Counted from the stretch's first letter, positions 1-64,000 are shown. The stretch is 64,000 bases of DNA from a virus (IMGVR_UViG_3300035188_001315), one strand, 5' to 3'. Notes: generated by a model from the sequence alone, not told the origin. Numbers and translations: made by a program.

Positions 1-221
1 AATTTTTTATCACCATACTGATAAAGTTTTCACCACTGTATAAATTAATACTACCATACAAATTAAACCAATTAATAACATAATTCATAGCAGTTGGTTC
101 ATTTGTCAAACTACTAGTAAAAATAGGTATGATAACCGATTTCAAATCGCCATCTATTTTAGCAACTTCATCAAATAAATATGTTCTCAGTGATTCAAAA
201 TCTACAAAATTATCCATAATT

Positions 222-668
222 TTACATAGATGTTTGAACAGATTTATCTGAAATATACTCAAGATACATAATCATACTGATCAAAGATCGAACACTATAT
301 TTAACTCGATTTCTTACCCAACCAATATATTTTTCATTGGTTGGATCAATAGGCAAAACTTTCATTCTACGTAGTGAAGACATCATCCGATTAATATTGT
401 AGGCATCTTGATCACTAAACACTTCTTCCACATTTTCATAAATTTTGTTTTGGAATGGGATATATCCTAATTCAGACTCCAATACCCGCAGCAATCCTTC
501 CATCACATACATTTCCAAAGATGAAATAAGATTTTTAACAGTTTTGGGTTTAGAAAAATCAGCAGTAACACAAAAACTATAGGCTTTAAAATACAATTTG
601 TCACTTAATTGTTTATTAGTCATATTTAAAATTGATTCTTTAATAACTATTGGTGTCATGATATTCAT
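222..668 (-). CDS. hypothetical protein (148 aa)
   Basis: Intact ORF at start of long minus-strand block; no recognisable motif. Confidence 0.45.
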   Translation of the reverse strand: MNIMTPIVIKESILNMTNKQLSDKLYFKAYSFCVTADFSKPKTVKNLISSLEMYVMEGLLRVLESELGYIPFQNKIYENVEEVFSDQDAYNINRMMSSLRRMKVLPIDPTNEKYIGWVRNRVKYSVRSLISMIMYLEYISDKSVQTSM

Positions 669-816
669 CCTAGAAAAGTAATATAAACATTAGGTATGAT
701 ATATTATATCACACCAAACCCATTATGTCCAGGTATTCTAAAAAAATTTATCACAAATATGATGAATTACAGGGAAATGCGTTGTATAAGTTATTGATTT
801 AATTAATATTAGATAT

Positions 817-1098
817 TCAATCAAAATGCTCATCATTTGATACTTGGTTTTTAACCCAAATATTACCAGAGGTTTTTGTATAATTATCAACTTTCAAAAA
901 ATCCATTCTTCTCTTGAACAAAGCATATTTGAGTTTTTTTCGTTCATTTACATCTTTCGAATTTAACAAATCCTCCATTAATTTTTCACAAAACCTAGCT
1001 TCTTTTTTTAAGAAACTTGTTTTTTCTTCCTCTGATTCAAATTTAACAAGATGTGTATTATTTTCAACAGATGGATCGTCATTAGTGACACTAATCAT
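817..1098 (-). CDS. hypothetical protein (93 aa)
   Basis: ORF, Lys/Glu-rich; overlapped by unlikely antisense ORF. Confidence 0.35.
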   Translation of the reverse strand: MISVTNDDPSVENNTHLVKFESEEEKTSFLKKEARFCEKLMEDLLNSKDVNERKKLKYALFKRRMDFLKVDNYTKTSGNIWVKNQVSNDEHFD

Positions 1099-1191
1099 TA
1101 TATCCTCAATGAATTCACTTCAAAAAATTAATTGAAAAATAAATATATCAATCACCTCCAAACTAAAGTCTGAAGGTGATTTTGGAAAAAA

Positions 1192-1752
1192 TTATAAAAT
1201 TCCTTCAGATTTAAGAAATTCGACATCACTATCACACAAAGTTATTTCGGTCTTAATATTAAGTGCTAGAACTTCATCATTCAATTCCAATTTTTCTTTT
1301 TTTAAATTTTTGATACTTTGGTTTGCACTCTCAACCATATCTTGAGTGATAACAGTGGTATCTACTGAATTTCGGTAACTATATGATGTTTCCACCGAAT
1401 TTTTCAATCTTTCCAACCTACCTTTGATAACTTCCATATCAGTTTCAACCGCAGAATTTGCAATTTGTTCCAATTGACCGATACGTTTATCAATATATGC
1501 GAGTCTACTCAATTTCACATTAATTTCAGAAATTGCATTTGCTTGACCAACTAAACTTCGGATATTATATAAAGTTACCAACAATTGATTTCGTCTAACA
1601 TCATCTAAAATAAAATTATTTCTAGCTTTTGAAATTAACAGTTCAGGATCTTGAAATTCCGAAATATCAATATGATTTCTAAAGTTGATGGATTTAAGAA
1701 ATTGTTGAATTGATTGTTGTAAAGCATTAGCTTTTCTTAATGTAATATTCAT
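1192..1752 (-). CDS. hypothetical coiled-coil protein
   Basis: ORF; start moved to internal Met (MNITLRK) preceded by GAGAGGAAA RBS. Confidence 0.5.
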   Translation of the reverse strand: MNITLRKANALQQSIQQFLKSINFRNHIDISEFQDPELLISKARNNFILDDVRRNQLLVTLYNIRSLVGQANAISEINVKLSRLAYIDKRIGQLEQIANSAVETDMEVIKGRLERLKNSVETSYSYRNSVDTTVITQDMVESANQSIKNLKKEKLELNDEVLALNIKTEITLCDSDVEFLKSEGIL

Positions 1753-2184
1753 TTTATTTCCTCTCAGTATTATTAAAAAAATGGATCGGCGAAAGATTAA
1801 GTGGTATGGGGACAATTAGCAAAAATCAACTATCAACATACAACATGCAAGTACTGTTTATTTTAACTCGACAAATGACAAATGTTTTTTTGAGTTAGTG
1901 ACACACAGTTTGAAAGAATTAAAATCTTTCATGCCAAGTAACAATTTTTAAAATTGTGATTTTCATACTCTCATCTCCCTTTCACTTCACCATCCTAGGC
2001 ATTTACACCTAAAACTTGTTATAAATCATAGGATTTAATTTAAAAAATAATCTGTTATTTCAAAATTATTTTTTAAATTATCTTTGATATGTTTAATTAT
2101 ACTACAAAAATAAAAAATAAATAAATTGTTTTTAAATTTTTTAAAGTATCATAACACATGAACAAAGTTAAAACAAGGTAATCT

Positions 2185-2544
2185 ATGGACTCTTATTATA
2201 CCAGACAACTCGAAGTATTGAAAAATAAACTCAACTTATCTTTCAACCAATTAGCGGAATTGTTTCAAGTCGACGAAAAAACAATTTTCACCTGGTTTTC
2301 AAACGGTTATGTTGATGATGTAAACGGAACGAAAATAAAAGTAATGACAGTGTCGTTAAATATCCTCACACCCTACGATAACTTAATTCACCACAAACTA
2401 AAAAATGTATGGAATGTCAATGTTAACGGTAAATCATTTGTGAATACTATTAACGAACATACTGATTTTTCTTCATTAGTTGAAAAAACAATAGTTAAAT
2501 TACATGAATTAATACCCCATCTAGTTAGAAAACAAAACGTGTAG
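2185..2544 (+). CDS. hypothetical protein (119 aa)
   Basis: ORF followed by hairpin terminator. Confidence 0.5.
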   Translation: MDSYYTRQLEVLKNKLNLSFNQLAELFQVDEKTIFTWFSNGYVDDVNGTKIKVMTVSLNILTPYDNLIHHKLKNVWNVNVNGKSFVNTINEHTDFSSLVEKTIVKLHELIPHLVRKQNV

Positions 2545-2551
2545 AGACAAA

Positions 2552-2582
2552 AAAAGGTTGAATTCATTCAACCTTTTTTTAA
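2552..2582 (+). terminator. rho-independent terminator
   Basis: aaggttgaattcattcaacc hairpin followed by T7 run. Confidence 0.65.
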
Positions 2583-2626
2583 AATCATTATAGACCAATA
2601 AGTTTGGTAGATGTAATACTAGTTTT

Positions 2627-2812
2627 TCATTGTTCATTTGATTCCAAATTACCAGGCTTATTCAACTCAGTATTGATCAATAGTTTTAATTTCCTAGTAG
2701 CAATACTATCGTGTCTAGCATCTTGTATCAAATCACGAAATTCTAATTCCGTAATTTTAAATGATATTTCATCTCCACCATCATATGCAATTGAAATTGC
2801 AACATTTTTCAT
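2627..2812 (-). CDS. hypothetical protein (61 aa)
   Basis: ORF with AGGGAA RBS 8 nt upstream; preferred over overlapping low-complexity plus-strand ORF. Confidence 0.4.
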   Translation of the reverse strand: MKNVAISIAYDGGDEISFKITELEFRDLIQDARHDSIATRKLKLLINTELNKPGNLESNEQ

Positions 2813-3220
2813 TTATCATTCCCTACAATCAGATTATCTTTTAAAATTTACCAAAAGTACCATTGTTCTAAGCAACAATTTCATTGACAATCACAATCAA
2901 ATAACACCATCAAAACGATAATTGTCGAAATTATTGCAACCATTACTACCCCAAACTCACTTGCTATATCAACCATACTATCCCCCAATTAAGAAAGAAA
3001 CATAAGTTCCTGTTCTTTAAACACTATTAATATTTATTCCCACTGTGTCGGAAAACCCCATTATTTAGGTTGAAATACACGGAAAGAAATTGAAATAATT
3101 AAATTATGTAACACAATTATACAAAAAACTAAGTAAAAGAAACTGTTATGCTAACCTGTCCACATTGTAATAAACAAGGTCGAGGAAACATGTCAAGATA
3201 TCATGTTGACAATTGCAAAA

Positions 3221-3252
3221 AAAAGAAAGGAGACCTAAGTCTCCTTTCTTAG
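3221..3252. terminator. bidirectional hairpin terminator
   Basis: aaggagacctaagtctcctt perfect hairpin flanked by A-run and T-rich tail. Confidence 0.55.
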
Positions 3253-3602
3253 CAATTCTAAGCTAAATCATTTTTCAACAAATTAGATATTGCTTGTACT
3301 TCAATATTTACTACACCCAATACACCTAGTGCAGCCCACCCAAAAAATACAACATTATGTTCATATAAGGTCGTTACTCTTATACCGCTTGTTAAGCTGC
3401 TTATAGTTTCCTATAAGATCGGACTATATCTTTATCCATTTCTGGATACTACCCATTTCCACTTACTTAAGTGTACTCCCTTTCGGGATAGTCTCTGAAC
3501 CTTAAACTTATTACTAAGTTTCTTGGCTGCTGATTGTCCTTTCGGATGTCCCAGCAATTAAAGTAGTTTTCATTATATTATTACTAATATAAGGAGCCTG
3601 TA

Positions 3603-4268
3603 TTATTTTGACCCATAATGTAAAGGGGCTACAAATAACTCCTCCATAAACCAGAATGTGTGTCCCCATTCATTTAATCCAACGTTTGGAAGAATCATAA
3701 ATGGACCAATTACAGATACCATGTATTGTAATGGTAAACCTTGTTGATAGGTTGGCAATCTTGTTTTAGCATATAAAAATGCAGCAACACCTGTAATAAT
3801 GTAAATTGGATAACTTAAATAAAACTCAATAACATGACTTGGTGTAAAGTCAGTATCACGGACAATCGTTTGATGCCATGTACCATCTTGTTCTGTAAAG
3901 TATGATGCACCATAATAAATCGCAATACCATACATTACCAACCAAATCCAATGTGTGAAGTGTCGTCTCAATTCCTCACGAGGAGTAATTGACATTACTT
4001 TTCGATCACGTGTCTTCCAAATATAACCCCATAATACTGAAGCAGTAATTACTTCAAGTACCATTTCAATGTAAAGGAAATTCATCCAATACGTTTCAAA
4101 CTCCGGTGCAAATGAATCTAAGCCGGCTGACCAACCATAGACTCCTTCATACCAACGAACCCAACCATAAAATACAACGTATAACGCTGCACCTGCTAAC
4201 ATAGCTTTTTTGTTTAAAAGAGAAGATTCTTTTACTTCTGCTTTTACCATTTCTACTGTTGCTGACAT
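3603..4268 (-). CDS. pmoC: ammonia/particulate methane monooxygenase subunit C family protein (PmoC/AmoC-like), C-terminally short
   Basis: Translation carries the conserved blocks WVRWYEGVYGWSAGLDSFAPEFETYWMNF, WGYIWKTRDRK, SYFTEQDGTWHQTIVRDTDFTPSHV, MILPNVGLNEWGHTFWFMEELFVAPLHYG, diagnostic of PmoC/AmoC. AGGAGA RBS 7 nt before the MSATVEMV start. Ends right after PLHYG, so the last TM helix of bacterial homologues is missing. Confidence 0.85.
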   Translation of the reverse strand: MSATVEMVKAEVKESSLLNKKAMLAGAALYVVFYGWVRWYEGVYGWSAGLDSFAPEFETYWMNFLYIEMVLEVITASVLWGYIWKTRDRKVMSITPREELRRHFTHWIWLVMYGIAIYYGASYFTEQDGTWHQTIVRDTDFTPSHVIEFYLSYPIYIITGVAAFLYAKTRLPTYQQGLPLQYMVSVIGPFMILPNVGLNEWGHTFWFMEELFVAPLHYGSK

Positions 4269-4537
4269 GTTGTTTCTCCTAATCAAGGGAAAAAATATAA
4301 ACGTAGTGTACCAACACGGCACACTTCAACTTGAGTTAAAACAGTTTATAACAAACCTTAAAACTTAGTGTTTTACTCTGTTATTATAAACTGGGAGATA
4401 TTATACAAAAAAGTTTCAAAAACAAAATATTTTTAAAAAAAAAATTTAAAAAATGTTTCTGTCTATATTTTAAAGCAAAAAAAAATGTGTTCGTTAAACG
4501 CATTTTTTTCATAAGTATATGTTATTTAAATATTATA

Positions 4538-5482
4538 TTATAATTTTAAATCTGTAGCAGATAATACCGAAACACCTGTTAATTCAATAGAAATTTCTGG
4601 ATTGGCATCAGAATTTGTACTAGCATATAAGATACTAGCATCTTCATCAAACCATACCACACCCGTCGTTTGTGTTCCAGTTGGTGCTGTTGAAGACCAT
4701 ACGAAAGCACTATCAGTTTCAACACCATTATTATCCAAAGTACCTAAAAATGCATCAATTTTAGATAAATCAATTTTATCACCTTGAGAGTGATTGAAAT
4801 CAGTAATCACATCACGAGTAGTTGGTGTTACCCCAGAAGTAATGGCATTCGAAAATACAAAGGTATCAGCACCCAAACCACCAGTTAATTTATCTAATAA
4901 CATAGTGCTTGTTAATATATCATTAGCTGCAGATGTTCTTGTGCTATATGAAACGAATGAAGATGATGAACTTTCAGATTCTGCGTAACCTAATTTATCA
5001 GTATATGACACTTTTAAATTAATATAATTGTAACCAGAAGCATAATCAGAATCCTTTACTTTATAAGTTACCTTTGTACCCAAAACATCACCAGCAGCAT
5101 TTGTCCATTGATAATTCAATGTACCCAAACCATCAGCATCCTTCAAACTTGTTAATGCTGTTAATGTATTGCCCACATTAATTGCTCCATTAATAGATAC
5201 CTTCCCAGTATGTACGCGGTTAAAAATATGAAGGGCTGTAGATTCTACAGGTGTACCATCAGTGTTAACATATAATGCCTTTACGAAAACATCTGTTTTT
5301 AAATCAGCAGCAGTTAATATATAAGAAGGGTTAGTTGATAATGATTTAGTTGTACCATTTGATGTACTAAACCATTCATAAGTAAGATTATAAATACCGT
5401 TAGTATCTGAAAGTGTGCCAGGGACTACATTTACTGTACTCCCCGATGTGAGTTTACCAGTGATTTTTAATGTTCCAACCAT
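4538..5482 (-). CDS. secreted Ig-like repeat protein with type I secretion C-terminal target domain
   Basis: Two bacterial Ig-like repeats (GxLxYxW motifs). C-terminal GGLGADTFVF ... DVITDFNHSQGDKIDLSKIDAF matches the T1SS C-terminal target/RTX-like signature. GGAGAAA RBS upstream. Confidence 0.6.
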   Translation of the reverse strand: MVGTLKITGKLTSGSTVNVVPGTLSDTNGIYNLTYEWFSTSNGTTKSLSTNPSYILTAADLKTDVFVKALYVNTDGTPVESTALHIFNRVHTGKVSINGAINVGNTLTALTSLKDADGLGTLNYQWTNAAGDVLGTKVTYKVKDSDYASGYNYINLKVSYTDKLGYAESESSSSSFVSYSTRTSAANDILTSTMLLDKLTGGLGADTFVFSNAITSGVTPTTRDVITDFNHSQGDKIDLSKIDAFLGTLDNNGVETDSAFVWSSTAPTGTQTTGVVWFDEDASILYASTNSDANPEISIELTGVSVLSATDLKL

Positions 5483-5513
5483 TTAAGTTTCTCCATTTTT
5501 ATTAATTTAATTA

Positions 5514-5894
5514 CTATTGTGAATAAGTTTCCTCGAATGCTAATCGTATTAAAGCTTTTGTATTAGGAATAATACACTTATCAAATACTTTAACAGAAGC
5601 ACACATTTGATCACACACCACAGAAAAAAATTGATCTGCAAGACCAGCATATTCTCTGGGAATACGTTCAATCCAACTGGGAGTTGGAGATGCAATAAGT
5701 TTGGTTGCATAAAACAAACATTTTAATGAAATATCTTGTGCAACTTTCTCATATTGCTGTTTAGCAGAAGGATCCTTACTCTGTCTCATTTGTTTATAAA
5801 ATAAATCCCGAGAAACTATTTCATCTCGTAATTTCTCTAAATCAAATAAAAACTTTTCTGCATTTTTTAACAACAATTTATCAGAATCATTCAT
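5514..5894 (-). CDS. hypothetical protein (126 aa)
   Basis: ORF between response regulator and T1SS-substrate genes, same strand. Confidence 0.45.
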   Translation of the reverse strand: MNDSDKLLLKNAEKFLFDLEKLRDEIVSRDLFYKQMRQSKDPSAKQQYEKVAQDISLKCLFYATKLIASPTPSWIERIPREYAGLADQFFSVVCDQMCASVKVFDKCIIPNTKALIRLAFEETYSQ

Positions 5895-6088
5895 TTTTTA
5901 CACTTTATTATTTTTTCGAATATTTATTCTATCGAATATTTTTCAAATTTGATTTCAAATGATTACATCAAAAGTACACAAAATCAGTATCCCAATAACT
6001 TTGATCAACTGTATTTAGGAGGTGATTAACACTCAACAACAATTGATACAATTTTGATGTAACCAACACCATTTTTTCTGTAAAACGA

Positions 6089-6484
6089 TTATTTACCTTC
6101 AACAACCGGTTCTTTACTATCAAAAAACTGTTGTACAACGGTAATCAAATCTCTGGGACTAAATGGTTTAGTTTTAAAAAGATTTGCACCTGCTGCAAGT
6201 CCTTTTTGAATATCATATGTGTTACCAGATATTAATATTAAAGGACAAGCTGGATTAATTTCTTTAATCATACGACATAGTTCGACACCATCATATTCTC
6301 CTGACATCATAATATCAGTAAAAACTATATCTGGATCAATCTCTTGATATTTTGAAAATCCTTCTTCAGCATTTACTGCTTCAAATAGTTGTATGTTTGG
6401 TTGACGTTTGAATGTTAAGTACATTAAATCACGAATGTTTTCACAATCGTCAACTACTAACAATTTAATGGGTTTATGTTTCAT
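6089..6484 (-). CDS. single-domain response regulator (CheY-like receiver)
   Basis: LLVVDD acidic pocket, phospho-acceptor D in FTDIMM, conserved T and K (KTKPF). Start codon 2 nt after the kinase stop, i.e. translationally coupled. Confidence 0.8.
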   Translation of the reverse strand: MKHKPIKLLVVDDCENIRDLMYLTFKRQPNIQLFEAVNAEEGFSKYQEIDPDIVFTDIMMSGEYDGVELCRMIKEINPACPLILISGNTYDIQKGLAAGANLFKTKPFSPRDLITVVQQFFDSKEPVVEGK

Positions 6485-6486
6485 AA

Positions 6487-7653
6487 CTATTTCACCGGAA
6501 ATAATAACCTAAATGTCGTTCCACAATTTTCAGGGTTTGTGTTAGTATCAACTAATAGATGACCACCGGCATCGTGTACCATACCACATACCGTAGATAA
6601 ACCTAAACCTGTACCTTCACCAATAGGTTTAGTAGTATAAAATGGATCAAATATATGTTCCAGTATATCTACAGGTATACCTGTACCATTATCTTTTACT
6701 GACAACTCAATAAACTTACTAGGAACTATATGTGTTACACATGATGTACACAAAGTTGGTTCTAATAATACTATAGATTTCAATGAAAGAGTAATGGTAC
6801 CACCTGATTTCATAGAATCTCTAGCATTCACTACTAAATTAGTAATAATTTGATGTAAATCAGTTGAATCAATACGAATATCTAATCTCAAATCAGTATC
6901 AACTTCCAAATTAAATTTACTTGTTAATGCAGGTCCAATCATAGATACAACCTCACCGATAACATCGTGAGTTGCACGTATTTCAGATGGTGCATCTGGT
7001 GGACTATGTCTAGAATAAGCCAACATTTTTTTGATGAGATTTGATGCTCGTTTTGCGGCTTTTTGAATTTCTTCCGCATTATGTAATATCTCATCTTTAA
7101 TATCGCCACATTCACAATCCTCAACAACCATAGCAGTTATATCATTATAACCTACTACACAATTCAAAATATTGTTAAAATCGTGTGCAATACCTGCAGT
7201 TAATCGACTGAGACTTTCGATTTTTTGCATTTGATTTATTTGCTTATTAAGAGTTACTAATTTAACTTTGTTTTCTTCACGTTCAGAAATATCCTCAAAC
7301 TCAGCCATATAACCAAGACAATGATTATCATTATCTCTAATAGTGGTACATCGGATAAATACAATCATATCTGCAAATTTTAAAACTGAACTTAGACATT
7401 TACTCGATGATTCGAGTAAATGTCTAAGTTTTGAAGGATCTGGATAAATATCATCAACATTCTTCCCAATAAGGTTATGTATATCAAACCAGGGAAGTCT
7501 AGCTTTGATTATTGGTTCTGCACTTTTAAATATATTAATTGCACTTTTATTAACATAGACAATATTGCGATCAACATCAGTTATTATCACACCAGTAAAT
7601 AATTTGTCTAATCCTAACTTCAATTTTATCCCAGTTGATTTGGACTGTGGCAT
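6487..7653 (-). CDS. cytoplasmic PAS-domain sensor histidine kinase
   Basis: N-terminal PAS-like region. H-box AGIAHDFNNIL, N-box NLVVNARDS, G1 DNGTGIP, G2 GTGLGLS. No TM segments. Confidence 0.8.
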   Translation of the reverse strand: MPQSKSTGIKLKLGLDKLFTGVIITDVDRNIVYVNKSAINIFKSAEPIIKARLPWFDIHNLIGKNVDDIYPDPSKLRHLLESSSKCLSSVLKFADMIVFIRCTTIRDNDNHCLGYMAEFEDISEREENKVKLVTLNKQINQMQKIESLSRLTAGIAHDFNNILNCVVGYNDITAMVVEDCECGDIKDEILHNAEEIQKAAKRASNLIKKMLAYSRHSPPDAPSEIRATHDVIGEVVSMIGPALTSKFNLEVDTDLRLDIRIDSTDLHQIITNLVVNARDSMKSGGTITLSLKSIVLLEPTLCTSCVTHIVPSKFIELSVKDNGTGIPVDILEHIFDPFYTTKPIGEGTGLGLSTVCGMVHDAGGHLLVDTNTNPENCGTTFRLLFPVK

Positions 7654-7905
7654 AACGGTTCCTACAATGTTGGCATCAATGAATATCTACTATTATTTAT
7701 ATCGACAACAATAATATTATTTTAAGGATGGTTTAAACCAAGTGATGTCATACAATATTAAAAATTAACAGGTGAAGAAATTCATACTCTCGTATATCTC
7801 TCATTTCAACATGATTGAGTATTACTATCAATTATTTTTAGATATTATACATTAAATTTTAACCAAAGTAAATTTTTTTTAAAAAATCTAAAATAAGTAC
7901 AAATG

Positions 7906-8634
7906 TTACAATTTTTTAGATGTGTCGTTAAATTCATGAAACTCACAAAGTTTAATCAACTCGGTAGCGGTTTCATTATTAAACCCTAAGAATCTAACAA
8001 GAGTATCCATGTTTTGTCTTTCTAACCTACCCAATGATTCTCGCAATTCTAGTTGCTCTTTAGCTTTTAAAAAACGCCATTTGATATGGTTGTCTGATTC
8101 TGAAATACCAACTAAATATTTTTTAGCAATATTTTCATTTTTAGTCCAGTATTCATTCTCTTTGGAATCATTAAATTCTTCAATCTGCTTAGTTTCAAGA
8201 TTGTAAACTTTCTTCTTGAACTTTTGTAACTGTTTTTTCCAGGATTTAATTGCTCTCGGACTTTGCATTTCACCACCAAAAATATATTTAAAATGAGTTT
8301 TTGCCAAAATTATTTTAAATATAAATTCATACAAACCTATTTTTATTGATTCGGTTTTTTTAATTTCTTCAATTCTCTCTTTATTGACAAACGAAGTTGT
8401 GATGAACATTTTATCATTATCCAGTCTTTTGTATTCCACATGACCTAGATATTCATTTTCCTTATCAGTTAGATAAAAAACATCATGTCCTGAATAAATT
8501 TTACAACCCAGTAACTCAATATCAGTTGAGCACAGTTCTAGTTTTTTAAATTCCGCATTAAAATCCATCTGCATAGAATTACCACCATAGTTATCAGTAA
8601 TCAACGCCATTTCTTGTAGTTGTTTTAGATTCAT
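7906..8634 (-). CDS. hypothetical protein
   Basis: ORF; second ATG chosen because of AAGGA RBS. Confidence 0.45.
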   Translation of the reverse strand: MNLKQLQEMALITDNYGGNSMQMDFNAEFKKLELCSTDIELLGCKIYSGHDVFYLTDKENEYLGHVEYKRLDNDKMFITTSFVNKERIEEIKKTESIKIGLYEFIFKIILAKTHFKYIFGGEMQSPRAIKSWKKQLQKFKKKVYNLETKQIEEFNDSKENEYWTKNENIAKKYLVGISESDNHIKWRFLKAKEQLELRESLGRLERQNMDTLVRFLGFNNETATELIKLCEFHEFNDTSKKL

Positions 8635-8671
8635 ATTTTTTCCTTTCAATTGCATTTTACATTTCTTTAGG

Positions 8672-8706
8672 AAAAAAAAATACCCACTTTTGGTGGGTAT
8701 TTTTAT
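8672..8706. terminator. bidirectional rho-independent terminator
   Basis: acccacttttggtgggt hairpin flanked by A9 and T5 runs. Confidence 0.6.
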
Positions 8707-8713
8707 GTTTTTT

Positions 8714-8784
8714 AACGGGATAGGGTATTCGAAACCCTGATAATTGAATGGAAATCAACGGTGTTACCACTACACTAATCCCAC
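8714..8784 (-). tRNA. tRNA-Gly (UCC)
   Basis: Manual cloverleaf: acceptor GTGGGAT/ATCCCGT, D stem GTGT/ACAC, anticodon loop TTTCCAT, T arm AGGGT-TTCGAAT-ACCCT. CCA not encoded. Confidence 0.65.
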
Positions 8785-8791
8785 ATTTTTG

Positions 8792-8874
8792 TGGTTAGGG
8801 TTGGATTCGAACCAACGAAGCACAGAGGCGGCGGATTTACAGTCCGCTGGAATTAACCACTCTCCCACCTAACC
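8792..8874 (-). tRNA. tRNA-Tyr (GUA), long variable arm
   Basis: Acceptor GGTTAGG/CCTAACC perfect, anticodon arm GCGGA-CTGTAAA-TCCGC, 14-nt variable arm, T arm GTTGG-TTCGAAT-CCAAC. Confidence 0.7.
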
Positions 8875-8895
8875 AATCAAATTTTATAAATTAGA

Positions 8896-9174
8896 TTATT
8901 TAGTCATTCTACTTTTAAATACCACATCCAATTTTGAATTTGTTTCTTCCGCAAATTTAGCTGCACGGTTTGCAGCTTCTTCAGCAGCTGTTGCCCGTGT
9001 TGTTGCTTCATTAGCCAATGCTTGAGCACTTTGTGCATCATGTGATGCATGTTCAACAGAAACTTTCAAATTGTCAATTTGTGATTGCAATTTCGTTACG
9101 TCACTTGTACTTGCACAACCAACAATAACTGAGGTAAATAAAAAAACTACTGCAACTTTACTTAACATTTTCAT
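8896..9174 (-). CDS. lpp-like: Braun lipoprotein (Lpp)-like small lipoprotein
   Basis: Signal peptide with lipobox IVGC. Ala-rich heptad coiled coil resembling Lpp. C-terminal Lys (the peptidoglycan-attachment position in Lpp). AGGAG RBS. Embedded in tRNA cluster. Confidence 0.6.
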   Translation of the reverse strand: MKMLSKVAVVFLFTSVIVGCASTSDVTKLQSQIDNLKVSVEHASHDAQSAQALANEATTRATAAEEAANRAAKFAEETNSKLDVVFKSRMTK

Positions 9175-9200
9175 AATAAACTCCTATATTTCAACTACGT

Positions 9201-9279
9201 ATTTGGAGCAGGACTTGGATAGATTTGAACTATCACTTTTGGAGTGGAACTCCAATGTTCTACCATTAAACTACACCTG
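9201..9279 (-). tRNA. tRNA-like element with Gly (UCC) anticodon arm, copy A, non-canonical
   Basis: D arm, anticodon arm TTGGA-GTTCCAC-TCCAA and T arm GATAG-TTCAAAT-CTATC are fine. Three extra nt lie between T stem and acceptor, with 2 acceptor mismatches. Identical copy at 10336-10414. Confidence 0.35.
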
Positions 9280-9361
9280 CATATTATACTATTTTATGAC
9301 ATCGGTGAATCAATCACTAAACGGTGATGCCATATATTAAAAACCTTACAGGTTTGTTATT

Positions 9362-9437
9362 TGGCTGGCTAGGTAGGGCTCGAACCTACGACAGAGTGAT
9401 TAACAGTCACTTGATCTACCAACTGATCTACTAGCCA
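9362..9437 (-). tRNA. tRNA-Asn (GUU), copy A
   Basis: Clean cloverleaf: acceptor TGGCTAG/CTAGCCA, anticodon arm AGTGA-CTGTTAA-TCACT, T arm GTAGG-TTCGAGC-CCTAC, encoded CCA. Identical copy at 11039-11114. Confidence 0.75.
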
Positions 9438-9627
9438 ATATTTTTAAAGGAGATACTTAACGATCCCACTTTTATTTATAATAATTATACAACATTTTTT
9501 TGTCAATTTAAAAACAAATTCAAAAATCTAAAAAGAGAGATTTAACCACTGTTCCTTTCACAATCCAATTATACAAGAAAAATTTGTGAAAGGAATATTA
9601 TAAAAAAGAAATCAAAATCATTAGAAA

Positions 9628-9664
9628 AAAAATCCTAACAAAATCAATTTGTTAGGATTTCTAT
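9628..9664 (-). terminator. rho-independent terminator for leftward tRNA operon
   Basis: atcctaacaaa/tttgttaggat hairpin followed by U-run on minus strand. Confidence 0.55.
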
Positions 9665-9669
9665 GTTTT

Positions 9670-9741
9670 AGCTCCATTCCGGAATCGAACCGAATTATCA
9701 TGATTACAAGTCAAGTGCATCGCCACTTATGCTTATGGAGC
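9670..9741 (-). tRNA. tRNA-Thr (UGU)
   Basis: Acceptor GCTCCAT/ATGGAGC, D stem GCAT/ATGC, anticodon loop CTTGTAA (one U-U mismatch in stem), T arm TTCGG-TTCGATT-CCGGA. Confidence 0.55.
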
Positions 9742-9746
9742 GTATT

Positions 9747-9821
9747 TGGTCAGAAGTGAGAGAATCGAACTCCCTTAATCTAGTTCCCAAAACTAGCGGA
9801 CAACCAATGTCCCAACCTCTG
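9747..9821 (-). tRNA. tRNA-Pro (UGG)
   Basis: Acceptor CAGAGGT/ACTTCTG (one G-U), anticodon arm CTAGT-TTTGGGA-ACTAG, T arm GGGAG-TTCGATT-CTCTC, CCA encoded. Confidence 0.65.
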
Positions 9822-9837
9822 AAATATATGGAGCAGG

Positions 9838-9975
9838 TAAGTTGGATTTGTACCAACATTTTACTATCAATCTACATCTGCACCATTCTAAATTTAATTT
9901 TCTCCTAGTTACGAACCACCGACTCGGTGATTAAAATAGTCAATTGCTCTACCAAACTGAACTAATAAGAGAAAA
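9838..9975 (-). pseudogene. two degenerate tRNA-like remnants
   Basis: Segments with recognisable D-arm (AGTTCAGTTTGGTAGAGC) and T-loop-like motifs, plus a tggagcagg start resembling the Gly-like repeat. No closable acceptor or anticodon stems. Confidence 0.3.
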
Positions 9976-10006
9976 TGATCTGGAAACCCTGATCAGTAAT
10001 AATATT

Positions 10007-10291
10007 TGGCATCCTCTAGTGGATTCGAACCACTGACCTACGGCTTAGCTTACCACTATAGTTTTCACTACCACATAAGTGTTTGTGGTCTGGACTTTCT
10101 CTTTACCATATCCTCTGAATTGGACTTAGGTAGTTGCCATTAAGTCTCTACACGTTCCCATTACTGGGCTTCGCTCGGGATTGACATTTTACAGTTTTCC
10201 CCGAATTTGACAACTTACATTCATAATGTTTCCACTATGACGCTCCAATGTATTCAAAGGCCGTTGCTCTATCCAGCTGAGCTAAGAGGAC
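10007..10291 (-). tRNA. tRNA-Arg (UCU) interrupted by a group I intron in the anticodon loop
   Basis: 5 prime half GTCCTCTTAGCTCAGCTGGATAGAGCAACGGCCTT and 3 prime half CTAAGCCGTAGGTCAGTGGTTCGAATCCACTAGAGGATGCCA assemble into a canonical cloverleaf with loop CUUCUAA. The two halves are separated by 208 nt. Confidence 0.7.
10049..10256 (-). ncRNA. ORF-less group I intron (Azoarcus/cyanobacterial tRNA-intron type) between anticodon positions 34 and 35
   Basis: Intron RNA contains GUUGUCAAAUUCGGGGAAAAC (P3-P4 core) and GUGUAGAGACUUAAUGGCAACUACCUAAGUC (P7 region), closely resembling the Azoarcus pre-tRNA-Ile intron. 5 prime exon ends in U; intron ends in G. Confidence 0.65.
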
Positions 10292-10335
10292 AAATTTTTA
10301 CCATTTAAAAAATTAATTTTATTTACACTTATTTG

Positions 10336-10414
10336 GAGCAGGACTTGGATAGATTTGAACTATCACTTTTGGAGTGGAACTCCAACGTTCTACCATTAAA
10401 CTACACCTGCATTA
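10336..10414 (-). tRNA. tRNA-like element with Gly (UCC) anticodon arm, copy B
   Basis: Near-identical to 9201-9279 (one substitution). Confidence 0.35.
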
Positions 10415-10484
10415 TTCCATTTATTCACAAAATGTATTATACAATAATATTTTGTAATAATTCATTTTTTTATAATTACTATTT

Positions 10485-10560
10485 TGGGGTAATTACTGAG
10501 AATTGAACTCAGATCATGTGAATCACAATCACATATGTTAACCATTACACCATAATTACC
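10485..10560 (-). tRNA. tRNA-His (GUG) with encoded G-1
   Basis: Acceptor GTAATTA/TAATTAC plus extra 5 prime G opposite C73. Anticodon arm TGTGA-TTGTGAT-TCACA, T arm CTGAG-TTCAATT-CTCAG, CCA encoded. Confidence 0.7.
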
Positions 10561-10953
10561 ATTGTTTGGTGGACCTGGCGAGTTCTGCCCCTCGCGTCCA
10601 TAAATAACCACACTTAAAGTACTACACGTTTATTTCAATTTTATTTTTCATTTCTTAACAAAAATGAACAAAATGTTAAAAAATATATTCCGTAACTTTA
10701 GTTTGAATTCTATTTCCAGAATGTATAGAATTCTATCTTGTGTCCATGACACCCAAACGATAATCAGATTATCTCTATTCGCACAAGCACAAATAGTTGA
10801 GTGGGTAGATAGGGTGTTTAAGCCGCTACTGCTACCTGGTAGTAAGAGTCATTTGCAATTACTTTAAATTTGGATCGTTTAAAGAGAACTCCACCTCTAC
10901 GTGCACTTCAAAGCTTCATCATCTATGTCGATTCTGATTCAAGCCCTAAATTT

Positions 10954-11030
10954 TGGTAGCGGATGCAGGATTCGAACCTACGATTCTTGGCTTATGAGAC
11001 CAAGCGGATGACCACTTCCATAACCCACAT
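10954..11030 (-). pseudogene. tRNA-Met (CAU)-like element with non-pairing acceptor ends
   Basis: Good T arm GTAGG-TTCGAAT-CCTGC and anticodon arm TTGGT-CTCATAA-GCCAA. The 5 prime segment repeats ATCCGCT instead of complementing it. Confidence 0.3.
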
Positions 11031-11038
11031 TTTTTATT

Positions 11039-11114
11039 TGGCTGGCTAGGTAGGGCTCGAACCTACGACAGAGTGATTAACAGTCACTTGATCTACCAAC
11101 TGATCTACTAGCCA
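11039..11114 (-). tRNA. tRNA-Asn (GUU), copy B
   Basis: Identical to 9362-9437 including about 12 bp of each flank. Confidence 0.75.
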
Positions 11115-11164
11115 ATATTTTTAAAGTTTAAATTAAAAATTTTCATTAGTTAAAAACATTTAAT

Positions 11165-11450
11165 TTAAACACCTAAAAATAACATTATACAATAAAAAAT
11201 TTCATTTATCAAGATTTTTTAAAAAATATTTTTTTCATCACTTCTTAAAAATAACATTATACAATAAAAAATTTCATTTATCAAGATTTTTTAAAAAATA
11301 TTTTTTTCATCACTTCTTAAAAATAACATTATACAATAAAAAATTTCATTTATCAAGATTTTTTAAAAAAATATTTTTTTCATCAATTCTTAAAAATAAC
11401 ATTATACAATAAAAAATTGCATTTATCAAGATTTTTTAAAAAAAAGGGGA
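11165..11450 (-). repeat. four tandem ~72-bp repeats, each carrying a consensus sigma70 promoter directed leftward into the tRNA cluster
   Basis: Each unit on the minus strand reads cTTGATAaatgaaattttttattgTATAATg (TTGATA-17-TATAAT) with an A/T-rich UP-like tract. Copies start at about 11181, 11253, 11325, 11398. Confidence 0.6.
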
Positions 11451-11650
11451 TTATGTTTGTATAACCCCTTGTCATAGAAAAATAGTTTAGTATCTTCATA
11501 GTTTTTTGTAAAAACTCAGACGCATTTGAAAACGAACCATATTCCTTGTAAGAATAGTCGTATTATCAGTTCCTTGTAAGAAGTGATTTTCTAATTATTT
11601 AATTTTTTAGCCGTCATTTTTATTTATGTCAATAAAAATTATTTTTTTGT

Positions 11651-11887
11651 TTAAAATGAATTTGGTTTAGCAACTGATCTCGTGATTGCCATTAATCCTT
11701 TTTGTAAATCAGTTTTTCCTACAGTTAACCACCAAGTATCAGTAGTTTCAATGGATTCCAATTTTTCAATCAGATTACCCAATTTTTCGCCAATATCCTT
11801 AATTTCATTTATTGCAGAAACTTCTTCTTCAGTTAAGTTTCTGTATCCTTTGATTTTTTGTTTTTCTTCTGTCATCATAATCTCCAA
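11651..11887 (-). CDS. hypothetical protein (78 aa)
   Basis: ORF, acidic, upstream of 295-aa gene on same strand. Confidence 0.4.
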   Translation of the reverse strand: MEIMMTEEKQKIKGYRNLTEEEVSAINEIKDIGEKLGNLIEKLESIETTDTWWLTVGKTDLQKGLMAITRSVAKPNSF

Positions 11888-11896
11888 ATTGAGTTG

Positions 11897-12784
11897 TCAA
11901 TATTTAATTAATGGTTTTACAGTACCAGAGGTAACTCTTTCCAAAAATATATTATCATATTTTACATTACCAATACTAATAATCTTGCCTCTATGGGATT
12001 TACAAACTTTATGATTAAAAAAAATCACATTATGATCAGAAAAATAATCTGCAACATGTTTCCGATATTCATTCTCAATAACTTGAAATTGCAAATCAGT
12101 TCGTACCGAATTAATAATCGATCCTGGAATCTCATTTGTTTCTATTTTACATAATTTTTTTAATCGCAAGATTGTTTCATTTAAGGAAACAGTACCACCC
12201 AACTTAAAATCAGATAAACACGACCCTAAAATTTTGTGTTGGGTAGGTTTTACCGCCTTTACTTCAAAATTCCCATGTTTGGAAATTATATCTACACTAC
12301 TCGAGGAACCACCACCTAAAACTACATCATCTACTAAAAAATATATCACTAATTCCCCAGGACCAATACCAGGGATTACATAAGAATACAATGAATTAAA
12401 CCCATCAAAACTAATAGTTTTTAATGTTTCTATTTTTTTGTTTAATGTATCCAATGACATATCATCACAAAATAATGAGTAGTTTGATTTTAAATCATCA
12501 AACGGTTGATTAAACCACATATCCGAAATAACATTTCGGATTTCATCTTTGTAATCGAGAGAAGTCAAATCCTTAGTAGTAACATACAATGTTTTTTTAT
12601 GATTGTGATTATATAATCCAAGATCAGTTATCAAATTTTCAAACTTATATCTCAACATTGGTGGTAAACTAGTATAGTCACCACCATTATCACGATCTTT
12701 CAAAATTTTAAACCTTTCTAATTTTTCATTCAATGAATCAAATAGAGAATTAAATTCAGCAAATTCATCTTGTACAAACACCAT
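11897..12784 (-). CDS. hypothetical protein, possible PD-(D/E)xK nuclease fold
   Basis: Motif GPGELVIYFLVDD ... SVDIISKHGNFEVKAVK fits a D ... ExK catalytic signature. Weak. Confidence 0.45.
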   Translation of the reverse strand: MVFVQDEFAEFNSLFDSLNEKLERFKILKDRDNGGDYTSLPPMLRYKFENLITDLGLYNHNHKKTLYVTTKDLTSLDYKDEIRNVISDMWFNQPFDDLKSNYSLFCDDMSLDTLNKKIETLKTISFDGFNSLYSYVIPGIGPGELVIYFLVDDVVLGGGSSSSVDIISKHGNFEVKAVKPTQHKILGSCLSDFKLGGTVSLNETILRLKKLCKIETNEIPGSIINSVRTDLQFQVIENEYRKHVADYFSDHNVIFFNHKVCKSHRGKIISIGNVKYDNIFLERVTSGTVKPLIKY

Positions 12785-12858
12785 AACTTTCCTAATAACT
12801 ACAACAATTTAAAATCATTGCAGTTATTTTACCATAACAAAAATTAAAAGTCAAGAGA

Positions 12859-13995
12859 TTATTCAAACAATTCATAAGAAATAGTATCAAATCCTTCACT
12901 GTACATTGGTAAAGTAAAAGTGGTCATCATATCAAGCATAACCTGTCTGGAAATTCTTTTACCCGTTTCCATTTCTCGATTTTCTGAATGCTCCATAAGT
13001 TTATCAAATCCTTTCAAAAATAAAATACAATGTTTTTTATAATTTGAAGGAAATGTGTTTATCCATGATCTACGTCTTTTTTTGCTCATCATAGTCATAT
13101 CAACCAACACAGACTTGTTATGTTGTTTTGCATCCAGTGTCAAAGATTCAATGAGATTAGAAACCTCATTTTTTTCTATCTCTTTGTTTTCATTCAAAAA
13201 ATTGAAAGCTTCATTATAACCAGAAAGATTATATTTTACAACCACTTGTTCAACCAAATCATCTCGACTAATAACTACCATACCAGGATGTGATAACAAA
13301 ATTTTTTCCCGTTCAGTAGATTTACCACTACAAGGTGGTCCACATAAAATAATCAGTTGTGGATTATCATCAATTTGCATAATTGGAGTATTATCAACAA
13401 GTTGATCAACAACATTTTTTACATTATCAAACGCTACATTTGAAATTGCAGAAGCAGTACCTTCTTTCCAAAATCTACCAGCTGCATCAGCTTTTACTTG
13501 ATATAAGAGATGATGTAATAAGGTTTTTTCATTTTTAAATGTTTCAAGCAACTCATATTTTACACTACCATCCGATTTAATGAAATTAAACAAACTACCA
13601 TGTAAGGCAATAATTTTGAAAATCAAAACTTTATCATCCACCGATAAAGAGCTTTTGTTCATCACATCTAATGATAAGAAAGCACTGATTCCTTCATGAC
13701 CGATGAAATTAACTCGTTGTTTTTCCTCATTAACTTTTCTAGCTAATGGTTTTCCAATATCATGCAACAATGTAGACCATCGGACATAACCATTTTCAGG
13801 TACAAAATTTTGTGCTTGTAAACACACCATCATAGTATGAGTGAATATAGATCCCTCAATATGATACGGATTTATTGTGGTTTCATCATAATGATGAGTC
13901 GATGCACACATTGTTTTTACCAAATGTGGAAATTCTACCTGAAACCATGAAACTAAATCACTGGTACTCGTTGTCAAATCTATTGTATCTGGCAT
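12859..13995 (-). CDS. HD phosphohydrolase domain fused to P-loop kinase domain (polynucleotide kinase/phosphatase-like, RNA repair candidate)
   Basis: N-terminal H ... HD motif (HIEGSIFTHT ... LLHDIGKP). C-terminal Walker A GPPCSGKST. Confidence 0.6.
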   Translation of the reverse strand: MPDTIDLTTSTSDLVSWFQVEFPHLVKTMCASTHHYDETTINPYHIEGSIFTHTMMVCLQAQNFVPENGYVRWSTLLHDIGKPLARKVNEEKQRVNFIGHEGISAFLSLDVMNKSSLSVDDKVLIFKIIALHGSLFNFIKSDGSVKYELLETFKNEKTLLHHLLYQVKADAAGRFWKEGTASAISNVAFDNVKNVVDQLVDNTPIMQIDDNPQLIILCGPPCSGKSTEREKILLSHPGMVVISRDDLVEQVVVKYNLSGYNEAFNFLNENKEIEKNEVSNLIESLTLDAKQHNKSVLVDMTMMSKKRRRSWINTFPSNYKKHCILFLKGFDKLMEHSENREMETGKRISRQVMLDMMTTFTLPMYSEGFDTISYELFE

Positions 13996-14205
13996 TTATA
14001 ACTCCTTGATATTATTCACTTTTATTATTATACAACATTATTTCGATTTAGTCGAGGATTTTTTACCCGTTTTGAAATTATTTTTGTTAAATTTTAACGC
14101 TATATTAATAAGGGGTTTTAGCCGAACAAATGCACGTTTCTGAATATTGGGGTTTTTGCCGTTTTTTCCACGCGCCAACCCAACTTAATTCACTAGATAA
14201 AATTT

Positions 14206-14485
14206 GAATGGATTTTGATTTCCTCTAATGGATTTTTTTCAAAATAAGTTTGACATGAAATTTCCAAATTGACCTGATCGATTTTTTTCAAACTAGATTT
14301 TGATTTCCTCTAATGGATTTTTTTCAAAATAAGTTTGACATGAAATTTCCAAATTGACCTGATCGATTTTTTTCAAAATAATTGATTTGATTTTTTTGAG
14401 ATGATTTTGATTTCCTCTAATGGATTTTTTTCAAAATAAGTTTGACATGAAATTTCCAAATTGACCTGATCGATTTTTTTCAAAC
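14206..14485. repeat. three direct repeats of ~85-105 bp
   Basis: gattttgatttcctctaatggatttttttcaaaataagtttgacatgaaatttccaaattgacctgatcgattttttt occurs 3 times (about 14211, 14297, 14403), each with paired TTGACATG/TTGACCTG motifs. Confidence 0.7.
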
Positions 14486-14652
14486 TGGATGCTTTTTGCT
14501 TTTCGCTTTTTGCTGAAAGCAGATCCTCTCCTCAAGGGAGTCTCTTTTTTAAAAGAGGCTCCTCTTTAATATTCTTAATATCTATTCTTTAGGAAATTTC
14601 GATCGTTTTTTTGCCCTTATTAATAAGGCGTTTTTTCGGAAATGCAAAAAAA

Positions 14653-14823
14653 TTTATGTGCAAAATAATGGCAATGAGGTAAAATTTATGTGCAAAATAA
14701 TGGCAAAAATCAAAATTTATGTGCAAAATAATGTGCCTTGGCGCATTTTATGTGCAAAATAATGTAATTTTATTGTGAATAAATATGGTAAAATACCAAA
14801 AAATTCACATTATTTTGCACATA
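14653..14823. promoter_or_regulatory. iteron array: four direct 18-bp repeats at ~31-bp spacing plus one inverted copy overlapping the rep start region (putative origin/autoregulation)
   Basis: tttatgtgcaaaataatg at 14653, 14685, 14716, 14747. Inverted cacattattttgcacata at 14806-14823, 15 bp before the rep ATG. Confidence 0.65.
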
Positions 14824-14837
14824 GGAATAGGTAAAAA

Positions 14838-16058
14838 ATGCAAAAATACGACAGAAATAATTACGAGTTTAAAAAACCGTCAGGGGTAATTCAGAGTAAA
14901 ATTTTTAAAATCGTCAACAAAAAACGAGTGCATTATGAGTTAAATCCGATACAATTTGACACGATGAATTTGATGATGTACAAGGTCAAAGAATCACTGA
15001 TTGTCCAATATGGGTCCACAGATAACATCATTGATAAGATTCAAAATGATTATGATACGTTTGAAAAAATCATTGATACTCACTGGTATGAAATATCATT
15101 AAGTGAATTATTTAACTTTGTTAATCGATCACAAAATAATCATAGTATAATACATGAAGCCTTAGATGAACTAACTGAAGTAAAGATAAAAACTAATATT
15201 TTTGATAAAAATAAAAATGTTGGTCAAACCACTTTTAACTTAATTCGCAAGTATTCAAAGTTTAAAAACAAAATAAAATTTAAACTAGAACCTGAATTAT
15301 TTCAAATGATTTTATTGCAGAAACCGTTGACTGATGAAAGTTTTGCGGTTTTGCGATTAAAAATACAAGCACAGAATTTAAAAACTGTAGGTTCGAAAAG
15401 ATTATATGAATTTTTAAAGGATTGGGAATTTAGAAATACAGTAACAGTAACGATAAGTGATATTAAAATGATTATGAATTTAGATGAAAATAAAACAAAT
15501 AATCAAATATATGCAACAATTAATAGAGACCATATTAAAAAAGCTGTTAATGAAATTAATTACAGTTCAGATATAAAAGTATCCTATACACCCATAAAAG
15601 AAAAATCCGCCTATGGAAGGTTACAAGTAACTAAAATAAAATTTTTAATTGAACCCCAACACCAATCAAAATTAGATGAATTAGGTTTAACACCACCAAA
15701 AAACAACAACACCAAATTTTATAACAAATCAAAAAATAAATTAGATAAATTGATTAGTACCGGTTATAAAGTTATTGATGAAACATTATGGATTGAAACA
15801 GATATTAAAAAGAACGAAGAGAGGTATGATGCAGAAGTCAGAATTGATACTTGGTTGAAAAATACTCCACAGGATGACAGAAATAAAATTTATGAATTAC
15901 TAGCAAAATCAATGGATGATTGTGACGAACAATTTATTACTATCGATGGTTATTTAATTAAAGGGGTATTTTCAAATGATGCCTATACTAAGAATCCAAT
16001 GGAAACCATTGCAGTTATGAATTCATTTCTTGGATCATTAACTAGCACAGGTGAATGA
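14838..16058 (+). CDS. rep: replication initiator (Rep)-like protein
   Basis: 406-aa basic protein directly downstream of the iterons; only plus-strand gene in this block. No enzymatic motifs. Assignment by context. Confidence 0.5.
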   Translation: MQKYDRNNYEFKKPSGVIQSKIFKIVNKKRVHYELNPIQFDTMNLMMYKVKESLIVQYGSTDNIIDKIQNDYDTFEKIIDTHWYEISLSELFNFVNRSQNNHSIIHEALDELTEVKIKTNIFDKNKNVGQTTFNLIRKYSKFKNKIKFKLEPELFQMILLQKPLTDESFAVLRLKIQAQNLKTVGSKRLYEFLKDWEFRNTVTVTISDIKMIMNLDENKTNNQIYATINRDHIKKAVNEINYSSDIKVSYTPIKEKSAYGRLQVTKIKFLIEPQHQSKLDELGLTPPKNNNTKFYNKSKNKLDKLISTGYKVIDETLWIETDIKKNEERYDAEVRIDTWLKNTPQDDRNKIYELLAKSMDDCDEQFITIDGYLIKGVFSNDAYTKNPMETIAVMNSFLGSLTSTGE

Positions 16059-16059
16059 C

Positions 16060-16098
16060 GAAAAAAAAGGATTCTTTTTTTAGAATCCTTTTTTTAAA
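16060..16098. terminator. bidirectional terminator
   Basis: aaggattctttttttagaatcctt hairpin with A8 and T7 flanks. Confidence 0.65.
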
Positions 16099-16101
16099 TT
16101 T

Positions 16102-16365
16102 TTAAGCTGGTTGAATTTTTTCACCATTCCAATAAACCAAGAGTCTTTGTTTAAATGAATAAGCCCCTCGTTCAGTAGTTATATTACCAAATGGATTAAT
16201 TTCTTTATATTTTTCAATAGCATATTCGTTATTTTCTAATAACACTGAATAAGTATCAGCTTGAGGTTCGACAACCACATCATTTAAATCCAAACCAAAA
16301 AAAGATGCAACAAGTTGTCTTTCCGATCTTTCTGCTTCTTTTGGTAAATCTTTTACTCTCATCAT
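16102..16365 (-). CDS. hypothetical protein (87 aa)
   Basis: ORF. Confidence 0.4.
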   Translation of the reverse strand: MMRVKDLPKEAERSERQLVASFFGLDLNDVVVEPQADTYSVLLENNEYAIEKYKEINPFGNITTERGAYSFKQRLLVYWNGEKIQPA

Positions 16366-16396
16366 AACATTTTCCTCTTTTATCCAAATATCTTTT

Positions 16397-16615
16397 TTAC
16401 TTATTTATCGGTACACAACTGAAATAAGGATTTGTATAACCTAAGTTTTTATATTGTTGTTTTTCAAGTTGTTGCCGAACATATTTTTCACCATAATAAT
16501 TACATTGACTTTCCGAATTATAAGGTGTTCTGATTACATTAACGTCCGTTTTATTGTGATCCATATTACCATTTGCCAGCATTACAATCGTAGCGTAAAC
16601 TAATACAAATTTCAT
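16397..16615 (-). CDS. small secreted protein (72 aa)
   Basis: N-terminal signal-peptide-like hydrophobic segment; overlaps upstream gene stop by 4 nt. Confidence 0.4.
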   Translation of the reverse strand: MKFVLVYATIVMLANGNMDHNKTDVNVIRTPYNSESQCNYYGEKYVRQQLEKQQYKNLGYTNPYFSCVPINK

Positions 16616-17217
16616 CTCTTTACTCCCAACTTTTTGATTTTTTTGACAATATCTTTGTTTTCACTAAAAATGTTTAACCATAATTCTTTTGAATTTGTAA
16701 AAATGATATGCAGTTGTATCATATCCATTAATTGTTCGACAAATAACATATGCTCTTGACTATCTTTAATTAACACATACCTATCAAATGTGCGATTAAT
16801 GAATTCCTCTTTAAAAATTTTTTCAGTTTTTTTAATTTCTGCAGCTTCAGACAATTTACTTTGTGGAATCAGATGGGTTAAATTATACTCTTTTAATTTA
16901 TCAATCAATTCAAAAATATTGCCATCAAACCATGAATGAGAGCTGTGGAATATATCTATAATATCGGATTCTTTTTTTAAATCCCATAGTAAATCAAAGA
17001 CATATGGTAAATTTGGATTTGTGGTGTTTGGAAATTCATTTAAATCTGTCCTACATTTCCAATCAACTGTTTCGGTTTCAGTGGTTATATATAAATTACC
17101 CTCACTATCTCGATAATTGATACAATCTTTTGAACACTTTTCACTAAATGTACCACCTGCAGTAATAACAACCATACCTTCAGGCAATTCATAAAAACAA
17201 TTATTGATTATTCCCAT
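16612..17217 (-). CDS. hypothetical protein (201 aa)
   Basis: ORF. Confidence 0.45.
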   Translation of the reverse strand: MGIINNCFYELPEGMVVITAGGTFSEKCSKDCINYRDSEGNLYITTETETVDWKCRTDLNEFPNTTNPNLPYVFDLLWDLKKESDIIDIFHSSHSWFDGNIFELIDKLKEYNLTHLIPQSKLSEAAEIKKTEKIFKEEFINRTFDRYVLIKDSQEHMLFVEQLMDMIQLHIIFTNSKELWLNIFSENKDIVKKIKKLGVKR

Positions 17218-17406
17218 AATAGTAATACCTTTAAAATTTAGTATTTATTTATCACTCCCGTTGAAAGATAAAGTTTGAGAATCAACAGATAATACCGCAT
17301 AATTTCTCTTGTACGTAGTATAACATATACAAAAACAAATGTCAACAAAAAAGGCATATTTTTTACAAAATATACCTTTTAAATTATTTAGGATTGTTTC
17401 CTAAAA

Positions 17407-17664
17407 TTAGACTAATTCGGCACTCAAATCAGTATCGGTTGAATCACTTTGTGCTTCTACAGGTGCATCAACTTCTTCCAAGTTTTCAGTTTCTACTAAG
17501 AGTTTATCAACTAATGTACCTTTTGCTAGACTAACAATCGATGTTTGTAATGATAAACGACCAAGCTCACCATCAACTTTACGAATATCATTCAATAAAG
17601 TAATAGCTTGTTCAGTTAAGTTTTCAGCATTATAATATTTGTCGCCAATTCTAATAGTTTCCAT
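17407..17664 (-). CDS. hypothetical acidic protein (85 aa)
   Basis: ORF. Confidence 0.4.
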   Translation of the reverse strand: METIRIGDKYYNAENLTEQAITLLNDIRKVDGELGRLSLQTSIVSLAKGTLVDKLLVETENLEEVDAPVEAQSDSTDTDLSAELV

Positions 17665-17907
17665 TTTTATTTCCTTTTGTGTTTGTTAAAGTTTTTGTTC
17701 AAACCTATTATACAATACTTTTTTTTCTTTTTTAAAAATTTACAAGCCCATGAAAAAAAGTATTGTGATACCCATTATTAATCCTACTGCTTCTAAAATA
17801 ATAAGGTTTCTTGATACAAAACTAATTAAAGTTTCTTCAAAAAAATCTAAATATTTCAAAGTATTATCCATACCATATTGTTTCATTTTGTTAATCTCCA
17901 ACTAAAA

Positions 17908-18270
17908 TTATTTTTCTGCATTATTTTTTTGATACAACCTAACACGTTTTTCTTCTTCTGCAACGAGTGCATCTTTTAATTTTTGTAACATTGCAATCAT
18001 TCTATCGGGATCATCACTCTCAGTGTTAATTTCCCAGCAATTGTAAGCGTGTTGGATTTCAAAGCCAAAAACATATTTTACCGATAATACTATACGTTTA
18101 TACCAGGGTAAATATGTCCCCAATGCGATTTCAGTATAAATCGTTGGAAACGACATTTCATCATCCTTTACATTTTTATCTAGATCTAAAACAAAACGTA
18201 AAGAATGATCGAAACTATGACAGGCACAATCAAAATATTCACTACCATCTAACATGTTGGTTTCCTTCAT
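17908..18270 (-). CDS. hypothetical protein (120 aa)
   Basis: ORF. Confidence 0.4.
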   Translation of the reverse strand: MKETNMLDGSEYFDCACHSFDHSLRFVLDLDKNVKDDEMSFPTIYTEIALGTYLPWYKRIVLSVKYVFGFEIQHAYNCWEINTESDDPDRMIAMLQKLKDALVAEEEKRVRLYQKNNAEK

Positions 18271-18457
18271 TTTTGTGTTTTTCTTTGCGGTTATATTTTA
18301 ACTTATCCTCTACAACACGTTGCTTGTAAAGAGGAATCATAACCATTGATTTTGCTAAATTTATTCTTTTTGGTTTGTGCATTGTGTTTCACCTTATAGT
18401 TTAAATATTGAGAACTAATTCACGTTAAAAACAAAATAGTACCACCTTTTCAATCTG

Positions 18458-18805
18458 TTATATTTTTTTCATCGGTAAGTTGACGTATTTTTCAATGAAT
18501 TCCAACCGTTCCAATTCTCTTTGTTCTGATTTGTCGATAATTTCAATACCGTTTTCCAAAACATACAATCCAATTTCAAACATATACCTCGATGATAATC
18601 TATTGAGTGAACATGGACACATAGAAAAATTATTTTGACGACCAAGACAACCACAAAACATAATTTTAGGTTGCCATTCATTAAAAATTTCATCAAATGA
18701 ATCAACCACACTTATTTTCCATTCAACTAATTCACGCAATGAATCGGTGTCAATTGGTCGGTTACATTTTTCAACAATTTTTTGTTTTAACTCTATAATA
18801 TCCAT
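18458..18805 (-). CDS. hypothetical Cys-rich protein (115 aa)
   Basis: ORF with CGCLG ... CPCS cysteine cluster. Confidence 0.4.
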   Translation of the reverse strand: MDIIELKQKIVEKCNRPIDTDSLRELVEWKISVVDSFDEIFNEWQPKIMFCGCLGRQNNFSMCPCSLNRLSSRYMFEIGLYVLENGIEIIDKSEQRELERLEFIEKYVNLPMKKI

Positions 18806-18808
18806 AAC

Positions 18809-19009
18809 TTAATTCGCTAAATCAGTTAATGCCTTAATTTCAGCCGTTTGTTTTCGGTCTTCTAAAATTTCAGTTGCAATCATTTCACTATATTTGATTT
18901 TCATAAGTTTAGTATATTCTGCTCTGCTATCGGTGGTCATTTCAGATGCCCAAATACCTTTATCCGTCATCACACCGTTATTATTAAGAACGTATGGTCC
19001 ACTACTCAT
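18809..19009 (-). CDS. hypothetical protein (66 aa)
   Basis: ORF 3 nt upstream of next gene. Confidence 0.35.
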   Translation of the reverse strand: MSSGPYVLNNNGVMTDKGIWASEMTTDSRAEYTKLMKIKYSEMIATEILEDRKQTAEIKALTDLAN

Positions 19010-19076
19010 AATTTTATCTCCATATTTTTATATATTATAACACATTCGTGGTTGTATGTCAAGAGTTTATTTTACA

Positions 19077-20948
19077 TCATTTTTGTGCTGACAAATACAA
19101 ATATGTATTTTCTAAATCTTTCATATCCAAAACACCACGCCAGTTAATATAAATGTTACCTTGCATACTGTTAAATGGAACTAAACGATCTTTTCTACTA
19201 GTTGATTGCTTTTCTTTATTAATTACTAAGGATCTCATAGACTGAATACTTAATAATGCTTTATAGGACATTGTGTAATTTTTACCATTAAACGTAATTG
19301 GTTTAAAATGTTTATTATTGATAACCACACACATATTTTTATGTTTCTTAGGATCTTTAAACACCGCTTTGAATTCTGTTGCCGCTGCTGAAAAAAACTT
19401 ACCAATTACAGTTATTAATGCCTTTCTACCATCTTTATTTTCGGGTATTTTACCACCTGGATTTAATGGTGTCCTATTACTCTTAGCATTTAAAGCTAAA
19501 TCAATAAAATTCTGAACACCATCGACTTTAATATCTGATTCATTTGATATATGATTAGCAAAATCATCAAAATCATTGTTTGATTCTTGATCGTTATCTG
19601 CTTCACTCGCATAGGATACTAACTCTTGGACAACACCACTTACATTATTTATCCATTGACCAATACCATTTATTTGAGTATCAGGGTTTAACAATTTACC
19701 ATTTTGATCATATATTGGTCTATCATCAGGTACAAAACCATATCTAAACCAGGCATATCCCCCAATGTCAACATTAGCCTCTAATGTTATTTCATCAATA
19801 CCCATCGATTTGTATAATTCCAAATGTTTTTTAAATAATACTTTATTAAAACCCTTATCTTGTCCACTATATGGAAATTGCAACTTATCACAATTCAACG
19901 TAGTTTTATTATCAACCGTGGTAATTGTACGTTCAGTAAAAAACATTTCATCGTTTAAATTTTGTTCCCTTGTTGCCGGTGGTACACCTACTACTGTTCT
20001 AACGGTGAATCCATTTGCAACCTTTTCAACATCCATTCTAATATAATCTTTATAGGTATTTAAATAACCATTGTGTCTATCCAATGTGGTATAAACATCC
20101 TGCATAAATTTTCCTACAAAATTGGCAATTTCAACACCATATTCATTTTTAGTTTCTGCGTACAGGTTAGTTATTTTTTGGTTGATTGTATCACTTGCAT
20201 CTGCGTTCTCATTATTTAGAGAAACATGAAAAACTGAAGGATCCTCATTAGTTTTTAAAGTATCAGTTAAATCGGTAGAATTCTCAATTTCAGTACGAAC
20301 AACACTATCTAAATGTTGTCTTGCAGTTGATACAATACTTTCCAACTCTTCAGTAGTTTTTTGATTAAATTTACCAACGTTAACACTAAGCTTTTTATTA
20401 CCGGGGGAACTTACACTAGCTGTTAATGGTGTGTTTGATGTGGGTAATTCATCAGTATTATCATCAACTCCATAAGCTTTAAGAACAATCAAATCATTGG
20501 ATTTTAATTTTATTTTCTTACTATGTAATATAGCTTTACCAACTAACAACGAAGATTTTTTTATTGTTTCTTGATCTTTACCTTTTGCATGCAAAGTAGT
20601 CAACTTACTAATATTAAGTGGTATAGTAGTTTCACCAATAATAGGGAGTAACAATGAAAAAATCGCATTGAAATAACCGGTTTTTGCAGTTTGAGTGGGT
20701 TTTCTCTTTACATTGGTAAATGCTGTAGTCAGTGATTTTATATTTTTCTTAATTTTATTAAGTTCATCCACATTATCCGAATTATCATTAATAAGATCAG
20801 ACAAACGTTTATCTATAACTGCAGGTCCAGTCAAAGGTGCACCATTTTCAACACAAACCATTAACTGGAATAAATTTACAGCTGGACTTAATGTTGTATA
20901 TTTTGGTTCATCACTTTGAACTTCTGTAAGTTGTGATAATTTAGGCAT
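19077..20948 (-). CDS. large hypothetical protein (623 aa), possible virion/injected protein
   Basis: Long ORF downstream of spike-like gene; no motif recognised. Confidence 0.5.
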   Translation of the reverse strand: MPKLSQLTEVQSDEPKYTTLSPAVNLFQLMVCVENGAPLTGPAVIDKRLSDLINDNSDNVDELNKIKKNIKSLTTAFTNVKRKPTQTAKTGYFNAIFSLLLPIIGETTIPLNISKLTTLHAKGKDQETIKKSSLLVGKAILHSKKIKLKSNDLIVLKAYGVDDNTDELPTSNTPLTASVSSPGNKKLSVNVGKFNQKTTEELESIVSTARQHLDSVVRTEIENSTDLTDTLKTNEDPSVFHVSLNNENADASDTINQKITNLYAETKNEYGVEIANFVGKFMQDVYTTLDRHNGYLNTYKDYIRMDVEKVANGFTVRTVVGVPPATREQNLNDEMFFTERTITTVDNKTTLNCDKLQFPYSGQDKGFNKVLFKKHLELYKSMGIDEITLEANVDIGGYAWFRYGFVPDDRPIYDQNGKLLNPDTQINGIGQWINNVSGVVQELVSYASEADNDQESNNDFDDFANHISNESDIKVDGVQNFIDLALNAKSNRTPLNPGGKIPENKDGRKALITVIGKFFSAAATEFKAVFKDPKKHKNMCVVINNKHFKPITFNGKNYTMSYKALLSIQSMRSLVINKEKQSTSRKDRLVPFNSMQGNIYINWRGVLDMKDLENTYLYLSAQK

Positions 20949-20997
20949 TAATATATTCCTCTTATTTTTTTAATTATTTATTATTTATTTATTAATT

Positions 20998-23055
20998 TTA
21001 ATTAACTGGTTTACCTGAATTGCCTGAGACTGGCCCTGCAAGTGAATCTAAGTATTCTCCTTCTGGGTGTTTGTGAGTACCAACATTTAATCCATTTATC
21101 AGTAATTTTCCACCTTTAACAGATACTCCCCCTGGAGTTATTGAAACCGATACTCCCCCAACTTTTAAAAGAATTTCAGATGCAGCTTTTAAAATAATAG
21201 TATCCCCCGCATTATATTCAATATTCAAATCTGCATTACCATATATATTTTTTGTTGTAATGGCAGAAATATTATCTCCTGCGGTAATATCAACGTAACC
21301 ACCTGCAGTAAACGACATATCAATATCTGCTTTTTCCACTATATTTTTCTTTGCATGCATTTTTATATTTTCAACAGCTTTAAGATCTATATCAATACCA
21401 GCTTTCATAAGAATATATTCAACTGCCTCTAATTCAATATTAACCCCGGCTTTAATAATTTTTGTTTTGGGTGCAATATCTTCCACATTACCTTTTGGTG
21501 GCACAGCTGCTAATAATGCTGCTTTTTTTTCATCTTCAATTTTTTGAATTTCATCTTCTTTATCTTTTTTAGCTTTTTTTATGTCCTCTTCTTTCTTTTT
21601 CTTAGCCTGTTTTAGTTTATCTTCTTTGGATTTCTTAACTTCTTCTTCTTTTGCAGTAACAGCCAATTTCAATTTAGTAATTTCATTTTGAGTATCTAAT
21701 TTAACTTTTTTTTCTAATGCCGCAACAGCATCATCAAATTCCTTTTTCTTTTTTTCTTCAGGACTTAATGCCGCCTCTGCTTCTTTTTTTGCAGTCACAA
21801 TTTCTACAATCTTGGCCTTCATTTCATCAGATAATTCAATATCTGGTTCTTCAGGACTTAATGCCTTTTTTAAGGCGTCATTTTCTGCTATTACAATTTC
21901 TTCTATAGTGATTTTTGTACTATCTAATAAATCTAAATCTTCTTCAATTCCAGTAACATTTTCGACTGGTTTATTAATAAATGATAATGAATCGTTACCG
22001 ACTAAATCCTGTATTACCAAAGTATCATTATTTTCAGTTTTATCATTGTAACTTACGGTTATGATTTCACCAATTTCAACAGGGGTTGTTAATAGTAAGG
22101 TAACTGTTTTTTTAGCAGAATTTACTCTTAAATCCTTGACCGTATATCCAGGTACTGAAAATAAACTCACTTTTGGTAAATTTGCATCATCTAAATGATG
22201 AACATCGGTAAAGGCGATTGTTAATTTTGTACCATTAACGGAGGCACTAGAAAAAATAGGAGATATAATATCGGGTTTTATTTCATCTAATGCAAGAAGT
22301 TCTGCATTTGCAATAGTAACAATTTCCTCATCCGTCGCCAACTTTATAAGTTCAGCTTCTTTTTCTTCTGCTATTTTTACTGCTCTATCTGCAGAATCAA
22401 TAATATTGTCGATTTCATCCTTTTTAGCTTTTTCTATTGCTGCAAGTGCATCCTCTAAATCTTTTTTAGCCTTTTCTTCCGCTAATTTCTTCGCTAACTC
22501 AGCATCCATATTTGCACGTTCTATTGCAGCTGCTAACTCGGCTAACCTATTGATTTCATCCTGTTTATCTTTTCGTTTTTGAACTGCCTCAGCTAAAATG
22601 TCATTAACTAATTTTTTTAATACAAATTGATGTGCAGTTTTTGGACAGTATTTCCACATAACAGATGTACCATGAACACCACATTTGGATGTGATTGGGC
22701 ATTTTTCACTGTCTTTATAACTCGATTCAGGAATTACAGGTATAAGTATTGGTTTTTTAACAGGAACTGGATTTTTAACTTCTGGTATAACGGGATTATT
22801 CGCTTTATCAATTATACTTTGTATAAGTGCTGTTTTTTGGTAAGCTAATAATTTTTCTTGTTGTTCTTTGTTTTTTAAGGCTTCTTGTAGTGCTAATTCT
22901 TCAGCGGAAATAGTTAATTTTTGTTGTGCTGCAATAAGTTCCTTTTCTAAGGTTTCTTTATCTTTTTTTTCTTTTGCAATACGAATGATGTCGTCGACAG
23001 TTAGTTTTGCAACTTTTATTTCCTCTTTATGATTTGTGTGATTATTTACAGTCAT
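20998..23055 (-). CDS. coiled-coil protein with C-terminal beta-helix and HxH apex motif (central spike/needle-like)
   Basis: About 450 aa Glu/Lys-rich coiled coil. C-terminal repeats (VGGVSVSITPGGVSVKGGKLLINGLNVG) ending in THKHPEG. An HxH apex is known in iron-loaded P2 gpV / phi92 gp138-type spikes. Confidence 0.4.
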   Translation of the reverse strand: MTVNNHTNHKEEIKVAKLTVDDIIRIAKEKKDKETLEKELIAAQQKLTISAEELALQEALKNKEQQEKLLAYQKTALIQSIIDKANNPVIPEVKNPVPVKKPILIPVIPESSYKDSEKCPITSKCGVHGTSVMWKYCPKTAHQFVLKKLVNDILAEAVQKRKDKQDEINRLAELAAAIERANMDAELAKKLAEEKAKKDLEDALAAIEKAKKDEIDNIIDSADRAVKIAEEKEAELIKLATDEEIVTIANAELLALDEIKPDIISPIFSSASVNGTKLTIAFTDVHHLDDANLPKVSLFSVPGYTVKDLRVNSAKKTVTLLLTTPVEIGEIITVSYNDKTENNDTLVIQDLVGNDSLSFINKPVENVTGIEEDLDLLDSTKITIEEIVIAENDALKKALSPEEPDIELSDEMKAKIVEIVTAKKEAEAALSPEEKKKKEFDDAVAALEKKVKLDTQNEITKLKLAVTAKEEEVKKSKEDKLKQAKKKKEEDIKKAKKDKEDEIQKIEDEKKAALLAAVPPKGNVEDIAPKTKIIKAGVNIELEAVEYILMKAGIDIDLKAVENIKMHAKKNIVEKADIDMSFTAGGYVDITAGDNISAITTKNIYGNADLNIEYNAGDTIILKAASEILLKVGGVSVSITPGGVSVKGGKLLINGLNVGTHKHPEGEYLDSLAGPVSGNSGKPVN

Positions 23056-23107
23056 AGTTTAACTTCTCCAATATTTCATATATTTATCTTCTTTTTGATG
23101 GAAAGAT

Positions 23108-23192
23108 GATAAGTGAATTTCATAAGTGACTGATTTTTCAACATAACATTATTATTCTTTGTGTTTTAAATCAGTCACTTATGAAATTCATC
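23108..23192. promoter_or_regulatory. 26-bp perfect inverted repeat pair in divergent start region
   Basis: tgaatttcataagtgactgattt ... aaatcagtcacttatgaaattca, arms about 35 bp apart, between the leftward and rightward gene blocks. Confidence 0.55.
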
Positions 23193-23217
23193 AATTGGTT
23201 TTTTTAAAAAAAATCTC

Positions 23218-23246
23218 TTGACAAACATATTAAAATATGCTATAAT
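23218..23246 (+). promoter_or_regulatory. consensus sigma70 promoter
   Basis: TTGACA (23218) - 17 bp - TATAAT (23241) upstream of the sirtuin gene. Confidence 0.6.
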
Positions 23247-23275
23247 ATACTATATGTAAATTATGGGAGACGCCT

Positions 23276-24079
23276 ATGTTGGAAAAAGCAAAACAGATTA
23301 TTAAAGATGCTGATGTAGTCATTTTGATGACCGGTGCTGGAATGTCAGCTGAAAGTGGGTTAGATACTTTTCAGAATACAACCAACAGTAGAAAAAAAGT
23401 TAAAAACCAAAAAATCACCTATGCAAACTTAACTACTCAGGAAGCATTCAAAGAGAACAATGAGTTAGCATGGACTTTCCATGGTCAAAGATTTAACTCC
23501 TATAAAACTACTAAACCCCATAAGGGTTATAAAATGTTACTCGATCTTGTAAAAGAAAAAGAGGATCATTTTGTGGTAACATCAAATATTGATGGTGCTC
23601 ATCATAAAGTGGGTTTTGATAATGTGTATGAAATTCATGGTCGATTACATAAATTTCAATGTATTGAGTGTGATGATGTTTGGTCTGCACCAGAAGATAC
23701 TTTTTTTGATGTTGATGTAAAATCTTACACTTTAAAGAATGAAGTTCCAAAATGTGTTTGTGGTGGAATTACTCGCCCCAATGTAATGATGTTTGGTTAT
23801 GATACAGGTTTTAACAAAACTGAAACGAATCAGCAATCTAAGGCGTTTAATGAATTTATGGTTAAATATGATAAAGGTGACCATAAAATCGCAATCATTG
23901 AAATTGGTGCAGGTGAATCAGTTCCTACTATTAGAACAATGAGTGAATTTATACATGAAAGAGTTCCAGGGGCAACATTAATCAGAATCAATCCAACAGA
24001 TACATTTGTTCCTGATGTGGACGCTATTTCGATAAAAATGACCGCCTTGGAAGCAATTGAAAGTTTAATTAATTTTTGA
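23276..24079 (+). CDS. SIR2-family NAD-dependent deacylase/ADP-ribosyltransferase (sirtuin)
   Basis: GAGMSAESGL nucleotide-binding motif, TSNIDGAHH, HG, four-Cys zinc ribbon (CIEC ... CVCG), GAGES motif. Confidence 0.7.
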   Translation: MLEKAKQIIKDADVVILMTGAGMSAESGLDTFQNTTNSRKKVKNQKITYANLTTQEAFKENNELAWTFHGQRFNSYKTTKPHKGYKMLLDLVKEKEDHFVVTSNIDGAHHKVGFDNVYEIHGRLHKFQCIECDDVWSAPEDTFFDVDVKSYTLKNEVPKCVCGGITRPNVMMFGYDTGFNKTETNQQSKAFNEFMVKYDKGDHKIAIIEIGAGESVPTIRTMSEFIHERVPGATLIRINPTDTFVPDVDAISIKMTALEAIESLINF

Positions 24080-24232
24080 AAAAACTCTTGACATAACTCC
24101 ATTGCAAATGTATAATATGTATAACAAATGGAAATACAGATTTTTTTTCATACCAGTTTATCATGCAGTCCTCCTAACTCGTGAGAACTCTGTTAAAGGG
24201 TTCTCAACTTTTTTATAAGTTGGATTAAAAAA

Positions 24233-24523
24233 ATGAACAAAACCAAATTATTAGAAACGATTATTGCAGCAGATAAAAACCATCAAGCTCACCCAGTTAA
24301 ACAATTATTGGATAAAGCACAACCGATTAATGCGACTTTTACTGTTATGGTTGAAGCGACAAATAGTAAATTCCAAGAATGGTCATATGTAGTTTTAAAA
24401 TTTAAAAATTCACAGGTAATACCTTATTATGTCCCAAAAGTACAAATGTTTGCTATTGGTATTGATACGAAAATAGATTTAGAATATACATATAATACTA
24501 AATCTGTACTTTCAAAATTATAA
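24233..24523 (+). CDS. hypothetical protein (96 aa)
   Basis: ORF downstream of TTGACA-17-TATAAT promoter at about 24090. Confidence 0.45.
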   Translation: MNKTKLLETIIAADKNHQAHPVKQLLDKAQPINATFTVMVEATNSKFQEWSYVVLKFKNSQVIPYYVPKVQMFAIGIDTKIDLEYTYNTKSVLSKL

Positions 24524-24539
24524 TATTGTGGAGAATAAC

Positions 24540-25214
24540 ATGAAAAAACTTATAATGTACCCGGTAATAAAAACAACTGTAAATGGTGATATGGTAATTC
24601 ACGTAGGTGAACATAAAATAGAGACCTCCCATTCTTATTCAGATTGTATGGTTCACGCAAAACGATATATTGAAAATGAATTAAAACAATACGTTATCGG
24701 TAATGATGACAATCATATTGTTGCTTCACTTACTCCCACAAAATTAATAGACATTTACAAGTTCGAACAATTGTCTGTTGATGCGAAAAAACGGGCAATC
24801 AATCAATTAGATATAGTTTATGATGAGGCGTTAGATTTTTTTATCGAACAAACTATCACACCAATGCTAGAATTATTAGGATTTGATGCAAGTTTAACCT
24901 ACTTTGGTAGTTATGTAACCCTAGAAGGTTCATTTACAAAACCGGATGAAGTTGATGAAAACGATGGTGAGTATTTGGATGGATTTGAAGAAATAATTGG
25001 TTTGATATTACAGTTACCTGAAAACTTTCAACTAACCGATATTAATATCCACGATAATGAAACTTTTACACAAATAAGACAATTATTAGAAAGTTTATTA
25101 CTTGTTATTTTGACTGATGAAAATGAATATCAAACCAGTGATGACTATATCCACGAATGTGTCATAGCAACAAACTATGATTATGATGTCGATGGAAAAT
25201 TATTAAACTCTTAA
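24540..25214 (+). CDS. hypothetical acidic protein
   Basis: ORF; start at MKKL after GGAGAATAAC RBS. Confidence 0.5.
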   Translation: MKKLIMYPVIKTTVNGDMVIHVGEHKIETSHSYSDCMVHAKRYIENELKQYVIGNDDNHIVASLTPTKLIDIYKFEQLSVDAKKRAINQLDIVYDEALDFFIEQTITPMLELLGFDASLTYFGSYVTLEGSFTKPDEVDENDGEYLDGFEEIIGLILQLPENFQLTDINIHDNETFTQIRQLLESLLLVILTDENEYQTSDDYIHECVIATNYDYDVDGKLLNS

Positions 25215-25244
25215 TTTATCAATACCTTATAAGGATAATATACT

Positions 25245-25547
25245 ATGTTGAAATCATTAACACCTAAACAACAAGAAAGTATTGTGAAAAATGTTGTTGC
25301 AGCAGTTAACAACATTGAGAATTTAAACAAAACAGGTTATAGTTTCATTAATTTATCGAATGGATTTATCGCGCATCACAATCTATATGGGTTTATTGGT
25401 CATTATCAGGAACATGATTTAAAATCCGATATTTTGTACAACCACGATAGAAATCAATGGTCTAATTTTCGTCCAGGTGAACAAAACTATGAATACTACA
25501 TGACGAAAAAAGAGATTTACAATCGAATTGTAGCTGAAATTAAATGA
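25245..25547 (+). CDS. hypothetical protein (100 aa)
   Basis: ORF. Confidence 0.45.
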   Translation: MLKSLTPKQQESIVKNVVAAVNNIENLNKTGYSFINLSNGFIAHHNLYGFIGHYQEHDLKSDILYNHDRNQWSNFRPGEQNYEYYMTKKEIYNRIVAEIK

Positions 25548-25618
25548 TTAAAAATTCTTGACATTCGATAACAGGCATGTTATAATAACTTATAGTTTGC
25601 TAACTTACGGGAAACATT

Positions 25619-26185
25619 ATGAAAAAAATGAGCACATTATTTAAAGTCGATTACTATAAAAAAGGCATACCTGGAATTATTTATGATTTGGTTAGACCGG
25701 AAAATGAGTGGGTTTTTTCAGATTCATCCAATGTTACCATTACTAGAAAATGGGATGGTCAGGCAACAGCTGTTATAAATGGTAAACTATTTAGACGATA
25801 TGATGCAAAGCATGGTAAAAATATACCTAGCGGAGCAATTCCCTGTTGTGGACCTGATCCCGTAAGTGGTCATCATCCTCATTGGCTAGAAGTAACCGAG
25901 TCAACGAGAAATGACCAATTTTTATGGCAACAGTGGCTTCAACAAAAACATCTGATGACCGATGGAACCTATGAATTTTGCGGTGAAAAAGTAGGTAATA
26001 ATAAAGAAAACATAGTTGGTCATCAATTTATCAGACATGGTACTGAGACCTATGATGTTCACCCTTTGTCATTCGACAATATTAAACATTTTCTTGAAAA
26101 TCAAAACGTTGAGGGATTAGTTTTTCATCACATTGATGGAAGAATGTGCAAAATTAGAAAAACCGATTTTGGATTGATTAGATAG
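25619..26185 (+). CDS. hypothetical protein with nucleotidyltransferase-like KxDG motif
   Basis: TRKWDGQAT resembles ligase motif I. Weak. Confidence 0.4.
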   Translation: MKKMSTLFKVDYYKKGIPGIIYDLVRPENEWVFSDSSNVTITRKWDGQATAVINGKLFRRYDAKHGKNIPSGAIPCCGPDPVSGHHPHWLEVTESTRNDQFLWQQWLQQKHLMTDGTYEFCGEKVGNNKENIVGHQFIRHGTETYDVHPLSFDNIKHFLENQNVEGLVFHHIDGRMCKIRKTDFGLIR

Positions 26186-26251
26186 TTTTGATATAATATG
26201 GGTTTAATTACACCCATTACCAAAATCAACTATAAAACTTTGGAGATAAAA

Positions 26252-26593
26252 ATGACAGCTGATCAGGCAAAAGATATAACATTAAGCAGTGCAGCGTTTA
26301 ACCGCAAACGTCTAATCATAAGAGAAATTCTGGATTTTATTTATGATCGAATCCATGATACTGCTATGGCAGGTAAAACAAAATTTTCTGTGGATTTTAA
26401 AAAATGTTATGAAAACAGTGATGGTCAAAGTAAATTAAAAACCGATATTAATCCCATTATTGTCAGAGACATCATTGTGGATATACTTAAACATGATGAA
26501 TTTAATGCTTGGATTAGACATAATGATGAGTTATGTGTTAGTTGGCATATTAGTAGAGAAGAATACCTGGCAAATTATACCGAGGATGAATAA
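26252..26593 (+). CDS. hypothetical protein
   Basis: ORF; start at MTADQ after GGAGATAAAA RBS. Confidence 0.4.
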   Translation: MTADQAKDITLSSAAFNRKRLIIREILDFIYDRIHDTAMAGKTKFSVDFKKCYENSDGQSKLKTDINPIIVRDIIVDILKHDEFNAWIRHNDELCVSWHISREEYLANYTEDE

Positions 26594-26838
26594 TGAGTGG
26601 ATACGGTAATGTTGATGATGAGCAGTTACATGCTCAGGCATTCATTGATGTTAATATAGCGTTTGTTAGAAGTTTACTTCCCACCGGTGAAAGTCGTTCA
26701 AAATGTATCGAATGTGATGACGTAATACCTATCGCAAGACAAAATGTTTTACCAGGTGTAAAACATTGTATTAACTGCCAACATGAACGCGATAAAAATA
26801 AAGTTAAATTGAAACCACAAATACAATTTGCAATTTAA
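26593..26838 (+). CDS. TraR/DksA-family C4 zinc-finger protein
   Basis: CIECDDVIP ... R ... CINCQ spacing typical of phage TraR/DksA zinc fingers. Confidence 0.55.
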   Translation: MSGYGNVDDEQLHAQAFIDVNIAFVRSLLPTGESRSKCIECDDVIPIARQNVLPGVKHCINCQHERDKNKVKLKPQIQFAI

Positions 26839-26839
26839 T

Positions 26840-27109
26840 TTAAAATTTTAATATGGGGTTATGTACCGTAACCTCATATTCTTTAGTTTTCTTATTGAAA
26901 ATCACACCCATTATAAAGGGATTACCTCTATATTTTGTATTTGGTAAAAATCCCAATACACAGTGTAAAACATCAGCATCTAATAATTCGTTAAAATCCT
27001 GAACTGTATAGACATGCTTAATGAAATAATCGTTTGATTGCGTTACCATCGTATCTCTATAAATCTTACTAACAATTTTACTAACTAACTCTTCACTAAT
27101 TTCTTTCAT
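26840..27109 (-). CDS. hypothetical protein (89 aa)
   Basis: Lone minus-strand ORF in plus-strand block. Confidence 0.35.
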   Translation of the reverse strand: MKEISEELVSKIVSKIYRDTMVTQSNDYFIKHVYTVQDFNELLDADVLHCVLGFLPNTKYRGNPFIMGVIFNKKTKEYEVTVHNPILKF

Positions 27110-27186
27110 ATTTGCTCACAGGTTCAATAGCGGTTAAAATATCTTATTATTTATTTGTTTTTTCAACACAAATCATAAATAATAAT

Positions 27187-27441
27187 ATGGACTACTTAAA
27201 TTTGTTATTAATCACATTTACGGTACCATTTAATTCAGTCGATACCATGAATATAAATGATACTTATATTTCAACTACATTAAATGGATGTATAGATTTA
27301 TCTGCATTTTACAAAACTACAGATACTCAAGATGCCTATCTGTGTCACGAACAAACGGTAAAGTTTCCAGATAAAACTGTTCATAAAGCTTCTCAGGAAT
27401 TTATCGATACATTCCAAAAAAATATCAAAAATAATTATTAA
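27187..27441 (+). CDS. hypothetical secreted protein
   Basis: ORF beginning with hydrophobic segment. Confidence 0.3.
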   Translation: MDYLNLLLITFTVPFNSVDTMNINDTYISTTLNGCIDLSAFYKTTDTQDAYLCHEQTVKFPDKTVHKASQEFIDTFQKNIKNNY

Positions 27442-27502
27442 ACCTCTTGACAATTAAATTCAAATATGCTATAATAAACCATCTTAAAAAAATGGTGAAA
27501 GT

Positions 27503-27688
27503 ATGAAAATTCCAGAAAAAATCCAACCTGTAGTAAATTCAATTTGTGATGCTTATCGTCTTAAAGGTGAAAAAATTGCAATCAAACGATTTAACCATAT
27601 TGTAAAAAGAGATAAGTTGGCGTATTTTGAAATGGAAATGTTGAATGGTTATGTAAAACATCAATTAAAATTAAATAATTTGATCTAA
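27503..27688 (+). CDS. hypothetical protein (61 aa)
   Basis: ORF after promoter TTGACA-17-TATAAT at about 27443. Confidence 0.4.
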   Translation: MKIPEKIQPVVNSICDAYRLKGEKIAIKRFNHIVKRDKLAYFEMEMLNGYVKHQLKLNNLI

Positions 27689-27767
27689 AAACTATTGACA
27701 ACAACAACGTAATTTGCTATAATATATCAAAGTTGGTATTTAATTTATTAATCAAAGGATTAAAATT

Positions 27768-28331
27768 ATGAGTCATTTCAACAATTCAGTACCCAACGAA
27801 CTACAAAATCACATCGAAGTGTTTGCAAATATGGTATTGGATGATTTTATTTCAGATTTTAAAGATTCAACAGGTTGTGCGTCATTGGAAGAATTATCGG
27901 GTATTCCTAAATCTGGTTGGATTCCATTACAACAAGGTGGTTTTGTAATTACCGAACTATACAACAATGGTATTGACCCATCATATCATTTTAATGATGC
28001 TCATTCGAGATTCAATGATAAAAAATATGAAGATTTCATTGAACAATACATGAAAAACAATGAGTTAGATGAAATTGATTATAATGATGATAATTTTCAA
28101 ATAGATGAACTAGAATTATTTGACCCAACACTTTTGAAAGTTACCATTTATGTCGATTCGGTAGAAAACGAAAAACTGGTCAAAATTCAATTGGCAGTAA
28201 ACTATACCGATGCCCCTTACTACACTCAGAAATATGATAACATTTTGAAGGAACTAACCTACCCAACAAAAGAATTTATGAATGTTAATTTTGTCGATGT
28301 TTTAGAACAATTGAAAAATTATCACCTATAA
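27768..28331 (+). CDS. hypothetical acidic protein (187 aa)
   Basis: ORF after promoter at about 27693. Confidence 0.5.
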   Translation: MSHFNNSVPNELQNHIEVFANMVLDDFISDFKDSTGCASLEELSGIPKSGWIPLQQGGFVITELYNNGIDPSYHFNDAHSRFNDKKYEDFIEQYMKNNELDEIDYNDDNFQIDELELFDPTLLKVTIYVDSVENEKLVKIQLAVNYTDAPYYTQKYDNILKELTYPTKEFMNVNFVDVLEQLKNYHL

Positions 28332-28427
28332 TGTAATGAACTTAACAAGCATATTGTATAATCAAACAAATATTGCAAACTATTACAGTATGTTATTATA
28401 CTAAACAATTAATTAGGAGGCTCATAA

Positions 28428-28649
28428 ATGAGAGCGTTAAAAATCAAAATTTCGGATGAACCACGAATTTTAGCTACTGCGGTTAGACATCCATATCAGG
28501 TAGTATTAAACTTTGAAGGTATCACCGAAACCTTAACTGGTTTGATCGAAGGGGATAGTTTTGTTTTTGTTTCTAAAGAAGATCAACCTTTTAAAGATGC
28601 TATCATATTATTAACTGACAATAAAATTAACTATTCTGTGGAGTTTTAA
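28428..28649 (+). CDS. hypothetical protein (73 aa)
   Basis: ORF with GGAGG RBS. Confidence 0.4.
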   Translation: MRALKIKISDEPRILATAVRHPYQVVLNFEGITETLTGLIEGDSFVFVSKEDQPFKDAIILLTDNKINYSVEF

Positions 28650-28651
28650 CT

Positions 28652-28840
28652 ATGTTTGCGATTTTAACTTATGCGATTACAATTGGTGGTGTTTTAACAA
28701 CTAACACTGTTGAGTTGTCAACTATGGCAGAATGTTTGAAAGAGAAAGATCGAATTGAATTGTATTATTTGGAAACATATAAATCTGAAAACTATTCAAT
28801 TACAACCACATGTGATCAACATACCCATTACGATAAGTAA
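28652..28840 (+). CDS. small secreted protein (62 aa)
   Basis: N-terminal hydrophobic segment, two Cys; resembles 54424-54603 product. Confidence 0.4.
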   Translation: MFAILTYAITIGGVLTTNTVELSTMAECLKEKDRIELYYLETYKSENYSITTTCDQHTHYDK

Positions 28841-28872
28841 GATAATTCTGTCATTTGAGTAATTATAAGTCT

Positions 28873-29226
28873 ATGAAAAACTTAACAATTAGTGGAAACC
28901 ATCAATTAGTTGCATCCGTTTTTGGTGTAATTAGTGAAATTATACAAGCTATATCCACCGATTCATACCAACGATTGTTCACTGACTGGAACAACAGTAA
29001 ATCCGATGAGGAAAAATTCAAAGAATTGAAAAAATATCTCAAACGAAATATACCTTCATCACAGGTGGTTGACTCGTTTAAAGTATGCATTATGAATTTT
29101 GCAGGTTTAAATCAACCAATGATTAAAATAAGAGTAGGTACGATAAAAATTAATGTTCGACTGGGTTTTGCATTTGTAATCAATGTAAAACCCACAAAAA
29201 CCAATTTTCCAAATCATTGGGTATAA
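28873..29226 (+). CDS. hypothetical protein
   Basis: ORF from first ATG. Confidence 0.35.
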   Translation: MKNLTISGNHQLVASVFGVISEIIQAISTDSYQRLFTDWNNSKSDEEKFKELKKYLKRNIPSSQVVDSFKVCIMNFAGLNQPMIKIRVGTIKINVRLGFAFVINVKPTKTNFPNHWV

Positions 29227-29265
29227 TTGACATTGAGGTCTCTTTAATTCATTTAAGGTTATTAT

Positions 29266-29559
29266 ATGAGTAATATTGTTAACTTGGAACATTTAAAAAA
29301 ATATCTGCACTGTGAGGATGATAGGGGGTTTTTTTGGATTGTTAACACCAAATATTTTGGGTTTTTAAACCGTCATCCCATCGATTATATCGAATTCCAT
29401 ACGCAAGATGCCGACGATTTACATGTCCGAGTATTCACCAATGATTTTTTCAATGAATTCAACATTGTACTGGTGGATGGTCATGAAACTATTAGCGATC
29501 CCGAACGTTCATTAATAATCATTCAAATGGATACTTTTTTAGAAAATTCGGTAATTTAA
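29266..29559 (+). CDS. hypothetical protein (97 aa)
   Basis: ORF. Confidence 0.4.
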   Translation: MSNIVNLEHLKKYLHCEDDRGFFWIVNTKYFGFLNRHPIDYIEFHTQDADDLHVRVFTNDFFNEFNIVLVDGHETISDPERSLIIIQMDTFLENSVI

Positions 29560-29657
29560 AAAACTTTAAAAAACTCTTGACATCCGTTACAGGTATCGGA
29601 TATAATATATCAACAGTTAAAAAAATGTTTAAATAATTTTCTAAAAAAGGTGATATT

Positions 29658-30056
29658 ATGTCTGCATTTCTTTGTTCTAAAAAACACATTCAACTTATTG
29701 CATTCAACTATGTTGAAATTATGAAAACGGGTAATGTGTTACCAATCGCAAATGAATTATTCAAAGAAAACTTGGATAGTGTCAATTTTCGATACAGTGA
29801 AGTAACCAAATTTAAAAAATGGACAAGTCTTGTTCCCAATTTAAATGTGCTACCCTTAGTTGAACTTTACAAAGCAATTCTATGCTTAGATTATCAATCA
29901 TGTGAACACGACGGTTGGTATGAATCTAAGGCACAAACATTATTAAACAATTTAATTGCAGTAATAGTTCCAAAAATTTTAAAAGAGTTTAATCTTACCA
30001 CTGAGGATGAAATTGCCTCTTTAGATGCTTATACTAAGGCACCTTGGTCTCGGTAG
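29658..30056 (+). CDS. hypothetical protein (132 aa)
   Basis: ORF after promoter at about 29577. Confidence 0.45.
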   Translation: MSAFLCSKKHIQLIAFNYVEIMKTGNVLPIANELFKENLDSVNFRYSEVTKFKKWTSLVPNLNVLPLVELYKAILCLDYQSCEHDGWYESKAQTLLNNLIAVIVPKILKEFNLTTEDEIASLDAYTKAPWSR

Positions 30057-30065
30057 ATTTTAAAG

Positions 30066-30097
30066 GTCAAGAGTTTTAAATTATTAAAACTCTTGAC
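30066..30097. promoter_or_regulatory. perfect 14-bp inverted repeat overlapping a -35 region
   Basis: gtcaagagttttaa-atta-ttaaaactcttgac. The right arm provides aaaactcTTGACA of the promoter for 30161. Confidence 0.5.
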
Positions 30098-30160
30098 ATC
30101 TGCATCTCAATATGATATAATATATTATATATTAAATTCAATGGTTGATTTGGAGTTTGC

Positions 30161-30517
30161 ATGTTTGAATTAGAATTAGTTACTGATTGTAAATTTGATA
30201 GATCATATCATGGATTTTTTGTTAAAAAAACTGAAGTAATTAAAACTTTCAATCATATCAAAGTCGTTGATGAATGTGATGTGACCCAAGATATGTTGTG
30301 GGATTTTTATGAAAACGCACTAAAAAAACAACTAAAAACCGTTTTCATTGGCAACCCCGATGATGAAGAAATGCGGTATTCAGTTGATTATGATGGGATG
30401 TATGCATATTTGTTTGAAAATTCAAATAATAAAAATTCTCTATTTCCATTGCATCGAATAAAAATTGTTGAACCCACTTATGTTCGTTTACACGATGTGA
30501 TTCATAAATTCTTATAA
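30161..30517 (+). CDS. hypothetical protein (118 aa)
   Basis: ORF. Confidence 0.45.
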   Translation: MFELELVTDCKFDRSYHGFFVKKTEVIKTFNHIKVVDECDVTQDMLWDFYENALKKQLKTVFIGNPDDEEMRYSVDYDGMYAYLFENSNNKNSLFPLHRIKIVEPTYVRLHDVIHKFL

Positions 30518-30527
30518 GGGACACAAA

Positions 30528-30863
30528 ATGAAAATTTTAAATGAATACCTCGATTATATTCTAAACTTAAATTTAACTAAATTTGGTGACATGGATCGAG
30601 TTAATTTCCGATTGGGAGCAATTTTTATTGATCGTGTTAGAATCGCATGTGATCAAAATTTAAAACGCAATGGTGATTCCATTGTTGATTTAGTAGATTC
30701 TCTTCATTTCAAACCCTTGGATTCGATTGATGACAAAACGACATATTTATTAGAATTGATAAACACCATCACCAACAAAGAACACCCATTATTGATTTTA
30801 ATGTTTTTTGCAGCAGATGGAATAAACTCTGAAATTTATAAAAAATTCAAACATTTTGCATAA
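30528..30863 (+). CDS. hypothetical protein (111 aa)
   Basis: ORF. Confidence 0.45.
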   Translation: MKILNEYLDYILNLNLTKFGDMDRVNFRLGAIFIDRVRIACDQNLKRNGDSIVDLVDSLHFKPLDSIDDKTTYLLELINTITNKEHPLLILMFFAADGINSEIYKKFKHFA

Positions 30864-30887
30864 TACTCTTACTACAGGATTGACATC

Positions 30888-31106
30888 ATGCACATCATTA
30901 CTTTAACCAACAACGCAGCATACTACAAAAAATCAAACACTGTATATTCTGATGAATTGAAAACCGCTTACAAAATTCATTTAGTTGCTAGTAAAATCAA
31001 TGCTATCTCAGAAAAAAATGATACTACGGCAATTTTAACAGATAATGGCACTTTCAATGTTACTGAATCTGCGGCGACAGTGATTGGGCTGTTACAAAAT
31101 CAGTAA
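30888..31106 (+). CDS. hypothetical protein (72 aa)
   Basis: ORF. Confidence 0.4.
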   Translation: MHIITLTNNAAYYKKSNTVYSDELKTAYKIHLVASKINAISEKNDTTAILTDNGTFNVTESAATVIGLLQNQ

Positions 31107-31259
31107 AGTTTTTTCAAACTCAACACCACACTGATTAAAAAAGATTACTAAAAATAACCTTTTTAATCTCATCAATCCTTTTCAATTTTTAAAATTTTTA
31201 AAATTTTTGGTATAATAAATATTAATAACATTCAGTTAAACTTTAAAAGGACAGCCAAA

Positions 31260-31379
31260 ATGCCATATTTAGTATTTTCACTAATATCAGTTGTAGTTGG
31301 TTACACCATTACAAAAATTGAATTTTCAAAATATTTAAACGACAGAAAAACACCTAAGAGTGTAGAAAAACCACAATGA
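31260..31379 (+). CDS. 39-aa transmembrane peptide
   Basis: Short ORF with one TM helix, promoter upstream (tggTATAAT), overlaps next start (ATGA). Confidence 0.3.
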   Translation: MPYLVFSLISVVVGYTITKIEFSKYLNDRKTPKSVEKPQ

Positions 31380-31561
31380 ACGCATATTTAAAATTTTTAA
31401 GTTTTGTTACTATTTTCGTACTACAATTTGGTTGGATTTTACCAAATCTTATTTCAAGTGCCGATTGGTTATTATTTACATTTGGTTGGATTATTTTACT
31501 TGTGTTTGATCCATTACTAATATTTTTATATTTAAAACATTTGAAATTGATAAACCACTAA
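31376..31561 (+). CDS. small two-TM membrane protein (possible NfeD-like partner)
   Basis: Hydrophobic 61-aa ORF immediately upstream of SPFH gene. Confidence 0.45.
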   Translation: MNAYLKFLSFVTIFVLQFGWILPNLISSADWLLFTFGWIILLVFDPLLIFLYLKHLKLINH

Positions 31562-31585
31562 CTATTATCTTGGGAGAAGCAAAAA

Positions 31586-32443
31586 ATGAAAAAATTATTA
31601 CTGACTCTTATGTTATTATCTCCGTTAACTTTAGTAAGTTGTAGTAAAGTTCCTGCAGGTACAGTAGGGATTAAAGTGCATTTACTAGGTGGTGATAAAG
31701 GTGTAGATACACAAGAACTATCACCTGGGTTGTATTGGATTGGTATGAATGAAGATTTATATACATTTCCAACATTTACACAAAATTATACCTGGACTAA
31801 AGATGATAAAGAAGGTAGCCCAAACGATGAATCCATTACTTTCCAAACGAAAGAAGGTTTAAGTGCTAACGCAGATATTGGTATTTCGTACCACATTCAA
31901 CCTGAAAAAACCTCTGTACTATTTCAAAAATATAGAAAAGGTGTTCGAGAAATTACGGATGTATATATTCGCAACATGGTTCGAGATTCAATCAATATTG
32001 AAGCAAGTACCCAATTAATTGAATCTGTGTATGGTTCTGGAAAAGCTGATCTAATTACTAATACTGAAAAACGTATTCAACATGAATTATTAGATACTGG
32101 CATTGTATTAGAACATCTATATTGGATTGGTGAAATTAGATTACCTCCATCCGTGGTTGCCTCTTTAACCAATAAGGTAAATGCATCCCAAATTTCACAA
32201 CAAAAACAACAGGAAATTGAACAGGCCAAAGCAGATGCATTAAAAGCTCAGGCGGTTGCAGAAGGGGAAGCGAATGCTAAGTTAACACTAGCTCGTGCTG
32301 ATGCTGAAGCAATTAGATTGCGTGGTGAAGCAATCAAAAATAACCCAAGTGTAGTTCAGTTAAACGCAATTGAACGATGGGATGGACACTTACCACAAAT
32401 CACTTCTGGTGCAACCCCTTTTGTGGATTTAACCAAAAAATAA
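31586..32443 (+). CDS. SPFH/band-7 (stomatin/HflKC-like) domain lipoprotein
   Basis: Lipobox LTLVSC; C-terminal Ala/Glu/Gln-rich coiled coil typical of SPFH proteins. Confidence 0.6.
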   Translation: MKKLLLTLMLLSPLTLVSCSKVPAGTVGIKVHLLGGDKGVDTQELSPGLYWIGMNEDLYTFPTFTQNYTWTKDDKEGSPNDESITFQTKEGLSANADIGISYHIQPEKTSVLFQKYRKGVREITDVYIRNMVRDSINIEASTQLIESVYGSGKADLITNTEKRIQHELLDTGIVLEHLYWIGEIRLPPSVVASLTNKVNASQISQQKQQEIEQAKADALKAQAVAEGEANAKLTLARADAEAIRLRGEAIKNNPSVVQLNAIERWDGHLPQITSGATPFVDLTKK

Positions 32444-32526
32444 AATATCTTGACATTGACATCTTATTTTGATATAATATACCTAACCATAAAAAGTTAG
32501 GTATTTTTTGTTGTAGGTACACTAAT

Positions 32527-33024
32527 ATGAGTTTAAGCATCGATTTGTATGAAGTTAAAAAAGAGGGCGATTCAGTTATTGTTGAATTCTTTGATGATGA
32601 TTTGGAAACAAAACAATATGTGGATATTTTCAACTATTTTAAACCGTTTTTAGTGGAATCAATGGAAACCGTTTTTAATACCAATGCAGCATTAATAGCA
32701 TTGGGTGTAGATAAACAGGTATCCATGACTGATTATTATGTGTCTGCGGGTGGTTGGTCTTACTGGGTTGATAATCAGAGATATATCATTCCCAAAAATG
32801 AAATACCTACTGAAAATTTAAAAATGTACACTTTAAAAGGCACATGTTTGCGTGGTTTGGATAGTACGTTTACTGATAAATATTTAAATGAAATGTATGA
32901 AAACGAACACCGTTATATTTTTGGAAAACAGAATTTTAATCATTACAAAAAGTTTTCTAAAAAAAATGTTGGTTTGAATAACATTCAATGGACAGAAAAT
33001 TTACTGGTCCATAATAGTTACTAA
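32527..33024 (+). CDS. hypothetical protein (165 aa)
   Basis: ORF after promoter at about 32445. Confidence 0.45.
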   Translation: MSLSIDLYEVKKEGDSVIVEFFDDDLETKQYVDIFNYFKPFLVESMETVFNTNAALIALGVDKQVSMTDYYVSAGGWSYWVDNQRYIIPKNEIPTENLKMYTLKGTCLRGLDSTFTDKYLNEMYENEHRYIFGKQNFNHYKKFSKKNVGLNNIQWTENLLVHNSY

Positions 33025-33040
33025 ACAGGATAAAACAAAC

Positions 33041-33496
33041 ATGAACAAAATAAAACTTTTTTTAGATTTAGAGGACACAATCGTTGATAATTGGGATGAT
33101 TTTTTATTCATTCCATCAAATTGTGAAAAAATAAAAACGTATATCAAAGAACACAAAATAACAGATATTACTGTTTTTAGTTTTGCGATTGATGATGAAG
33201 ATGATGTGATTACTTTTGTTAAACAACATCAAGAAGAGGTGGAAAGAATTTTAGATGTGAAAATCAACCATGTTATGCCATTAACAGAAGTAACCGATTT
33301 ACTTTATCGGGGGTTAAATTTATCAAAATATGATATAAAATCTTTTGGTAAACAAGCCATCTTTTTAAATTTTATCGATTATATTATCGTGGATAATACA
33401 ACTTACATTTTAATTGATGATATGGTAGACAATTTAACGATAACATACCACGATTCAAACAACACAGTGAAATTAACAAACATAAATAAGTGGTAG
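33041..33496 (+). CDS. hypothetical protein (151 aa)
   Basis: ORF. Confidence 0.45.
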   Translation: MNKIKLFLDLEDTIVDNWDDFLFIPSNCEKIKTYIKEHKITDITVFSFAIDDEDDVITFVKQHQEEVERILDVKINHVMPLTEVTDLLYRGLNLSKYDIKSFGKQAIFLNFIDYIIVDNTTYILIDDMVDNLTITYHDSNNTVKLTNINKW

Positions 33497-33528
33497 ATAC
33501 CATCAAATTGTAATTTTTGGAGGAATTT

Positions 33529-33744
33529 ATGGCAAATTTAAAAGCTGGTTCAACAGTTGAATTCAGAGATGTATCTGGAACGTTCAAAGTATTATCAACA
33601 TCTAGAACCACTAGAGGAATGTTTCAGGTTGTTCTTGAAAATGATGAACGTCGAATTTGTGTTACTAGACATTTATCGGCGTTCAAAATCATATCGTCAT
33701 CACAGAACGACAGAACTGTATATACAACACCAACGGATGAGTAA
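33529..33744 (+). CDS. hypothetical protein (71 aa)
   Basis: ORF with GGAGG RBS; preferred over overlapping frame. Confidence 0.4.
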   Translation: MANLKAGSTVEFRDVSGTFKVLSTSRTTRGMFQVVLENDERRICVTRHLSAFKIISSSQNDRTVYTTPTDE

Positions 33745-33748
33745 TAAT

Positions 33749-33901
33749 ATGAAATTTTCTAATGTACTGGAATTAGAAAAAACAAAAGTTAACAGTAGAA
33801 AAAAACAGTCTACTGTCAATGTGCCAAGGTTCGAAGATAGACATGAGTTTTTACAACGCAGATCCGTTACTATCATAAAACCACAAAATAAGAAAAATTA
33901 A
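33749..33901 (+). CDS. hypothetical basic protein (50 aa)
   Basis: Short ORF directly following. Confidence 0.3.
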   Translation: MKFSNVLELEKTKVNSRKKQSTVNVPRFEDRHEFLQRRSVTIIKPQNKKN

Positions 33902-33937
33902 AATAATATTGTTAACCTTGGATAAATGGAGAAATTT

Positions 33938-34114
33938 ATGCAGCTATACCAAAACACGTCATATAACATTGAAAAAAACAAATATACTCAAAATGACATG
34001 ATTCTACCAAATTATATTCATTATAATGGAATAGGTAGTTATAATCATAGTACATGTTTGTTTAATGCTGCGGTTATTTTTTGTCCATTAACTTATGATT
34101 ATATTAAAAAATAA
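33938..34114 (+). CDS. hypothetical protein
   Basis: ORF with GGAGAAAT RBS. Confidence 0.3.
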   Translation: MQLYQNTSYNIEKNKYTQNDMILPNYIHYNGIGSYNHSTCLFNAAVIFCPLTYDYIKK

Positions 34115-34391
34115 ATCAAAATAAAACAGGTACCACCATGAAATCAAAATTAAAAACCTTGGTGATGTCTACTGTCGGCATAATGACTTTTATTAGTGTG
34201 AGTCTCATTGCAATAATCTCGACTATAATAACCATTTTTTTAGGTAGTATCATCATTGTAGTTCTCGCAGCATATGAAAATAAGTTATTATGAAATTAAA
34301 AAAACTTAAAAACTCTTGACATCTGTCAACATATTTGATATAATAGTTTTAACAAATTAACTCCAAACCAAAACTCTCTAAGGAATAAAAA

Positions 34392-35222
34392 ATGATCCCA
34401 CATATCTATAATGGCAATGGTACAATTTCTTTAATGATTGACGGTGTTATGAAACCTGTTGATACAGCTCACAAATTTTATGAACAAATCAAAGAGGCAT
34501 TAAAAGCTAAAAATTGGGATGTAATTCCAAATTTGGTAAACATCACACAACAAGTTGAAAATGCTATTAATGCTAGTACAATCAATGGTAATTCGGTTGA
34601 AATTAAATATGGTGAGGTGTTTTATAAAGGAACACTAATTCATAATGCGTTAACAACTCGCATCGTTAGTATGGCGAAAGATGGATTTGACATTGGTCAC
34701 ATGGTAAAATTTTTAGAAAATTTAATGTTAAATCCATCAAATCGAGCAGTTAAAGAATTGTATTCTTTCTTAGAAGTGGGTAATATCCCTATTACTGAAA
34801 ATGGTACATTTTTAACTTATAAAAAAATCAGAAATGATTGGACTGACATTCATTCTGGTAAATTTAACAATTCTGTTGGTGCAGTTGTAAAAATGGAACG
34901 TAACTTTGTTGATGAAGATTCATCCGTTACGTGCTCGACTGGATTGCATGTATGCTCTTATAGTTATTTGCCACATTTTGGCAACACGCATGATAGTCGA
35001 GTTGTTATTTGTGAGGTAAATCCAAAAGATGTAGTGTCAATTCCTCAAGATTACAATAACTCAAAAATGCGTGTTTGTGAATACACCGTTATCGGGGAAG
35101 TGAAAAATTATACCGAGGATGATGTTTTGGCTAAAAATGCAGTTATGTTTACCACTGACATTAAACCTCATTTCACAGTTACCGAAACTGAAACTGATTT
35201 GAATATTACTGTTACTATTTAA
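34392..35222 (+). CDS. hypothetical protein (276 aa)
   Basis: ORF after promoter at about 34306. Confidence 0.5.
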   Translation: MIPHIYNGNGTISLMIDGVMKPVDTAHKFYEQIKEALKAKNWDVIPNLVNITQQVENAINASTINGNSVEIKYGEVFYKGTLIHNALTTRIVSMAKDGFDIGHMVKFLENLMLNPSNRAVKELYSFLEVGNIPITENGTFLTYKKIRNDWTDIHSGKFNNSVGAVVKMERNFVDEDSSVTCSTGLHVCSYSYLPHFGNTHDSRVVICEVNPKDVVSIPQDYNNSKMRVCEYTVIGEVKNYTEDDVLAKNAVMFTTDIKPHFTVTETETDLNITVTI

Positions 35223-35401
35223 AATTGGTCGATCTACACCATGTAGTATAATTTGTGGAGGGAGAAGGTTTACCTCCACAAATAAAATGTAGTGATGTCG
35301 TTGACAACGGAAAAAACACTAAAAAACTATGGACATTCGGTTAGATTTGTAGTATAATAGTATTACAAAACCAAATTTACTTTTTAATAAGGAATCACAA
35401 A

Positions 35402-35764
35402 ATGCAAAAAACAATTACTATCACAGTTGATTTCACTGATCAGTATTCTTACAATTCATTTAAAAATGAAGTTTTATCGGTTGTTGAAAAATTTAAATCA
35501 AAATCTTATCAACCAGATAGCTTTGTATCTGCAAAAGTAATTGGTAAACAAATAACATCATTGCTACGCTCAAATCATTTAGATTCGGGAGACATTGAAG
35601 ATATGTGTATAAAGGCAAATTTAAATAAAAATGATCTTTACTCTATCACAGATTTAACTGATGCAGGTGAATATAAAAGAGTTGGTAAAAAAATCGCATT
35701 TTTCATTGATTATGGTCGTCTTGAAAAAGACGTTGTTGTGAAGTTTTTAAAAACCTGGTTTTAA
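35402..35764 (+). CDS. paralogue 1 of a tandem triplicated small-protein family
   Basis: Shares IGKxxT ... C ... GL ... GEYKRVGKK-A-FID pattern with the next two ORFs. Confidence 0.5.
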   Translation: MQKTITITVDFTDQYSYNSFKNEVLSVVEKFKSKSYQPDSFVSAKVIGKQITSLLRSNHLDSGDIEDMCIKANLNKNDLYSITDLTDAGEYKRVGKKIAFFIDYGRLEKDVVVKFLKTWF

Positions 35765-35862
35765 ATTTCTTTAAACCAATCAAATGTTAAAAGTAGTGGT
35801 TGGTTTCTTAAAATTAACCACTACAAAAAACAAAATTACAAATTAAATTAAGGATACCAACA

Positions 35863-36129
35863 ATGAGCACTATTGAAAAAACACCATTATCAGAACAAGG
35901 TAAATTAATTGGTAAAAAAGTAACCGAGGCTTTAGAATCAGCAAAATTAAATAACATCAGCATCGTACAAATGTGTGTAGATGCAGGTTTAGAAATTCGA
36001 GCAGCTGCGTTGATTGGTGATTTAGCAAATTATGCACAATTTAAAAAAGCTGGTAAAAAAGTGGCTTATTACGTCGATCGTGATGTAATCAACAAAGACA
36101 CCATTTTGGAAAAATTGAGTTTTGCATAA
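35863..36129 (+). CDS. paralogue 2 of tandem family
   Basis: Same conserved pattern. Confidence 0.5.
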   Translation: MSTIEKTPLSEQGKLIGKKVTEALESAKLNNISIVQMCVDAGLEIRAAALIGDLANYAQFKKAGKKVAYYVDRDVINKDTILEKLSFA

Positions 36130-36183
36130 ATTACTTTATTTTGGTATAATAACAAAAAACTAAAATAACTTAAACAGGATTAA

Positions 36184-36462
36184 ATGATGAGTACTGAAAC
36201 TGAAAAACCAATTCCCGAAAATAAAACCATTGGTAAACAAGTAACAGCTGCATTTGAAAATAAACAAATCGATGTATCTGATTTGAATACTATTTGCACT
36301 GCCAGTGGTTTATCTATGGATAAAGTGATTGAACTTTCAGAATTAGCGACTAATGGTGAATACAAACGTGTGGGTAAACGTATTACTTGTTTTATTGATG
36401 AGGGTGAATTGGTGAATTGGGTGTTTTATTTACAATTCCAACAATCGTTACCAAAGAGTTAA
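36184..36462 (+). CDS. paralogue 3 of tandem family
   Basis: Same conserved pattern. Confidence 0.5.
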   Translation: MMSTETEKPIPENKTIGKQVTAAFENKQIDVSDLNTICTASGLSMDKVIELSELATNGEYKRVGKRITCFIDEGELVNWVFYLQFQQSLPKS

Positions 36463-36557
36463 ATACCCGAATTTTAAATATTTTAAAAAAACACTTGACA
36501 TCACTAATGAATATGTGATATAATATATTCACACTAAGATAATCACTGGAGTTTAAA

Positions 36558-36791
36558 ATGTATAAAGTAATTAAAAACATTGATGAAGAAGTAACTGTTG
36601 AAGGTGAATTCCTAACAAGAGATTTGGCAGAAGAAAGGTTAATTGATGTTATTGCAGATACCATTTCAAATTTTGACGATTATGATTTTGAAGATATTGA
36701 CGCAATAATGGAACGTGGTTTTGAAAACACTAGTTTTGGTTCAATGTATATTGAAGAATATGGTGAAATTCCAGAAGGGGCAAATGTTTGA
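36558..36791 (+). CDS. hypothetical acidic protein (77 aa)
   Basis: ORF after promoter at about 36495. Confidence 0.4.
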   Translation: MYKVIKNIDEEVTVEGEFLTRDLAEERLIDVIADTISNFDDYDFEDIDAIMERGFENTSFGSMYIEEYGEIPEGANV

Positions 36792-37042
36792 TGAAAGTGT
36801 TTAAAACAGAAACCTGGTTAAATCCAAAAAATCATCCAAGTACAGGTAGTGTTGTTTGTTACCACGGAAAAGCACCTTGGAAAAAACACAAAAAGAAATT
36901 AACTTTTTTGCAAATTAGTGATTGTAGTGGTTCAATCAGATTACATAGGACAGATTATGATACTAAGGAAGATTTTGCATCCAAACTTGAAAATCTTGAG
37001 ATGGCAATTTCAGAATTTAGAAAATACTTACTCACTAATTAA
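36788..37042 (+). CDS. hypothetical protein (84 aa)
   Basis: ORF overlapping previous stop; followed by terminator. Confidence 0.4.
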   Translation: MMKVFKTETWLNPKNHPSTGSVVCYHGKAPWKKHKKKLTFLQISDCSGSIRLHRTDYDTKEDFASKLENLEMAISEFRKYLLTN

Positions 37043-37068
37043 AGTGTTGTAACCAAATTTAAAATTCA

Positions 37069-37114
37069 AACCAGTTAATGTGGAATGGGGTATTTCCAGT
37101 TAACTGGTTTTTTG
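37069..37114 (+). terminator. rho-independent terminator
   Basis: ccagttaa ... ttaactgg stem followed by T6. Confidence 0.55.
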
Positions 37115-37155
37115 TAACTTAAATTATAATGGACTAATTAATAGGAACTCAACAA

Positions 37156-38079
37156 ATGGAACAAAAATCTTTCAAAATTGCCTTTATAAGTGATGTACAT
37201 GTGGATAGTTATGTGCGTAATGATACTCATTCACCAAGTACAGTTGAAAAACTAATTGACACATTCATTGATACTCACCTGCAATTAGAATCTGCAGACA
37301 TATTAGTGATCGCCGGTGATATTAGTCATTATGTTGAATTAAGTCAGTTATTTTTTAAGGTATTGGTTGAAAGAAAACTATTCAAAAAGATTTTTGTTAC
37401 TTTTGGCAATCATGATCTTTATATGTGTACACAAATGGATATGACACAATATAAAACCTCCTGGGATAAGATATTAGATCTTAAAAGAGTTTGTGCCTCC
37501 TTTGACGGTATAGAATTTTTAGATGGTGGTATTATCGATGTTGATGGGGTGTCGATCGGTGGATGTGGTTGCTGGTACGATTTTACTTATGGGTATTCGC
37601 AGTTTGGTTTGAATAAATTTCAAATGATGCATAAGTGGAAAGATCATATCAATGATGCAAACTATATCAAAGGAACAGATAGTCCAACAGAAATAAACGA
37701 TAGTCGTACATCCTCATTAGGTGAATGGGGCTATAGAAAAATCAAACAATATTCATTCGATCCAATAAAATTCTTTGAAACGGAAAAACTGAAATTGGAA
37801 GCAATAATTGAAAAATGTGATATTTTTGTTTCACATGTTGGTCCCGTAGTTCCCGATACATTACGACCTGAATATCAAACACCTGTCACGGGGTGTTTTT
37901 ATTTTGATGGGTTACAATATTTAAATGCTGAAAAAGCCCCAAAATTATGGATATTCGGACATACACATGATTCGTATAATTTTAAAATTAACAACACGAC
38001 TTTAATGTGTAACCCCCTAGGTTATAAATCCGAAAATAAAAACACTGTGGTTGCAACAGTTGATTACTTCGAATTGTGA
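37156..38079 (+). CDS. calcineurin-like metallophosphoesterase
   Basis: Motifs IAFISDVHVD, VIAGDISH, GNHD. Confidence 0.65.
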   Translation: MEQKSFKIAFISDVHVDSYVRNDTHSPSTVEKLIDTFIDTHLQLESADILVIAGDISHYVELSQLFFKVLVERKLFKKIFVTFGNHDLYMCTQMDMTQYKTSWDKILDLKRVCASFDGIEFLDGGIIDVDGVSIGGCGCWYDFTYGYSQFGLNKFQMMHKWKDHINDANYIKGTDSPTEINDSRTSSLGEWGYRKIKQYSFDPIKFFETEKLKLEAIIEKCDIFVSHVGPVVPDTLRPEYQTPVTGCFYFDGLQYLNAEKAPKLWIFGHTHDSYNFKINNTTLMCNPLGYKSENKNTVVATVDYFEL

Positions 38080-38164
38080 TTTTTTTTCAAAAAAATAAAA
38101 ATTCTCTTGACTATAGGTTATCATTGTGCTATAATAACCTATCAATTTAATAAGGGGGTTAAGA

Positions 38165-38401
38165 ATGAAACTATTTATTTTGAAAAGACTAGTAACTGAC
38201 AATATGTTATTCTGTGATGTTTGGGTTGCAAAAACAGAAGAAGAAGTTAAGAAAAAAGCAGTTGATTCTGTAATGTCAGAATGGTATTTTTCCTTTACTG
38301 AAGATGAACAACAAAATGTATCTTGTGATGAAATTTATAAAGCCTACATCGATTACTGGCAAGATGAAGAATTATGGCAGTTAAGTGAAGATACATTGTA
38401 A
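38165..38401 (+). CDS. hypothetical protein (78 aa)
   Basis: ORF after promoter at about 38107. Confidence 0.4.
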   Translation: MKLFILKRLVTDNMLFCDVWVAKTEEEVKKKAVDSVMSEWYFSFTEDEQQNVSCDEIYKAYIDYWQDEELWQLSEDTL

Positions 38402-38454
38402 AGTTAAAAACGTAGTAAAACTCTTTAATTCTAAAAATTACAATGGTGAATAAA

Positions 38455-38721
38455 ATGGTTACAATTAGAAGTTATTATGGTACATCTCCTTCTGCTGAAA
38501 ACAATGCAAAAGTAGTAACTGTTAAAGGTACAAGATTCTTTTTTTCTTATGAAACCTTAGTTGGTGTTGAAAGTGCACAAGGACCAGTAATTGTTCATGA
38601 AAACATTTGGGGCACAACCACAGGCAAACATTTAAATTCAATTGATGGTGGAACAAAAGATGCAAAGGCTAAGAGATTAAACCATGATGATTTTATGATA
38701 GCGATAAAAGATTTTTTGTAA
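38455..38721 (+). CDS. hypothetical protein
   Basis: ORF; followed by terminator at about 38746-38778. Confidence 0.4.
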   Translation: MVTIRSYYGTSPSAENNAKVVTVKGTRFFFSYETLVGVESAQGPVIVHENIWGTTTGKHLNSIDGGTKDAKAKRLNHDDFMIAIKDFL

Positions 38722-38819
38722 AATATCAACTAATCTAATATGTTTAAAAAGGACTTAGAAATAAGTCCTTTTTTTTAATCATAAATAATGTTACACCATC
38801 CACAGTAAAGGCAAAATTC

Positions 38820-39674
38820 ATGACACAGAAAAATATAAAAATTGAGATATTGGTTGACACATATTATGCTCGGTTTATAGCGATTTGGTATCCAGAAGAA
38901 GAACCTGGTTTTGTACCACCTACAGTTATACCCGATGGCTATGAGGCAAATCTCCCAGTTTTACTTGTTGTAACTAATATGTTTGTAGGTAGAAGTGAAG
39001 TAATTGGGAATACTCCTATTGTTAGTAGTCAACACCCAATGCCAGCAGATTTTTTAAAAAAACAAACTAGAAATATTGCCCATATGTTTGAAAATGATTT
39101 GGGTACTTTTAAACCTGAATCAAAAGCACAAGCCGCCTCATTCTTAGCTAAAATGACTGTAGGGTTTACTAAAGTAAAAGAGATGCGAGTCAAAATTAAT
39201 CCAATTCAAGGGTCTATGTCTTTAAAAGAGTTAAAAGATAGTTTGAGTACATTAACGGATGAACAACTCACCAAAATAAGAGTACCTATTTTTGCGGAAA
39301 ACCCCTTAGATATAACTGATCGAGGGTTATCTGATAATTTACATACAATAGGTGATTCAACCACTAAACAATTTATATCGATTACAAAGATTTTAAACAT
39401 TTATGATGTTGAAAACCCTTACATTGATACTAATCAACTACCCACTAGGGAAATGGTTGATGAAGCATATGCCGGTATGGAAAATGACCCAGTAGCACAA
39501 GCAAGTAAAAAAGCTACATTGGACGCAATCACCAAACATGAATATGAATTTGAGCTATTGAAAACCATTGATAAAATTAGGGCAGATACATTAGTAACGG
39601 ATACACCTAGAGAATTAACAAGAGATATGGTGCAAAGTGAAATGATTAAAATCTTACGAACCCCAAAATTGTAA
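38820..39674 (+). CDS. hypothetical protein (284 aa)
   Basis: ORF. Confidence 0.5.
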   Translation: MTQKNIKIEILVDTYYARFIAIWYPEEEPGFVPPTVIPDGYEANLPVLLVVTNMFVGRSEVIGNTPIVSSQHPMPADFLKKQTRNIAHMFENDLGTFKPESKAQAASFLAKMTVGFTKVKEMRVKINPIQGSMSLKELKDSLSTLTDEQLTKIRVPIFAENPLDITDRGLSDNLHTIGDSTTKQFISITKILNIYDVENPYIDTNQLPTREMVDEAYAGMENDPVAQASKKATLDAITKHEYEFELLKTIDKIRADTLVTDTPRELTRDMVQSEMIKILRTPKL

Positions 39675-39720
39675 ATTTTTGGTATAATAATAATTATTAA
39701 TTTATTTTTGAAGGAATAGT

Positions 39721-40122
39721 ATGTTTGGTTTAATAATTGCCACCATCTCATTTATCATTGCAGATTCTGAACATTTTGGTGGTGACATGATATATGCACT
39801 GTCAATTCTTAAAAACTGGTATTACTTTAATTTTGGGTTACTGCTTATTATTGCAAGTGTAGTTGCTGCTTTCATTTATATTAGTATCATGCCACAACAG
39901 ATAGCATCAAAACTTGAATTGGTTGGTTCATACTTGGCAAAAACAACGGTAAGTTTAGTGGTCATTTGTCTTATAATGGCAAGAATATTAATTCAAATTA
40001 TGCTTGTAAATTGGTTAATTACCGATATAAATCCAATGGTGGATGACCTAAATACAAAACAAATATTGGCAACATTGTTACTATGTTTGTTAGCTATTTA
40101 CCCCAATAGTAATAACGGGTAA
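39721..40122 (+). CDS. multi-pass membrane protein (133 aa)
   Basis: Three or four hydrophobic helices. Confidence 0.45.
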   Translation: MFGLIIATISFIIADSEHFGGDMIYALSILKNWYYFNFGLLLIIASVVAAFIYISIMPQQIASKLELVGSYLAKTTVSLVVICLIMARILIQIMLVNWLITDINPMVDDLNTKQILATLLLCLLAIYPNSNNG

Positions 40123-40212
40123 AATAGTTTTTTAATTCTCTTGACAGTGGGTAAAATTTCTGCTATAATATATCATACTTAGAAATTACCAACCACCAAT
40201 AGGATTTAAAAA

Positions 40213-40596
40213 ATGACGATTTCAAAATTCGACAAAACAAACTTAAAAGCGTTACGTAGTGATTTAATGAATGCCCTTAGTGGAATTGAAAAAAAATATG
40301 GTATTAAGATGTCTTTAGGTAATATTAATTATACCGAAACTTCTTTTAAAGCATCAATGTCAGCAACTACTGCATCGGATGATGTTCCTGTAGATAACGC
40401 AAAATGGAAAACAGATTTTGTTAAAGCTGCAGCAGCTTTGGGTATGAAACCCACAGATTTTGGTCGTACGGTTACATCCAATGGTAAACTCTACACTATT
40501 GCAGGTGCAAGAGCAAGAAAAGCGGAGTTGATTTTAAAATCCACAGATAAAACAGCATTCTATTATGCACCAGTAAAATTAGTAAGTTTCGTATAA
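40213..40596 (+). CDS. hypothetical protein (127 aa)
   Basis: ORF after promoter at about 40140; terminator hairpin at 40616-40650. Confidence 0.45.
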   Translation: MTISKFDKTNLKALRSDLMNALSGIEKKYGIKMSLGNINYTETSFKASMSATTASDDVPVDNAKWKTDFVKAAAALGMKPTDFGRTVTSNGKLYTIAGARARKAELILKSTDKTAFYYAPVKLVSFV

Positions 40597-40692
40597 TATC
40601 AGTTACTTACTTTTGGAAAAACCACCAACATTATCTCCAGGTGGTTTTTTCAATTCACCACAGAATATCTTTAGCCACGGAAATTAAAGTAT

Positions 40693-40899
40693 ATGAATAT
40701 CGCTGAATGTTTTGAATACTATGAAGAAACTGGTAACACTCAATATCAAATATTTACTCACACCGATGGTGAATGGTATCTGATGCAACTATCATATGAT
40801 GGCAAATATGAATTTTGGAACATTGATTATCCAGATGTAAAAGTAACAAGTGTAATTTTTGACGAATTAGAATCATCCGATCAATGGTGTGCAATCTAA
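40693..40899 (+). CDS. hypothetical acidic protein (68 aa)
   Basis: ORF. Confidence 0.4.
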   Translation: MNIAECFEYYEETGNTQYQIFTHTDGEWYLMQLSYDGKYEFWNIDYPDVKVTSVIFDELESSDQWCAI

Positions 40900-40935
40900 A
40901 ATAAATGGTAAATTTAATTTTTTTTGGAGGTAATT

Positions 40936-41604
40936 ATGAAAAAATATCCTAGAACATATCATTTACCTTTTAGTCCAGAGGTTCATAGTGATGATAAAAT
41001 TTGTGATTTGGGTGATTTAAATCGTATAATTGATGAAAAAATTGAAGTAGTTATCTTAGTTAAGCTAGATGGTGGTAATGCATGTTTATCAAAAGATGGA
41101 GTTTTTGCAAGAACACACGCACAAGAAACTTCCTGTCCAACGTTTGATTTTATAAAAAATGTGCATTATTATCAAAATTTAAATGACTTAACTGAACAAA
41201 ATTTAAAAATTTTTGGTGAAAATATGTTCGCAGTGCACTCAATTGTGTACGAAAATCTCAAAGATTATTTTTATGTTTTCAATATTTTGGACGAAAATTC
41301 AAATAATTTTTTAAGTCATGATGAAGTTGATGAATGGGCTACAGCCCACAAAATGCAAGTGGTTCCAAAAATTTACGAAGGGGTGATTCCTTCTTTGACA
41401 TGGTTAGAAAAATATTTGGCACTGATGTTGTCAAAAAATGACCTTGGTGGTCCGCGAGAAGGATTTGTTATTCGCACAAAAAAAGCATTTTCAAGTGATG
41501 ATTTTTCAAAAAATGTGTTCAAATATGTTAGAAAAGATCACGTACAAGACAAAAATAATCACTGGTCACGTAACTGGGTTCAGCAACCAAAATTAGTAAA
41601 GTGA
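40936..41604 (+). CDS. RNA ligase-like nucleotidyltransferase
   Basis: N-terminal KKYPRTYHLPFSPE signature and KLDGGN (motif I KxDG). GGAGG RBS. Confidence 0.55.
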   Translation: MKKYPRTYHLPFSPEVHSDDKICDLGDLNRIIDEKIEVVILVKLDGGNACLSKDGVFARTHAQETSCPTFDFIKNVHYYQNLNDLTEQNLKIFGENMFAVHSIVYENLKDYFYVFNILDENSNNFLSHDEVDEWATAHKMQVVPKIYEGVIPSLTWLEKYLALMLSKNDLGGPREGFVIRTKKAFSSDDFSKNVFKYVRKDHVQDKNNHWSRNWVQQPKLVK

Positions 41605-41812
41605 AATTCTTGGAGGAAAAATGCAAGCATATGGGTTAAAAAGGTTCCTAAGTGTAAGAAAAAAATCTACAAAACGACATTGGAAACATGTTGCTAGAGC
41701 CTCTGTAAAAAAAATAATTTGTGAAAATTTTTAATTTTTTTTGGAAAAAACTCTTGACAATTGAGAATATTTTTGCTATAATAACCCATCAATCAAATAA
41801 AGGAAATTGAAA

Positions 41813-42901
41813 ATGAAACGAGTAATCAAATATTCAAGTATCGAACAGTTCAACCAAGTTATTCGTACTGTAAAAGAACGTGCAGCATTTATGTATTTTG
41901 ATGAAGAAACACAAAAAGCTGTGTTTGATCCTGCACCTAACTATCCAGTAGTATTAGCTAAAGTTACTGAAAAAATTCACGGTACTAATGGTTCGATTTG
42001 TTTTTCTAATCCAGATGGTTTTTGGGTTCAATCTAGAACTAATATTATTACCCCAGAATCCGATAATGCGTCATGTGCGTCGTACGCCATGAAAAATAAA
42101 GATGAATGGTTATCGATCGTAAACTCTTTAGCGACCGAGTATAATATCGACCTAGATAATAACATTATCGTGATGTATTTTGAATGGTGTGGTGATGGCA
42201 TTCAGAAAAAAACTGCGTTAACTGGTACGTCAGATAAAATGGCAATTATTTTTAGTCATTTTAAAGTGGAACCAATTGATGACGTCGATGAAGATGATGT
42301 GGGATCAGTGCAGTCGAATTGGTTTGAAACAAAAGTAGGTGATAAATGGGTTTCTTCACCTGAAGCTAACATTTTCAATATCAACGATTTCCCAACTTAT
42401 GAATTCACAATCGATTTTAATAAACCATTAATGGTTCAAAATGAGATGATCTCGTTGGTTAAAGAAGTAATTGAACCTGCTTCACCAGTTGGCAAGAAAT
42501 TCGGTTTTGATGCAAACATTGGTGAAGGAATCGTAGTTACATTTATTTTTAAAGACAGATTATATAAATTCAAGGTAAAAGGTGAGGCTCACACAACTTC
42601 TAAAGTAAAAACGTTGAATAGAGTTGATGATGAAAAATTGCAAAAAATTCAGGATATTGCTCAGAAAGTTTCACCGGTCTGGAGACTTGAACAAATGTTT
42701 GATTTGGCAATTGATGCCTTAAATGGTGGTAAACCCGATATGACCAAAATGGGTGATTTCATTAGACTGATTTCTAATGATATTATCAAGGAAGAAATTG
42801 ATATTATCATTGATGCAGGTTTAGAACACAAAACCATTATGCCTGTTGTTTCTACAATTGCCAGACAGTTCTTTAAAGAAAAATGTCTAGAATCTGAATG
42901 A
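41813..42901 (+). CDS. Rnl2-family RNA ligase-like protein
   Basis: EKIHGTN matches T4 Rnl2 motif I (KIHGTN). Promoter at about 41752; terminator at 42912-42941. Confidence 0.55.
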   Translation: MKRVIKYSSIEQFNQVIRTVKERAAFMYFDEETQKAVFDPAPNYPVVLAKVTEKIHGTNGSICFSNPDGFWVQSRTNIITPESDNASCASYAMKNKDEWLSIVNSLATEYNIDLDNNIIVMYFEWCGDGIQKKTALTGTSDKMAIIFSHFKVEPIDDVDEDDVGSVQSNWFETKVGDKWVSSPEANIFNINDFPTYEFTIDFNKPLMVQNEMISLVKEVIEPASPVGKKFGFDANIGEGIVVTFIFKDRLYKFKVKGEAHTTSKVKTLNRVDDEKLQKIQDIAQKVSPVWRLEQMFDLAIDALNGGKPDMTKMGDFIRLISNDIIKEEIDIIIDAGLEHKTIMPVVSTIARQFFKEKCLESE

Positions 42902-43023
42902 ATTGAAAACCAAAAAGGGAAGTAAATCTTCCCTTTTTTTAGGCAAATAAATTACAAAAAACTCTGGACATACTAAGTCAGGTATGGTATAATAAACCAT
43001 ACATTAAATAGAAGGAGGTTTCA

Positions 43024-43224
43024 ATGTTATATTCAATTCAAGACTGGCTTATCAGAATAGCAATCTCAATTGTGGTATCATCGACTATTTTGGGCATATT
43101 ATGGTTTACAACACTATACGATTATAATAAATTGGTAAATAATAATACCCTATATTGTAAAATGGTTAAAGAAGGTAGTTGGAAAGATTTCAACCATAAT
43201 TTCGATGAACTCTGCAAAAAATAA
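43024..43224 (+). CDS. small membrane protein (66 aa)
   Basis: One TM helix; GGAGG RBS; promoter-like TGGACA-17-TATAAT upstream. Confidence 0.4.
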   Translation: MLYSIQDWLIRIAISIVVSSTILGILWFTTLYDYNKLVNNNTLYCKMVKEGSWKDFNHNFDELCKK

Positions 43225-43262
43225 AACTCATGGTAATGTTTCCATTAAATTGAGGAGTTGTT

Positions 43263-43496
43263 ATGTGTGTATTGTTGCGTCAATTAGTAGATTTAACGAA
43301 TTCAAGTGATAAAGAACAAATCACTTCCACTATTAAGAAATTTGAATTTATGAATAACCGAGAATTCAGCATTAACATCTTAAACGATCGAGCAACAGTA
43401 TTCATTAAATGGTCTGTAAATGGACACCAACAAATGAAATGTTTCACCATTAAAGGTAATTTCAAAAAAATGTCAAAATTAGAATTTCTAATTTAG
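43263..43496 (+). CDS. hypothetical protein (77 aa)
   Basis: ORF. Confidence 0.35.
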   Translation: MCVLLRQLVDLTNSSDKEQITSTIKKFEFMNNREFSINILNDRATVFIKWSVNGHQQMKCFTIKGNFKKMSKLEFLI

Positions 43497-43525
43497 ATTC
43501 GACTCAAATAGGTTCTTGTTGGCAA

Positions 43526-43873
43526 ATGGTCCAAAAATCTGTTAATAGTATAAAAGGAACAGTCATGTTAAGTGCAGAAGAAGCATCAAAATTATCGATT
43601 GAAGCAGTTAGATTAAAAAATGAAGAATTGGAGCGAAATATTACTTTCATCATGAATGATATAATTGAACCTCAAATAATTAAAGCTTCTTCAAATGGTA
43701 ATTTCATAATAACCACTATTATTAAACCCGAAAATTTGCCATCAACAATGAGTGACGCAGATATATATAACATTGTTAATTTGACAATGGTTAACCTTGG
43801 TGGTTTAGGATATGACGCAGAATTTACCAAATCTAATGGCGATTATAAATTAGTGGTTAAATGGAAAAAATAA
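43526..43873 (+). CDS. hypothetical protein (115 aa)
   Basis: ORF. Confidence 0.45.
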   Translation: MVQKSVNSIKGTVMLSAEEASKLSIEAVRLKNEELERNITFIMNDIIEPQIIKASSNGNFIITTIIKPENLPSTMSDADIYNIVNLTMVNLGGLGYDAEFTKSNGDYKLVVKWKK

Positions 43874-43963
43874 TTTTCGGTCTAACTGAAATTTTACTTG
43901 ACATCATGGGCGTTTTGTGTTACAATAACTCATCAATTGAAAACAATCGTGAGGAAATATTTT

Positions 43964-44383
43964 ATGAACGGCGTGAAAGTAGTAATTAACGGTACATATG
44001 GTGGTTTCGGATTATCGGAAGAAGCAGTTAAAGAATACGCAAAATTGAAAGGGTTAACTTTGACGATCACTAAAACCGAATATGGTAGCAATGTATATTG
44101 GACAAATAAATTCTGGGAAGGGAAATATAAAGGCCCATTATCACATAAAGAATTCATGGCACTCGATGAAAAAAATCAAAAAGAATATTTACAATCAAGC
44201 ATTTCCGCCATGTTAGTTGTAGATGAAATTCCAAGAAACGATGTGACCCTAATTCGTGTAGTAGAAAAACTGGGAAACCGGGCTAATGGTCCATACGCAG
44301 AGTTGTACATAGAAGAAGTTTATGGGGAACATTATACTATTGACGAGTATGACGGTTGCGAACAAATTCGGTATTTAGGATAA
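43964..44383 (+). CDS. hypothetical protein
   Basis: ORF; GAGGAAATATTTT RBS. Its promoter (gacatcatgggcgtt ... tacaat) is duplicated at about 46622. Confidence 0.45.
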   Translation: MNGVKVVINGTYGGFGLSEEAVKEYAKLKGLTLTITKTEYGSNVYWTNKFWEGKYKGPLSHKEFMALDEKNQKEYLQSSISAMLVVDEIPRNDVTLIRVVEKLGNRANGPYAELYIEEVYGEHYTIDEYDGCEQIRYLG

Positions 44384-44662
44384 CCAATTAATTAATGGGG
44401 GTTACAATGGGTTTAATTAGGCAAATGGAAATGGTAGTGGATAAACGTGAATCCAAAGCAAGAAAACCTTGGATTATCCGAGCGTATCCCTACCATAGAT
44501 TTTATGTTTTTATCAACACAAGCAATTTTGCCCGAAATTCCCTAAGAAAAAAATAATATGTAAACACTTGACATCTTATTCAAAATACGATATAATATAT
44601 CAACAGTCAAGTATTGATTGTATAATTTCTTTGTAATTAATCTTTTAAAGTGAGTAACCCTT

Positions 44663-44899
44663 ATGTCAATTAAATCGACAAACAATCAAAAAGGATTTCA
44701 ATGGTTAATGGATAACAGAGAAGTATTGGATGAGGCATTGCGTTATTGGGCAGCAAGAGAATATAATGGTTTTGAAATTGGTGAACAATTAATTGATGAG
44801 ATGTATGAAATTCTTGGAATGGAAAATGAATTATCCACAATGAATTTCACCTCAATGGGGTTATTTGAAAACAAATATATCTTAGATTCAGAAGATTAA
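44663..44899 (+). CDS. hypothetical protein (78 aa)
   Basis: ORF after promoter at about 44566. Confidence 0.4.
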   Translation: MSIKSTNNQKGFQWLMDNREVLDEALRYWAAREYNGFEIGEQLIDEMYEILGMENELSTMNFTSMGLFENKYILDSED

Positions 44900-44964
44900 A
44901 ATAAAAACCACTGTAGAGACACTCTATTTTTAGTTGTGTCTCTCTTGAAATAGTGATACACAAC

Positions 44965-45234
44965 ATGGATTTAAAAATGAGAATTTCAGCAATGGGTTTT
45001 AAATGGTGGGTGTTATTTATTACACCTAATAAGGAAATTGAACACTCAGTGGGTTTCGAAGGTTTGCCAAATGTAGCTTCATTAGTAGAAATTTTAAATG
45101 AGTTGAACACAGATGTTAATGTTGAGTTCAGTGTTCCAGTGGATGAGCTCCATGTAATGATTATCCAAAATGAGGAATATTTAGAAATCTTTGGTGATTT
45201 AGATTTAGAGGAAATTACTAATGTACACCACTAG
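44965..45234 (+). CDS. hypothetical protein
   Basis: ORF from first ATG. Confidence 0.35.
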   Translation: MDLKMRISAMGFKWWVLFITPNKEIEHSVGFEGLPNVASLVEILNELNTDVNVEFSVPVDELHVMIIQNEEYLEIFGDLDLEEITNVHH

Positions 45235-45712
45235 AACCAATGTTGCCCAAAACTATTATAATCTTCGTAATCCAACAAAACAAACCAAAAGTAGTCCTGT
45301 TCCTATCATTTCCAATTTTGCGTTAATCCTACTGTATGTTTATCAGGATATGAAAAAAAATAAATCATGTGAATACATTAAAAAAGAGTTAGTGGGTGAT
45401 GCATTAGGACACATCGATCAGAAGTATGTTTTATGGAACTGGTCTTCTTCAGCATTTGGCAGAGAATTTGATGCGTTTTCCTTTAACAACTTAATCAAAT
45501 ATGATAAGATTAAAAAGAGATGGTATCCAACAAACCAATTGGTGGAATATATCGATTATCATTTTGGTCCATATACTAAAATACCACTTACCTCTGCTCT
45601 CTATCCATTTAAGGAAGCTATCACTTATAATGAAAATGCAAACATACAGAAACAAAAAAACATTGTCCTGTATCGAAAGAAGAAAGAAGTAATGAACAAA
45701 TTTTTCTTCTAA
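45221..45712 (+). CDS. hypothetical protein (163 aa)
   Basis: ORF overlapping previous stop. Confidence 0.4.
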   Translation: MYTTRTNVAQNYYNLRNPTKQTKSSPVPIISNFALILLYVYQDMKKNKSCEYIKKELVGDALGHIDQKYVLWNWSSSAFGREFDAFSFNNLIKYDKIKKRWYPTNQLVEYIDYHFGPYTKIPLTSALYPFKEAITYNENANIQKQKNIVLYRKKKEVMNKFFF

Positions 45713-45788
45713 AAAAATAAAAATAAGTGTTGACAACCATGTTGAGCTATGATATAATAACCTATCAATTTAATAAAGGGGTTCCAAA

Positions 45789-46025
45789 ATGAAAAGCAAT
45801 TGGTTTGAAACATTGGTAGCAGCACTTGATTCAGAAGGTTTAAATGATAAATGGCCTTTGGGTTTAAACATTTCTTATGGTGAAACAGTTCGATTTGTCA
45901 CGGATGATTTTTATTTGATTTCTGTTTATCGCAGTGACACTGGTCGCTATGAAAGACCAGTTTGGTATTCAACTATTACCGCCGCGGCAAGAAGAAAAAT
46001 GGAAGACCAACTACAAGCAGTTTAA
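45789..46025 (+). CDS. hypothetical protein (78 aa)
   Basis: ORF after promoter TTGACA-17-TATAAT at about 45732. Confidence 0.4.
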   Translation: MKSNWFETLVAALDSEGLNDKWPLGLNISYGETVRFVTDDFYLISVYRSDTGRYERPVWYSTITAAARRKMEDQLQAV

Positions 46026-46075
46026 CCTTACATTCTCACCAATTATACTAAATCTAATATCAAATGGAGAACAAA

Positions 46076-46252
46076 ATGGTCGTTCAATATGTCGCAATGA
46101 TTGAATTTAGCACTAGACAACAAAACGTATTAGTCACTGTAAAACGATATGGTTTGGACATTGATCAAGTTAAAGAACATGTTGAAAATGGTTATCCAGG
46201 TGGAAAAGTTTTACAACTTATCCAATTGCAGGGTGAAATAGAACTGTTCTAA
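46076..46252 (+). CDS. hypothetical protein
   Basis: ORF with GGAG RBS. Confidence 0.35.
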   Translation: MVVQYVAMIEFSTRQQNVLVTVKRYGLDIDQVKEHVENGYPGGKVLQLIQLQGEIELF

Positions 46253-46324
46253 CGGCCTACTTTCACTTGACATCCTGCATTAGATTTGATACAATAAACC
46301 GCACTTATTGATAAAGGGTACAAA

Positions 46325-46486
46325 ATGAATTATTTCACCACTCGTTATGCAGCAATGAAAGCATTCCCTAACAGTATCATCAGAAAAATTTTGAACCACC
46401 ACGTAAACGCGAATGTCGGTGATTATGTGGTTTTCAATGATTATTCAACCTATGAAGATTGGAAACAATGTGGTCATGTGAGATAA
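46325..46486 (+). CDS. hypothetical protein (53 aa)
   Basis: Short ORF, not in supplied track. Confidence 0.3.
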   Translation: MNYFTTRYAAMKAFPNSIIRKILNHHVNANVGDYVVFNDYSTYEDWKQCGHVR

Positions 46487-46904
46487 ATTAAACTCAATTA
46501 CATCAACCACAACTAAAGGAAAGCAAAATGAATTTGTTAGATGCAATCGAAGCAATAGAAAAAGAAAAAAGAAATGCAGTATGTAATAGTACCAGGGTAT
46601 GGCAGAGTGTTTGTAACTGTATTTGCTAAAAATCTCGACATTATGGGCGTTATTTGTTATAATATAGTTGTAGTATAAATTTAATCAATCTCTATAGGTA
46701 ATCAAATAAACGAATTAAAAACCAATGTTTTCCCATTAAGTTATTGCGCCTCAACAGTAGCAAACGCAGTTATCGACAGCACAATTATTGCTGTAATTTT
46801 GGTTGCTATTGACTTTATGAAAAAAATTGAATACTGATATTCAAATCAGTTTATCATATTTACGGTTTCAATCATCAATTCAACTCAATAAGAGAGTCAA
46901 TATC

Positions 46905-47144
46905 ATGACTATCACCAGAACCGAAGCGGAACAAATCTTAACACCATTATTTCAAGCAATTAAAAGCAAAGCAGAAGTTGGTGTACCTGACGAAGACGAA
47001 GACGAGCGTCAATTGGCTGAGTTCAGAAGTTTATACGAGTTACAGTATATGCAAGCACATATGGCTAGTTTACTAATGATGCTCGACAACTATCAACTCG
47101 AGTGCGAACAGCAAAGAATAACTCAAATCATTGCCGGAATTTAA
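46905..47144 (+). CDS. hypothetical acidic protein
   Basis: ORF from MTITRTE; flanked by 16-bp direct repeats caaatcagtttatc. Confidence 0.4.
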   Translation: MTITRTEAEQILTPLFQAIKSKAEVGVPDEDEDERQLAEFRSLYELQYMQAHMASLLMMLDNYQLECEQQRITQIIAGI

Positions 47145-47373
47145 TTAAGAATAATACAACTCATTGGTGGACATGGATGTCCAAATCAGTTTATCTTGTT
47201 TGTTGGAATTTGTCAATAGGACATTAATAGTGTGAAAACCAAAGGAAATTGATGCTGGGTCACTATCCGAAATTTCTTAAACATCACCACAAAAACAGTT
47301 TAAAAAATCCTTGACATTTAGAACCCCACCTGTTATAATATCTCATCAATTAAATAATCAGTCGGAGATGAAA

Positions 47374-47619
47374 ATGAATAAAAAAATCCAAAACATTATG
47401 AAGGAATGCTACATTCCTGTAATTGATCGGGATGGTGATGGTGAGTACGATATGGAAAAATTTGCTAAATTACTTATCCTTCACTGTGCTCAGGCGGCTG
47501 AAATGGCATCACAAACAGATATGGATTCTACAGAAATCTACATCATAGAACAAATGGGATTGGGTACAGAAAATGGAGCTGTTAATTGGTATTATGATAA
47601 CAAACATTTAGTCAAGTAA
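47374..47619 (+). CDS. hypothetical protein
   Basis: ORF with GGAG RBS after promoter at about 47312. Confidence 0.4.
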   Translation: MNKKIQNIMKECYIPVIDRDGDGEYDMEKFAKLLILHCAQAAEMASQTDMDSTEIYIIEQMGLGTENGAVNWYYDNKHLVK

Positions 47620-47650
47620 TTCATAATTAATTGAAACTGGAAAAAACATT

Positions 47651-47953
47651 ATGCAAGCATACTTAGAACAATTGGTTAAAGTAAATGTACTAAAATTCAA
47701 CCAAGAAAATAACACATATGAAACCAGTAATGGGTTCAAAATCACTTTAGCTGATCATGGTTGTGAATGGAATATAGATTGTTTTTATATTAACAAGACA
47801 TCAAATAAAGTAATGGCAGTTACCGATGAATGGGATTATGATGAATGTAATGACCTCGAAAAAGAATTTTCTAACCCCGATTATTTAACCATTGAAAAAG
47901 TTGTTGAAGTAACGCTCGAACAGTTGCTTGATGAAGCTACTAACGGACAATAA
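47651..47953 (+). CDS. hypothetical acidic protein (100 aa)
   Basis: ORF. Confidence 0.45.
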   Translation: MQAYLEQLVKVNVLKFNQENNTYETSNGFKITLADHGCEWNIDCFYINKTSNKVMAVTDEWDYDECNDLEKEFSNPDYLTIEKVVEVTLEQLLDEATNGQ

Positions 47954-48018
47954 AAAAGATTGGTATTTGGAAGACGTGAAAACAGTAGTTGACCTAAACA
48001 CCGAAGAGGACAAATAGT

Positions 48019-48252
48019 ATGCCACTTAACATTCACAAAGAACACTTTCAAGGTTTGGTTAACAAGAATAAAGATCTTAGACAAACATTACAGGCTGCAG
48101 CCAAAGCTAAGATAAATGGTGATTGGTGTATTATTGAAGCAGTACCATTTGATGAAGAAATGGTCTATTGCTACAATGAAGAAACTCACGTTCAATACGC
48201 AATTCGATTTAGAGATATTGACTTTGGTAATCTCAAAACAATTTTGAAATAA
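48019..48252 (+). CDS. small protein, paralogue of 53503-53745
   Basis: Shares IIEAVPFDE-M-YCY-E ... QY-I-F block. Confidence 0.45.
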   Translation: MPLNIHKEHFQGLVNKNKDLRQTLQAAAKAKINGDWCIIEAVPFDEEMVYCYNEETHVQYAIRFRDIDFGNLKTILK

Positions 48253-48308
48253 GGATATGTACGACAGCAACAACTACTCAGGTACGTGAACTACTGCGTA
48301 AACATTAT

Positions 48309-48647
48309 GTGTTTCCGAAAACAGCTGAACTCTACACAAACAAACTCCAGAATTCAATTGGTTTAGTAACAGGTTTATTTGTGGCTACATTGTTTGACAA
48401 TGTGGTTAACGATGTTCTAGAACAAGTTGAGAGAGAAATTATCAACTCTTGTGGTATTGGTGAATCCTCAACAGCGTTTCATATTACAGCAAGAATTGTT
48501 CCGTATGAGTATAAACAAGAGTTGATAAAATTAGTTGCTGATGCGGTATCCGGTGAATTGATTAAATTAGGCTACATTGTTTCGATAGAAAAAGAATACT
48601 CAGAATACACGATTTACACACTTGAAATTGATTGGCATGAAGAATGA
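48309..48647 (+). CDS. hypothetical protein (112 aa)
   Basis: ORF. Confidence 0.45.
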   Translation: MFPKTAELYTNKLQNSIGLVTGLFVATLFDNVVNDVLEQVEREIINSCGIGESSTAFHITARIVPYEYKQELIKLVADAVSGELIKLGYIVSIEKEYSEYTIYTLEIDWHEE

Positions 48648-48679
48648 TTTAAAAACCATTTACAACCACGGAGTGAGTT

Positions 48680-48997
48680 ATGACACACGAATTAGACGTT
48701 ATTGCAAAAATTGATGGATCTACATTAGTGTTAAAAGGCCAACTGTTTGGCAAAGTTGAATACGACTTAACTGAATGGGTAGATAGCGACGACATGTCAG
48801 AACTGACGTGTGATGTTGTAGTAGACGGCGATCCACGCTATCCAACATTAGTATTGTCAACACGAGTTGGGTTTAGTTTAAGTCCACGTACAGGCAAGTT
48901 AGACCGTTGCTGTATCTGCTGTGCCTATAGTTCACGCGACTGTGTTTGCGGTGCATGGGATAACGTAGATGATTACTACAATGACGACGAGTATTAA
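48680..48997 (+). CDS. hypothetical Cys-rich protein
   Basis: C-terminal CCICCAYSSRDCVCG cluster. Confidence 0.4.
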   Translation: MTHELDVIAKIDGSTLVLKGQLFGKVEYDLTEWVDSDDMSELTCDVVVDGDPRYPTLVLSTRVGFSLSPRTGKLDRCCICCAYSSRDCVCGAWDNVDDYYNDDEY

Positions 48998-49034
48998 ACG
49001 TCTTTACAATCCAATAACACACGCAGTGAGAAAA

Positions 49035-49253
49035 ATGGCTAAAATTAACTTAGATGTAAACTTGTCAACAGAACAATTAATCGTTGCGTTAAAAGACGGA
49101 ATCGAACAATTAGAATTATACGACCACTGTACGATAGAATTAGGTGGGGACGTAGTAATTCAATTAGCATCACCCAGAGCAAAAAGGTTTAGTTTACACG
49201 CGGTAGATTGTGTTAAATATTCTTTGGCAACTGATGTAAATAGTCCTTCATAA
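49035..49253 (+). CDS. hypothetical protein
   Basis: ORF with GAGAAAAATGG RBS. Confidence 0.35.
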   Translation: MAKINLDVNLSTEQLIVALKDGIEQLELYDHCTIELGGDVVIQLASPRAKRFSLHAVDCVKYSLATDVNSPS

Positions 49254-49380
49254 TCTAATAACACACGGTGATGAAAATGCAAACTTTTTGAGTGTGTATT
49301 AAAAAATTGTTAAAAAAGTGCTTGACAAACTTGCCAAAGTAAAGTATAATAATTCATACTTAATTAAACGGAGAAAAAAA

Positions 49381-49587
49381 ATGATAGACGCAACTGGTAA
49401 AGAATTACAAATTGGTGATAAGGTTGTAACTAATCAGAATGATATTCGATTAGTTGTTGGTATTGTTGAAAGTTTCACTGAAGGTTTTACTGCACAGAAA
49501 GTCAAAATTAGATTAACATCCATATCAGGTGAGTATAGCGATTATACCTGTTTAAAATTCCCTGATCAATGTGCAAAAGTAGATTAA
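49381..49587 (+). CDS. hypothetical protein (68 aa)
   Basis: First gene carrying the conserved promoter/leader cassette (aaaaagtgcTTGACA ... TATAAT ... catacttaat ... cGGAGA ... ATG). Confidence 0.45.
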   Translation: MIDATGKELQIGDKVVTNQNDIRLVVGIVESFTEGFTAQKVKIRLTSISGEYSDYTCLKFPDQCAKVD

Positions 49588-49632
49588 AAAAGTGCTTGCT
49601 TTGTTCAAGCGGATAAGGTATAATGAATCATA

Positions 49633-49792
49633 ATTAAATTAAACGCTTTCAGGACGGCTTTGCTGGTGACCGAATCCAGCTTAACGATAGTTTGGCGAGT
49701 AGGGTGGTTCCTATGGTCTGGACTAATCGGGATACCATACTGCTGACCACAGTTACTGGCGAAAACCCAGTGCCGTCCTGAAAGCGTTTCTA
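49633..49792 (+). ncRNA. GC-rich structured leader RNA closed by a 15-bp perfect stem
   Basis: cgctttcaggacggc at 49636-49650 pairs with gccgtcctgaaagcg at 49775-49789. The ~120 nt between are about 50 percent GC with internal hairpins (GCUGG ... CCAGC, UAUGGU ... ACCAUA). Transcribed from the TATAAT at about 49617. Confidence 0.45.
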
Positions 49793-49808
49793 CAATAGCG
49801 GAGGGAAA

Positions 49809-49964
49809 ATGAATAATGAATTGCGACAAGATGTACTTAGATTAAAAGACGAGTTGTCTAAACGAGCATTTGATGAAAATCAAGAAGTCAAAAATAGCGA
49901 TTTGGCTGAGGTGGTTTGGAAATTAAATAGTTGCCTTGGCCAAGGCTATCCTAGAAAAAAATAA
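49809..49964 (+). CDS. hypothetical protein (51 aa)
   Basis: Short ORF with GGAGGGAAA RBS immediately after the structured leader. Confidence 0.35.
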   Translation: MNNELRQDVLRLKDELSKRAFDENQEVKNSDLAEVVWKLNSCLGQGYPRKK

Positions 49965-49977
49965 TAGCGGCCGGGAA

Positions 49978-50190
49978 ATGAATATAAAAAATAAATTTAT
50001 CGAGAATACATTTTTGTTTATTGTGATACATTTGTATTGTTTAATTGCTATGCCTTGGCATATCTATCAAATAAAACAGCGAGATAAACAAAACCAAAAA
50101 TCACAAATTACAAAAGAAATGATGGATAAAAAAATTCAAGATTTAAATAAATTTTACGGTAAAAAGTGCTTGACAAACTCGACAAAGTAA
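49978..50190 (+). CDS. small membrane protein
   Basis: TM helix; 3 prime end runs into next promoter. Confidence 0.3.
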   Translation: MNIKNKFIENTFLFIVIHLYCLIAMPWHIYQIKQRDKQNQKSQITKEMMDKKIQDLNKFYGKKCLTNSTK

Positions 50191-50224
50191 AGTATAATGA
50201 ATCATAATTAAAGAGGAGAGGAAA

Positions 50225-50482
50225 ATGGCTAGAGAAACCACTCAACAATATATCGATAGATATTGGAGAAAAGTGTTTAATAAATCTACAACTAAAGATA
50301 GATTAATTGAAATGGGATTAAAAATTGATCAACATGAGTTCAACCTACAAAGACTTAACAGTCGTGTTAAGTCACTGGTAACTGTTTTAGATGATGTAGG
50401 TAAATTACTCGAAGAACAAATGTCTTTGTTAAATAAAGCCGAGACTCATATAGATAATGCAATAAAAATTTTACAGGAATGA
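50225..50482 (+). CDS. hypothetical coiled-coil protein (85 aa)
   Basis: ORF after cassette promoter at about 50170, RBS GAGGAGAGG. Confidence 0.45.
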   Translation: MARETTQQYIDRYWRKVFNKSTTKDRLIEMGLKIDQHEFNLQRLNSRVKSLVTVLDDVGKLLEEQMSLLNKAETHIDNAIKILQE

Positions 50483-50596
50483 TGGTTTTATCAGTGGTAA
50501 TGTGGATGATGAATTTTGGTGCGGTCATGAATCTGGAGAGATTCAATTGGTGAGTGATGTGCTAAGTGAACGTGGTATTACCTGATGGGAGGAATA

Positions 50597-50827
50597 ATGT
50601 CCGAAACAGCGTTTCTAATATGTTGGATGATTGTAGGTTTAGTAATTGTAGACTTAATATTTCAGTATCTAGATAATGTGAATGACCTAATTAAAAAACG
50701 ATGGTTGAGAATCACTATAAAAAGTATTGGATTAGTAGCCTGGCCATTTTATCTTATGCTAATAGGTGTAGGTGTGGCAATTACGTTCATCTTAGAAAGT
50801 GATATTTTTAAAAGATTCTTTGAATAA
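50597..50827 (+). CDS. small membrane protein
   Basis: Two TM helices; GGGAGG RBS. Confidence 0.45.
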   Translation: MSETAFLICWMIVGLVIVDLIFQYLDNVNDLIKKRWLRITIKSIGLVAWPFYLMLIGVGVAITFILESDIFKRFFE

Positions 50828-50901
50828 ACTTTTAAAAACTCTTGTCATTCAATGTTGGTTGTAATATAATAATTCTTATTTAATAACATCGGAGATAAAA
50901 A

Positions 50902-51036
50902 ATGAAAGATTTTCAAACAGAAATTCATTTGATGTTCACTGTTGGTGGATGCACAATGGCACAGATTGCCGCCTCACAAGGTTTAACCCTAGATGAAGTG
51001 GAAAACATTATTAAATTCATGTCATCATTGGGTTAA
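50902..51036 (+). CDS. hypothetical protein (44 aa)
   Basis: Short ORF after cassette-type promoter at about 50838 with cGGAGAtaaaaaATG leader. Confidence 0.3.
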   Translation: MKDFQTEIHLMFTVGGCTMAQIAASQGLTLDEVENIIKFMSSLG

Positions 51037-51038
51037 GT

Positions 51039-51182
51039 ATGAATTTCACCCAGGCAGAAATAGATCTAATTAAATCGGCTATACAATATACTATGGAGCA
51101 TGGGTATGTATGGCGAGATGAAGAAGAAGAACGAGAATACCAAAATTTTAAAAAACTGTTAGATAAATTGAACACCAATTAA
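51039..51182 (+). CDS. hypothetical protein (47 aa), paralogue of 53286-53438
   Basis: Both share a conserved ML(E/M)xGY aromatic core and a C-terminal YQxxxxLLD block. Confidence 0.3.
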   Translation: MNFTQAEIDLIKSAIQYTMEHGYVWRDEEEEREYQNFKKLLDKLNTN

Positions 51183-51201
51183 ATAGTGTGGGGAAATTAA
51201 A

Positions 51202-51408
51202 ATGGGCATTAAAGTTAAACAAGCACCTAACATTCCAGCTATCAAACATTGTTCAGAATGTGGTTCAGAGGCTCATTTAGTAGACTGGTATTTTCGTGGT
51301 ATGTGGGCGGTAATGTGTGATTACTGTCATAACAGTAATTCAGAATGTATTAGTAAGCATCGGGCAGTGTCTCGATGGAATAGAAAACAAGAAATGGAAA
51401 TGACTTAA
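51202..51408 (+). CDS. zinc-ribbon protein, Lar-like (possible restriction alleviation)
   Basis: IKHCSECGSEAHLVD ... AVMCDYCH: CxxC ... CxxC/H arrangement as in Lar-family small proteins. Confidence 0.35.
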   Translation: MGIKVKQAPNIPAIKHCSECGSEAHLVDWYFRGMWAVMCDYCHNSNSECISKHRAVSRWNRKQEMEMT

Positions 51409-51477
51409 TATTCTTTAAATCCGGTTTAATGATTCGTACCTAATAAATAATATTGATTTTAAAATAGGTGAGGAAAT

Positions 51478-51729
51478 ATGAAAACATTTAAACAACTTAA
51501 AGAAGACTTCGAAATGATTGAACTGCAGGAATCTGGAGATATTACCGATGAGATTAAAGATGGTAAAGATCGTCGGGCAGCAAAAGGATTGTTGAACATG
51601 CATAACGATGAACTTAAAAAAAGTAGAATGGCAAAGAGCCCTACTAAAAAATCTCACCATGCAGATATGGCCGATCAGCATTTACAAGGGGTACATGATA
51701 TTCTACGAAAGCACAACCTGATTGATTAA
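51478..51729 (+). CDS. hypothetical protein (83 aa)
   Basis: ORF with GGTGAGGAAAT RBS; terminator at 51733-51760. Confidence 0.45.
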   Translation: MKTFKQLKEDFEMIELQESGDITDEIKDGKDRRAAKGLLNMHNDELKKSRMAKSPTKKSHHADMADQHLQGVHDILRKHNLID

Positions 51730-51844
51730 TTTAAAAGGGGTATTAAATATCCCTTTTTTTATGTCTTTTTTTTTAAAAAACTCTTGACATTAGTTGCCCG
51801 GTAAGGTATAATGATTCATACTTAATGAATTGGAGATAAAAAAA

Positions 51845-51931
51845 ATGAATGAAGCAGCATTGGAAAGAATGTTTGAATATGTGGTAGCTGGTACGGCGGT
51901 ATTCATTGTGGTAACAATACTCGGTATGTAA
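51845..51931 (+). CDS. 28-aa transmembrane peptide (family member 1)
   Basis: MNEAALERMFEYVVAGTAVFIVVTILGM directly after a cassette promoter/leader; paralogue at 57166. Confidence 0.35.
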   Translation: MNEAALERMFEYVVAGTAVFIVVTILGM

Positions 51932-51986
51932 AAGTTTCAATCAAAAATAAATCGGCACACTATCTTAATAAATTGGAGAAGCAAAA

Positions 51987-52244
51987 ATGATCAAATATAA
52001 AACTATAAAAAATTATGTAATCACAGAATTTGACAGAGAAGTTTCAAAACACCTAAATGATGGATGGCAAATAACCGGTGGTATTTCGGTCACTGTAAAT
52101 CTAAGTAATGAAGCTTTGTATTTCGTGGGCATGACTAAAACCGAAGTAGAAGAAAAAGAAACTAACCAAACTGTGTCACCTATTACCACACAACAACGTG
52201 ATACGATGTTGGCTGGAATAACCACTAATCGTAGATACCTATAA
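51987..52244 (+). CDS. DUF1737-like small phage protein
   Basis: MIKYKTIKNY ... EFDREVSKHLNDGWQITGG pattern; GGAGAAG RBS. Confidence 0.5.
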   Translation: MIKYKTIKNYVITEFDREVSKHLNDGWQITGGISVTVNLSNEALYFVGMTKTEVEEKETNQTVSPITTQQRDTMLAGITTNRRYL

Positions 52245-52266
52245 CAGTCCTCTATTGGTAAACAAA

Positions 52267-52458
52267 ATGAATAAAAAATTTAATTTTGATAACAAGCAAG
52301 AATGGTTAGATGCGGTGAAAGATCTGGGTTTAAAAATATATTACTGGGGAAATAACAGCATGGAAGTGTATGACGAAAATGATAGAGTAGCGGGTAGCTG
52401 GGTTGCTGAGTTTGATTGCAACAATGGTACTAGACCTTATGGTTGGTTGAGAAGTTAA
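52267..52458 (+). CDS. hypothetical protein
   Basis: ORF. Confidence 0.4.
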   Translation: MNKKFNFDNKQEWLDAVKDLGLKIYYWGNNSMEVYDENDRVAGSWVAEFDCNNGTRPYGWLRS

Positions 52459-52492
52459 AAAGCCCAATCAAACTTATTCTGGAGATAGAAAA

Positions 52493-52708
52493 ATGCAAGT
52501 AACTAAAAATACCACTTACCACATTAAATTTTGCGTTGTTAGTTTTGAAGGAACCGAAGGTGGGATGTGTGTCGATCATTTTGGTGATGAAGTAGATACA
52601 ATAGCAGAAGCTTTGGATTTGTTAGAAACTGCCAACGCTAAAGATTCCAGTGCTGATTGGAGAATCTGTTTAAATGTAGATAAAAAAATATCAAAAATAT
52701 CGGGTTAA
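52493..52708 (+). CDS. hypothetical protein (71 aa)
   Basis: ORF with GGAGATAG RBS. Confidence 0.45.
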   Translation: MQVTKNTTYHIKFCVVSFEGTEGGMCVDHFGDEVDTIAEALDLLETANAKDSSADWRICLNVDKKISKISG

Positions 52709-52742
52709 GCCCAACATCTTTATTTTTAAAAGAGGAAATTAT

Positions 52743-53057
52743 ATGGATGCTTTAAAAGCATTTGATGCAATCAAAAATGAATTTGGTGTACTAATCGCAT
52801 TGAGTGTTCTCCAAATCCACACTATTAATATGGTAACGAAAGTTAAAAAATCTGACATGGGTGCTAAATCAAATAGAACTGAAAGAGTTCTAAAGAAAGC
52901 AAAAAAATTGCTAAGTGGTATTTCGGATGACGAATACGAATTGGCATTGAAAGTGTGGTCAGTATTACATGACTGGGATGTGCGTCAAAATTTAAAAGGG
53001 CTTGGTGGTTGTGAAACCAAAACATTTTTAGAGTTGATAGTTAGTACCACACCATAG
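52743..53057 (+). CDS. hypothetical protein (104 aa)
   Basis: ORF with AGAGGAAA RBS. Confidence 0.45.
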   Translation: MDALKAFDAIKNEFGVLIALSVLQIHTINMVTKVKKSDMGAKSNRTERVLKKAKKLLSGISDDEYELALKVWSVLHDWDVRQNLKGLGGCETKTFLELIVSTTP

Positions 53058-53081
53058 TTGTACGACAGAGCAGGGGGTGAA

Positions 53082-53270
53082 ATGAAAAATCCAAATAAAA
53101 AAATGTTTGAAGTGAAATTTGAAAAATCAAACCATTTTTCAAAAAATGGGGTTGTTGCTTGTTATGATCACATTCAAGCATACGATGAAAAAGATGCTTT
53201 AATCATAGCAGTTTTAAAGCATGGTAACGGTATCACTATCACCCATGTATTAGAAGATGATAACGAATAA
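53082..53270 (+). CDS. hypothetical protein
   Basis: ORF with GGGGGTGAA RBS. Confidence 0.4.
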   Translation: MKNPNKKMFEVKFEKSNHFSKNGVVACYDHIQAYDEKDALIIAVLKHGNGITITHVLEDDNE

Positions 53271-53285
53271 AAGTTGGGTGTTGGA

Positions 53286-53438
53286 ATGAGTGATGATTTC
53301 AATGCAGAGGAACTGGACCTATTGTTTATTGCTCTTTGTCACATGCTCGAAACAGGTTATCCAGTACAGAGAGCTTCCGAGATTGAAACAGAATACCAAA
53401 AAATGTTAGATTTACTGGTAAAAGTATTTGACAAATGA
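53286..53438 (+). CDS. hypothetical protein (50 aa)
   Basis: Short ORF, paralogue of 51039-51182. Confidence 0.3.
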   Translation: MSDDFNAEELDLLFIALCHMLETGYPVQRASEIETEYQKMLDLLVKVFDK

Positions 53439-53502
53439 CTTTTGATTTGCTATAATAACCCATAGTTGAAAAAACCAGTTTAATTTTTTGGAGAATAACA
53501 AA

Positions 53503-53745
53503 ATGAATACTTTACACCATAACCACTTTGTTAATTTAGTAAAGGAAGGCAAAGATCTTAGAACGTTGTTAAAAGAAAGTAAAAAAATTAAAATGGAATC
53601 CGATGTAAATTGGTTAATCATTGAGGCAGTTCCCTTTGATGAAGATATGTTGTATTGTTATGATGAAGTAACCTTTGAACAATATGTAATCCCATTTAAA
53701 TACATCAATAAAAACACAACAGAATTTGCTACCATCGGTCAATAA
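53503..53745 (+). CDS. small protein, paralogue of 48019-48252
   Basis: Shared LIIEAVPFDEDMLYCYDE block; GGAGAATAAC RBS. Confidence 0.45.
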   Translation: MNTLHHNHFVNLVKEGKDLRTLLKESKKIKMESDVNWLIIEAVPFDEDMLYCYDEVTFEQYVIPFKYINKNTTEFATIGQ

Positions 53746-53773
53746 AATCACACAATTAAACGGAGAAAATAAA

Positions 53774-53920
53774 ATGAATATTACTCAAATGTACGAAAGT
53801 TTAATCGCTGGTGAAACCACTTTGGATCAGTTTGAAATCTGGATCTGGGAACGTGAAAATATGGCTTCATATTACACGTCTTGTGCTTTACATGAACAAA
53901 CAAATGAATTGGAAGAATAG
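53774..53920 (+). CDS. hypothetical protein
   Basis: ORF with cGGAGAaaataaaATG. Confidence 0.35.
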   Translation: MNITQMYESLIAGETTLDQFEIWIWERENMASYYTSCALHEQTNELEE

Positions 53921-53977
53921 CTTGATTTTTGTTTTCTGATGTGTTACAATGAATCATAATTTAATAGGAGATCCAAA

Positions 53978-54064
53978 ATGAAAAATGTTATTGAGTGGTT
54001 ACAATTGGTGGTTATTGGTTTAGGTATGGCGGTTGTGTTTGCTGGTTGGTGGTTGGGTTATTAA
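53978..54064 (+). CDS. 28-aa transmembrane peptide
   Basis: MKNVIEWLQLVVIGLGMAVVFAGWWLGY after TTGATT-17-TACAAT promoter and AGGAGAT RBS. Confidence 0.3.
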   Translation: MKNVIEWLQLVVIGLGMAVVFAGWWLGY

Positions 54065-54110
54065 GAAGAAGCCTCCTAGGCAATCAATCTTAATTCTCGG
54101 AGAAATAAAA

Positions 54111-54341
54111 ATGAATAACGAAGAACTACAAGCAAAGTTTGATGTGTTTGAAGATGTGGTTAGAGAACACAGTAAGCGTGAAACGGTCGGTGAAGGTGAA
54201 GTTTGTTATCCCTTTCTTGCGGGTTACCTTCCCTCGTTCTACAGTAGTTTGCTCACAGACTTAGAACTAACTAATGAACAGATTAAAAAAGTTAATGCCC
54301 GAATTGATTACCACATAGATAAATTAGTACAGATAAATTAA
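54111..54341 (+). CDS. hypothetical protein
   Basis: ORF with cGGAGAaataaaaATG. Confidence 0.4.
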   Translation: MNNEELQAKFDVFEDVVREHSKRETVGEGEVCYPFLAGYLPSFYSSLLTDLELTNEQIKKVNARIDYHIDKLVQIN

Positions 54342-54423
54342 TTCAATTATTCAAAAAAAGTTCTTGACATTGTATGGTTGATTAGGTATAATTACCCATA
54401 CTTAACAAAACGGAGAAGTAAAA

Positions 54424-54603
54424 ATGTTTAAATTAGTAATCACATTAATGTTTCACATTTCAACACCAGCTACAATCAGCACATTTGAGTACGATTCGTT
54501 AACAGACTGCTTGAAACACAGAGAAGAAAAAGTTCAAGTTCTTGATAAAATGAATCAAGAGTCAATCATCATTGGTTACAGTGCTGTTTGTGGTAAAGCG
54601 TAA
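54424..54603 (+). CDS. small secreted protein (59 aa)
   Basis: Cassette promoter at about 54364; hydrophobic N-terminus, two Cys; resembles 28652-28840. Confidence 0.35.
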   Translation: MFKLVITLMFHISTPATISTFEYDSLTDCLKHREEKVQVLDKMNQESIIIGYSAVCGKA

Positions 54604-54790
54604 TTTATTGATAAACAGGTGAAGGGAATGGTTGTTAATGAATTAATCGAAAAATTAAACCAAACCAAAAATAAAAATTTAGAAGTATTGATGGACCCCT
54701 TACAGAATCATAACTAGAAATCATAACTAAAAATCATAAGTAGGAGCATATTAATATGCTCCTTTTTTAACGACTGAGAGATCATTTACT

Positions 54791-55165
54791 ATGTTACAAT
54801 TATTCAAAACTCTACTTTCAAAACCATTATCTGCAAGTGAATTGCGAGAAAAAGCAGAAAAGGTAAAATCTAAAAATATGGTGATTGGTGCTAAAAAATT
54901 AATTGATTCAATTGATAACACCCTGATTGAAAGATCTGAACAAGGTGTTAAATCTGGAATCATTTCAGTTTATTCGTCGTTTAGTGGTTACATATTACAA
55001 GAAGGAAAATTGTGCACCCTAACGTATGTGGCGGCCGATGCTGACATTCTCAAAGTCGTAACTGCCAAATGTGTCGATGAATATCGTAGTCGGGGTTATG
55101 ATGTAACCGTTGACCGAGTTGAAAGAGAAGATGGAAAATTTCAAATCATCACTATAGCATGGTAA
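54791..55165 (+). CDS. hypothetical protein (124 aa)
   Basis: ORF after terminator hairpin at 54741-54768. Confidence 0.45.
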   Translation: MLQLFKTLLSKPLSASELREKAEKVKSKNMVIGAKKLIDSIDNTLIERSEQGVKSGIISVYSSFSGYILQEGKLCTLTYVAADADILKVVTAKCVDEYRSRGYDVTVDRVEREDGKFQIITIAW

Positions 55166-55178
55166 CGAGGTGATTAAA

Positions 55179-55577
55179 ATGGCGTATCGCTCTACCATTG
55201 CCATTGCGGTATACGGAAACAAAGGAAAATTAACCGAGTTAAAATCCTACTATTTGCGTGAAGTGGAAAAGTTAAATGATCCCGATGTGATCGATGATTT
55301 AAATACTATGATTAGTGCAAGCATCAACCATACAGGGAAACCTATTTGGGATGACGAATCCGGTGAATTTTTCTTCTACGCCACTAGGGTAATATGGTGG
55401 CCGAGGTATCCTACTGTTAGTTTATTTGATGGAATATTTGAGAAATCACAAGAGCTAGGATTGTATGCAGAATCGATTCGCATTGGAGATGAATTAAAAG
55501 ATATTGAGGTACATTATGCTGATGGTGATGCCGAATGTGAGCGTCGTTTAAAAGTGTCTAGAGCAATTTTATTTTAG
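55179..55577 (+). CDS. hypothetical protein
   Basis: ORF with GAGGTGAT RBS. Confidence 0.45.
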   Translation: MAYRSTIAIAVYGNKGKLTELKSYYLREVEKLNDPDVIDDLNTMISASINHTGKPIWDDESGEFFFYATRVIWWPRYPTVSLFDGIFEKSQELGLYAESIRIGDELKDIEVHYADGDAECERRLKVSRAILF

Positions 55578-55585
55578 CAGAAGAC

Positions 55586-55646
55586 TTGACATTTAACATC
55601 AAGTCAATTATAATAGCTCATACTTAATAAATTGGAGATACAGAAA
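55586..55646 (+). promoter_or_regulatory. promoter/leader cassette (representative of at least 12 copies)
   Basis: TTGACA (55586) - 17 - TATAAT (55609), then conserved leader agctcatacttaataaattggagatacagaaaATG. Near-identical copies at about 55918, 57600, 58182, 58914; related copies at 49321, 50170, 51784, 54364, 57095, 59866. Confidence 0.6.
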
Positions 55647-55910
55647 ATGAAAAAATTAATGGTTGCTTTGGTATTGATGGTAATCACTGGAGTGGTTGAA
55701 GCAAAAGGGTCTGCCGGTGCTGCGGGTCATGGTGGTGGTCATGCAGCATCAATCGTACATGTAGTTAGTGCGGGTCATGTAGTTACTTATGGGTCTGCCA
55801 ATAACCAATCCAATACAAATACCGGTGAATTAAAAGAGATGACAACAATCCAAAAGGTTCTTACTGGTGGAATTGTACTTTTATTTTTAGGTGCGTTTGT
55901 TAATCTTTAG
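55647..55910 (+). CDS. His-rich secreted C-terminally anchored mini-protein (family member 1)
   Basis: Signal peptide MKKLMVALVLMVITGVVEA, His-rich core GHGGGHAASIVHVVSAGHVV, C-terminal TM helix. Confidence 0.5.
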   Translation: MKKLMVALVLMVITGVVEAKGSAGAAGHGGGHAASIVHVVSAGHVVTYGSANNQSNTNTGELKEMTTIQKVLTGGIVLLFLGAFVNL

Positions 55911-55979
55911 ATCAGTACTTGACATTTAACATTAAAACAGTTATAATAAATCAAACTTAATAAATTGGAGATACAGAAA

Positions 55980-56150
55980 ATGATTAGAACTAAAGTGGAT
56001 AAATCAAAAGCCTGGTTCACAGGTGACAAAGTGTGGTTAGCACAAAATGATACTAAAACTAATCAAACCTACTTTGTTAGCAACACTGGTAACGAAATAA
56101 AAACAAGTGTACCGTGTAAAAATTATTCACAAAAACCATTTTCTTTTTAA
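55980..56150 (+). CDS. hypothetical protein
   Basis: ORF after cassette copy. Confidence 0.4.
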   Translation: MIRTKVDKSKAWFTGDKVWLAQNDTKTNQTYFVSNTGNEIKTSVPCKNYSQKPFSF

Positions 56151-56165
56151 ACCTCGGAGAAAAAA

Positions 56166-56411
56166 ATGAATATGACAGTTGCCGAGTTACTTGAAAAATT
56201 ATTAGCTAAAAATGTTTTGGTAACTTTTGAAAATGATATAGTAAATTATATTAACAATAAGTGTATTGTTAATGTCAATGGTAATATTATTAATGGGATT
56301 TTTCAATACGAAAATAAATCTATTTTCATTGAATTTGACGACCAGTCAGGTAATCAATATTATCCAGGGGAAATTGTTTCGGTTTATTTTTATCGACTAG
56401 AAGAATTATAA
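56166..56411 (+). CDS. hypothetical protein (81 aa)
   Basis: ORF with cGGAGAaaaaaATG. Confidence 0.4.
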   Translation: MNMTVAELLEKLLAKNVLVTFENDIVNYINNKCIVNVNGNIINGIFQYENKSIFIEFDDQSGNQYYPGEIVSVYFYRLEEL

Positions 56412-56489
56412 TTTTCGAGATAAGAAAGTGTTTGGCATTGTATGGTTGATTAGGTATAGTCCATCACACTATAAACCGGAGAAATGAAA

Positions 56490-56668
56490 ATGACTAATAA
56501 AATTAAATTTAAAACTATCATTAAATCTGACCATGACCATGTTTGACACCGAAGTCAACAGACACTTAAATGATGTGTGGAAATTACAGGGTAGCGTGGG
56601 CGTAGGAATTAACCCTTCTAATCGAAACTATTGCTATTCAATCGATGTTATTAAAGAGGTGGAGTAAG
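56490..56668 (+). pseudogene. frameshifted DUF1737-like paralogue
   Basis: MTNKIKFKTIIKSDHDHV-stop, then out of frame FDTEVNRHLNDVWKLQGSVG; both parts align to the 51987-52244 product. Upstream promoter degenerate (TTGGCA ... TATAGT). Confidence 0.45.
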
Positions 56669-56672
56669 CCTA

Positions 56673-56858
56673 ATGGAAAAGGATGATTTAATTGAACGTG
56701 CGGCACTAGCATTAGAAAAGGATAAAGTACGTCAATATGGTTGGTCTAAAAAAGAGTTCGAGATTTGGTGTTACTCTGATAATAGAGGAATAAAATCTTT
56801 TGCTGAGTCTAAAAAACAAGCAACAATTGTTTATGATATTATAAATGTGCTTACTTAA
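56673..56858 (+). CDS. hypothetical protein (61 aa)
   Basis: ORF. Confidence 0.4.
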   Translation: MEKDDLIERAALALEKDKVRQYGWSKKEFEIWCYSDNRGIKSFAESKKQATIVYDIINVLT

Positions 56859-56872
56859 TAACGGAGAACAAA

Positions 56873-57082
56873 ATGGCTTACACATACGCGGAATTTTGTC
56901 AATGGTTGGTATCGGGCGACAGCAACTCGCTAAGACAAGGACTCTACGTCAGTGTTGATGTTCGTAGAAATTTCTTACTAAAAGACCAAAATAAAATAAT
57001 TAGACACGGTGGCGTAATTAGTCCGGAATGGGAAAACATGGGCTCTGATGTTTATTTCGTAAAATTTGTTGGAAATGAATAA
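56873..57082 (+). CDS. hypothetical protein (69 aa)
   Basis: ORF with cGGAGAacaaaATG. Confidence 0.4.
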   Translation: MAYTYAEFCQWLVSGDSNSLRQGLYVSVDVRRNFLLKDQNKIIRHGGVISPEWENMGSDVYFVKFVGNE

Positions 57083-57165
57083 AAAAGTGCTTGACATTGT
57101 CGGAACACTAAGGTATAATGAATCATACTTAATTGAAAAGGCGTTAACGCCAAACGGAGAGAAAA

Positions 57166-57252
57166 ATGAATAACGAAATCCTAGAACAAGTGTTTGAATC
57201 TGTGTTAGCTGGAGCGTTTGTATTTATCGTTGTAACTGTTCTGAGCCTATAG
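57166..57252 (+). CDS. 28-aa transmembrane peptide (family member 2)
   Basis: MNNEILEQVFESVLAGAFVFIVVTVLSL after cassette promoter at about 57095. Confidence 0.35.
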   Translation: MNNEILEQVFESVLAGAFVFIVVTVLSL

Positions 57253-57262
57253 GAGAGACCTG

Positions 57263-57409
57263 ATGAAATATCAAGAATTTGTATTTGAAACTGCGTATGA
57301 TGCATGTGAGTTCGCCACAGAGTGTGGTGATAAATTCGTGAGATATAATGGTACCTCATGGAAAACTGAAGACGAAGGCGACTATGGCGTTGTGGTAGAA
57401 GGGGAATAA
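57263..57409 (+). CDS. hypothetical acidic protein (48 aa)
   Basis: Short ORF with GGAGAGACC RBS. Confidence 0.3.
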   Translation: MKYQEFVFETAYDACEFATECGDKFVRYNGTSWKTEDEGDYGVVVEGE

Positions 57410-57410
57410 T

Positions 57411-57605
57411 ATGCAAAGAGATTATTTAATCGATCGTATGAAACGCACGAATGCAAATGTTTTGAATTGCGTTGCTTGCTTACCGTTTTCTTTGGATTTA
57501 GACAAAGACCAACAAAAAATGATTGAAGAAATAGAATACATTTTGCTTCAGGCGTATGAACAAATTGATGATAAAATTGCTGAATATGCGTTAAAAAGTG
57601 CTTGA
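57411..57605 (+). CDS. hypothetical protein (64 aa)
   Basis: ORF; 3 prime end overlaps next cassette promoter. Confidence 0.35.
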   Translation: MQRDYLIDRMKRTNANVLNCVACLPFSLDLDKDQQKMIEEIEYILLQAYEQIDDKIAEYALKSA

Positions 57606-57662
57606 CAATCCATAACAGAACAATTATAATAGCTCATACTTAATAAATTGGAGATACAGAAA

Positions 57663-57920
57663 ATGAAAAAATTAATGGTTGCTTTGGTATTGATGGTAAT
57701 CACTGGAGTGGTTGAAGCAAAAGGGTCCACTGCTATTGCTCATGCCGGTATTGCCCATGCAACAGTTGCAAGTCATATGGTGGTTCATAATGTTAGTGGT
57801 CAAACCAATTCAACCACCACTGGTGAAAAATTATCAGATAAAGCTAGTACAACTATTACGGTTGCATTAATCTCACTTATTGCTATCGGGATAAGTGCTA
57901 TGGCTGGGTACAGTGAATAA
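57663..57920 (+). CDS. His-rich secreted C-terminally anchored mini-protein (family member 2)
   Basis: Identical signal peptide to member 1; core AIAHAGIAHATVASHMVVHNV; C-terminal TM. Confidence 0.5.
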   Translation: MKKLMVALVLMVITGVVEAKGSTAIAHAGIAHATVASHMVVHNVSGQTNSTTTGEKLSDKASTTITVALISLIAIGISAMAGYSE

Positions 57921-57975
57921 CAAAGTGTTTGACACTCTATAGTACATCAATCATAATAACTTCAGAGATAAAAAA

Positions 57976-58158
57976 ATGACTACATCCAAAACGAATGCTG
58001 AAAATAACTTGTCTGGTTTACGGGTTTTGATACACGACCGGTGCGAATGCTCTGTGCTAACCAAAGAACAAATCGAAGTATCCCCAGGTTACAGTTATTA
58101 TTGCCCACAATGTGATGAGGATCTATTTGCATTCGAAACTCAAACCGTGATAGTTTAA
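57976..58158 (+). CDS. small Cys protein (60 aa)
   Basis: CEC ... CPQC zinc-ribbon-like; promoter TTGACA-17-CATAAT upstream. Confidence 0.4.
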   Translation: MTTSKTNAENNLSGLRVLIHDRCECSVLTKEQIEVSPGYSYYCPQCDEDLFAFETQTVIV

Positions 58159-58239
58159 GCAGAAATAATCGAAAAAACACTTGACAATTACTGTGAGAAC
58201 AGTTACAATAGCTCATACTTAATAAATTGGAGAAGAAAA

Positions 58240-58650
58240 ATGTCAATTGAACAATCATTCTTAAGCAAATTCCCTAACGGCTATTTCTCGGTTTACCAAG
58301 CAGCGTTAGGTAATAATCATAATTTTGTTCGTTTGGGGTTAATCGGTAAAACTGAATTGTGCTCTAATAAAATCCGTGAAAACGATCCAATGCACACAGT
58401 GTTATCTATCCAACAATACGATGACCAAATTACAGTAAATTTAATCTCTGGGGGTTTATCACTTAACCCCGAAAAAGGTTCGTATTATGCTATGAACACA
58501 ATTAAATTACCATTTAGAAAATTCACAGTTAAAAACGAAAAAGAGTTATTAACCAAAATGGACAAATTTTTTGTCAAATTACGTTCGTTTGTTGATGAAC
58601 ACAAAGCAGAAATTTATCGTGTTGAACAGTACCCAGCTGGAATAATTTAA
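58240..58650 (+). CDS. hypothetical protein (136 aa)
   Basis: ORF after cassette copy. Confidence 0.5.
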   Translation: MSIEQSFLSKFPNGYFSVYQAALGNNHNFVRLGLIGKTELCSNKIRENDPMHTVLSIQQYDDQITVNLISGGLSLNPEKGSYYAMNTIKLPFRKFTVKNEKELLTKMDKFFVKLRSFVDEHKAEIYRVEQYPAGII

Positions 58651-58661
58651 GGAGAAAAAAT

Positions 58662-58901
58662 ATGACCACTGTAGCCCAACTAATCGAATACCTACAAACT
58701 CTGCCACAAGACGCAGAAGTTGATGTTCTAAAAGAAGTATCCGCAAATTGGTCAACCTGGACTGAATTTACTTCACTAGAGATTCCCGATAAATACGGTT
58801 GTTCAGATAACCTGGAAGTTTACGATTACCGAGACAACCAGTTTGTAAAAGAAGGTGACCCACGGTTCGGAAAAGTGTACGTATCTTTTGGTGAAAAATA
58901 A
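58662..58901 (+). CDS. hypothetical protein (79 aa)
   Basis: ORF with AGGAGAAAAAAT RBS. Confidence 0.45.
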   Translation: MTTVAQLIEYLQTLPQDAEVDVLKEVSANWSTWTEFTSLEIPDKYGCSDNLEVYDYRDNQFVKEGDPRFGKVYVSFGEK

Positions 58902-58972
58902 ATTTAAAAAACACTTGACATTCTATCAAAAATCAATTACAATAACTCATACTTAATAAATCGGAGAAGAAC

Positions 58973-59128
58973 ATGACTGTTAATGAATTAATCGAAAAAT
59001 TAAACCAAATCGAAAATAAGGATTTAGAAGTGGGCATGGATATTGGGGGTGCTAGTAGAGATATTGGTGAAATAGTAATGCTTGAATGTTCTGATGGTTC
59101 TACCTATGTAGAATTACAAATGGGTTAG
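58973..59128 (+). CDS. hypothetical protein (51 aa)
   Basis: After cassette copy. Truncated paralogue at 54628-54720 (MVVNELIEKLNQ ...). Confidence 0.35.
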   Translation: MTVNELIEKLNQIENKDLEVGMDIGGASRDIGEIVMLECSDGSTYVELQMG

Positions 59129-59160
59129 TTGAAAATTCCAAAAAAGCAGAGATCAATACA

Positions 59161-59301
59161 ATGAATGAAGAAACAATTGAAAAATTAAAAGTGTTAGCAG
59201 AAAGAAATTCATGGGAAGAGGATTTAACCATGAACCCCAATTTTGAGGTAGGCGAATCTTTACTAGCACAAGAAATTCTGTTTAACTTAGGGTTCAACTA
59301 A
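59161..59301 (+). CDS. hypothetical protein (46 aa)
   Basis: Short ORF. Confidence 0.25.
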   Translation: MNEETIEKLKVLAERNSWEEDLTMNPNFEVGESLLAQEILFNLGFN

Positions 59302-59303
59302 TA

Positions 59304-59471
59304 ATGAATAAAAATAGCAGTAGAATTGTTCACAGAGAATCCAACAAAGCAGATCAAAGATTGGGCATTACTTATTATACAGTCTGTGGCAAAACCAACC
59401 CCAATGTTTTAAAAGATTCAGACCCAGCTAAAGTCACCTGCAGACATTGTATGGTTGCACACACAGAATAA
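59304..59471 (+). CDS. small zinc-ribbon-like protein (55 aa)
   Basis: YYTVCGK ... VTCRHC. Confidence 0.3.
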   Translation: MNKNSSRIVHRESNKADQRLGITYYTVCGKTNPNVLKDSDPAKVTCRHCMVAHTE

Positions 59472-59491
59472 CAGAACGGAGAACATACCTA

Positions 59492-59848
59492 ATGACCACT
59501 ACATTCGACACACTTTCAAAAGAGTTAACCGATCCTTCCAAAGCCGAAGAAGCATTGGTTGCTATTATCAATCATTGCACAGAACGTAATCTTTCCTTTA
59601 CACGAATTTTAGAATTGGCAATTGAACGATCAGGGAATAAAGCAATCAAGAGTAACCCCAATGCCACAAACTTATTTAAGCTCGAAGGTGAACATATTGA
59701 AAGTGGCGAACCCTGGCAACCTTATGCTGATAAAATCTATACTACAAAAGAGCTAGCAGAATATCAAATGCAGCGTGAAATAATTGCCTATACCTACAAA
59801 GGTAAATGCGAATACGAATTTAAAATAAAAGAAATAACTATCAAATAA
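59492..59848 (+). CDS. hypothetical protein
   Basis: ORF with cGGAGAacatacctaATG. Confidence 0.45.
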   Translation: MTTTFDTLSKELTDPSKAEEALVAIINHCTERNLSFTRILELAIERSGNKAIKSNPNATNLFKLEGEHIESGEPWQPYADKIYTTKELAEYQMQREIIAYTYKGKCEYEFKIKEITIK

Positions 59849-59923
59849 ACCAAAAATAATGCTTGACATCTCTGAACACACTAAGTATAATTAGCCATAC
59901 TTAATGAAACGGAGATGTCAAAA

Positions 59924-60175
59924 ATGAAAAATGTATTATTGGTTCTGATGTTAATCTTAGCAAGTATGAATACAGTGTCTGCAAAAGGTGTTGCAGGTCA
60001 TGGTGTTGCTCATGCTACTGTTGTAGGTCACAGCACTAGTCATGGTAGTCCAACAAATCACTTTAGTCATGATAACAAGAAAGGTTTAACCAAGCAAGAA
60101 AGTGTTGCGGTGTTTATAACCTTTCTAATCGCCTCAGCATTTGGCATAACTGCCATTCGTTACTCAGACAAATAA
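59924..60175 (+). CDS. His-rich secreted C-terminally anchored mini-protein (family member 3)
   Basis: Signal peptide, core GVAGHGVAHATVVGHSTSHGSPTNHFSHD, C-terminal TM; after cassette promoter at about 59866. Confidence 0.5.
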   Translation: MKNVLLVLMLILASMNTVSAKGVAGHGVAHATVVGHSTSHGSPTNHFSHDNKKGLTKQESVAVFITFLIASAFGITAIRYSDK

Positions 60176-60191
60176 TCAAAAATAAATCGTA

Positions 60192-60216
60192 TAAAGGTGT
60201 TGACATCGACACCTTT
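60192..60216 (+). promoter_or_regulatory. palindromic operator overlapping -35 (copy 1)
   Basis: aaaggtgtTGACAtcgacaccttt, then tgaTACAAT and an 85-bp leader duplicated at 61238-61314. Confidence 0.55.
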
Positions 60217-60277
60217 ATTTGATACAATAGCTCATCAATTTAGAAATCCACTTAATTTAATCAAAAGGAAGGTACTT

Positions 60278-61207
60278 ATGTCAAATGCACAAATTCTCAC
60301 TTTGGTTTCATCAGACAGCCACACTGTTAATTTCACCGTTGGTACAGGTAAAGCGGTTTATTCTCGTACTGTTAATGCCGATGGTATTTTTTCTAAAAAA
60401 GGCTTTAGCTACCAAGTAACCGAAAATGGCATTGAATTGTTAGATGGTGACTATGTGAGCAATTCAGTAACAAGAACAGTGATGCCATTTAAACCCATTC
60501 AATCAGAATTTTCAATTAACCAACGATTCGATTTTTTAAATAAATTTACTAACATGGTATTAGATGGTGAAGTGGCATCCGAAGTTATCACTGGTGAAGG
60601 TGGTCTAGGTAAAACACACACCGTTTTAACTGCCATGACAAAACGGGGTTGGGTAGAAGGAACTCACTATGTCATCATTAAAGGTTTCTCTACACCTAAA
60701 GCACTCTATGCCACTCTCTATGAGAACAATGGTAAAGTAATCATTTTTGATGACTGTGACTCTGTATTGAAAGACCCTATTTCAGTAAACATTTTAAAAG
60801 GGGCATTAGATTCTTACGAAGTGAGAACAATTAGCTGGTTAACAAAAGGGTTTATTGAAGATGAGTACCCAGCATCTTTTGAATTCACTGGTCAAGTCAT
60901 TTTTATTTCAAACATTGGTTCGGATAGATTAGATGGGGCAATTAAATCTCGGTCAATTACAATCGATTTGAGCATGACTATCCAAGATAAAATTGAACGG
61001 ATGCAATTTATTTTACCCGAGATCCTACCTAACTACGCAATGGATGTTAAAGAAGCCGCATTGGAATTTATGGCATTTCATTCAGAAGAAGCAAGAGAAT
61101 TCAATTTGAGAACCTTAATGAAAGTTACGAAAGTGATTAACTCTTATGGATTAGAAAATTCTGACGAATGGTCACCCGCTGCAAAATACCTATTGTTGCA
61201 TGTGTAA
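60278..61207 (+). CDS. AAA-type P-loop ATPase with N-terminal unknown domain
   Basis: Walker A GEGGLGKTH, Walker B VIIFDDCD, downstream Arg-containing SRS block. Confidence 0.6.
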   Translation: MSNAQILTLVSSDSHTVNFTVGTGKAVYSRTVNADGIFSKKGFSYQVTENGIELLDGDYVSNSVTRTVMPFKPIQSEFSINQRFDFLNKFTNMVLDGEVASEVITGEGGLGKTHTVLTAMTKRGWVEGTHYVIIKGFSTPKALYATLYENNGKVIIFDDCDSVLKDPISVNILKGALDSYEVRTISWLTKGFIEDEYPASFEFTGQVIFISNIGSDRLDGAIKSRSITIDLSMTIQDKIERMQFILPEILPNYAMDVKEAALEFMAFHSEEAREFNLRTLMKVTKVINSYGLENSDEWSPAAKYLLLHV

Positions 61208-61237
61208 TTAATCAAAAATAATTGACATAAAGGTGTT

Positions 61238-61262
61238 GACACCAACACCTTTATTTGTTACA
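61238..61262 (+). promoter_or_regulatory. palindromic operator overlapping -35 (copy 2)
   Basis: aaaggtgtTGACAccaacaccttt plus the same leader as copy 1. Confidence 0.55.
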
Positions 61263-61314
61263 ATAGCTCATCAATTTAGAAATCCACTCAATTTAATCAA
61301 AAGGAAGGTACACT

Positions 61315-61503
61315 ATGTCATCAACTACTTTATACGTCGAACCAGCATTTTTTGAAAACTTTGACGGTGAAAAAAGTCCTTTCGACTACACCTTAACAGA
61401 CGTCGAAAAATTGTGTTTTACCTGCCCTTTGTTGGAGTGTAAGGAGAACTCTGTGAAATGCCCGATGAATATCGCACTCGCAGCGATGAAAAAAGGAAAA
61501 TAG
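61315..61503 (+). CDS. small Cys-containing protein (62 aa)
   Basis: CFTCPLLEC ... CPMN; AAGGAAGG RBS. Confidence 0.4.
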   Translation: MSSTTLYVEPAFFENFDGEKSPFDYTLTDVEKLCFTCPLLECKENSVKCPMNIALAAMKKGK

Positions 61504-61538
61504 TTCGCTTAGAGGCGCCTCTTTTCGATGAATTTTTT

Positions 61539-61567
61539 AAAAAACCCGCCCAAAAACGGGTTTTTTT
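61539..61567 (+). terminator. rho-independent terminator
   Basis: cccg-cccaaaaa-cggg followed by T7; ends the plus-strand array. Confidence 0.6.
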
Positions 61568-61892
61568 CCGTAAAAATGCCCACCAAACAAATTATTTACC
61601 GAAAAACGGCATAGCGAATTAAAATTTTTGTATAATAGTGACATGAAACCATTTTTTAAAAATATTCATTTAGTGGGCGAAATTAACCGTACTAGCAACT
61701 GAAAAATTGGGTTAAAAAATCGGTCGCACGGGGAAACGCTATATAAATAAGGGAAAATAGCCGAGTGTCAAAATTTTTTTACCAGATTTCGGGTTTAGAG
61801 ACGGCGGAAAAATTCTCGTTGTGCCATAAGACTTCAACCAAATTTTTTCGTGAAAAGTCCCAAAAATACCTCGAAAAATCATGAAAAGTCCT

Positions 61893-61996
61893 TCTAAAAG
61901 TTCTCCAAATTCATGCTAGTTTTCTTCTAAAAGTTCTCCAAATTCATGCTAGTTTTCTTCTAAAAGTTCTCCAAATTCATGCTAGTTTTCTTCTAA
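61893..61996. repeat. three tandem 34-bp repeats
   Basis: ttctaaaagttctccaaattcatgctagttttct x3 in noncoding DNA. Confidence 0.7.
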
Positions 61997-62059
61997 ATTT
62001 CCCCTAAATCTACTAACAGTTTCACTCTCAATATTCGGATAATTTACATGGTCACATTC

Positions 62060-62400
62060 ATCTCTTTCCCGTTATTTTTATGGTATTCTTCTGTATTTTT
62101 GCAGTCTTCCCAAACTGTTCCAAGCTGTATAATTTTCCAGACAATTTCCCTACCATTTCCCACACCATTCTACCGATAATTTTTCCTCTTTTAATTGCCC
62201 CGAAACAATTCCCCCAAACACTTCCCATTAATTTCGTCAACTTCCCACTTACACACCAAAAAAGCGGATTTATAACTTTTGTCCACTTGCTATATTTTAT
62301 TGGCATTTCCCTCCTTCCACTTTTCACTCAACTGCGGCATCGGATGACATTCCCAAATTTAATTCGCTATATTTTAAAGGAGTTTTAACATCCACAAATC
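62060..62400. other. pyrimidine-rich noncoding tract with about 12 TTCCC(A) motifs
   Basis: Strong C/T strand bias; motifs ttccca, tttccc, cttccc every 10-25 bp. Both predicted ORFs here are low-complexity and overlap each other. Confidence 0.5.
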
Positions 62401-62471
62401 ACTGCTCTACACTACACCATCTGAATTTTTACTACTTTATCATAAATATTTGGTAAAATACTAATAAACTC

Positions 62472-62726
62472 ATGGGGAATTACTTAAAAATGAAAAAAGA
62501 AAAATTTAAATTAACGATTCACACTCTACAACAATCTTACCCAGAACATAAAAAATCAATCACTACCTTAGTAAGATTGATCAGACAGGATTATACAAAG
62601 CATGACAAATACAGTGTCGATATTATCACTACACTTATCGATGTCTTAGCACAAATGATAGAGAATGAACTAACACTGTTAGAAACAAAAAAAGAAATTT
62701 ATTCAAAACTCTATTCTGTGTTATAA
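62472..62726 (+). CDS. hypothetical protein (84 aa)
   Basis: ORF. Confidence 0.4.
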   Translation: MGNYLKMKKEKFKLTIHTLQQSYPEHKKSITTLVRLIRQDYTKHDKYSVDIITTLIDVLAQMIENELTLLETKKEIYSKLYSVL

Positions 62727-62769
62727 TATAATTTTAATTTTTCGCTCTTACTTTAAAGGGATTAAGACC

Positions 62770-63093
62770 ATGATTACTGATAACCATTTAACTCATTTAA
62801 GAACCATTCATTATGATGGAACTAATGTCGAAGAAGTAGTAGATTTTATAGAATCATTCTACGATTTTCATTTTCCCTTTTCAGGAATTAAAATGGTTTC
62901 TTTTACTGAGCAAGGAGATGACATCCACCTTAACTATGAATCTCACTCTAAGGTGGATGAAGACAACAATCTAATAACCTATGTTGTCCCAATGTCATGG
63001 ATTATTATTTCTGATCCTCACAACATCAATGGTATCTCATGTCTACCACATTTTAAATTCTATAACCTAGTTGCTGGTCTAGGAGCAAACTGA
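62770..63093 (+). CDS. hypothetical protein (107 aa)
   Basis: ORF. Confidence 0.45.
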   Translation: MITDNHLTHLRTIHYDGTNVEEVVDFIESFYDFHFPFSGIKMVSFTEQGDDIHLNYESHSKVDEDNNLITYVVPMSWIIISDPHNINGISCLPHFKFYNLVAGLGAN

Positions 63094-63096
63094 AAT

Positions 63097-63324
63097 ATGT
63101 TAGTTGAAAAAGTATTGGAATTTTATAAATATATTGAAAACAATGAATTCAAACTAAAAAAAGGTTATACCTTTTTAATTGATGGGGATTCATTTAGTTA
63201 CTACAGTGATGACAACCAGTCTGTTACCTTCTATGAGTTTGAGTTCAACTACACCATTGAAAAAAGTAAACACTTTGATGTAGAGGTTCAACTACTGTAC
63301 CACAATCGAGTGATTTCTCTTTAA
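63097..63324 (+). CDS. hypothetical protein (75 aa)
   Basis: ORF 3 nt after previous stop. Confidence 0.4.
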   Translation: MLVEKVLEFYKYIENNEFKLKKGYTFLIDGDSFSYYSDDNQSVTFYEFEFNYTIEKSKHFDVEVQLLYHNRVISL

Positions 63325-63344
63325 CTTACTAAGACAAAATCAAA

Positions 63345-63911
63345 ATGCCAAAATTTATAATTTGCAAACATAAAAAATCACAGGTGGTAGATAAATTACG
63401 AAAATTTGGTTATAACTGTGATATGTTAACTACCGATGGATATTATAACCACATGAATTCATCCAATTCAGTTAACACAGAATCCTTCAAAGAATTTATG
63501 CAACATAATGTGGTTGCTGCATTTGATAATAAAATAGTTTTCTTAATTTCTGAAAGTAAATTTCAAACCAATAAATTGTATGATCTTTTCAAATCATCTA
63601 CTCCTGTTACTATCCTCGAAGAAGATGAATTTTTAGAATTACCTCTTAGAGTTACTACGTCTGAACTAAGAGAATCTATTTTTTCATCTGTCAGTGAAGA
63701 AATGAAAGCTAACCTCGAACGTGACTTAAATAAACTAATGAATCTCATCGTAGAGAACCGAGAACAGTTCTCCTTGGTCTACGGTCTCTATGATTTAAGT
63801 TATAACACCACAACCTACCTTATGATGGTGATTACTCAGTTAACGGATTTAGGCTATGGGGTAGAACAGTCTACTCAAGAAAATACCCCTCGGTTAATAA
63901 TCACATGGTAG
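63345..63911 (+). CDS. hypothetical protein (188 aa)
   Basis: ORF. Confidence 0.45.
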   Translation: MPKFIICKHKKSQVVDKLRKFGYNCDMLTTDGYYNHMNSSNSVNTESFKEFMQHNVVAAFDNKIVFLISESKFQTNKLYDLFKSSTPVTILEEDEFLELPLRVTTSELRESIFSSVSEEMKANLERDLNKLMNLIVENREQFSLVYGLYDLSYNTTTYLMMVITQLTDLGYGVEQSTQENTPRLIITW

Positions 63912-64000
63912 TGAACACCATTGAATTTATTGTACTAGTCGCTTATTATTTTGGCATCTTTTACTTTATTGATTACTGTGCCTTAGTCAATCGTGTTAAA

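What the first reader, a model, noticed from the sequence alone, without database searches (positions are those of the whole stretch)
55647..60175. Three paralogous His-rich, secreted, C-terminally anchored mini-proteins: candidate periplasmic metal binders on a pmoC phage
Products of 55647-55910, 57663-57920 and 59924-60175 share a signal peptide and a 25-30-aa core packed with His in Hx3H / AGH repeats (for example GHGGGHAASIVHVVSAGHVV; GVAGHGVAHATVVGHSTSHG). Each ends in a C-terminal TM helix. This predicts a periplasm-facing histidine-rich strand tethered to the inner membrane. On a genome that also carries pmoC (a copper-dependent membrane monooxygenase subunit), a triplicated periplasmic His-rich family is a plausible copper (or nickel/zinc) handling or sequestering module. 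No described family is recognisable by eye.
Basis: inference. Interest (0 to 1): 0.65.

Follow-up and report, generated by a model that had tools for sequence, protein, structure and literature searches.

The report
Phage early His-rich membrane-tethered mini-proteins
Three small genes on a methane-monooxygenase (pmoC) phage belong to an undescribed, phage-only family of exported, membrane-anchored, disordered histidine-rich proteins made early in infection; they probably bind metal at the periplasmic face, but nothing ties them specifically to pmoC.

Summary
ORFs 55647-55910 (A), 57663-57920 (B) and 59924-60175 (C) are real paralogues (BLASTP E 2e-12 to 1e-6). Each has a cleavable Sec signal peptide (AXA|KG), a 25-31-aa His-rich core and a C-terminal TM helix. 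Each sits behind its own consensus sigma-70 promoter and leader cassette. pmoC is in the window at 3603-4267(-), 52 kb away on the other strand.

Iterated searches of 1.8-5.8 billion proteins found about 30 clusters, all 74-95 aa and all metagenomic. They lie in early gene regions, and two of the contig types carry T4 hallmark genes. No Pfam, PHROG, NCBIfam or PDB match reaches threshold, and no member turned up in 185,579 bacterial or archaeal genomes. The ectodomain has no Cys and almost no acidic residues. AlphaFold2 models it as disordered. It keeps a conserved H-x5-H-x3-H triad plus variable (G)nH repeats, and Met (MxxH) in most members. dN/dS is 0.2-0.46. Relatives of this phage also carry 2-3 copies.

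Best reading (about 0.4): a metal-chelating His cluster tethered on the periplasmic face, resembling SilE/PcoE in chemistry and PmoD in layout. The pmoC and copper link is unsupported: no family member lies within 10 kb of pmoC in 80 pmoC-phage loci, none was found on IMG/VR pmoC contigs, and the literature reports PmoC as the only protein specific to pmoC-phages. The main rival is a superinfection-exclusion or envelope early protein.

The parts
55586..55614 (+). Consensus sigma-70 promoter of gene A (TTGACA-N17-TATAAT)
   Evidence: 12/12 match; it is one copy of the repeated promoter-leader cassette (families D1/D2).
55615..55646 (+). Conserved 5' leader with the ribosome-binding site (..GCTCATACTTAATAAATTGGAGATACAGAAA)
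   Evidence: Repeat families D2/D4; sequence read.
55647..55910 (+). Gene A, 87 aa. Signal peptide aa 1-19 (55647-55703, VEA|KGS). His-rich core aa 20-50 (55704-55796; His 28, 32, 38, 44, includes HGGGH). TM aa 71-87 (55857-55907).
   Evidence: Orthologue P0003 has dN/dS 0.21. HMM E=1e-22.
55605..55711 (+). Perfect 107-nt repeat, copy 1 (-10 box, leader, first 22 codons, i.e. the signal peptide)
   Evidence: 100% identical to 57621-57727. It is the core of the 164-nt repeat D3.
57602..57630 (+). Consensus sigma-70 promoter of gene B
   Evidence: 12/12 match.
57621..57727 (+). Perfect 107-nt repeat, copy 2
57663..57920 (+). Gene B, 85 aa. Signal peptide aa 1-19 (57663-57719). His core aa 20-44 (57720-57794; His 27, 32, 38, 42; AHATVASHMVVH matches the family motif H-x5-H-x3-H and contains MxxH). 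TM aa 65-82 (57855-57908).
   Evidence: Identical to P0001, which is seen on 8 or more contigs. The motif match is unique in the window.
59863..59891 (+). Consensus sigma-70 promoter of gene C
   Evidence: 12/12 match.
59924..60175 (+). Gene C, 83 aa. Signal peptide aa 1-20 (59924-59983, VSA|KGV). His core aa 21-49 (59984-60070; 6 His). TM aa 61-78 (60104-60157). Tail RYSDK.
   Evidence: Matches P0002/P0150.
3603..4267 (-). pmoC (context only, not part of the module); likely start ATG 4267, 221 aa
   Evidence: PF04896 E=3e-112. P0028 is 100% identical at 221 aa. AGGAG ribosome-binding site before the ATG.

Best explanation
A, B and C are real, separately transcribed early genes. They belong to a previously undescribed, phage-restricted family of bitopic inner-membrane proteins of about 80 aa.

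Shown or directly read from sequence:
- Each gene has a consensus sigma-70 promoter, a leader and a ribosome-binding site.
- Each protein has a canonical n-h-c signal peptide with an AXA|KG(G/S) signal-peptidase-I site.
- The ectodomain is 34-53 aa, has no Cys and almost no acidic residues, and is rich in Ala, Gly, His, Ser and often Met. AlphaFold2 models it as disordered.
- It holds a conserved H-x5-H-x3-H triad (AHATxASHxxxH) preceded by a variable number of (G)nH or HGGGH units.
- A C-terminal TM helix follows, with a conserved ..A(W/Y)SGE end.

Inferred:
- After Sec export and cleavage, the His cluster sits on the periplasmic face of the inner membrane. In a methanotroph it would also sit on the intracytoplasmic membranes.
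- It is present from the first minutes of infection.
- It chelates a divalent or monovalent transition metal (Cu most likely from the His/Met/Gly chemistry; Zn or Ni are possible).
- It therefore acts as a membrane-tethered metal sponge or hand-off site, and the copy number (1-3 genes, 3-8 His each) sets capacity.

A specific role in metallating phage PmoC is possible but has no support from linkage or distribution.
For: - Paralogy and gene reality. dN/dS is 0.21 for A vs P0003 (0.17 in the mature part) and 0.42-0.46 for other orthologous pairs.
- Family size: deep HMMER finds 6 representatives among 1.84 billion proteins; an iterated search finds 27 clusters.
- Conservation: positions conserved in at least 90% of the 27-sequence alignment are A19, K20, G21 (cleavage site), H32, S37, H38, H42, S44 and Q47. 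Three of the six conserved ectodomain positions are therefore His.
- Composition of the first 28 mature residues: A 18%, G 17%, H 16%, S 14%, M 5%; D+E under 1%; C 0%.
- Repeat-number variation changes the His count without breaking the protein: a 10-aa duplication in P0016, HGGGHGGGH in P0026, a deletion in P0025.
- Disorder: pLDDT is below 50-53 across the core in two independent AlphaFold2 runs, while the TM helix reaches 73-82.
- Early expression: 12/12 promoters directly upstream. In the contigs that carry gp32, the gene follows the gp32 terminator behind its own promoter.
- Multi-copy arrays recur in relatives: 3 copies in L235/L236 and 2 in L234.
- The only weak, sub-threshold database resemblances include small exported metal-homeostasis proteins: CzcI E=0.018, LpqS 0.039, CopL 0.072.
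- From my own knowledge, not tested here: periplasmic Cu proteins use His and Met rather than Cys; SilE/PcoE use HxxM/MxxH motifs (SilE: PMC5008109); HGGG units bind Cu(II) in the prion octarepeat.
Against: - No metal-binding measurement exists, and no significant homology to any metal protein was found.
- The NCBIfam hits score 13-16 bits against cut-offs of 35-100 and cover mostly the signal peptide plus low-complexity sequence, so they may be purely compositional.
- Window copies A and C lack Met in the core.
- There is no ATCUN motif (His at mature position 3).
- His clusters can equally serve pH sensing or protein-protein contacts.
- The conserved TM end (G..A.AWSGE) suggests a specific intramembrane partner, which a passive sponge would not need.
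- There is no linkage with any metal-related gene.
- Small exported early proteins in T4 are classically superinfection-exclusion factors.
Confidence: 0.4

Rival explanations
1. Superinfection-exclusion or envelope-protection factor. The protein is an early, Sec-exported, membrane-anchored small protein that blocks DNA entry or tail lysozyme of competing phages, like T4 Imm or Spackle. Alternatively it masks or modifies an envelope component. The divergent paralogues would target different competitors.
For: - Immediate-early promoter on every copy.
- Restricted to phages, in early gene regions, on some contigs with T4 hallmark genes.
- Multiple divergent paralogues per genome, with mosaic signal-peptide and TM modules, which looks like arms-race evolution.
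- dN/dS of 0.42-0.46 is relatively relaxed.
- The conserved TM end suggests a membrane partner.
- From my own knowledge: T4 imm and sp are early genes that encode small membrane or periplasmic proteins.
Against: - No similarity to Imm, Sp or any PHROG exclusion family. The best hit, phrog_1039 'immunity to superinfection', has E=0.41.
- A disordered, low-complexity ectodomain with variable repeat number, in which His residues are the conserved positions, is atypical for a specific protein inhibitor.
Confidence: 0.22
2. One reading: a periplasmic copper chaperone or sequestering module that serves the phage PmoC and host pMMO, for example by loading the CuC/CuD sites of newly made PmoC.
For: - The same genome carries pmoC.
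- The layout (signal peptide, periplasmic part, C-terminal TM) matches that of the pMMO-associated copper protein PmoD (PMC6189053; detail from my own knowledge).
- The His/Met/Gly chemistry suits copper.
- PmoC copper ligands face the periplasmic side (PMC7674155).
- Three copies occur in this pmoC phage.
- IMG/VR sample 3300046011 holds both pmoC-phage contigs and a family contig.
Against: - The genes are 52 kb from pmoC, on the opposite strand, in separate transcription units.
- No member or analogue lies within 10 kb of pmoC in 80 pmoC-phage loci.
- No member was found on any of the IMG/VR pmoC contigs listed, including 12 longer than 100 kb.
- The pmoC cassette moves between phage backgrounds: only about 1.2 kb is shared with L012/L013.
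- Homologues sit on 98-kb and 67-kb contigs, and no top-120 PmoC hit maps to a contig of those lengths.
Confidence: 0.1
3. A pH or proton-motive-force sensor, or a lysis or host-takeover regulator. His protonation (pKa about 6) switches the uncharged ectodomain to a polycation. That changes its membrane association or its interaction with a holin, antiholin or host transporter. It would act as an RI-like signal transducer or a membrane-perturbing early protein.
For: - The core has 16% His and virtually no other charged residues, so its net charge depends on pH alone.
- It is disordered and tethered at the membrane surface.
- It has two hydrophobic helices, like small holin or antiholin proteins.
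Against: - Transcription is early, not late.
- A conserved AXA cleavage site argues for a cleaved signal peptide rather than a signal-anchor-release or holin TM1.
- There is no adjacency to endolysin, holin or spanin genes in any locus.
- There is no homology to RI, T or other holins.
Confidence: 0.12
4. The ORFs are chance or non-functional reading frames inside a repeat-rich early region.
For: The genes are very short, of low complexity, and match no known family.
Against: - Each has a promoter, a ribosome-binding site and an ATG.
- About 30 homologous clusters occur in several contig types with the architecture conserved.
- dN/dS is 0.2-0.46.
- Identical protein B was recovered from 8 or more independent assemblies.
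Confidence: 0.02

Closest known systems
SilE / PcoE periplasmic 'metal sponges' (plasmid sil and pco systems)
   Same: - Sec-exported and small.
- Intrinsically disordered in the apo form.
- Free of Cys, with His- and Met-based motifs. MxxH is present in B and in most family members.
- Proposed role as a periplasmic metal buffer (SilE: PMC5008109).
   Different: - No detectable sequence homology.
- SilE/PcoE are soluble, about 120-140 aa mature, with many acidic residues and several HxxM/MxxH pairs.
- This family is about 65 aa mature, acid-free, rich in Gly, Ala and Ser, membrane-anchored and phage-encoded.
PmoD / AmoD (copper protein of methane and ammonia oxidisers)
   Same: - Same layout: signal peptide, periplasmic metal-binding part, single C-terminal TM helix.
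- Biological setting next to pMMO (PMC6189053; layout from my own knowledge).
   Different: - PmoD has a folded cupredoxin-like domain of about 120 aa that forms a CuA-type site, and it is encoded in or near pmo/amo operons.
- Here the ectodomain is 34-53 aa and disordered, has no Cys, shows no homology, and is not linked to pmoC.
T4 Imm and Spackle (Sp) superinfection-exclusion proteins
   Same: Small (80-100 aa) early-transcribed products of a T4-type phage, targeted to the inner membrane or periplasm (my own knowledge).
   Different: - No sequence similarity.
- Imm has two TMs and no cleaved signal peptide.
- Sp is a folded, soluble periplasmic inhibitor.
- Neither is His-rich or of low complexity.
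CzcI / CopL / LpqS small exported metal-homeostasis proteins (NCBIfam NF045614, NF033807, NF052429) and Pfam DUF6488
   Same: Signal peptide followed by a His-rich stretch; weak profile hits over residues 1-60.
   Different: Scores are 10-16 bits against cut-offs of 27-100, so these are not members. The resemblance is probably compositional. Those proteins are cellular, longer, and lack the C-terminal TM and WSGE end.
Cyanophage hli (high-light-inducible) one-helix proteins that accompany psbA
   Same: An analogy only: multi-copy, tiny single-TM proteins carried by T4-like phages that also carry a core subunit of a host membrane energy enzyme (my own knowledge).
   Different: hli genes derive from the host, bind chlorophyll, have no signal peptide, and are often linked to psbA. 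Here there is no host homologue and no linkage to pmoC.

Membership tests
SilE/PcoE metal-sponge family | Sequence or profile homology to SilE/PcoE | tested here: not met
   No Pfam or NCBIfam hit to SilE/PcoE models at E<=1 for any of 27 members.
SilE/PcoE metal-sponge family | Exported and intrinsically disordered, with His/Met motifs (HxxM/MxxH) | tested here: inconclusive
   All members have a signal peptide with an AXA site. Core pLDDT is below 50-53. MxxH is present in B and the main clade but absent from A and C.
SilE/PcoE metal-sponge family | Binds several Ag(I)/Cu(I) ions and folds on binding | not testable with these tools
   Needs ITC, CD or NMR on purified peptide.
PmoD/AmoD | Cupredoxin-like periplasmic domain with Cu ligands | tested here: not met
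   The ectodomain is 34-53 aa with no predicted strands or fold, and there is no Pfam hit.
PmoD/AmoD | Signal peptide plus C-terminal TM anchor | tested here: met
   Hydropathy and AlphaFold2 helices.
PmoD/AmoD | Encoded with pmo/amo genes | tested here: not met
   The genes are 52 kb from pmoC here. No member lies within 10 kb of pmoC in 80 loci, and no pmoC lies within 10 kb of any member.
T4 Imm / Spackle superinfection exclusion | Homology to Imm or Sp families (Pfam/PHROG) | tested here: not met
   Best PHROG hit is phrog_1039 at E=0.41 for B only; nothing in Pfam.
T4 Imm / Spackle superinfection exclusion | Early expression and envelope location | tested here: met
   Consensus sigma-70 promoters and a signal peptide plus TM. 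Both are inferred from sequence, not measured.
T4 Imm / Spackle superinfection exclusion | Blocks infection by a second phage | not testable with these tools
   Needs plating or injection assays.
CzcI / CopL / LpqS (NCBIfam) and DUF6488 (Pfam) | Score above the curated cut-off | tested here: not met
   CzcI 15.7 bits (cut-off 100), CopL 13.7 (40), LpqS 14.2 (35), DUF6488 15.4 at most (27).
Class II holins / pinholins | Two TM domains, late expression, linkage to an endolysin | tested here: not met
   There are two hydrophobic helices, but the first carries a conserved AXA cleavage site. The promoters are early-type. No lysis gene is adjacent in any locus.

The most novel reading that the evidence does not exclude
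These would be the first virus-encoded periplasmic metallochaperones or metal buffers. They would form a phage-invented family of intrinsically disordered His/Met proteins, displayed on the inner and intracytoplasmic membranes of methanotrophs early in infection. They would capture copper and either feed it to phage-made PmoC/pMMO or withhold it from host systems. Phages would thereby manipulate copper supply to methane oxidation.
Probability: 0.1. Interest if true: 0.8.

Novelty: new variant of a known kind. Interest (0 to 1): 0.42.

Why it matters
If the metal-binding reading is right, phages of freshwater bacteria, including at least one pmoC phage, would carry their own periplasmic metal-handling proteins. 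That would add trace-metal manipulation to the list of viral auxiliary functions. It would also give a very small, easily synthesised peptide to test for copper, zinc or nickel binding.

For methane-cycle biology it would matter only if a link to pMMO metallation were shown, and present evidence does not show this.

Independently of function, the locus is a clean example of early-promoter cassettes driving duplication, reshuffling and concerted evolution of small phage genes. It also defines a new family of about 30 clusters that annotation pipelines currently leave as 'hypothetical'.

Tried and rejected
1. Family libraries gave nothing at threshold: Pfam, PHROGs and NCBIfam scans of A, B, C and of all 27 members, and a PDB sequence profile search.
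2. Cultured phages gave nothing useful. blastn of 54.5-62 kb and tblastn of A against 50,697 phage records found no relative, only a 79-nt hit to Bacteroides phages inside the P-loop gene. One search failed because the query was one base too long.
3. The first profile (3 sequences) found only the window's own proteins and P0003. The family appeared only after the exhaustive HMMER search and iteration.
4. IMG/VR scans with the signal-peptide pattern and with 8-mers of B and P0008 found no relatives. 8-mers of P0014 found 2 short contigs. The degenerate AHATxASHxxxH motif gave 14 stretches, of which 1 was real.
The pattern was too permissive for that database size.
6. The promoter-leader pattern scan of IMG/VR gave mostly random AT-rich hits. 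One relative contig (L243) had 4 cassettes but no family gene in the stretch held.
7. My last IMG/VR pattern, meant for A-type members, was mis-designed: the Ser AGT codon is not covered, so it does not match window gene A. Its negative result applies only to P0003/P0026-type sequences.
8. Alignment A4 was too diverse for the search for related loci.
9. I tried to test pmoC co-occurrence by matching 'longest contig' lengths between PmoC hits and family hits. No PmoC among the best 120 of 510 sits on a contig of 97,852 or 67,345 nt. This is weak evidence only. Cluster look-up gave no accessions to link genomes.
10. Contig L007 lacks the A-to-B interval. I rejected it as firm evidence of a natural deletion, because the join lies exactly in the 107-nt perfect repeat and could be an assembly artefact.
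11. A u-spanin reading (signal at the N-terminus plus a C-terminal TM) was rejected: there is no lipobox Cys, the ectodomain is too short, and expression is early.

Full report
**1. What is in the sequence.**

- The likely starts are the ATGs at 55647, 57663 and 59924. Each lies 7-9 nt downstream of GGAG(A).
- The products (87, 85 and 83 aa) are paralogues. BLASTP gives A-B 2e-12, B-C 2e-7 and A-C 1e-6.
- An HMM built from them finds no fourth copy among 514 ORFs of the window.
- The His-rich cores hold 4/31, 4/25 and 6/29 His, against 2.1% in the window's longer ORFs (P = 4e-3 to 3e-5).
- Each protein starts with an MKK/MKN n-region, a hydrophobic h-region and an AXA|K site (VEA|KGS, VEA|KGS, VSA|KGV).
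- Each ends in a 17-18-residue hydrophobic segment.
- Two AlphaFold2 runs (4-sequence and 27-sequence alignments) give only two helices, the signal peptide and the C-terminal TM (pLDDT 73-82). The stretch between them is unstructured, with pLDDT about 45-53.
- pmoC is in the window at 3603-4322(-) as listed. It more likely starts at ATG 4267 (PF04896, E=3e-112).

**2. Transcriptional setting.**

- Each of the three genes lies directly behind a perfect TTGACA-N17-TATAAT promoter (55586, 57602, 59863).
- A conserved leader (CATACTTAATAAATTGGAGA) follows each promoter. It is part of a 64-78-nt cassette repeated at least 8 times between 54.3 and 59.9 kb.
- The window carries 31 perfect TTGACA-N16-18-TAYAAT sites, all on the + strand between 23.2 and 61.2 kb. 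This is the pattern of a host-RNA-polymerase-dependent early region.
- About 100 small + strand genes lie there, and about 11 have a hydrophobic segment. Only A, B and C combine a signal peptide with a C-terminal TM.
- A and B share a perfect 107-nt repeat (55605-55711 = 57621-57727). It covers the -10 box, the leader and the first 22 codons. Downstream of it they are only 38% identical.

**3. The family.**

- No Pfam, PHROG, NCBIfam or PDB profile match reaches threshold.
- No cultured phage has a relative.
- A profile of the three proteins recovered only themselves and P0003 from 5.8 billion proteins.
- An exhaustive HMMER search of 1.84 billion cluster representatives found six representatives.
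- Iterating gave 27 clusters of 76-95 aa. All are metagenomic, and those that carry any name are called 'hypothetical protein'. Further copies of 74 aa turned up in L235/L236.
- No member was found in 185,579 species-representative bacterial and archaeal genomes, using the patterns derived from the main clade.
- The alignment gives this consensus: MKKLM-(h-region)-A|KGG-(G)nH repeats-GHATMAHATxASHMMVHGSSxHQPDxxTGKKLTKEE-TM-AWSGE.
- Positions conserved in at least 90% of sequences are the cleavage site (A-K-G), then H32, S37, H38, H42, S44 and Q47 (B numbering). Half of the conserved ectodomain positions are therefore histidines, spaced H-x5-H-x3-H.
- The first 28 mature residues are A 18%, G 17%, H 16%, S 14%, V 7.5%, T 7.4% and M 5.4%, with under 1% acidic residues and no Cys.
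- The number of His varies from 3 to 8 through indels of repeat units: a 10-aa duplication in P0016, HGGGHGGGH in P0026, a deletion in P0025.
- dN/dS is 0.21 for A vs P0003 (0.17 in the mature part) and 0.42-0.46 for the other orthologous pairs (P0007-P0011, P0007-L093, B-P0008). These are coding genes under purifying, if somewhat relaxed, selection.

**4. Where the family lives.**

- P0007 and P0011 lie on 98-kb and 67-kb contigs that carry T4 hallmark genes: nrdA, gp33-like Trans_coact, gp59, gp32, baseplate and gp2.
- There the gene sits immediately after gp32, behind the gp32 terminator and its own promoter.
- That gp32 is closest to T4-like cyanophages, at 45-54% identity. Chen et al. relate pmoC-phages to the same group (PMC7674155).
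- P0004, P0008, P0009, P0025 and P0026 lie on contigs that share the window's promoter cassette and several neighbouring genes. These contigs carry 2-3 family copies within about 3 kb.
- Multi-copy arrays are therefore a trait of this lineage, not a peculiarity of the window.
- Within one phage the paralogues share the same signal-peptide allele. In the window, both A and B have MKKLMVALVLMVITGVVEA. In the relatives, both A-type and B-type copies have MKKLMIALMLTVIAGVAEA. The mature parts are orthologous across phages.
- This indicates concerted evolution (gene conversion) of the promoter, leader and signal-peptide module.
- In L001 the A orthologue occupies a different cassette slot than in the window, so genes move between cassettes.

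**5. The pmoC question.**

- The window's pmoC is 52 kb from the cluster, on the other strand.
- I fetched 80 of 117 IMG/VR pmoC-phage loci (pmoC ± 10 kb, 1.1 Mb in total). None holds a family member or a compositional analogue.
- IMG/VR-wide scans used the signal-peptide pattern (which covers the A and B types), 8-mers of B, P0014 and P0008, and the degenerate core motif. They found members on only two short contigs. Neither is among the 80 listed pmoC contigs, 12 of which exceed 100 kb.
- Conversely, no pmoC lies within 10 kb of any family member.
- No PmoC among the best 120 hits sits on a contig of the length of the gp32-bearing contigs that carry the family. This is weak evidence.
- Only about 1.2 kb around pmoC is shared with the closest other pmoC contigs, so pmoC itself is a mobile cassette.
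- I could not retrieve whole genomes. Whether relatives lacking pmoC carry the family as often therefore remains untested.
- On balance, the data give no support for a dedicated pmoC accessory role.

**6. Mechanism.**

Shown:
- Separate early-type promoters.
- A canonical cleavable signal peptide.
- A disordered ectodomain with no Cys and almost no acidic residues, rich in His (and often Met), with a conserved His triad.
- A C-terminal TM helix with a conserved end.

Inferred:
- N-in, ectodomain-out, C-in topology after Sec export.
- Signal-peptidase-I cleavage, leaving a mature N-terminus of KGG or KGS.
- Display of the His cluster at the periplasmic membrane surface from early in infection.

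Several features are most simply explained by metal chelation:
- The conservation of His above all other ectodomain residues.
- The tolerance of changes in repeat number.
- The use of His and Met without Cys, which is the ligand set of periplasmic copper proteins.
- The MxxH motif (as in SilE/PcoE) in B and most members.
- The HGGGH units in A, P0003, P0023 and P0026.

I give this reading about 0.4. Copper is the most likely metal, and zinc or nickel are not excluded. The weak NCBIfam resemblances to CzcI, LpqS and CopL (E 0.02-0.07) point the same way, but they are far below cut-off and may be compositional.

The rivals are:
- A superinfection-exclusion or envelope factor (0.22). It is favoured by early expression, the phage-only distribution, divergent paralogues and a conserved TM end.
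- A pH- or PMF-responsive or lysis-regulating role (0.12).
- The specific pMMO copper-loading role (0.10, a subset of the metal reading).
- Non-genes (0.02).

**7. Comparison with what is known, and novelty.**

- In chemistry and disorder the family resembles SilE/PcoE.
- In layout it resembles PmoD.
- In timing and size it resembles T4 Imm and Sp.
- It fails the homology test for all of them, and no described family contains it.

I file it as a new variant of a known kind: an exported His-rich metal-binding or early phage envelope protein. It is an undescribed, narrow, phage-restricted family. Interest is moderate. The family is real and cleanly defined, and the promoter-cassette evolution is instructive. 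However, the function is inferred from composition, and the attractive pmoC link is not supported.

Noticed in passing
window 23218-61236 (+ strand): There are 31 perfect TTGACA-N16-18-TAYAAT promoters, all on the + strand. Many are followed by the conserved leader CATACTTAATAAATTGGAGA. This is a very dense early-promoter cassette system. Gene order differs between relatives at cassette boundaries (L001, L098, L234-L236), reminiscent of the promoter-cassette-mediated shuffling described for T4-type phages.
   Followed up: partly
window 55605-55711 and 57621-57727; locus L007: A perfect 107-nt repeat covers the -10 box, the leader and the signal-peptide codons of A and B. Contig L007 (Ga0208089_1005539) joins 54072-55711 directly to 57621-58384. 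That is either a natural 2,016-nt deletion variant lacking gene A's mature part and five genes, or an assembly artefact. Paralogues within one phage share one signal-peptide allele, which indicates concerted evolution.
   Followed up: partly
window 51845-51931, 57166-57252, 53978-54064: A second mini-family: 28-aa ORFs with an acidic N-terminus and a C-terminal hydrophobic helix (MNEAALERMFEYVVAGTAVFIVVTILGM and MNNEILEQVFESVLAGAFVFIVVTVLSL). A third similar ORF exists, and each sits behind an early promoter cassette. In relative L001 the slot of 57166-57252 is occupied by the gene A orthologue.
   Followed up: no
window 61891-61997: A perfect 33-nt tandem repeat of 3.2 copies. The 227.8-kb assembly (L002) is 66 nt shorter here and shows no tandem array, so this is a copy-number polymorphism between populations or assemblies.
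   Followed up: partly
window 60170-60275 and 61206-61311: A 106-nt direct repeat (92%) holds a TTGACA/TACAAT promoter and a leader before the 309/336-aa P-loop protein (60197-61207) and again after it. The mechanical GTG start at 60197 is probably wrong, since databases call a 309-aa product.
   Followed up: no
window 3187-4386: pmoC probably starts at ATG 4267 (221 aa, identical to P0028), not at GTG 4322. Only about 1.2 kb around it is shared (88% nt) with the closest other pmoC-phage contigs (L012/L013) and the flanks differ, so pmoC behaves as a mobile cassette. The nearest cellular PmoC sequences are gammaproteobacterial (Methylococcales-type, 73-75% for named genomes).
   Followed up: partly
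window 6487-7653(-), 14838-16058(+), 23276-24079(+), 31586-32443(+), 40924-42901(+), 12859-13995(-): Unusual cargo for a phage: a PAS-HisKA-HATPase sensor kinase, a Rep3-type replication initiator, a Sir2-family protein, an SPFH/Band-7 protein with a lipoprotein-like signal (…LVSC), two adjacent RNA ligases, and an HD + AAA_33 (Pnk-like) protein.
   Followed up: no
window 54608-54695 and 58953-59040: An 88-nt repeat (81%) marks another pair of small paralogous early genes (M[VT]VNELIEKLNQ…), one of them at 58973-59128.
   Followed up: no
family alignment A4 (e.g. P0006 vs P0013, P0007 vs P0011): Family members are mosaics. The same signal-peptide or His-core module is combined with either of two TM/linker modules (…RKMTENETIGGTIIFFAFVIIVFGAAVAWSGE or …KKLTKEEGITVFVTFFTFLIITGFAVAWSGE). 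The C-terminal W-S-G-E end is conserved and unexplained.
   Followed up: no
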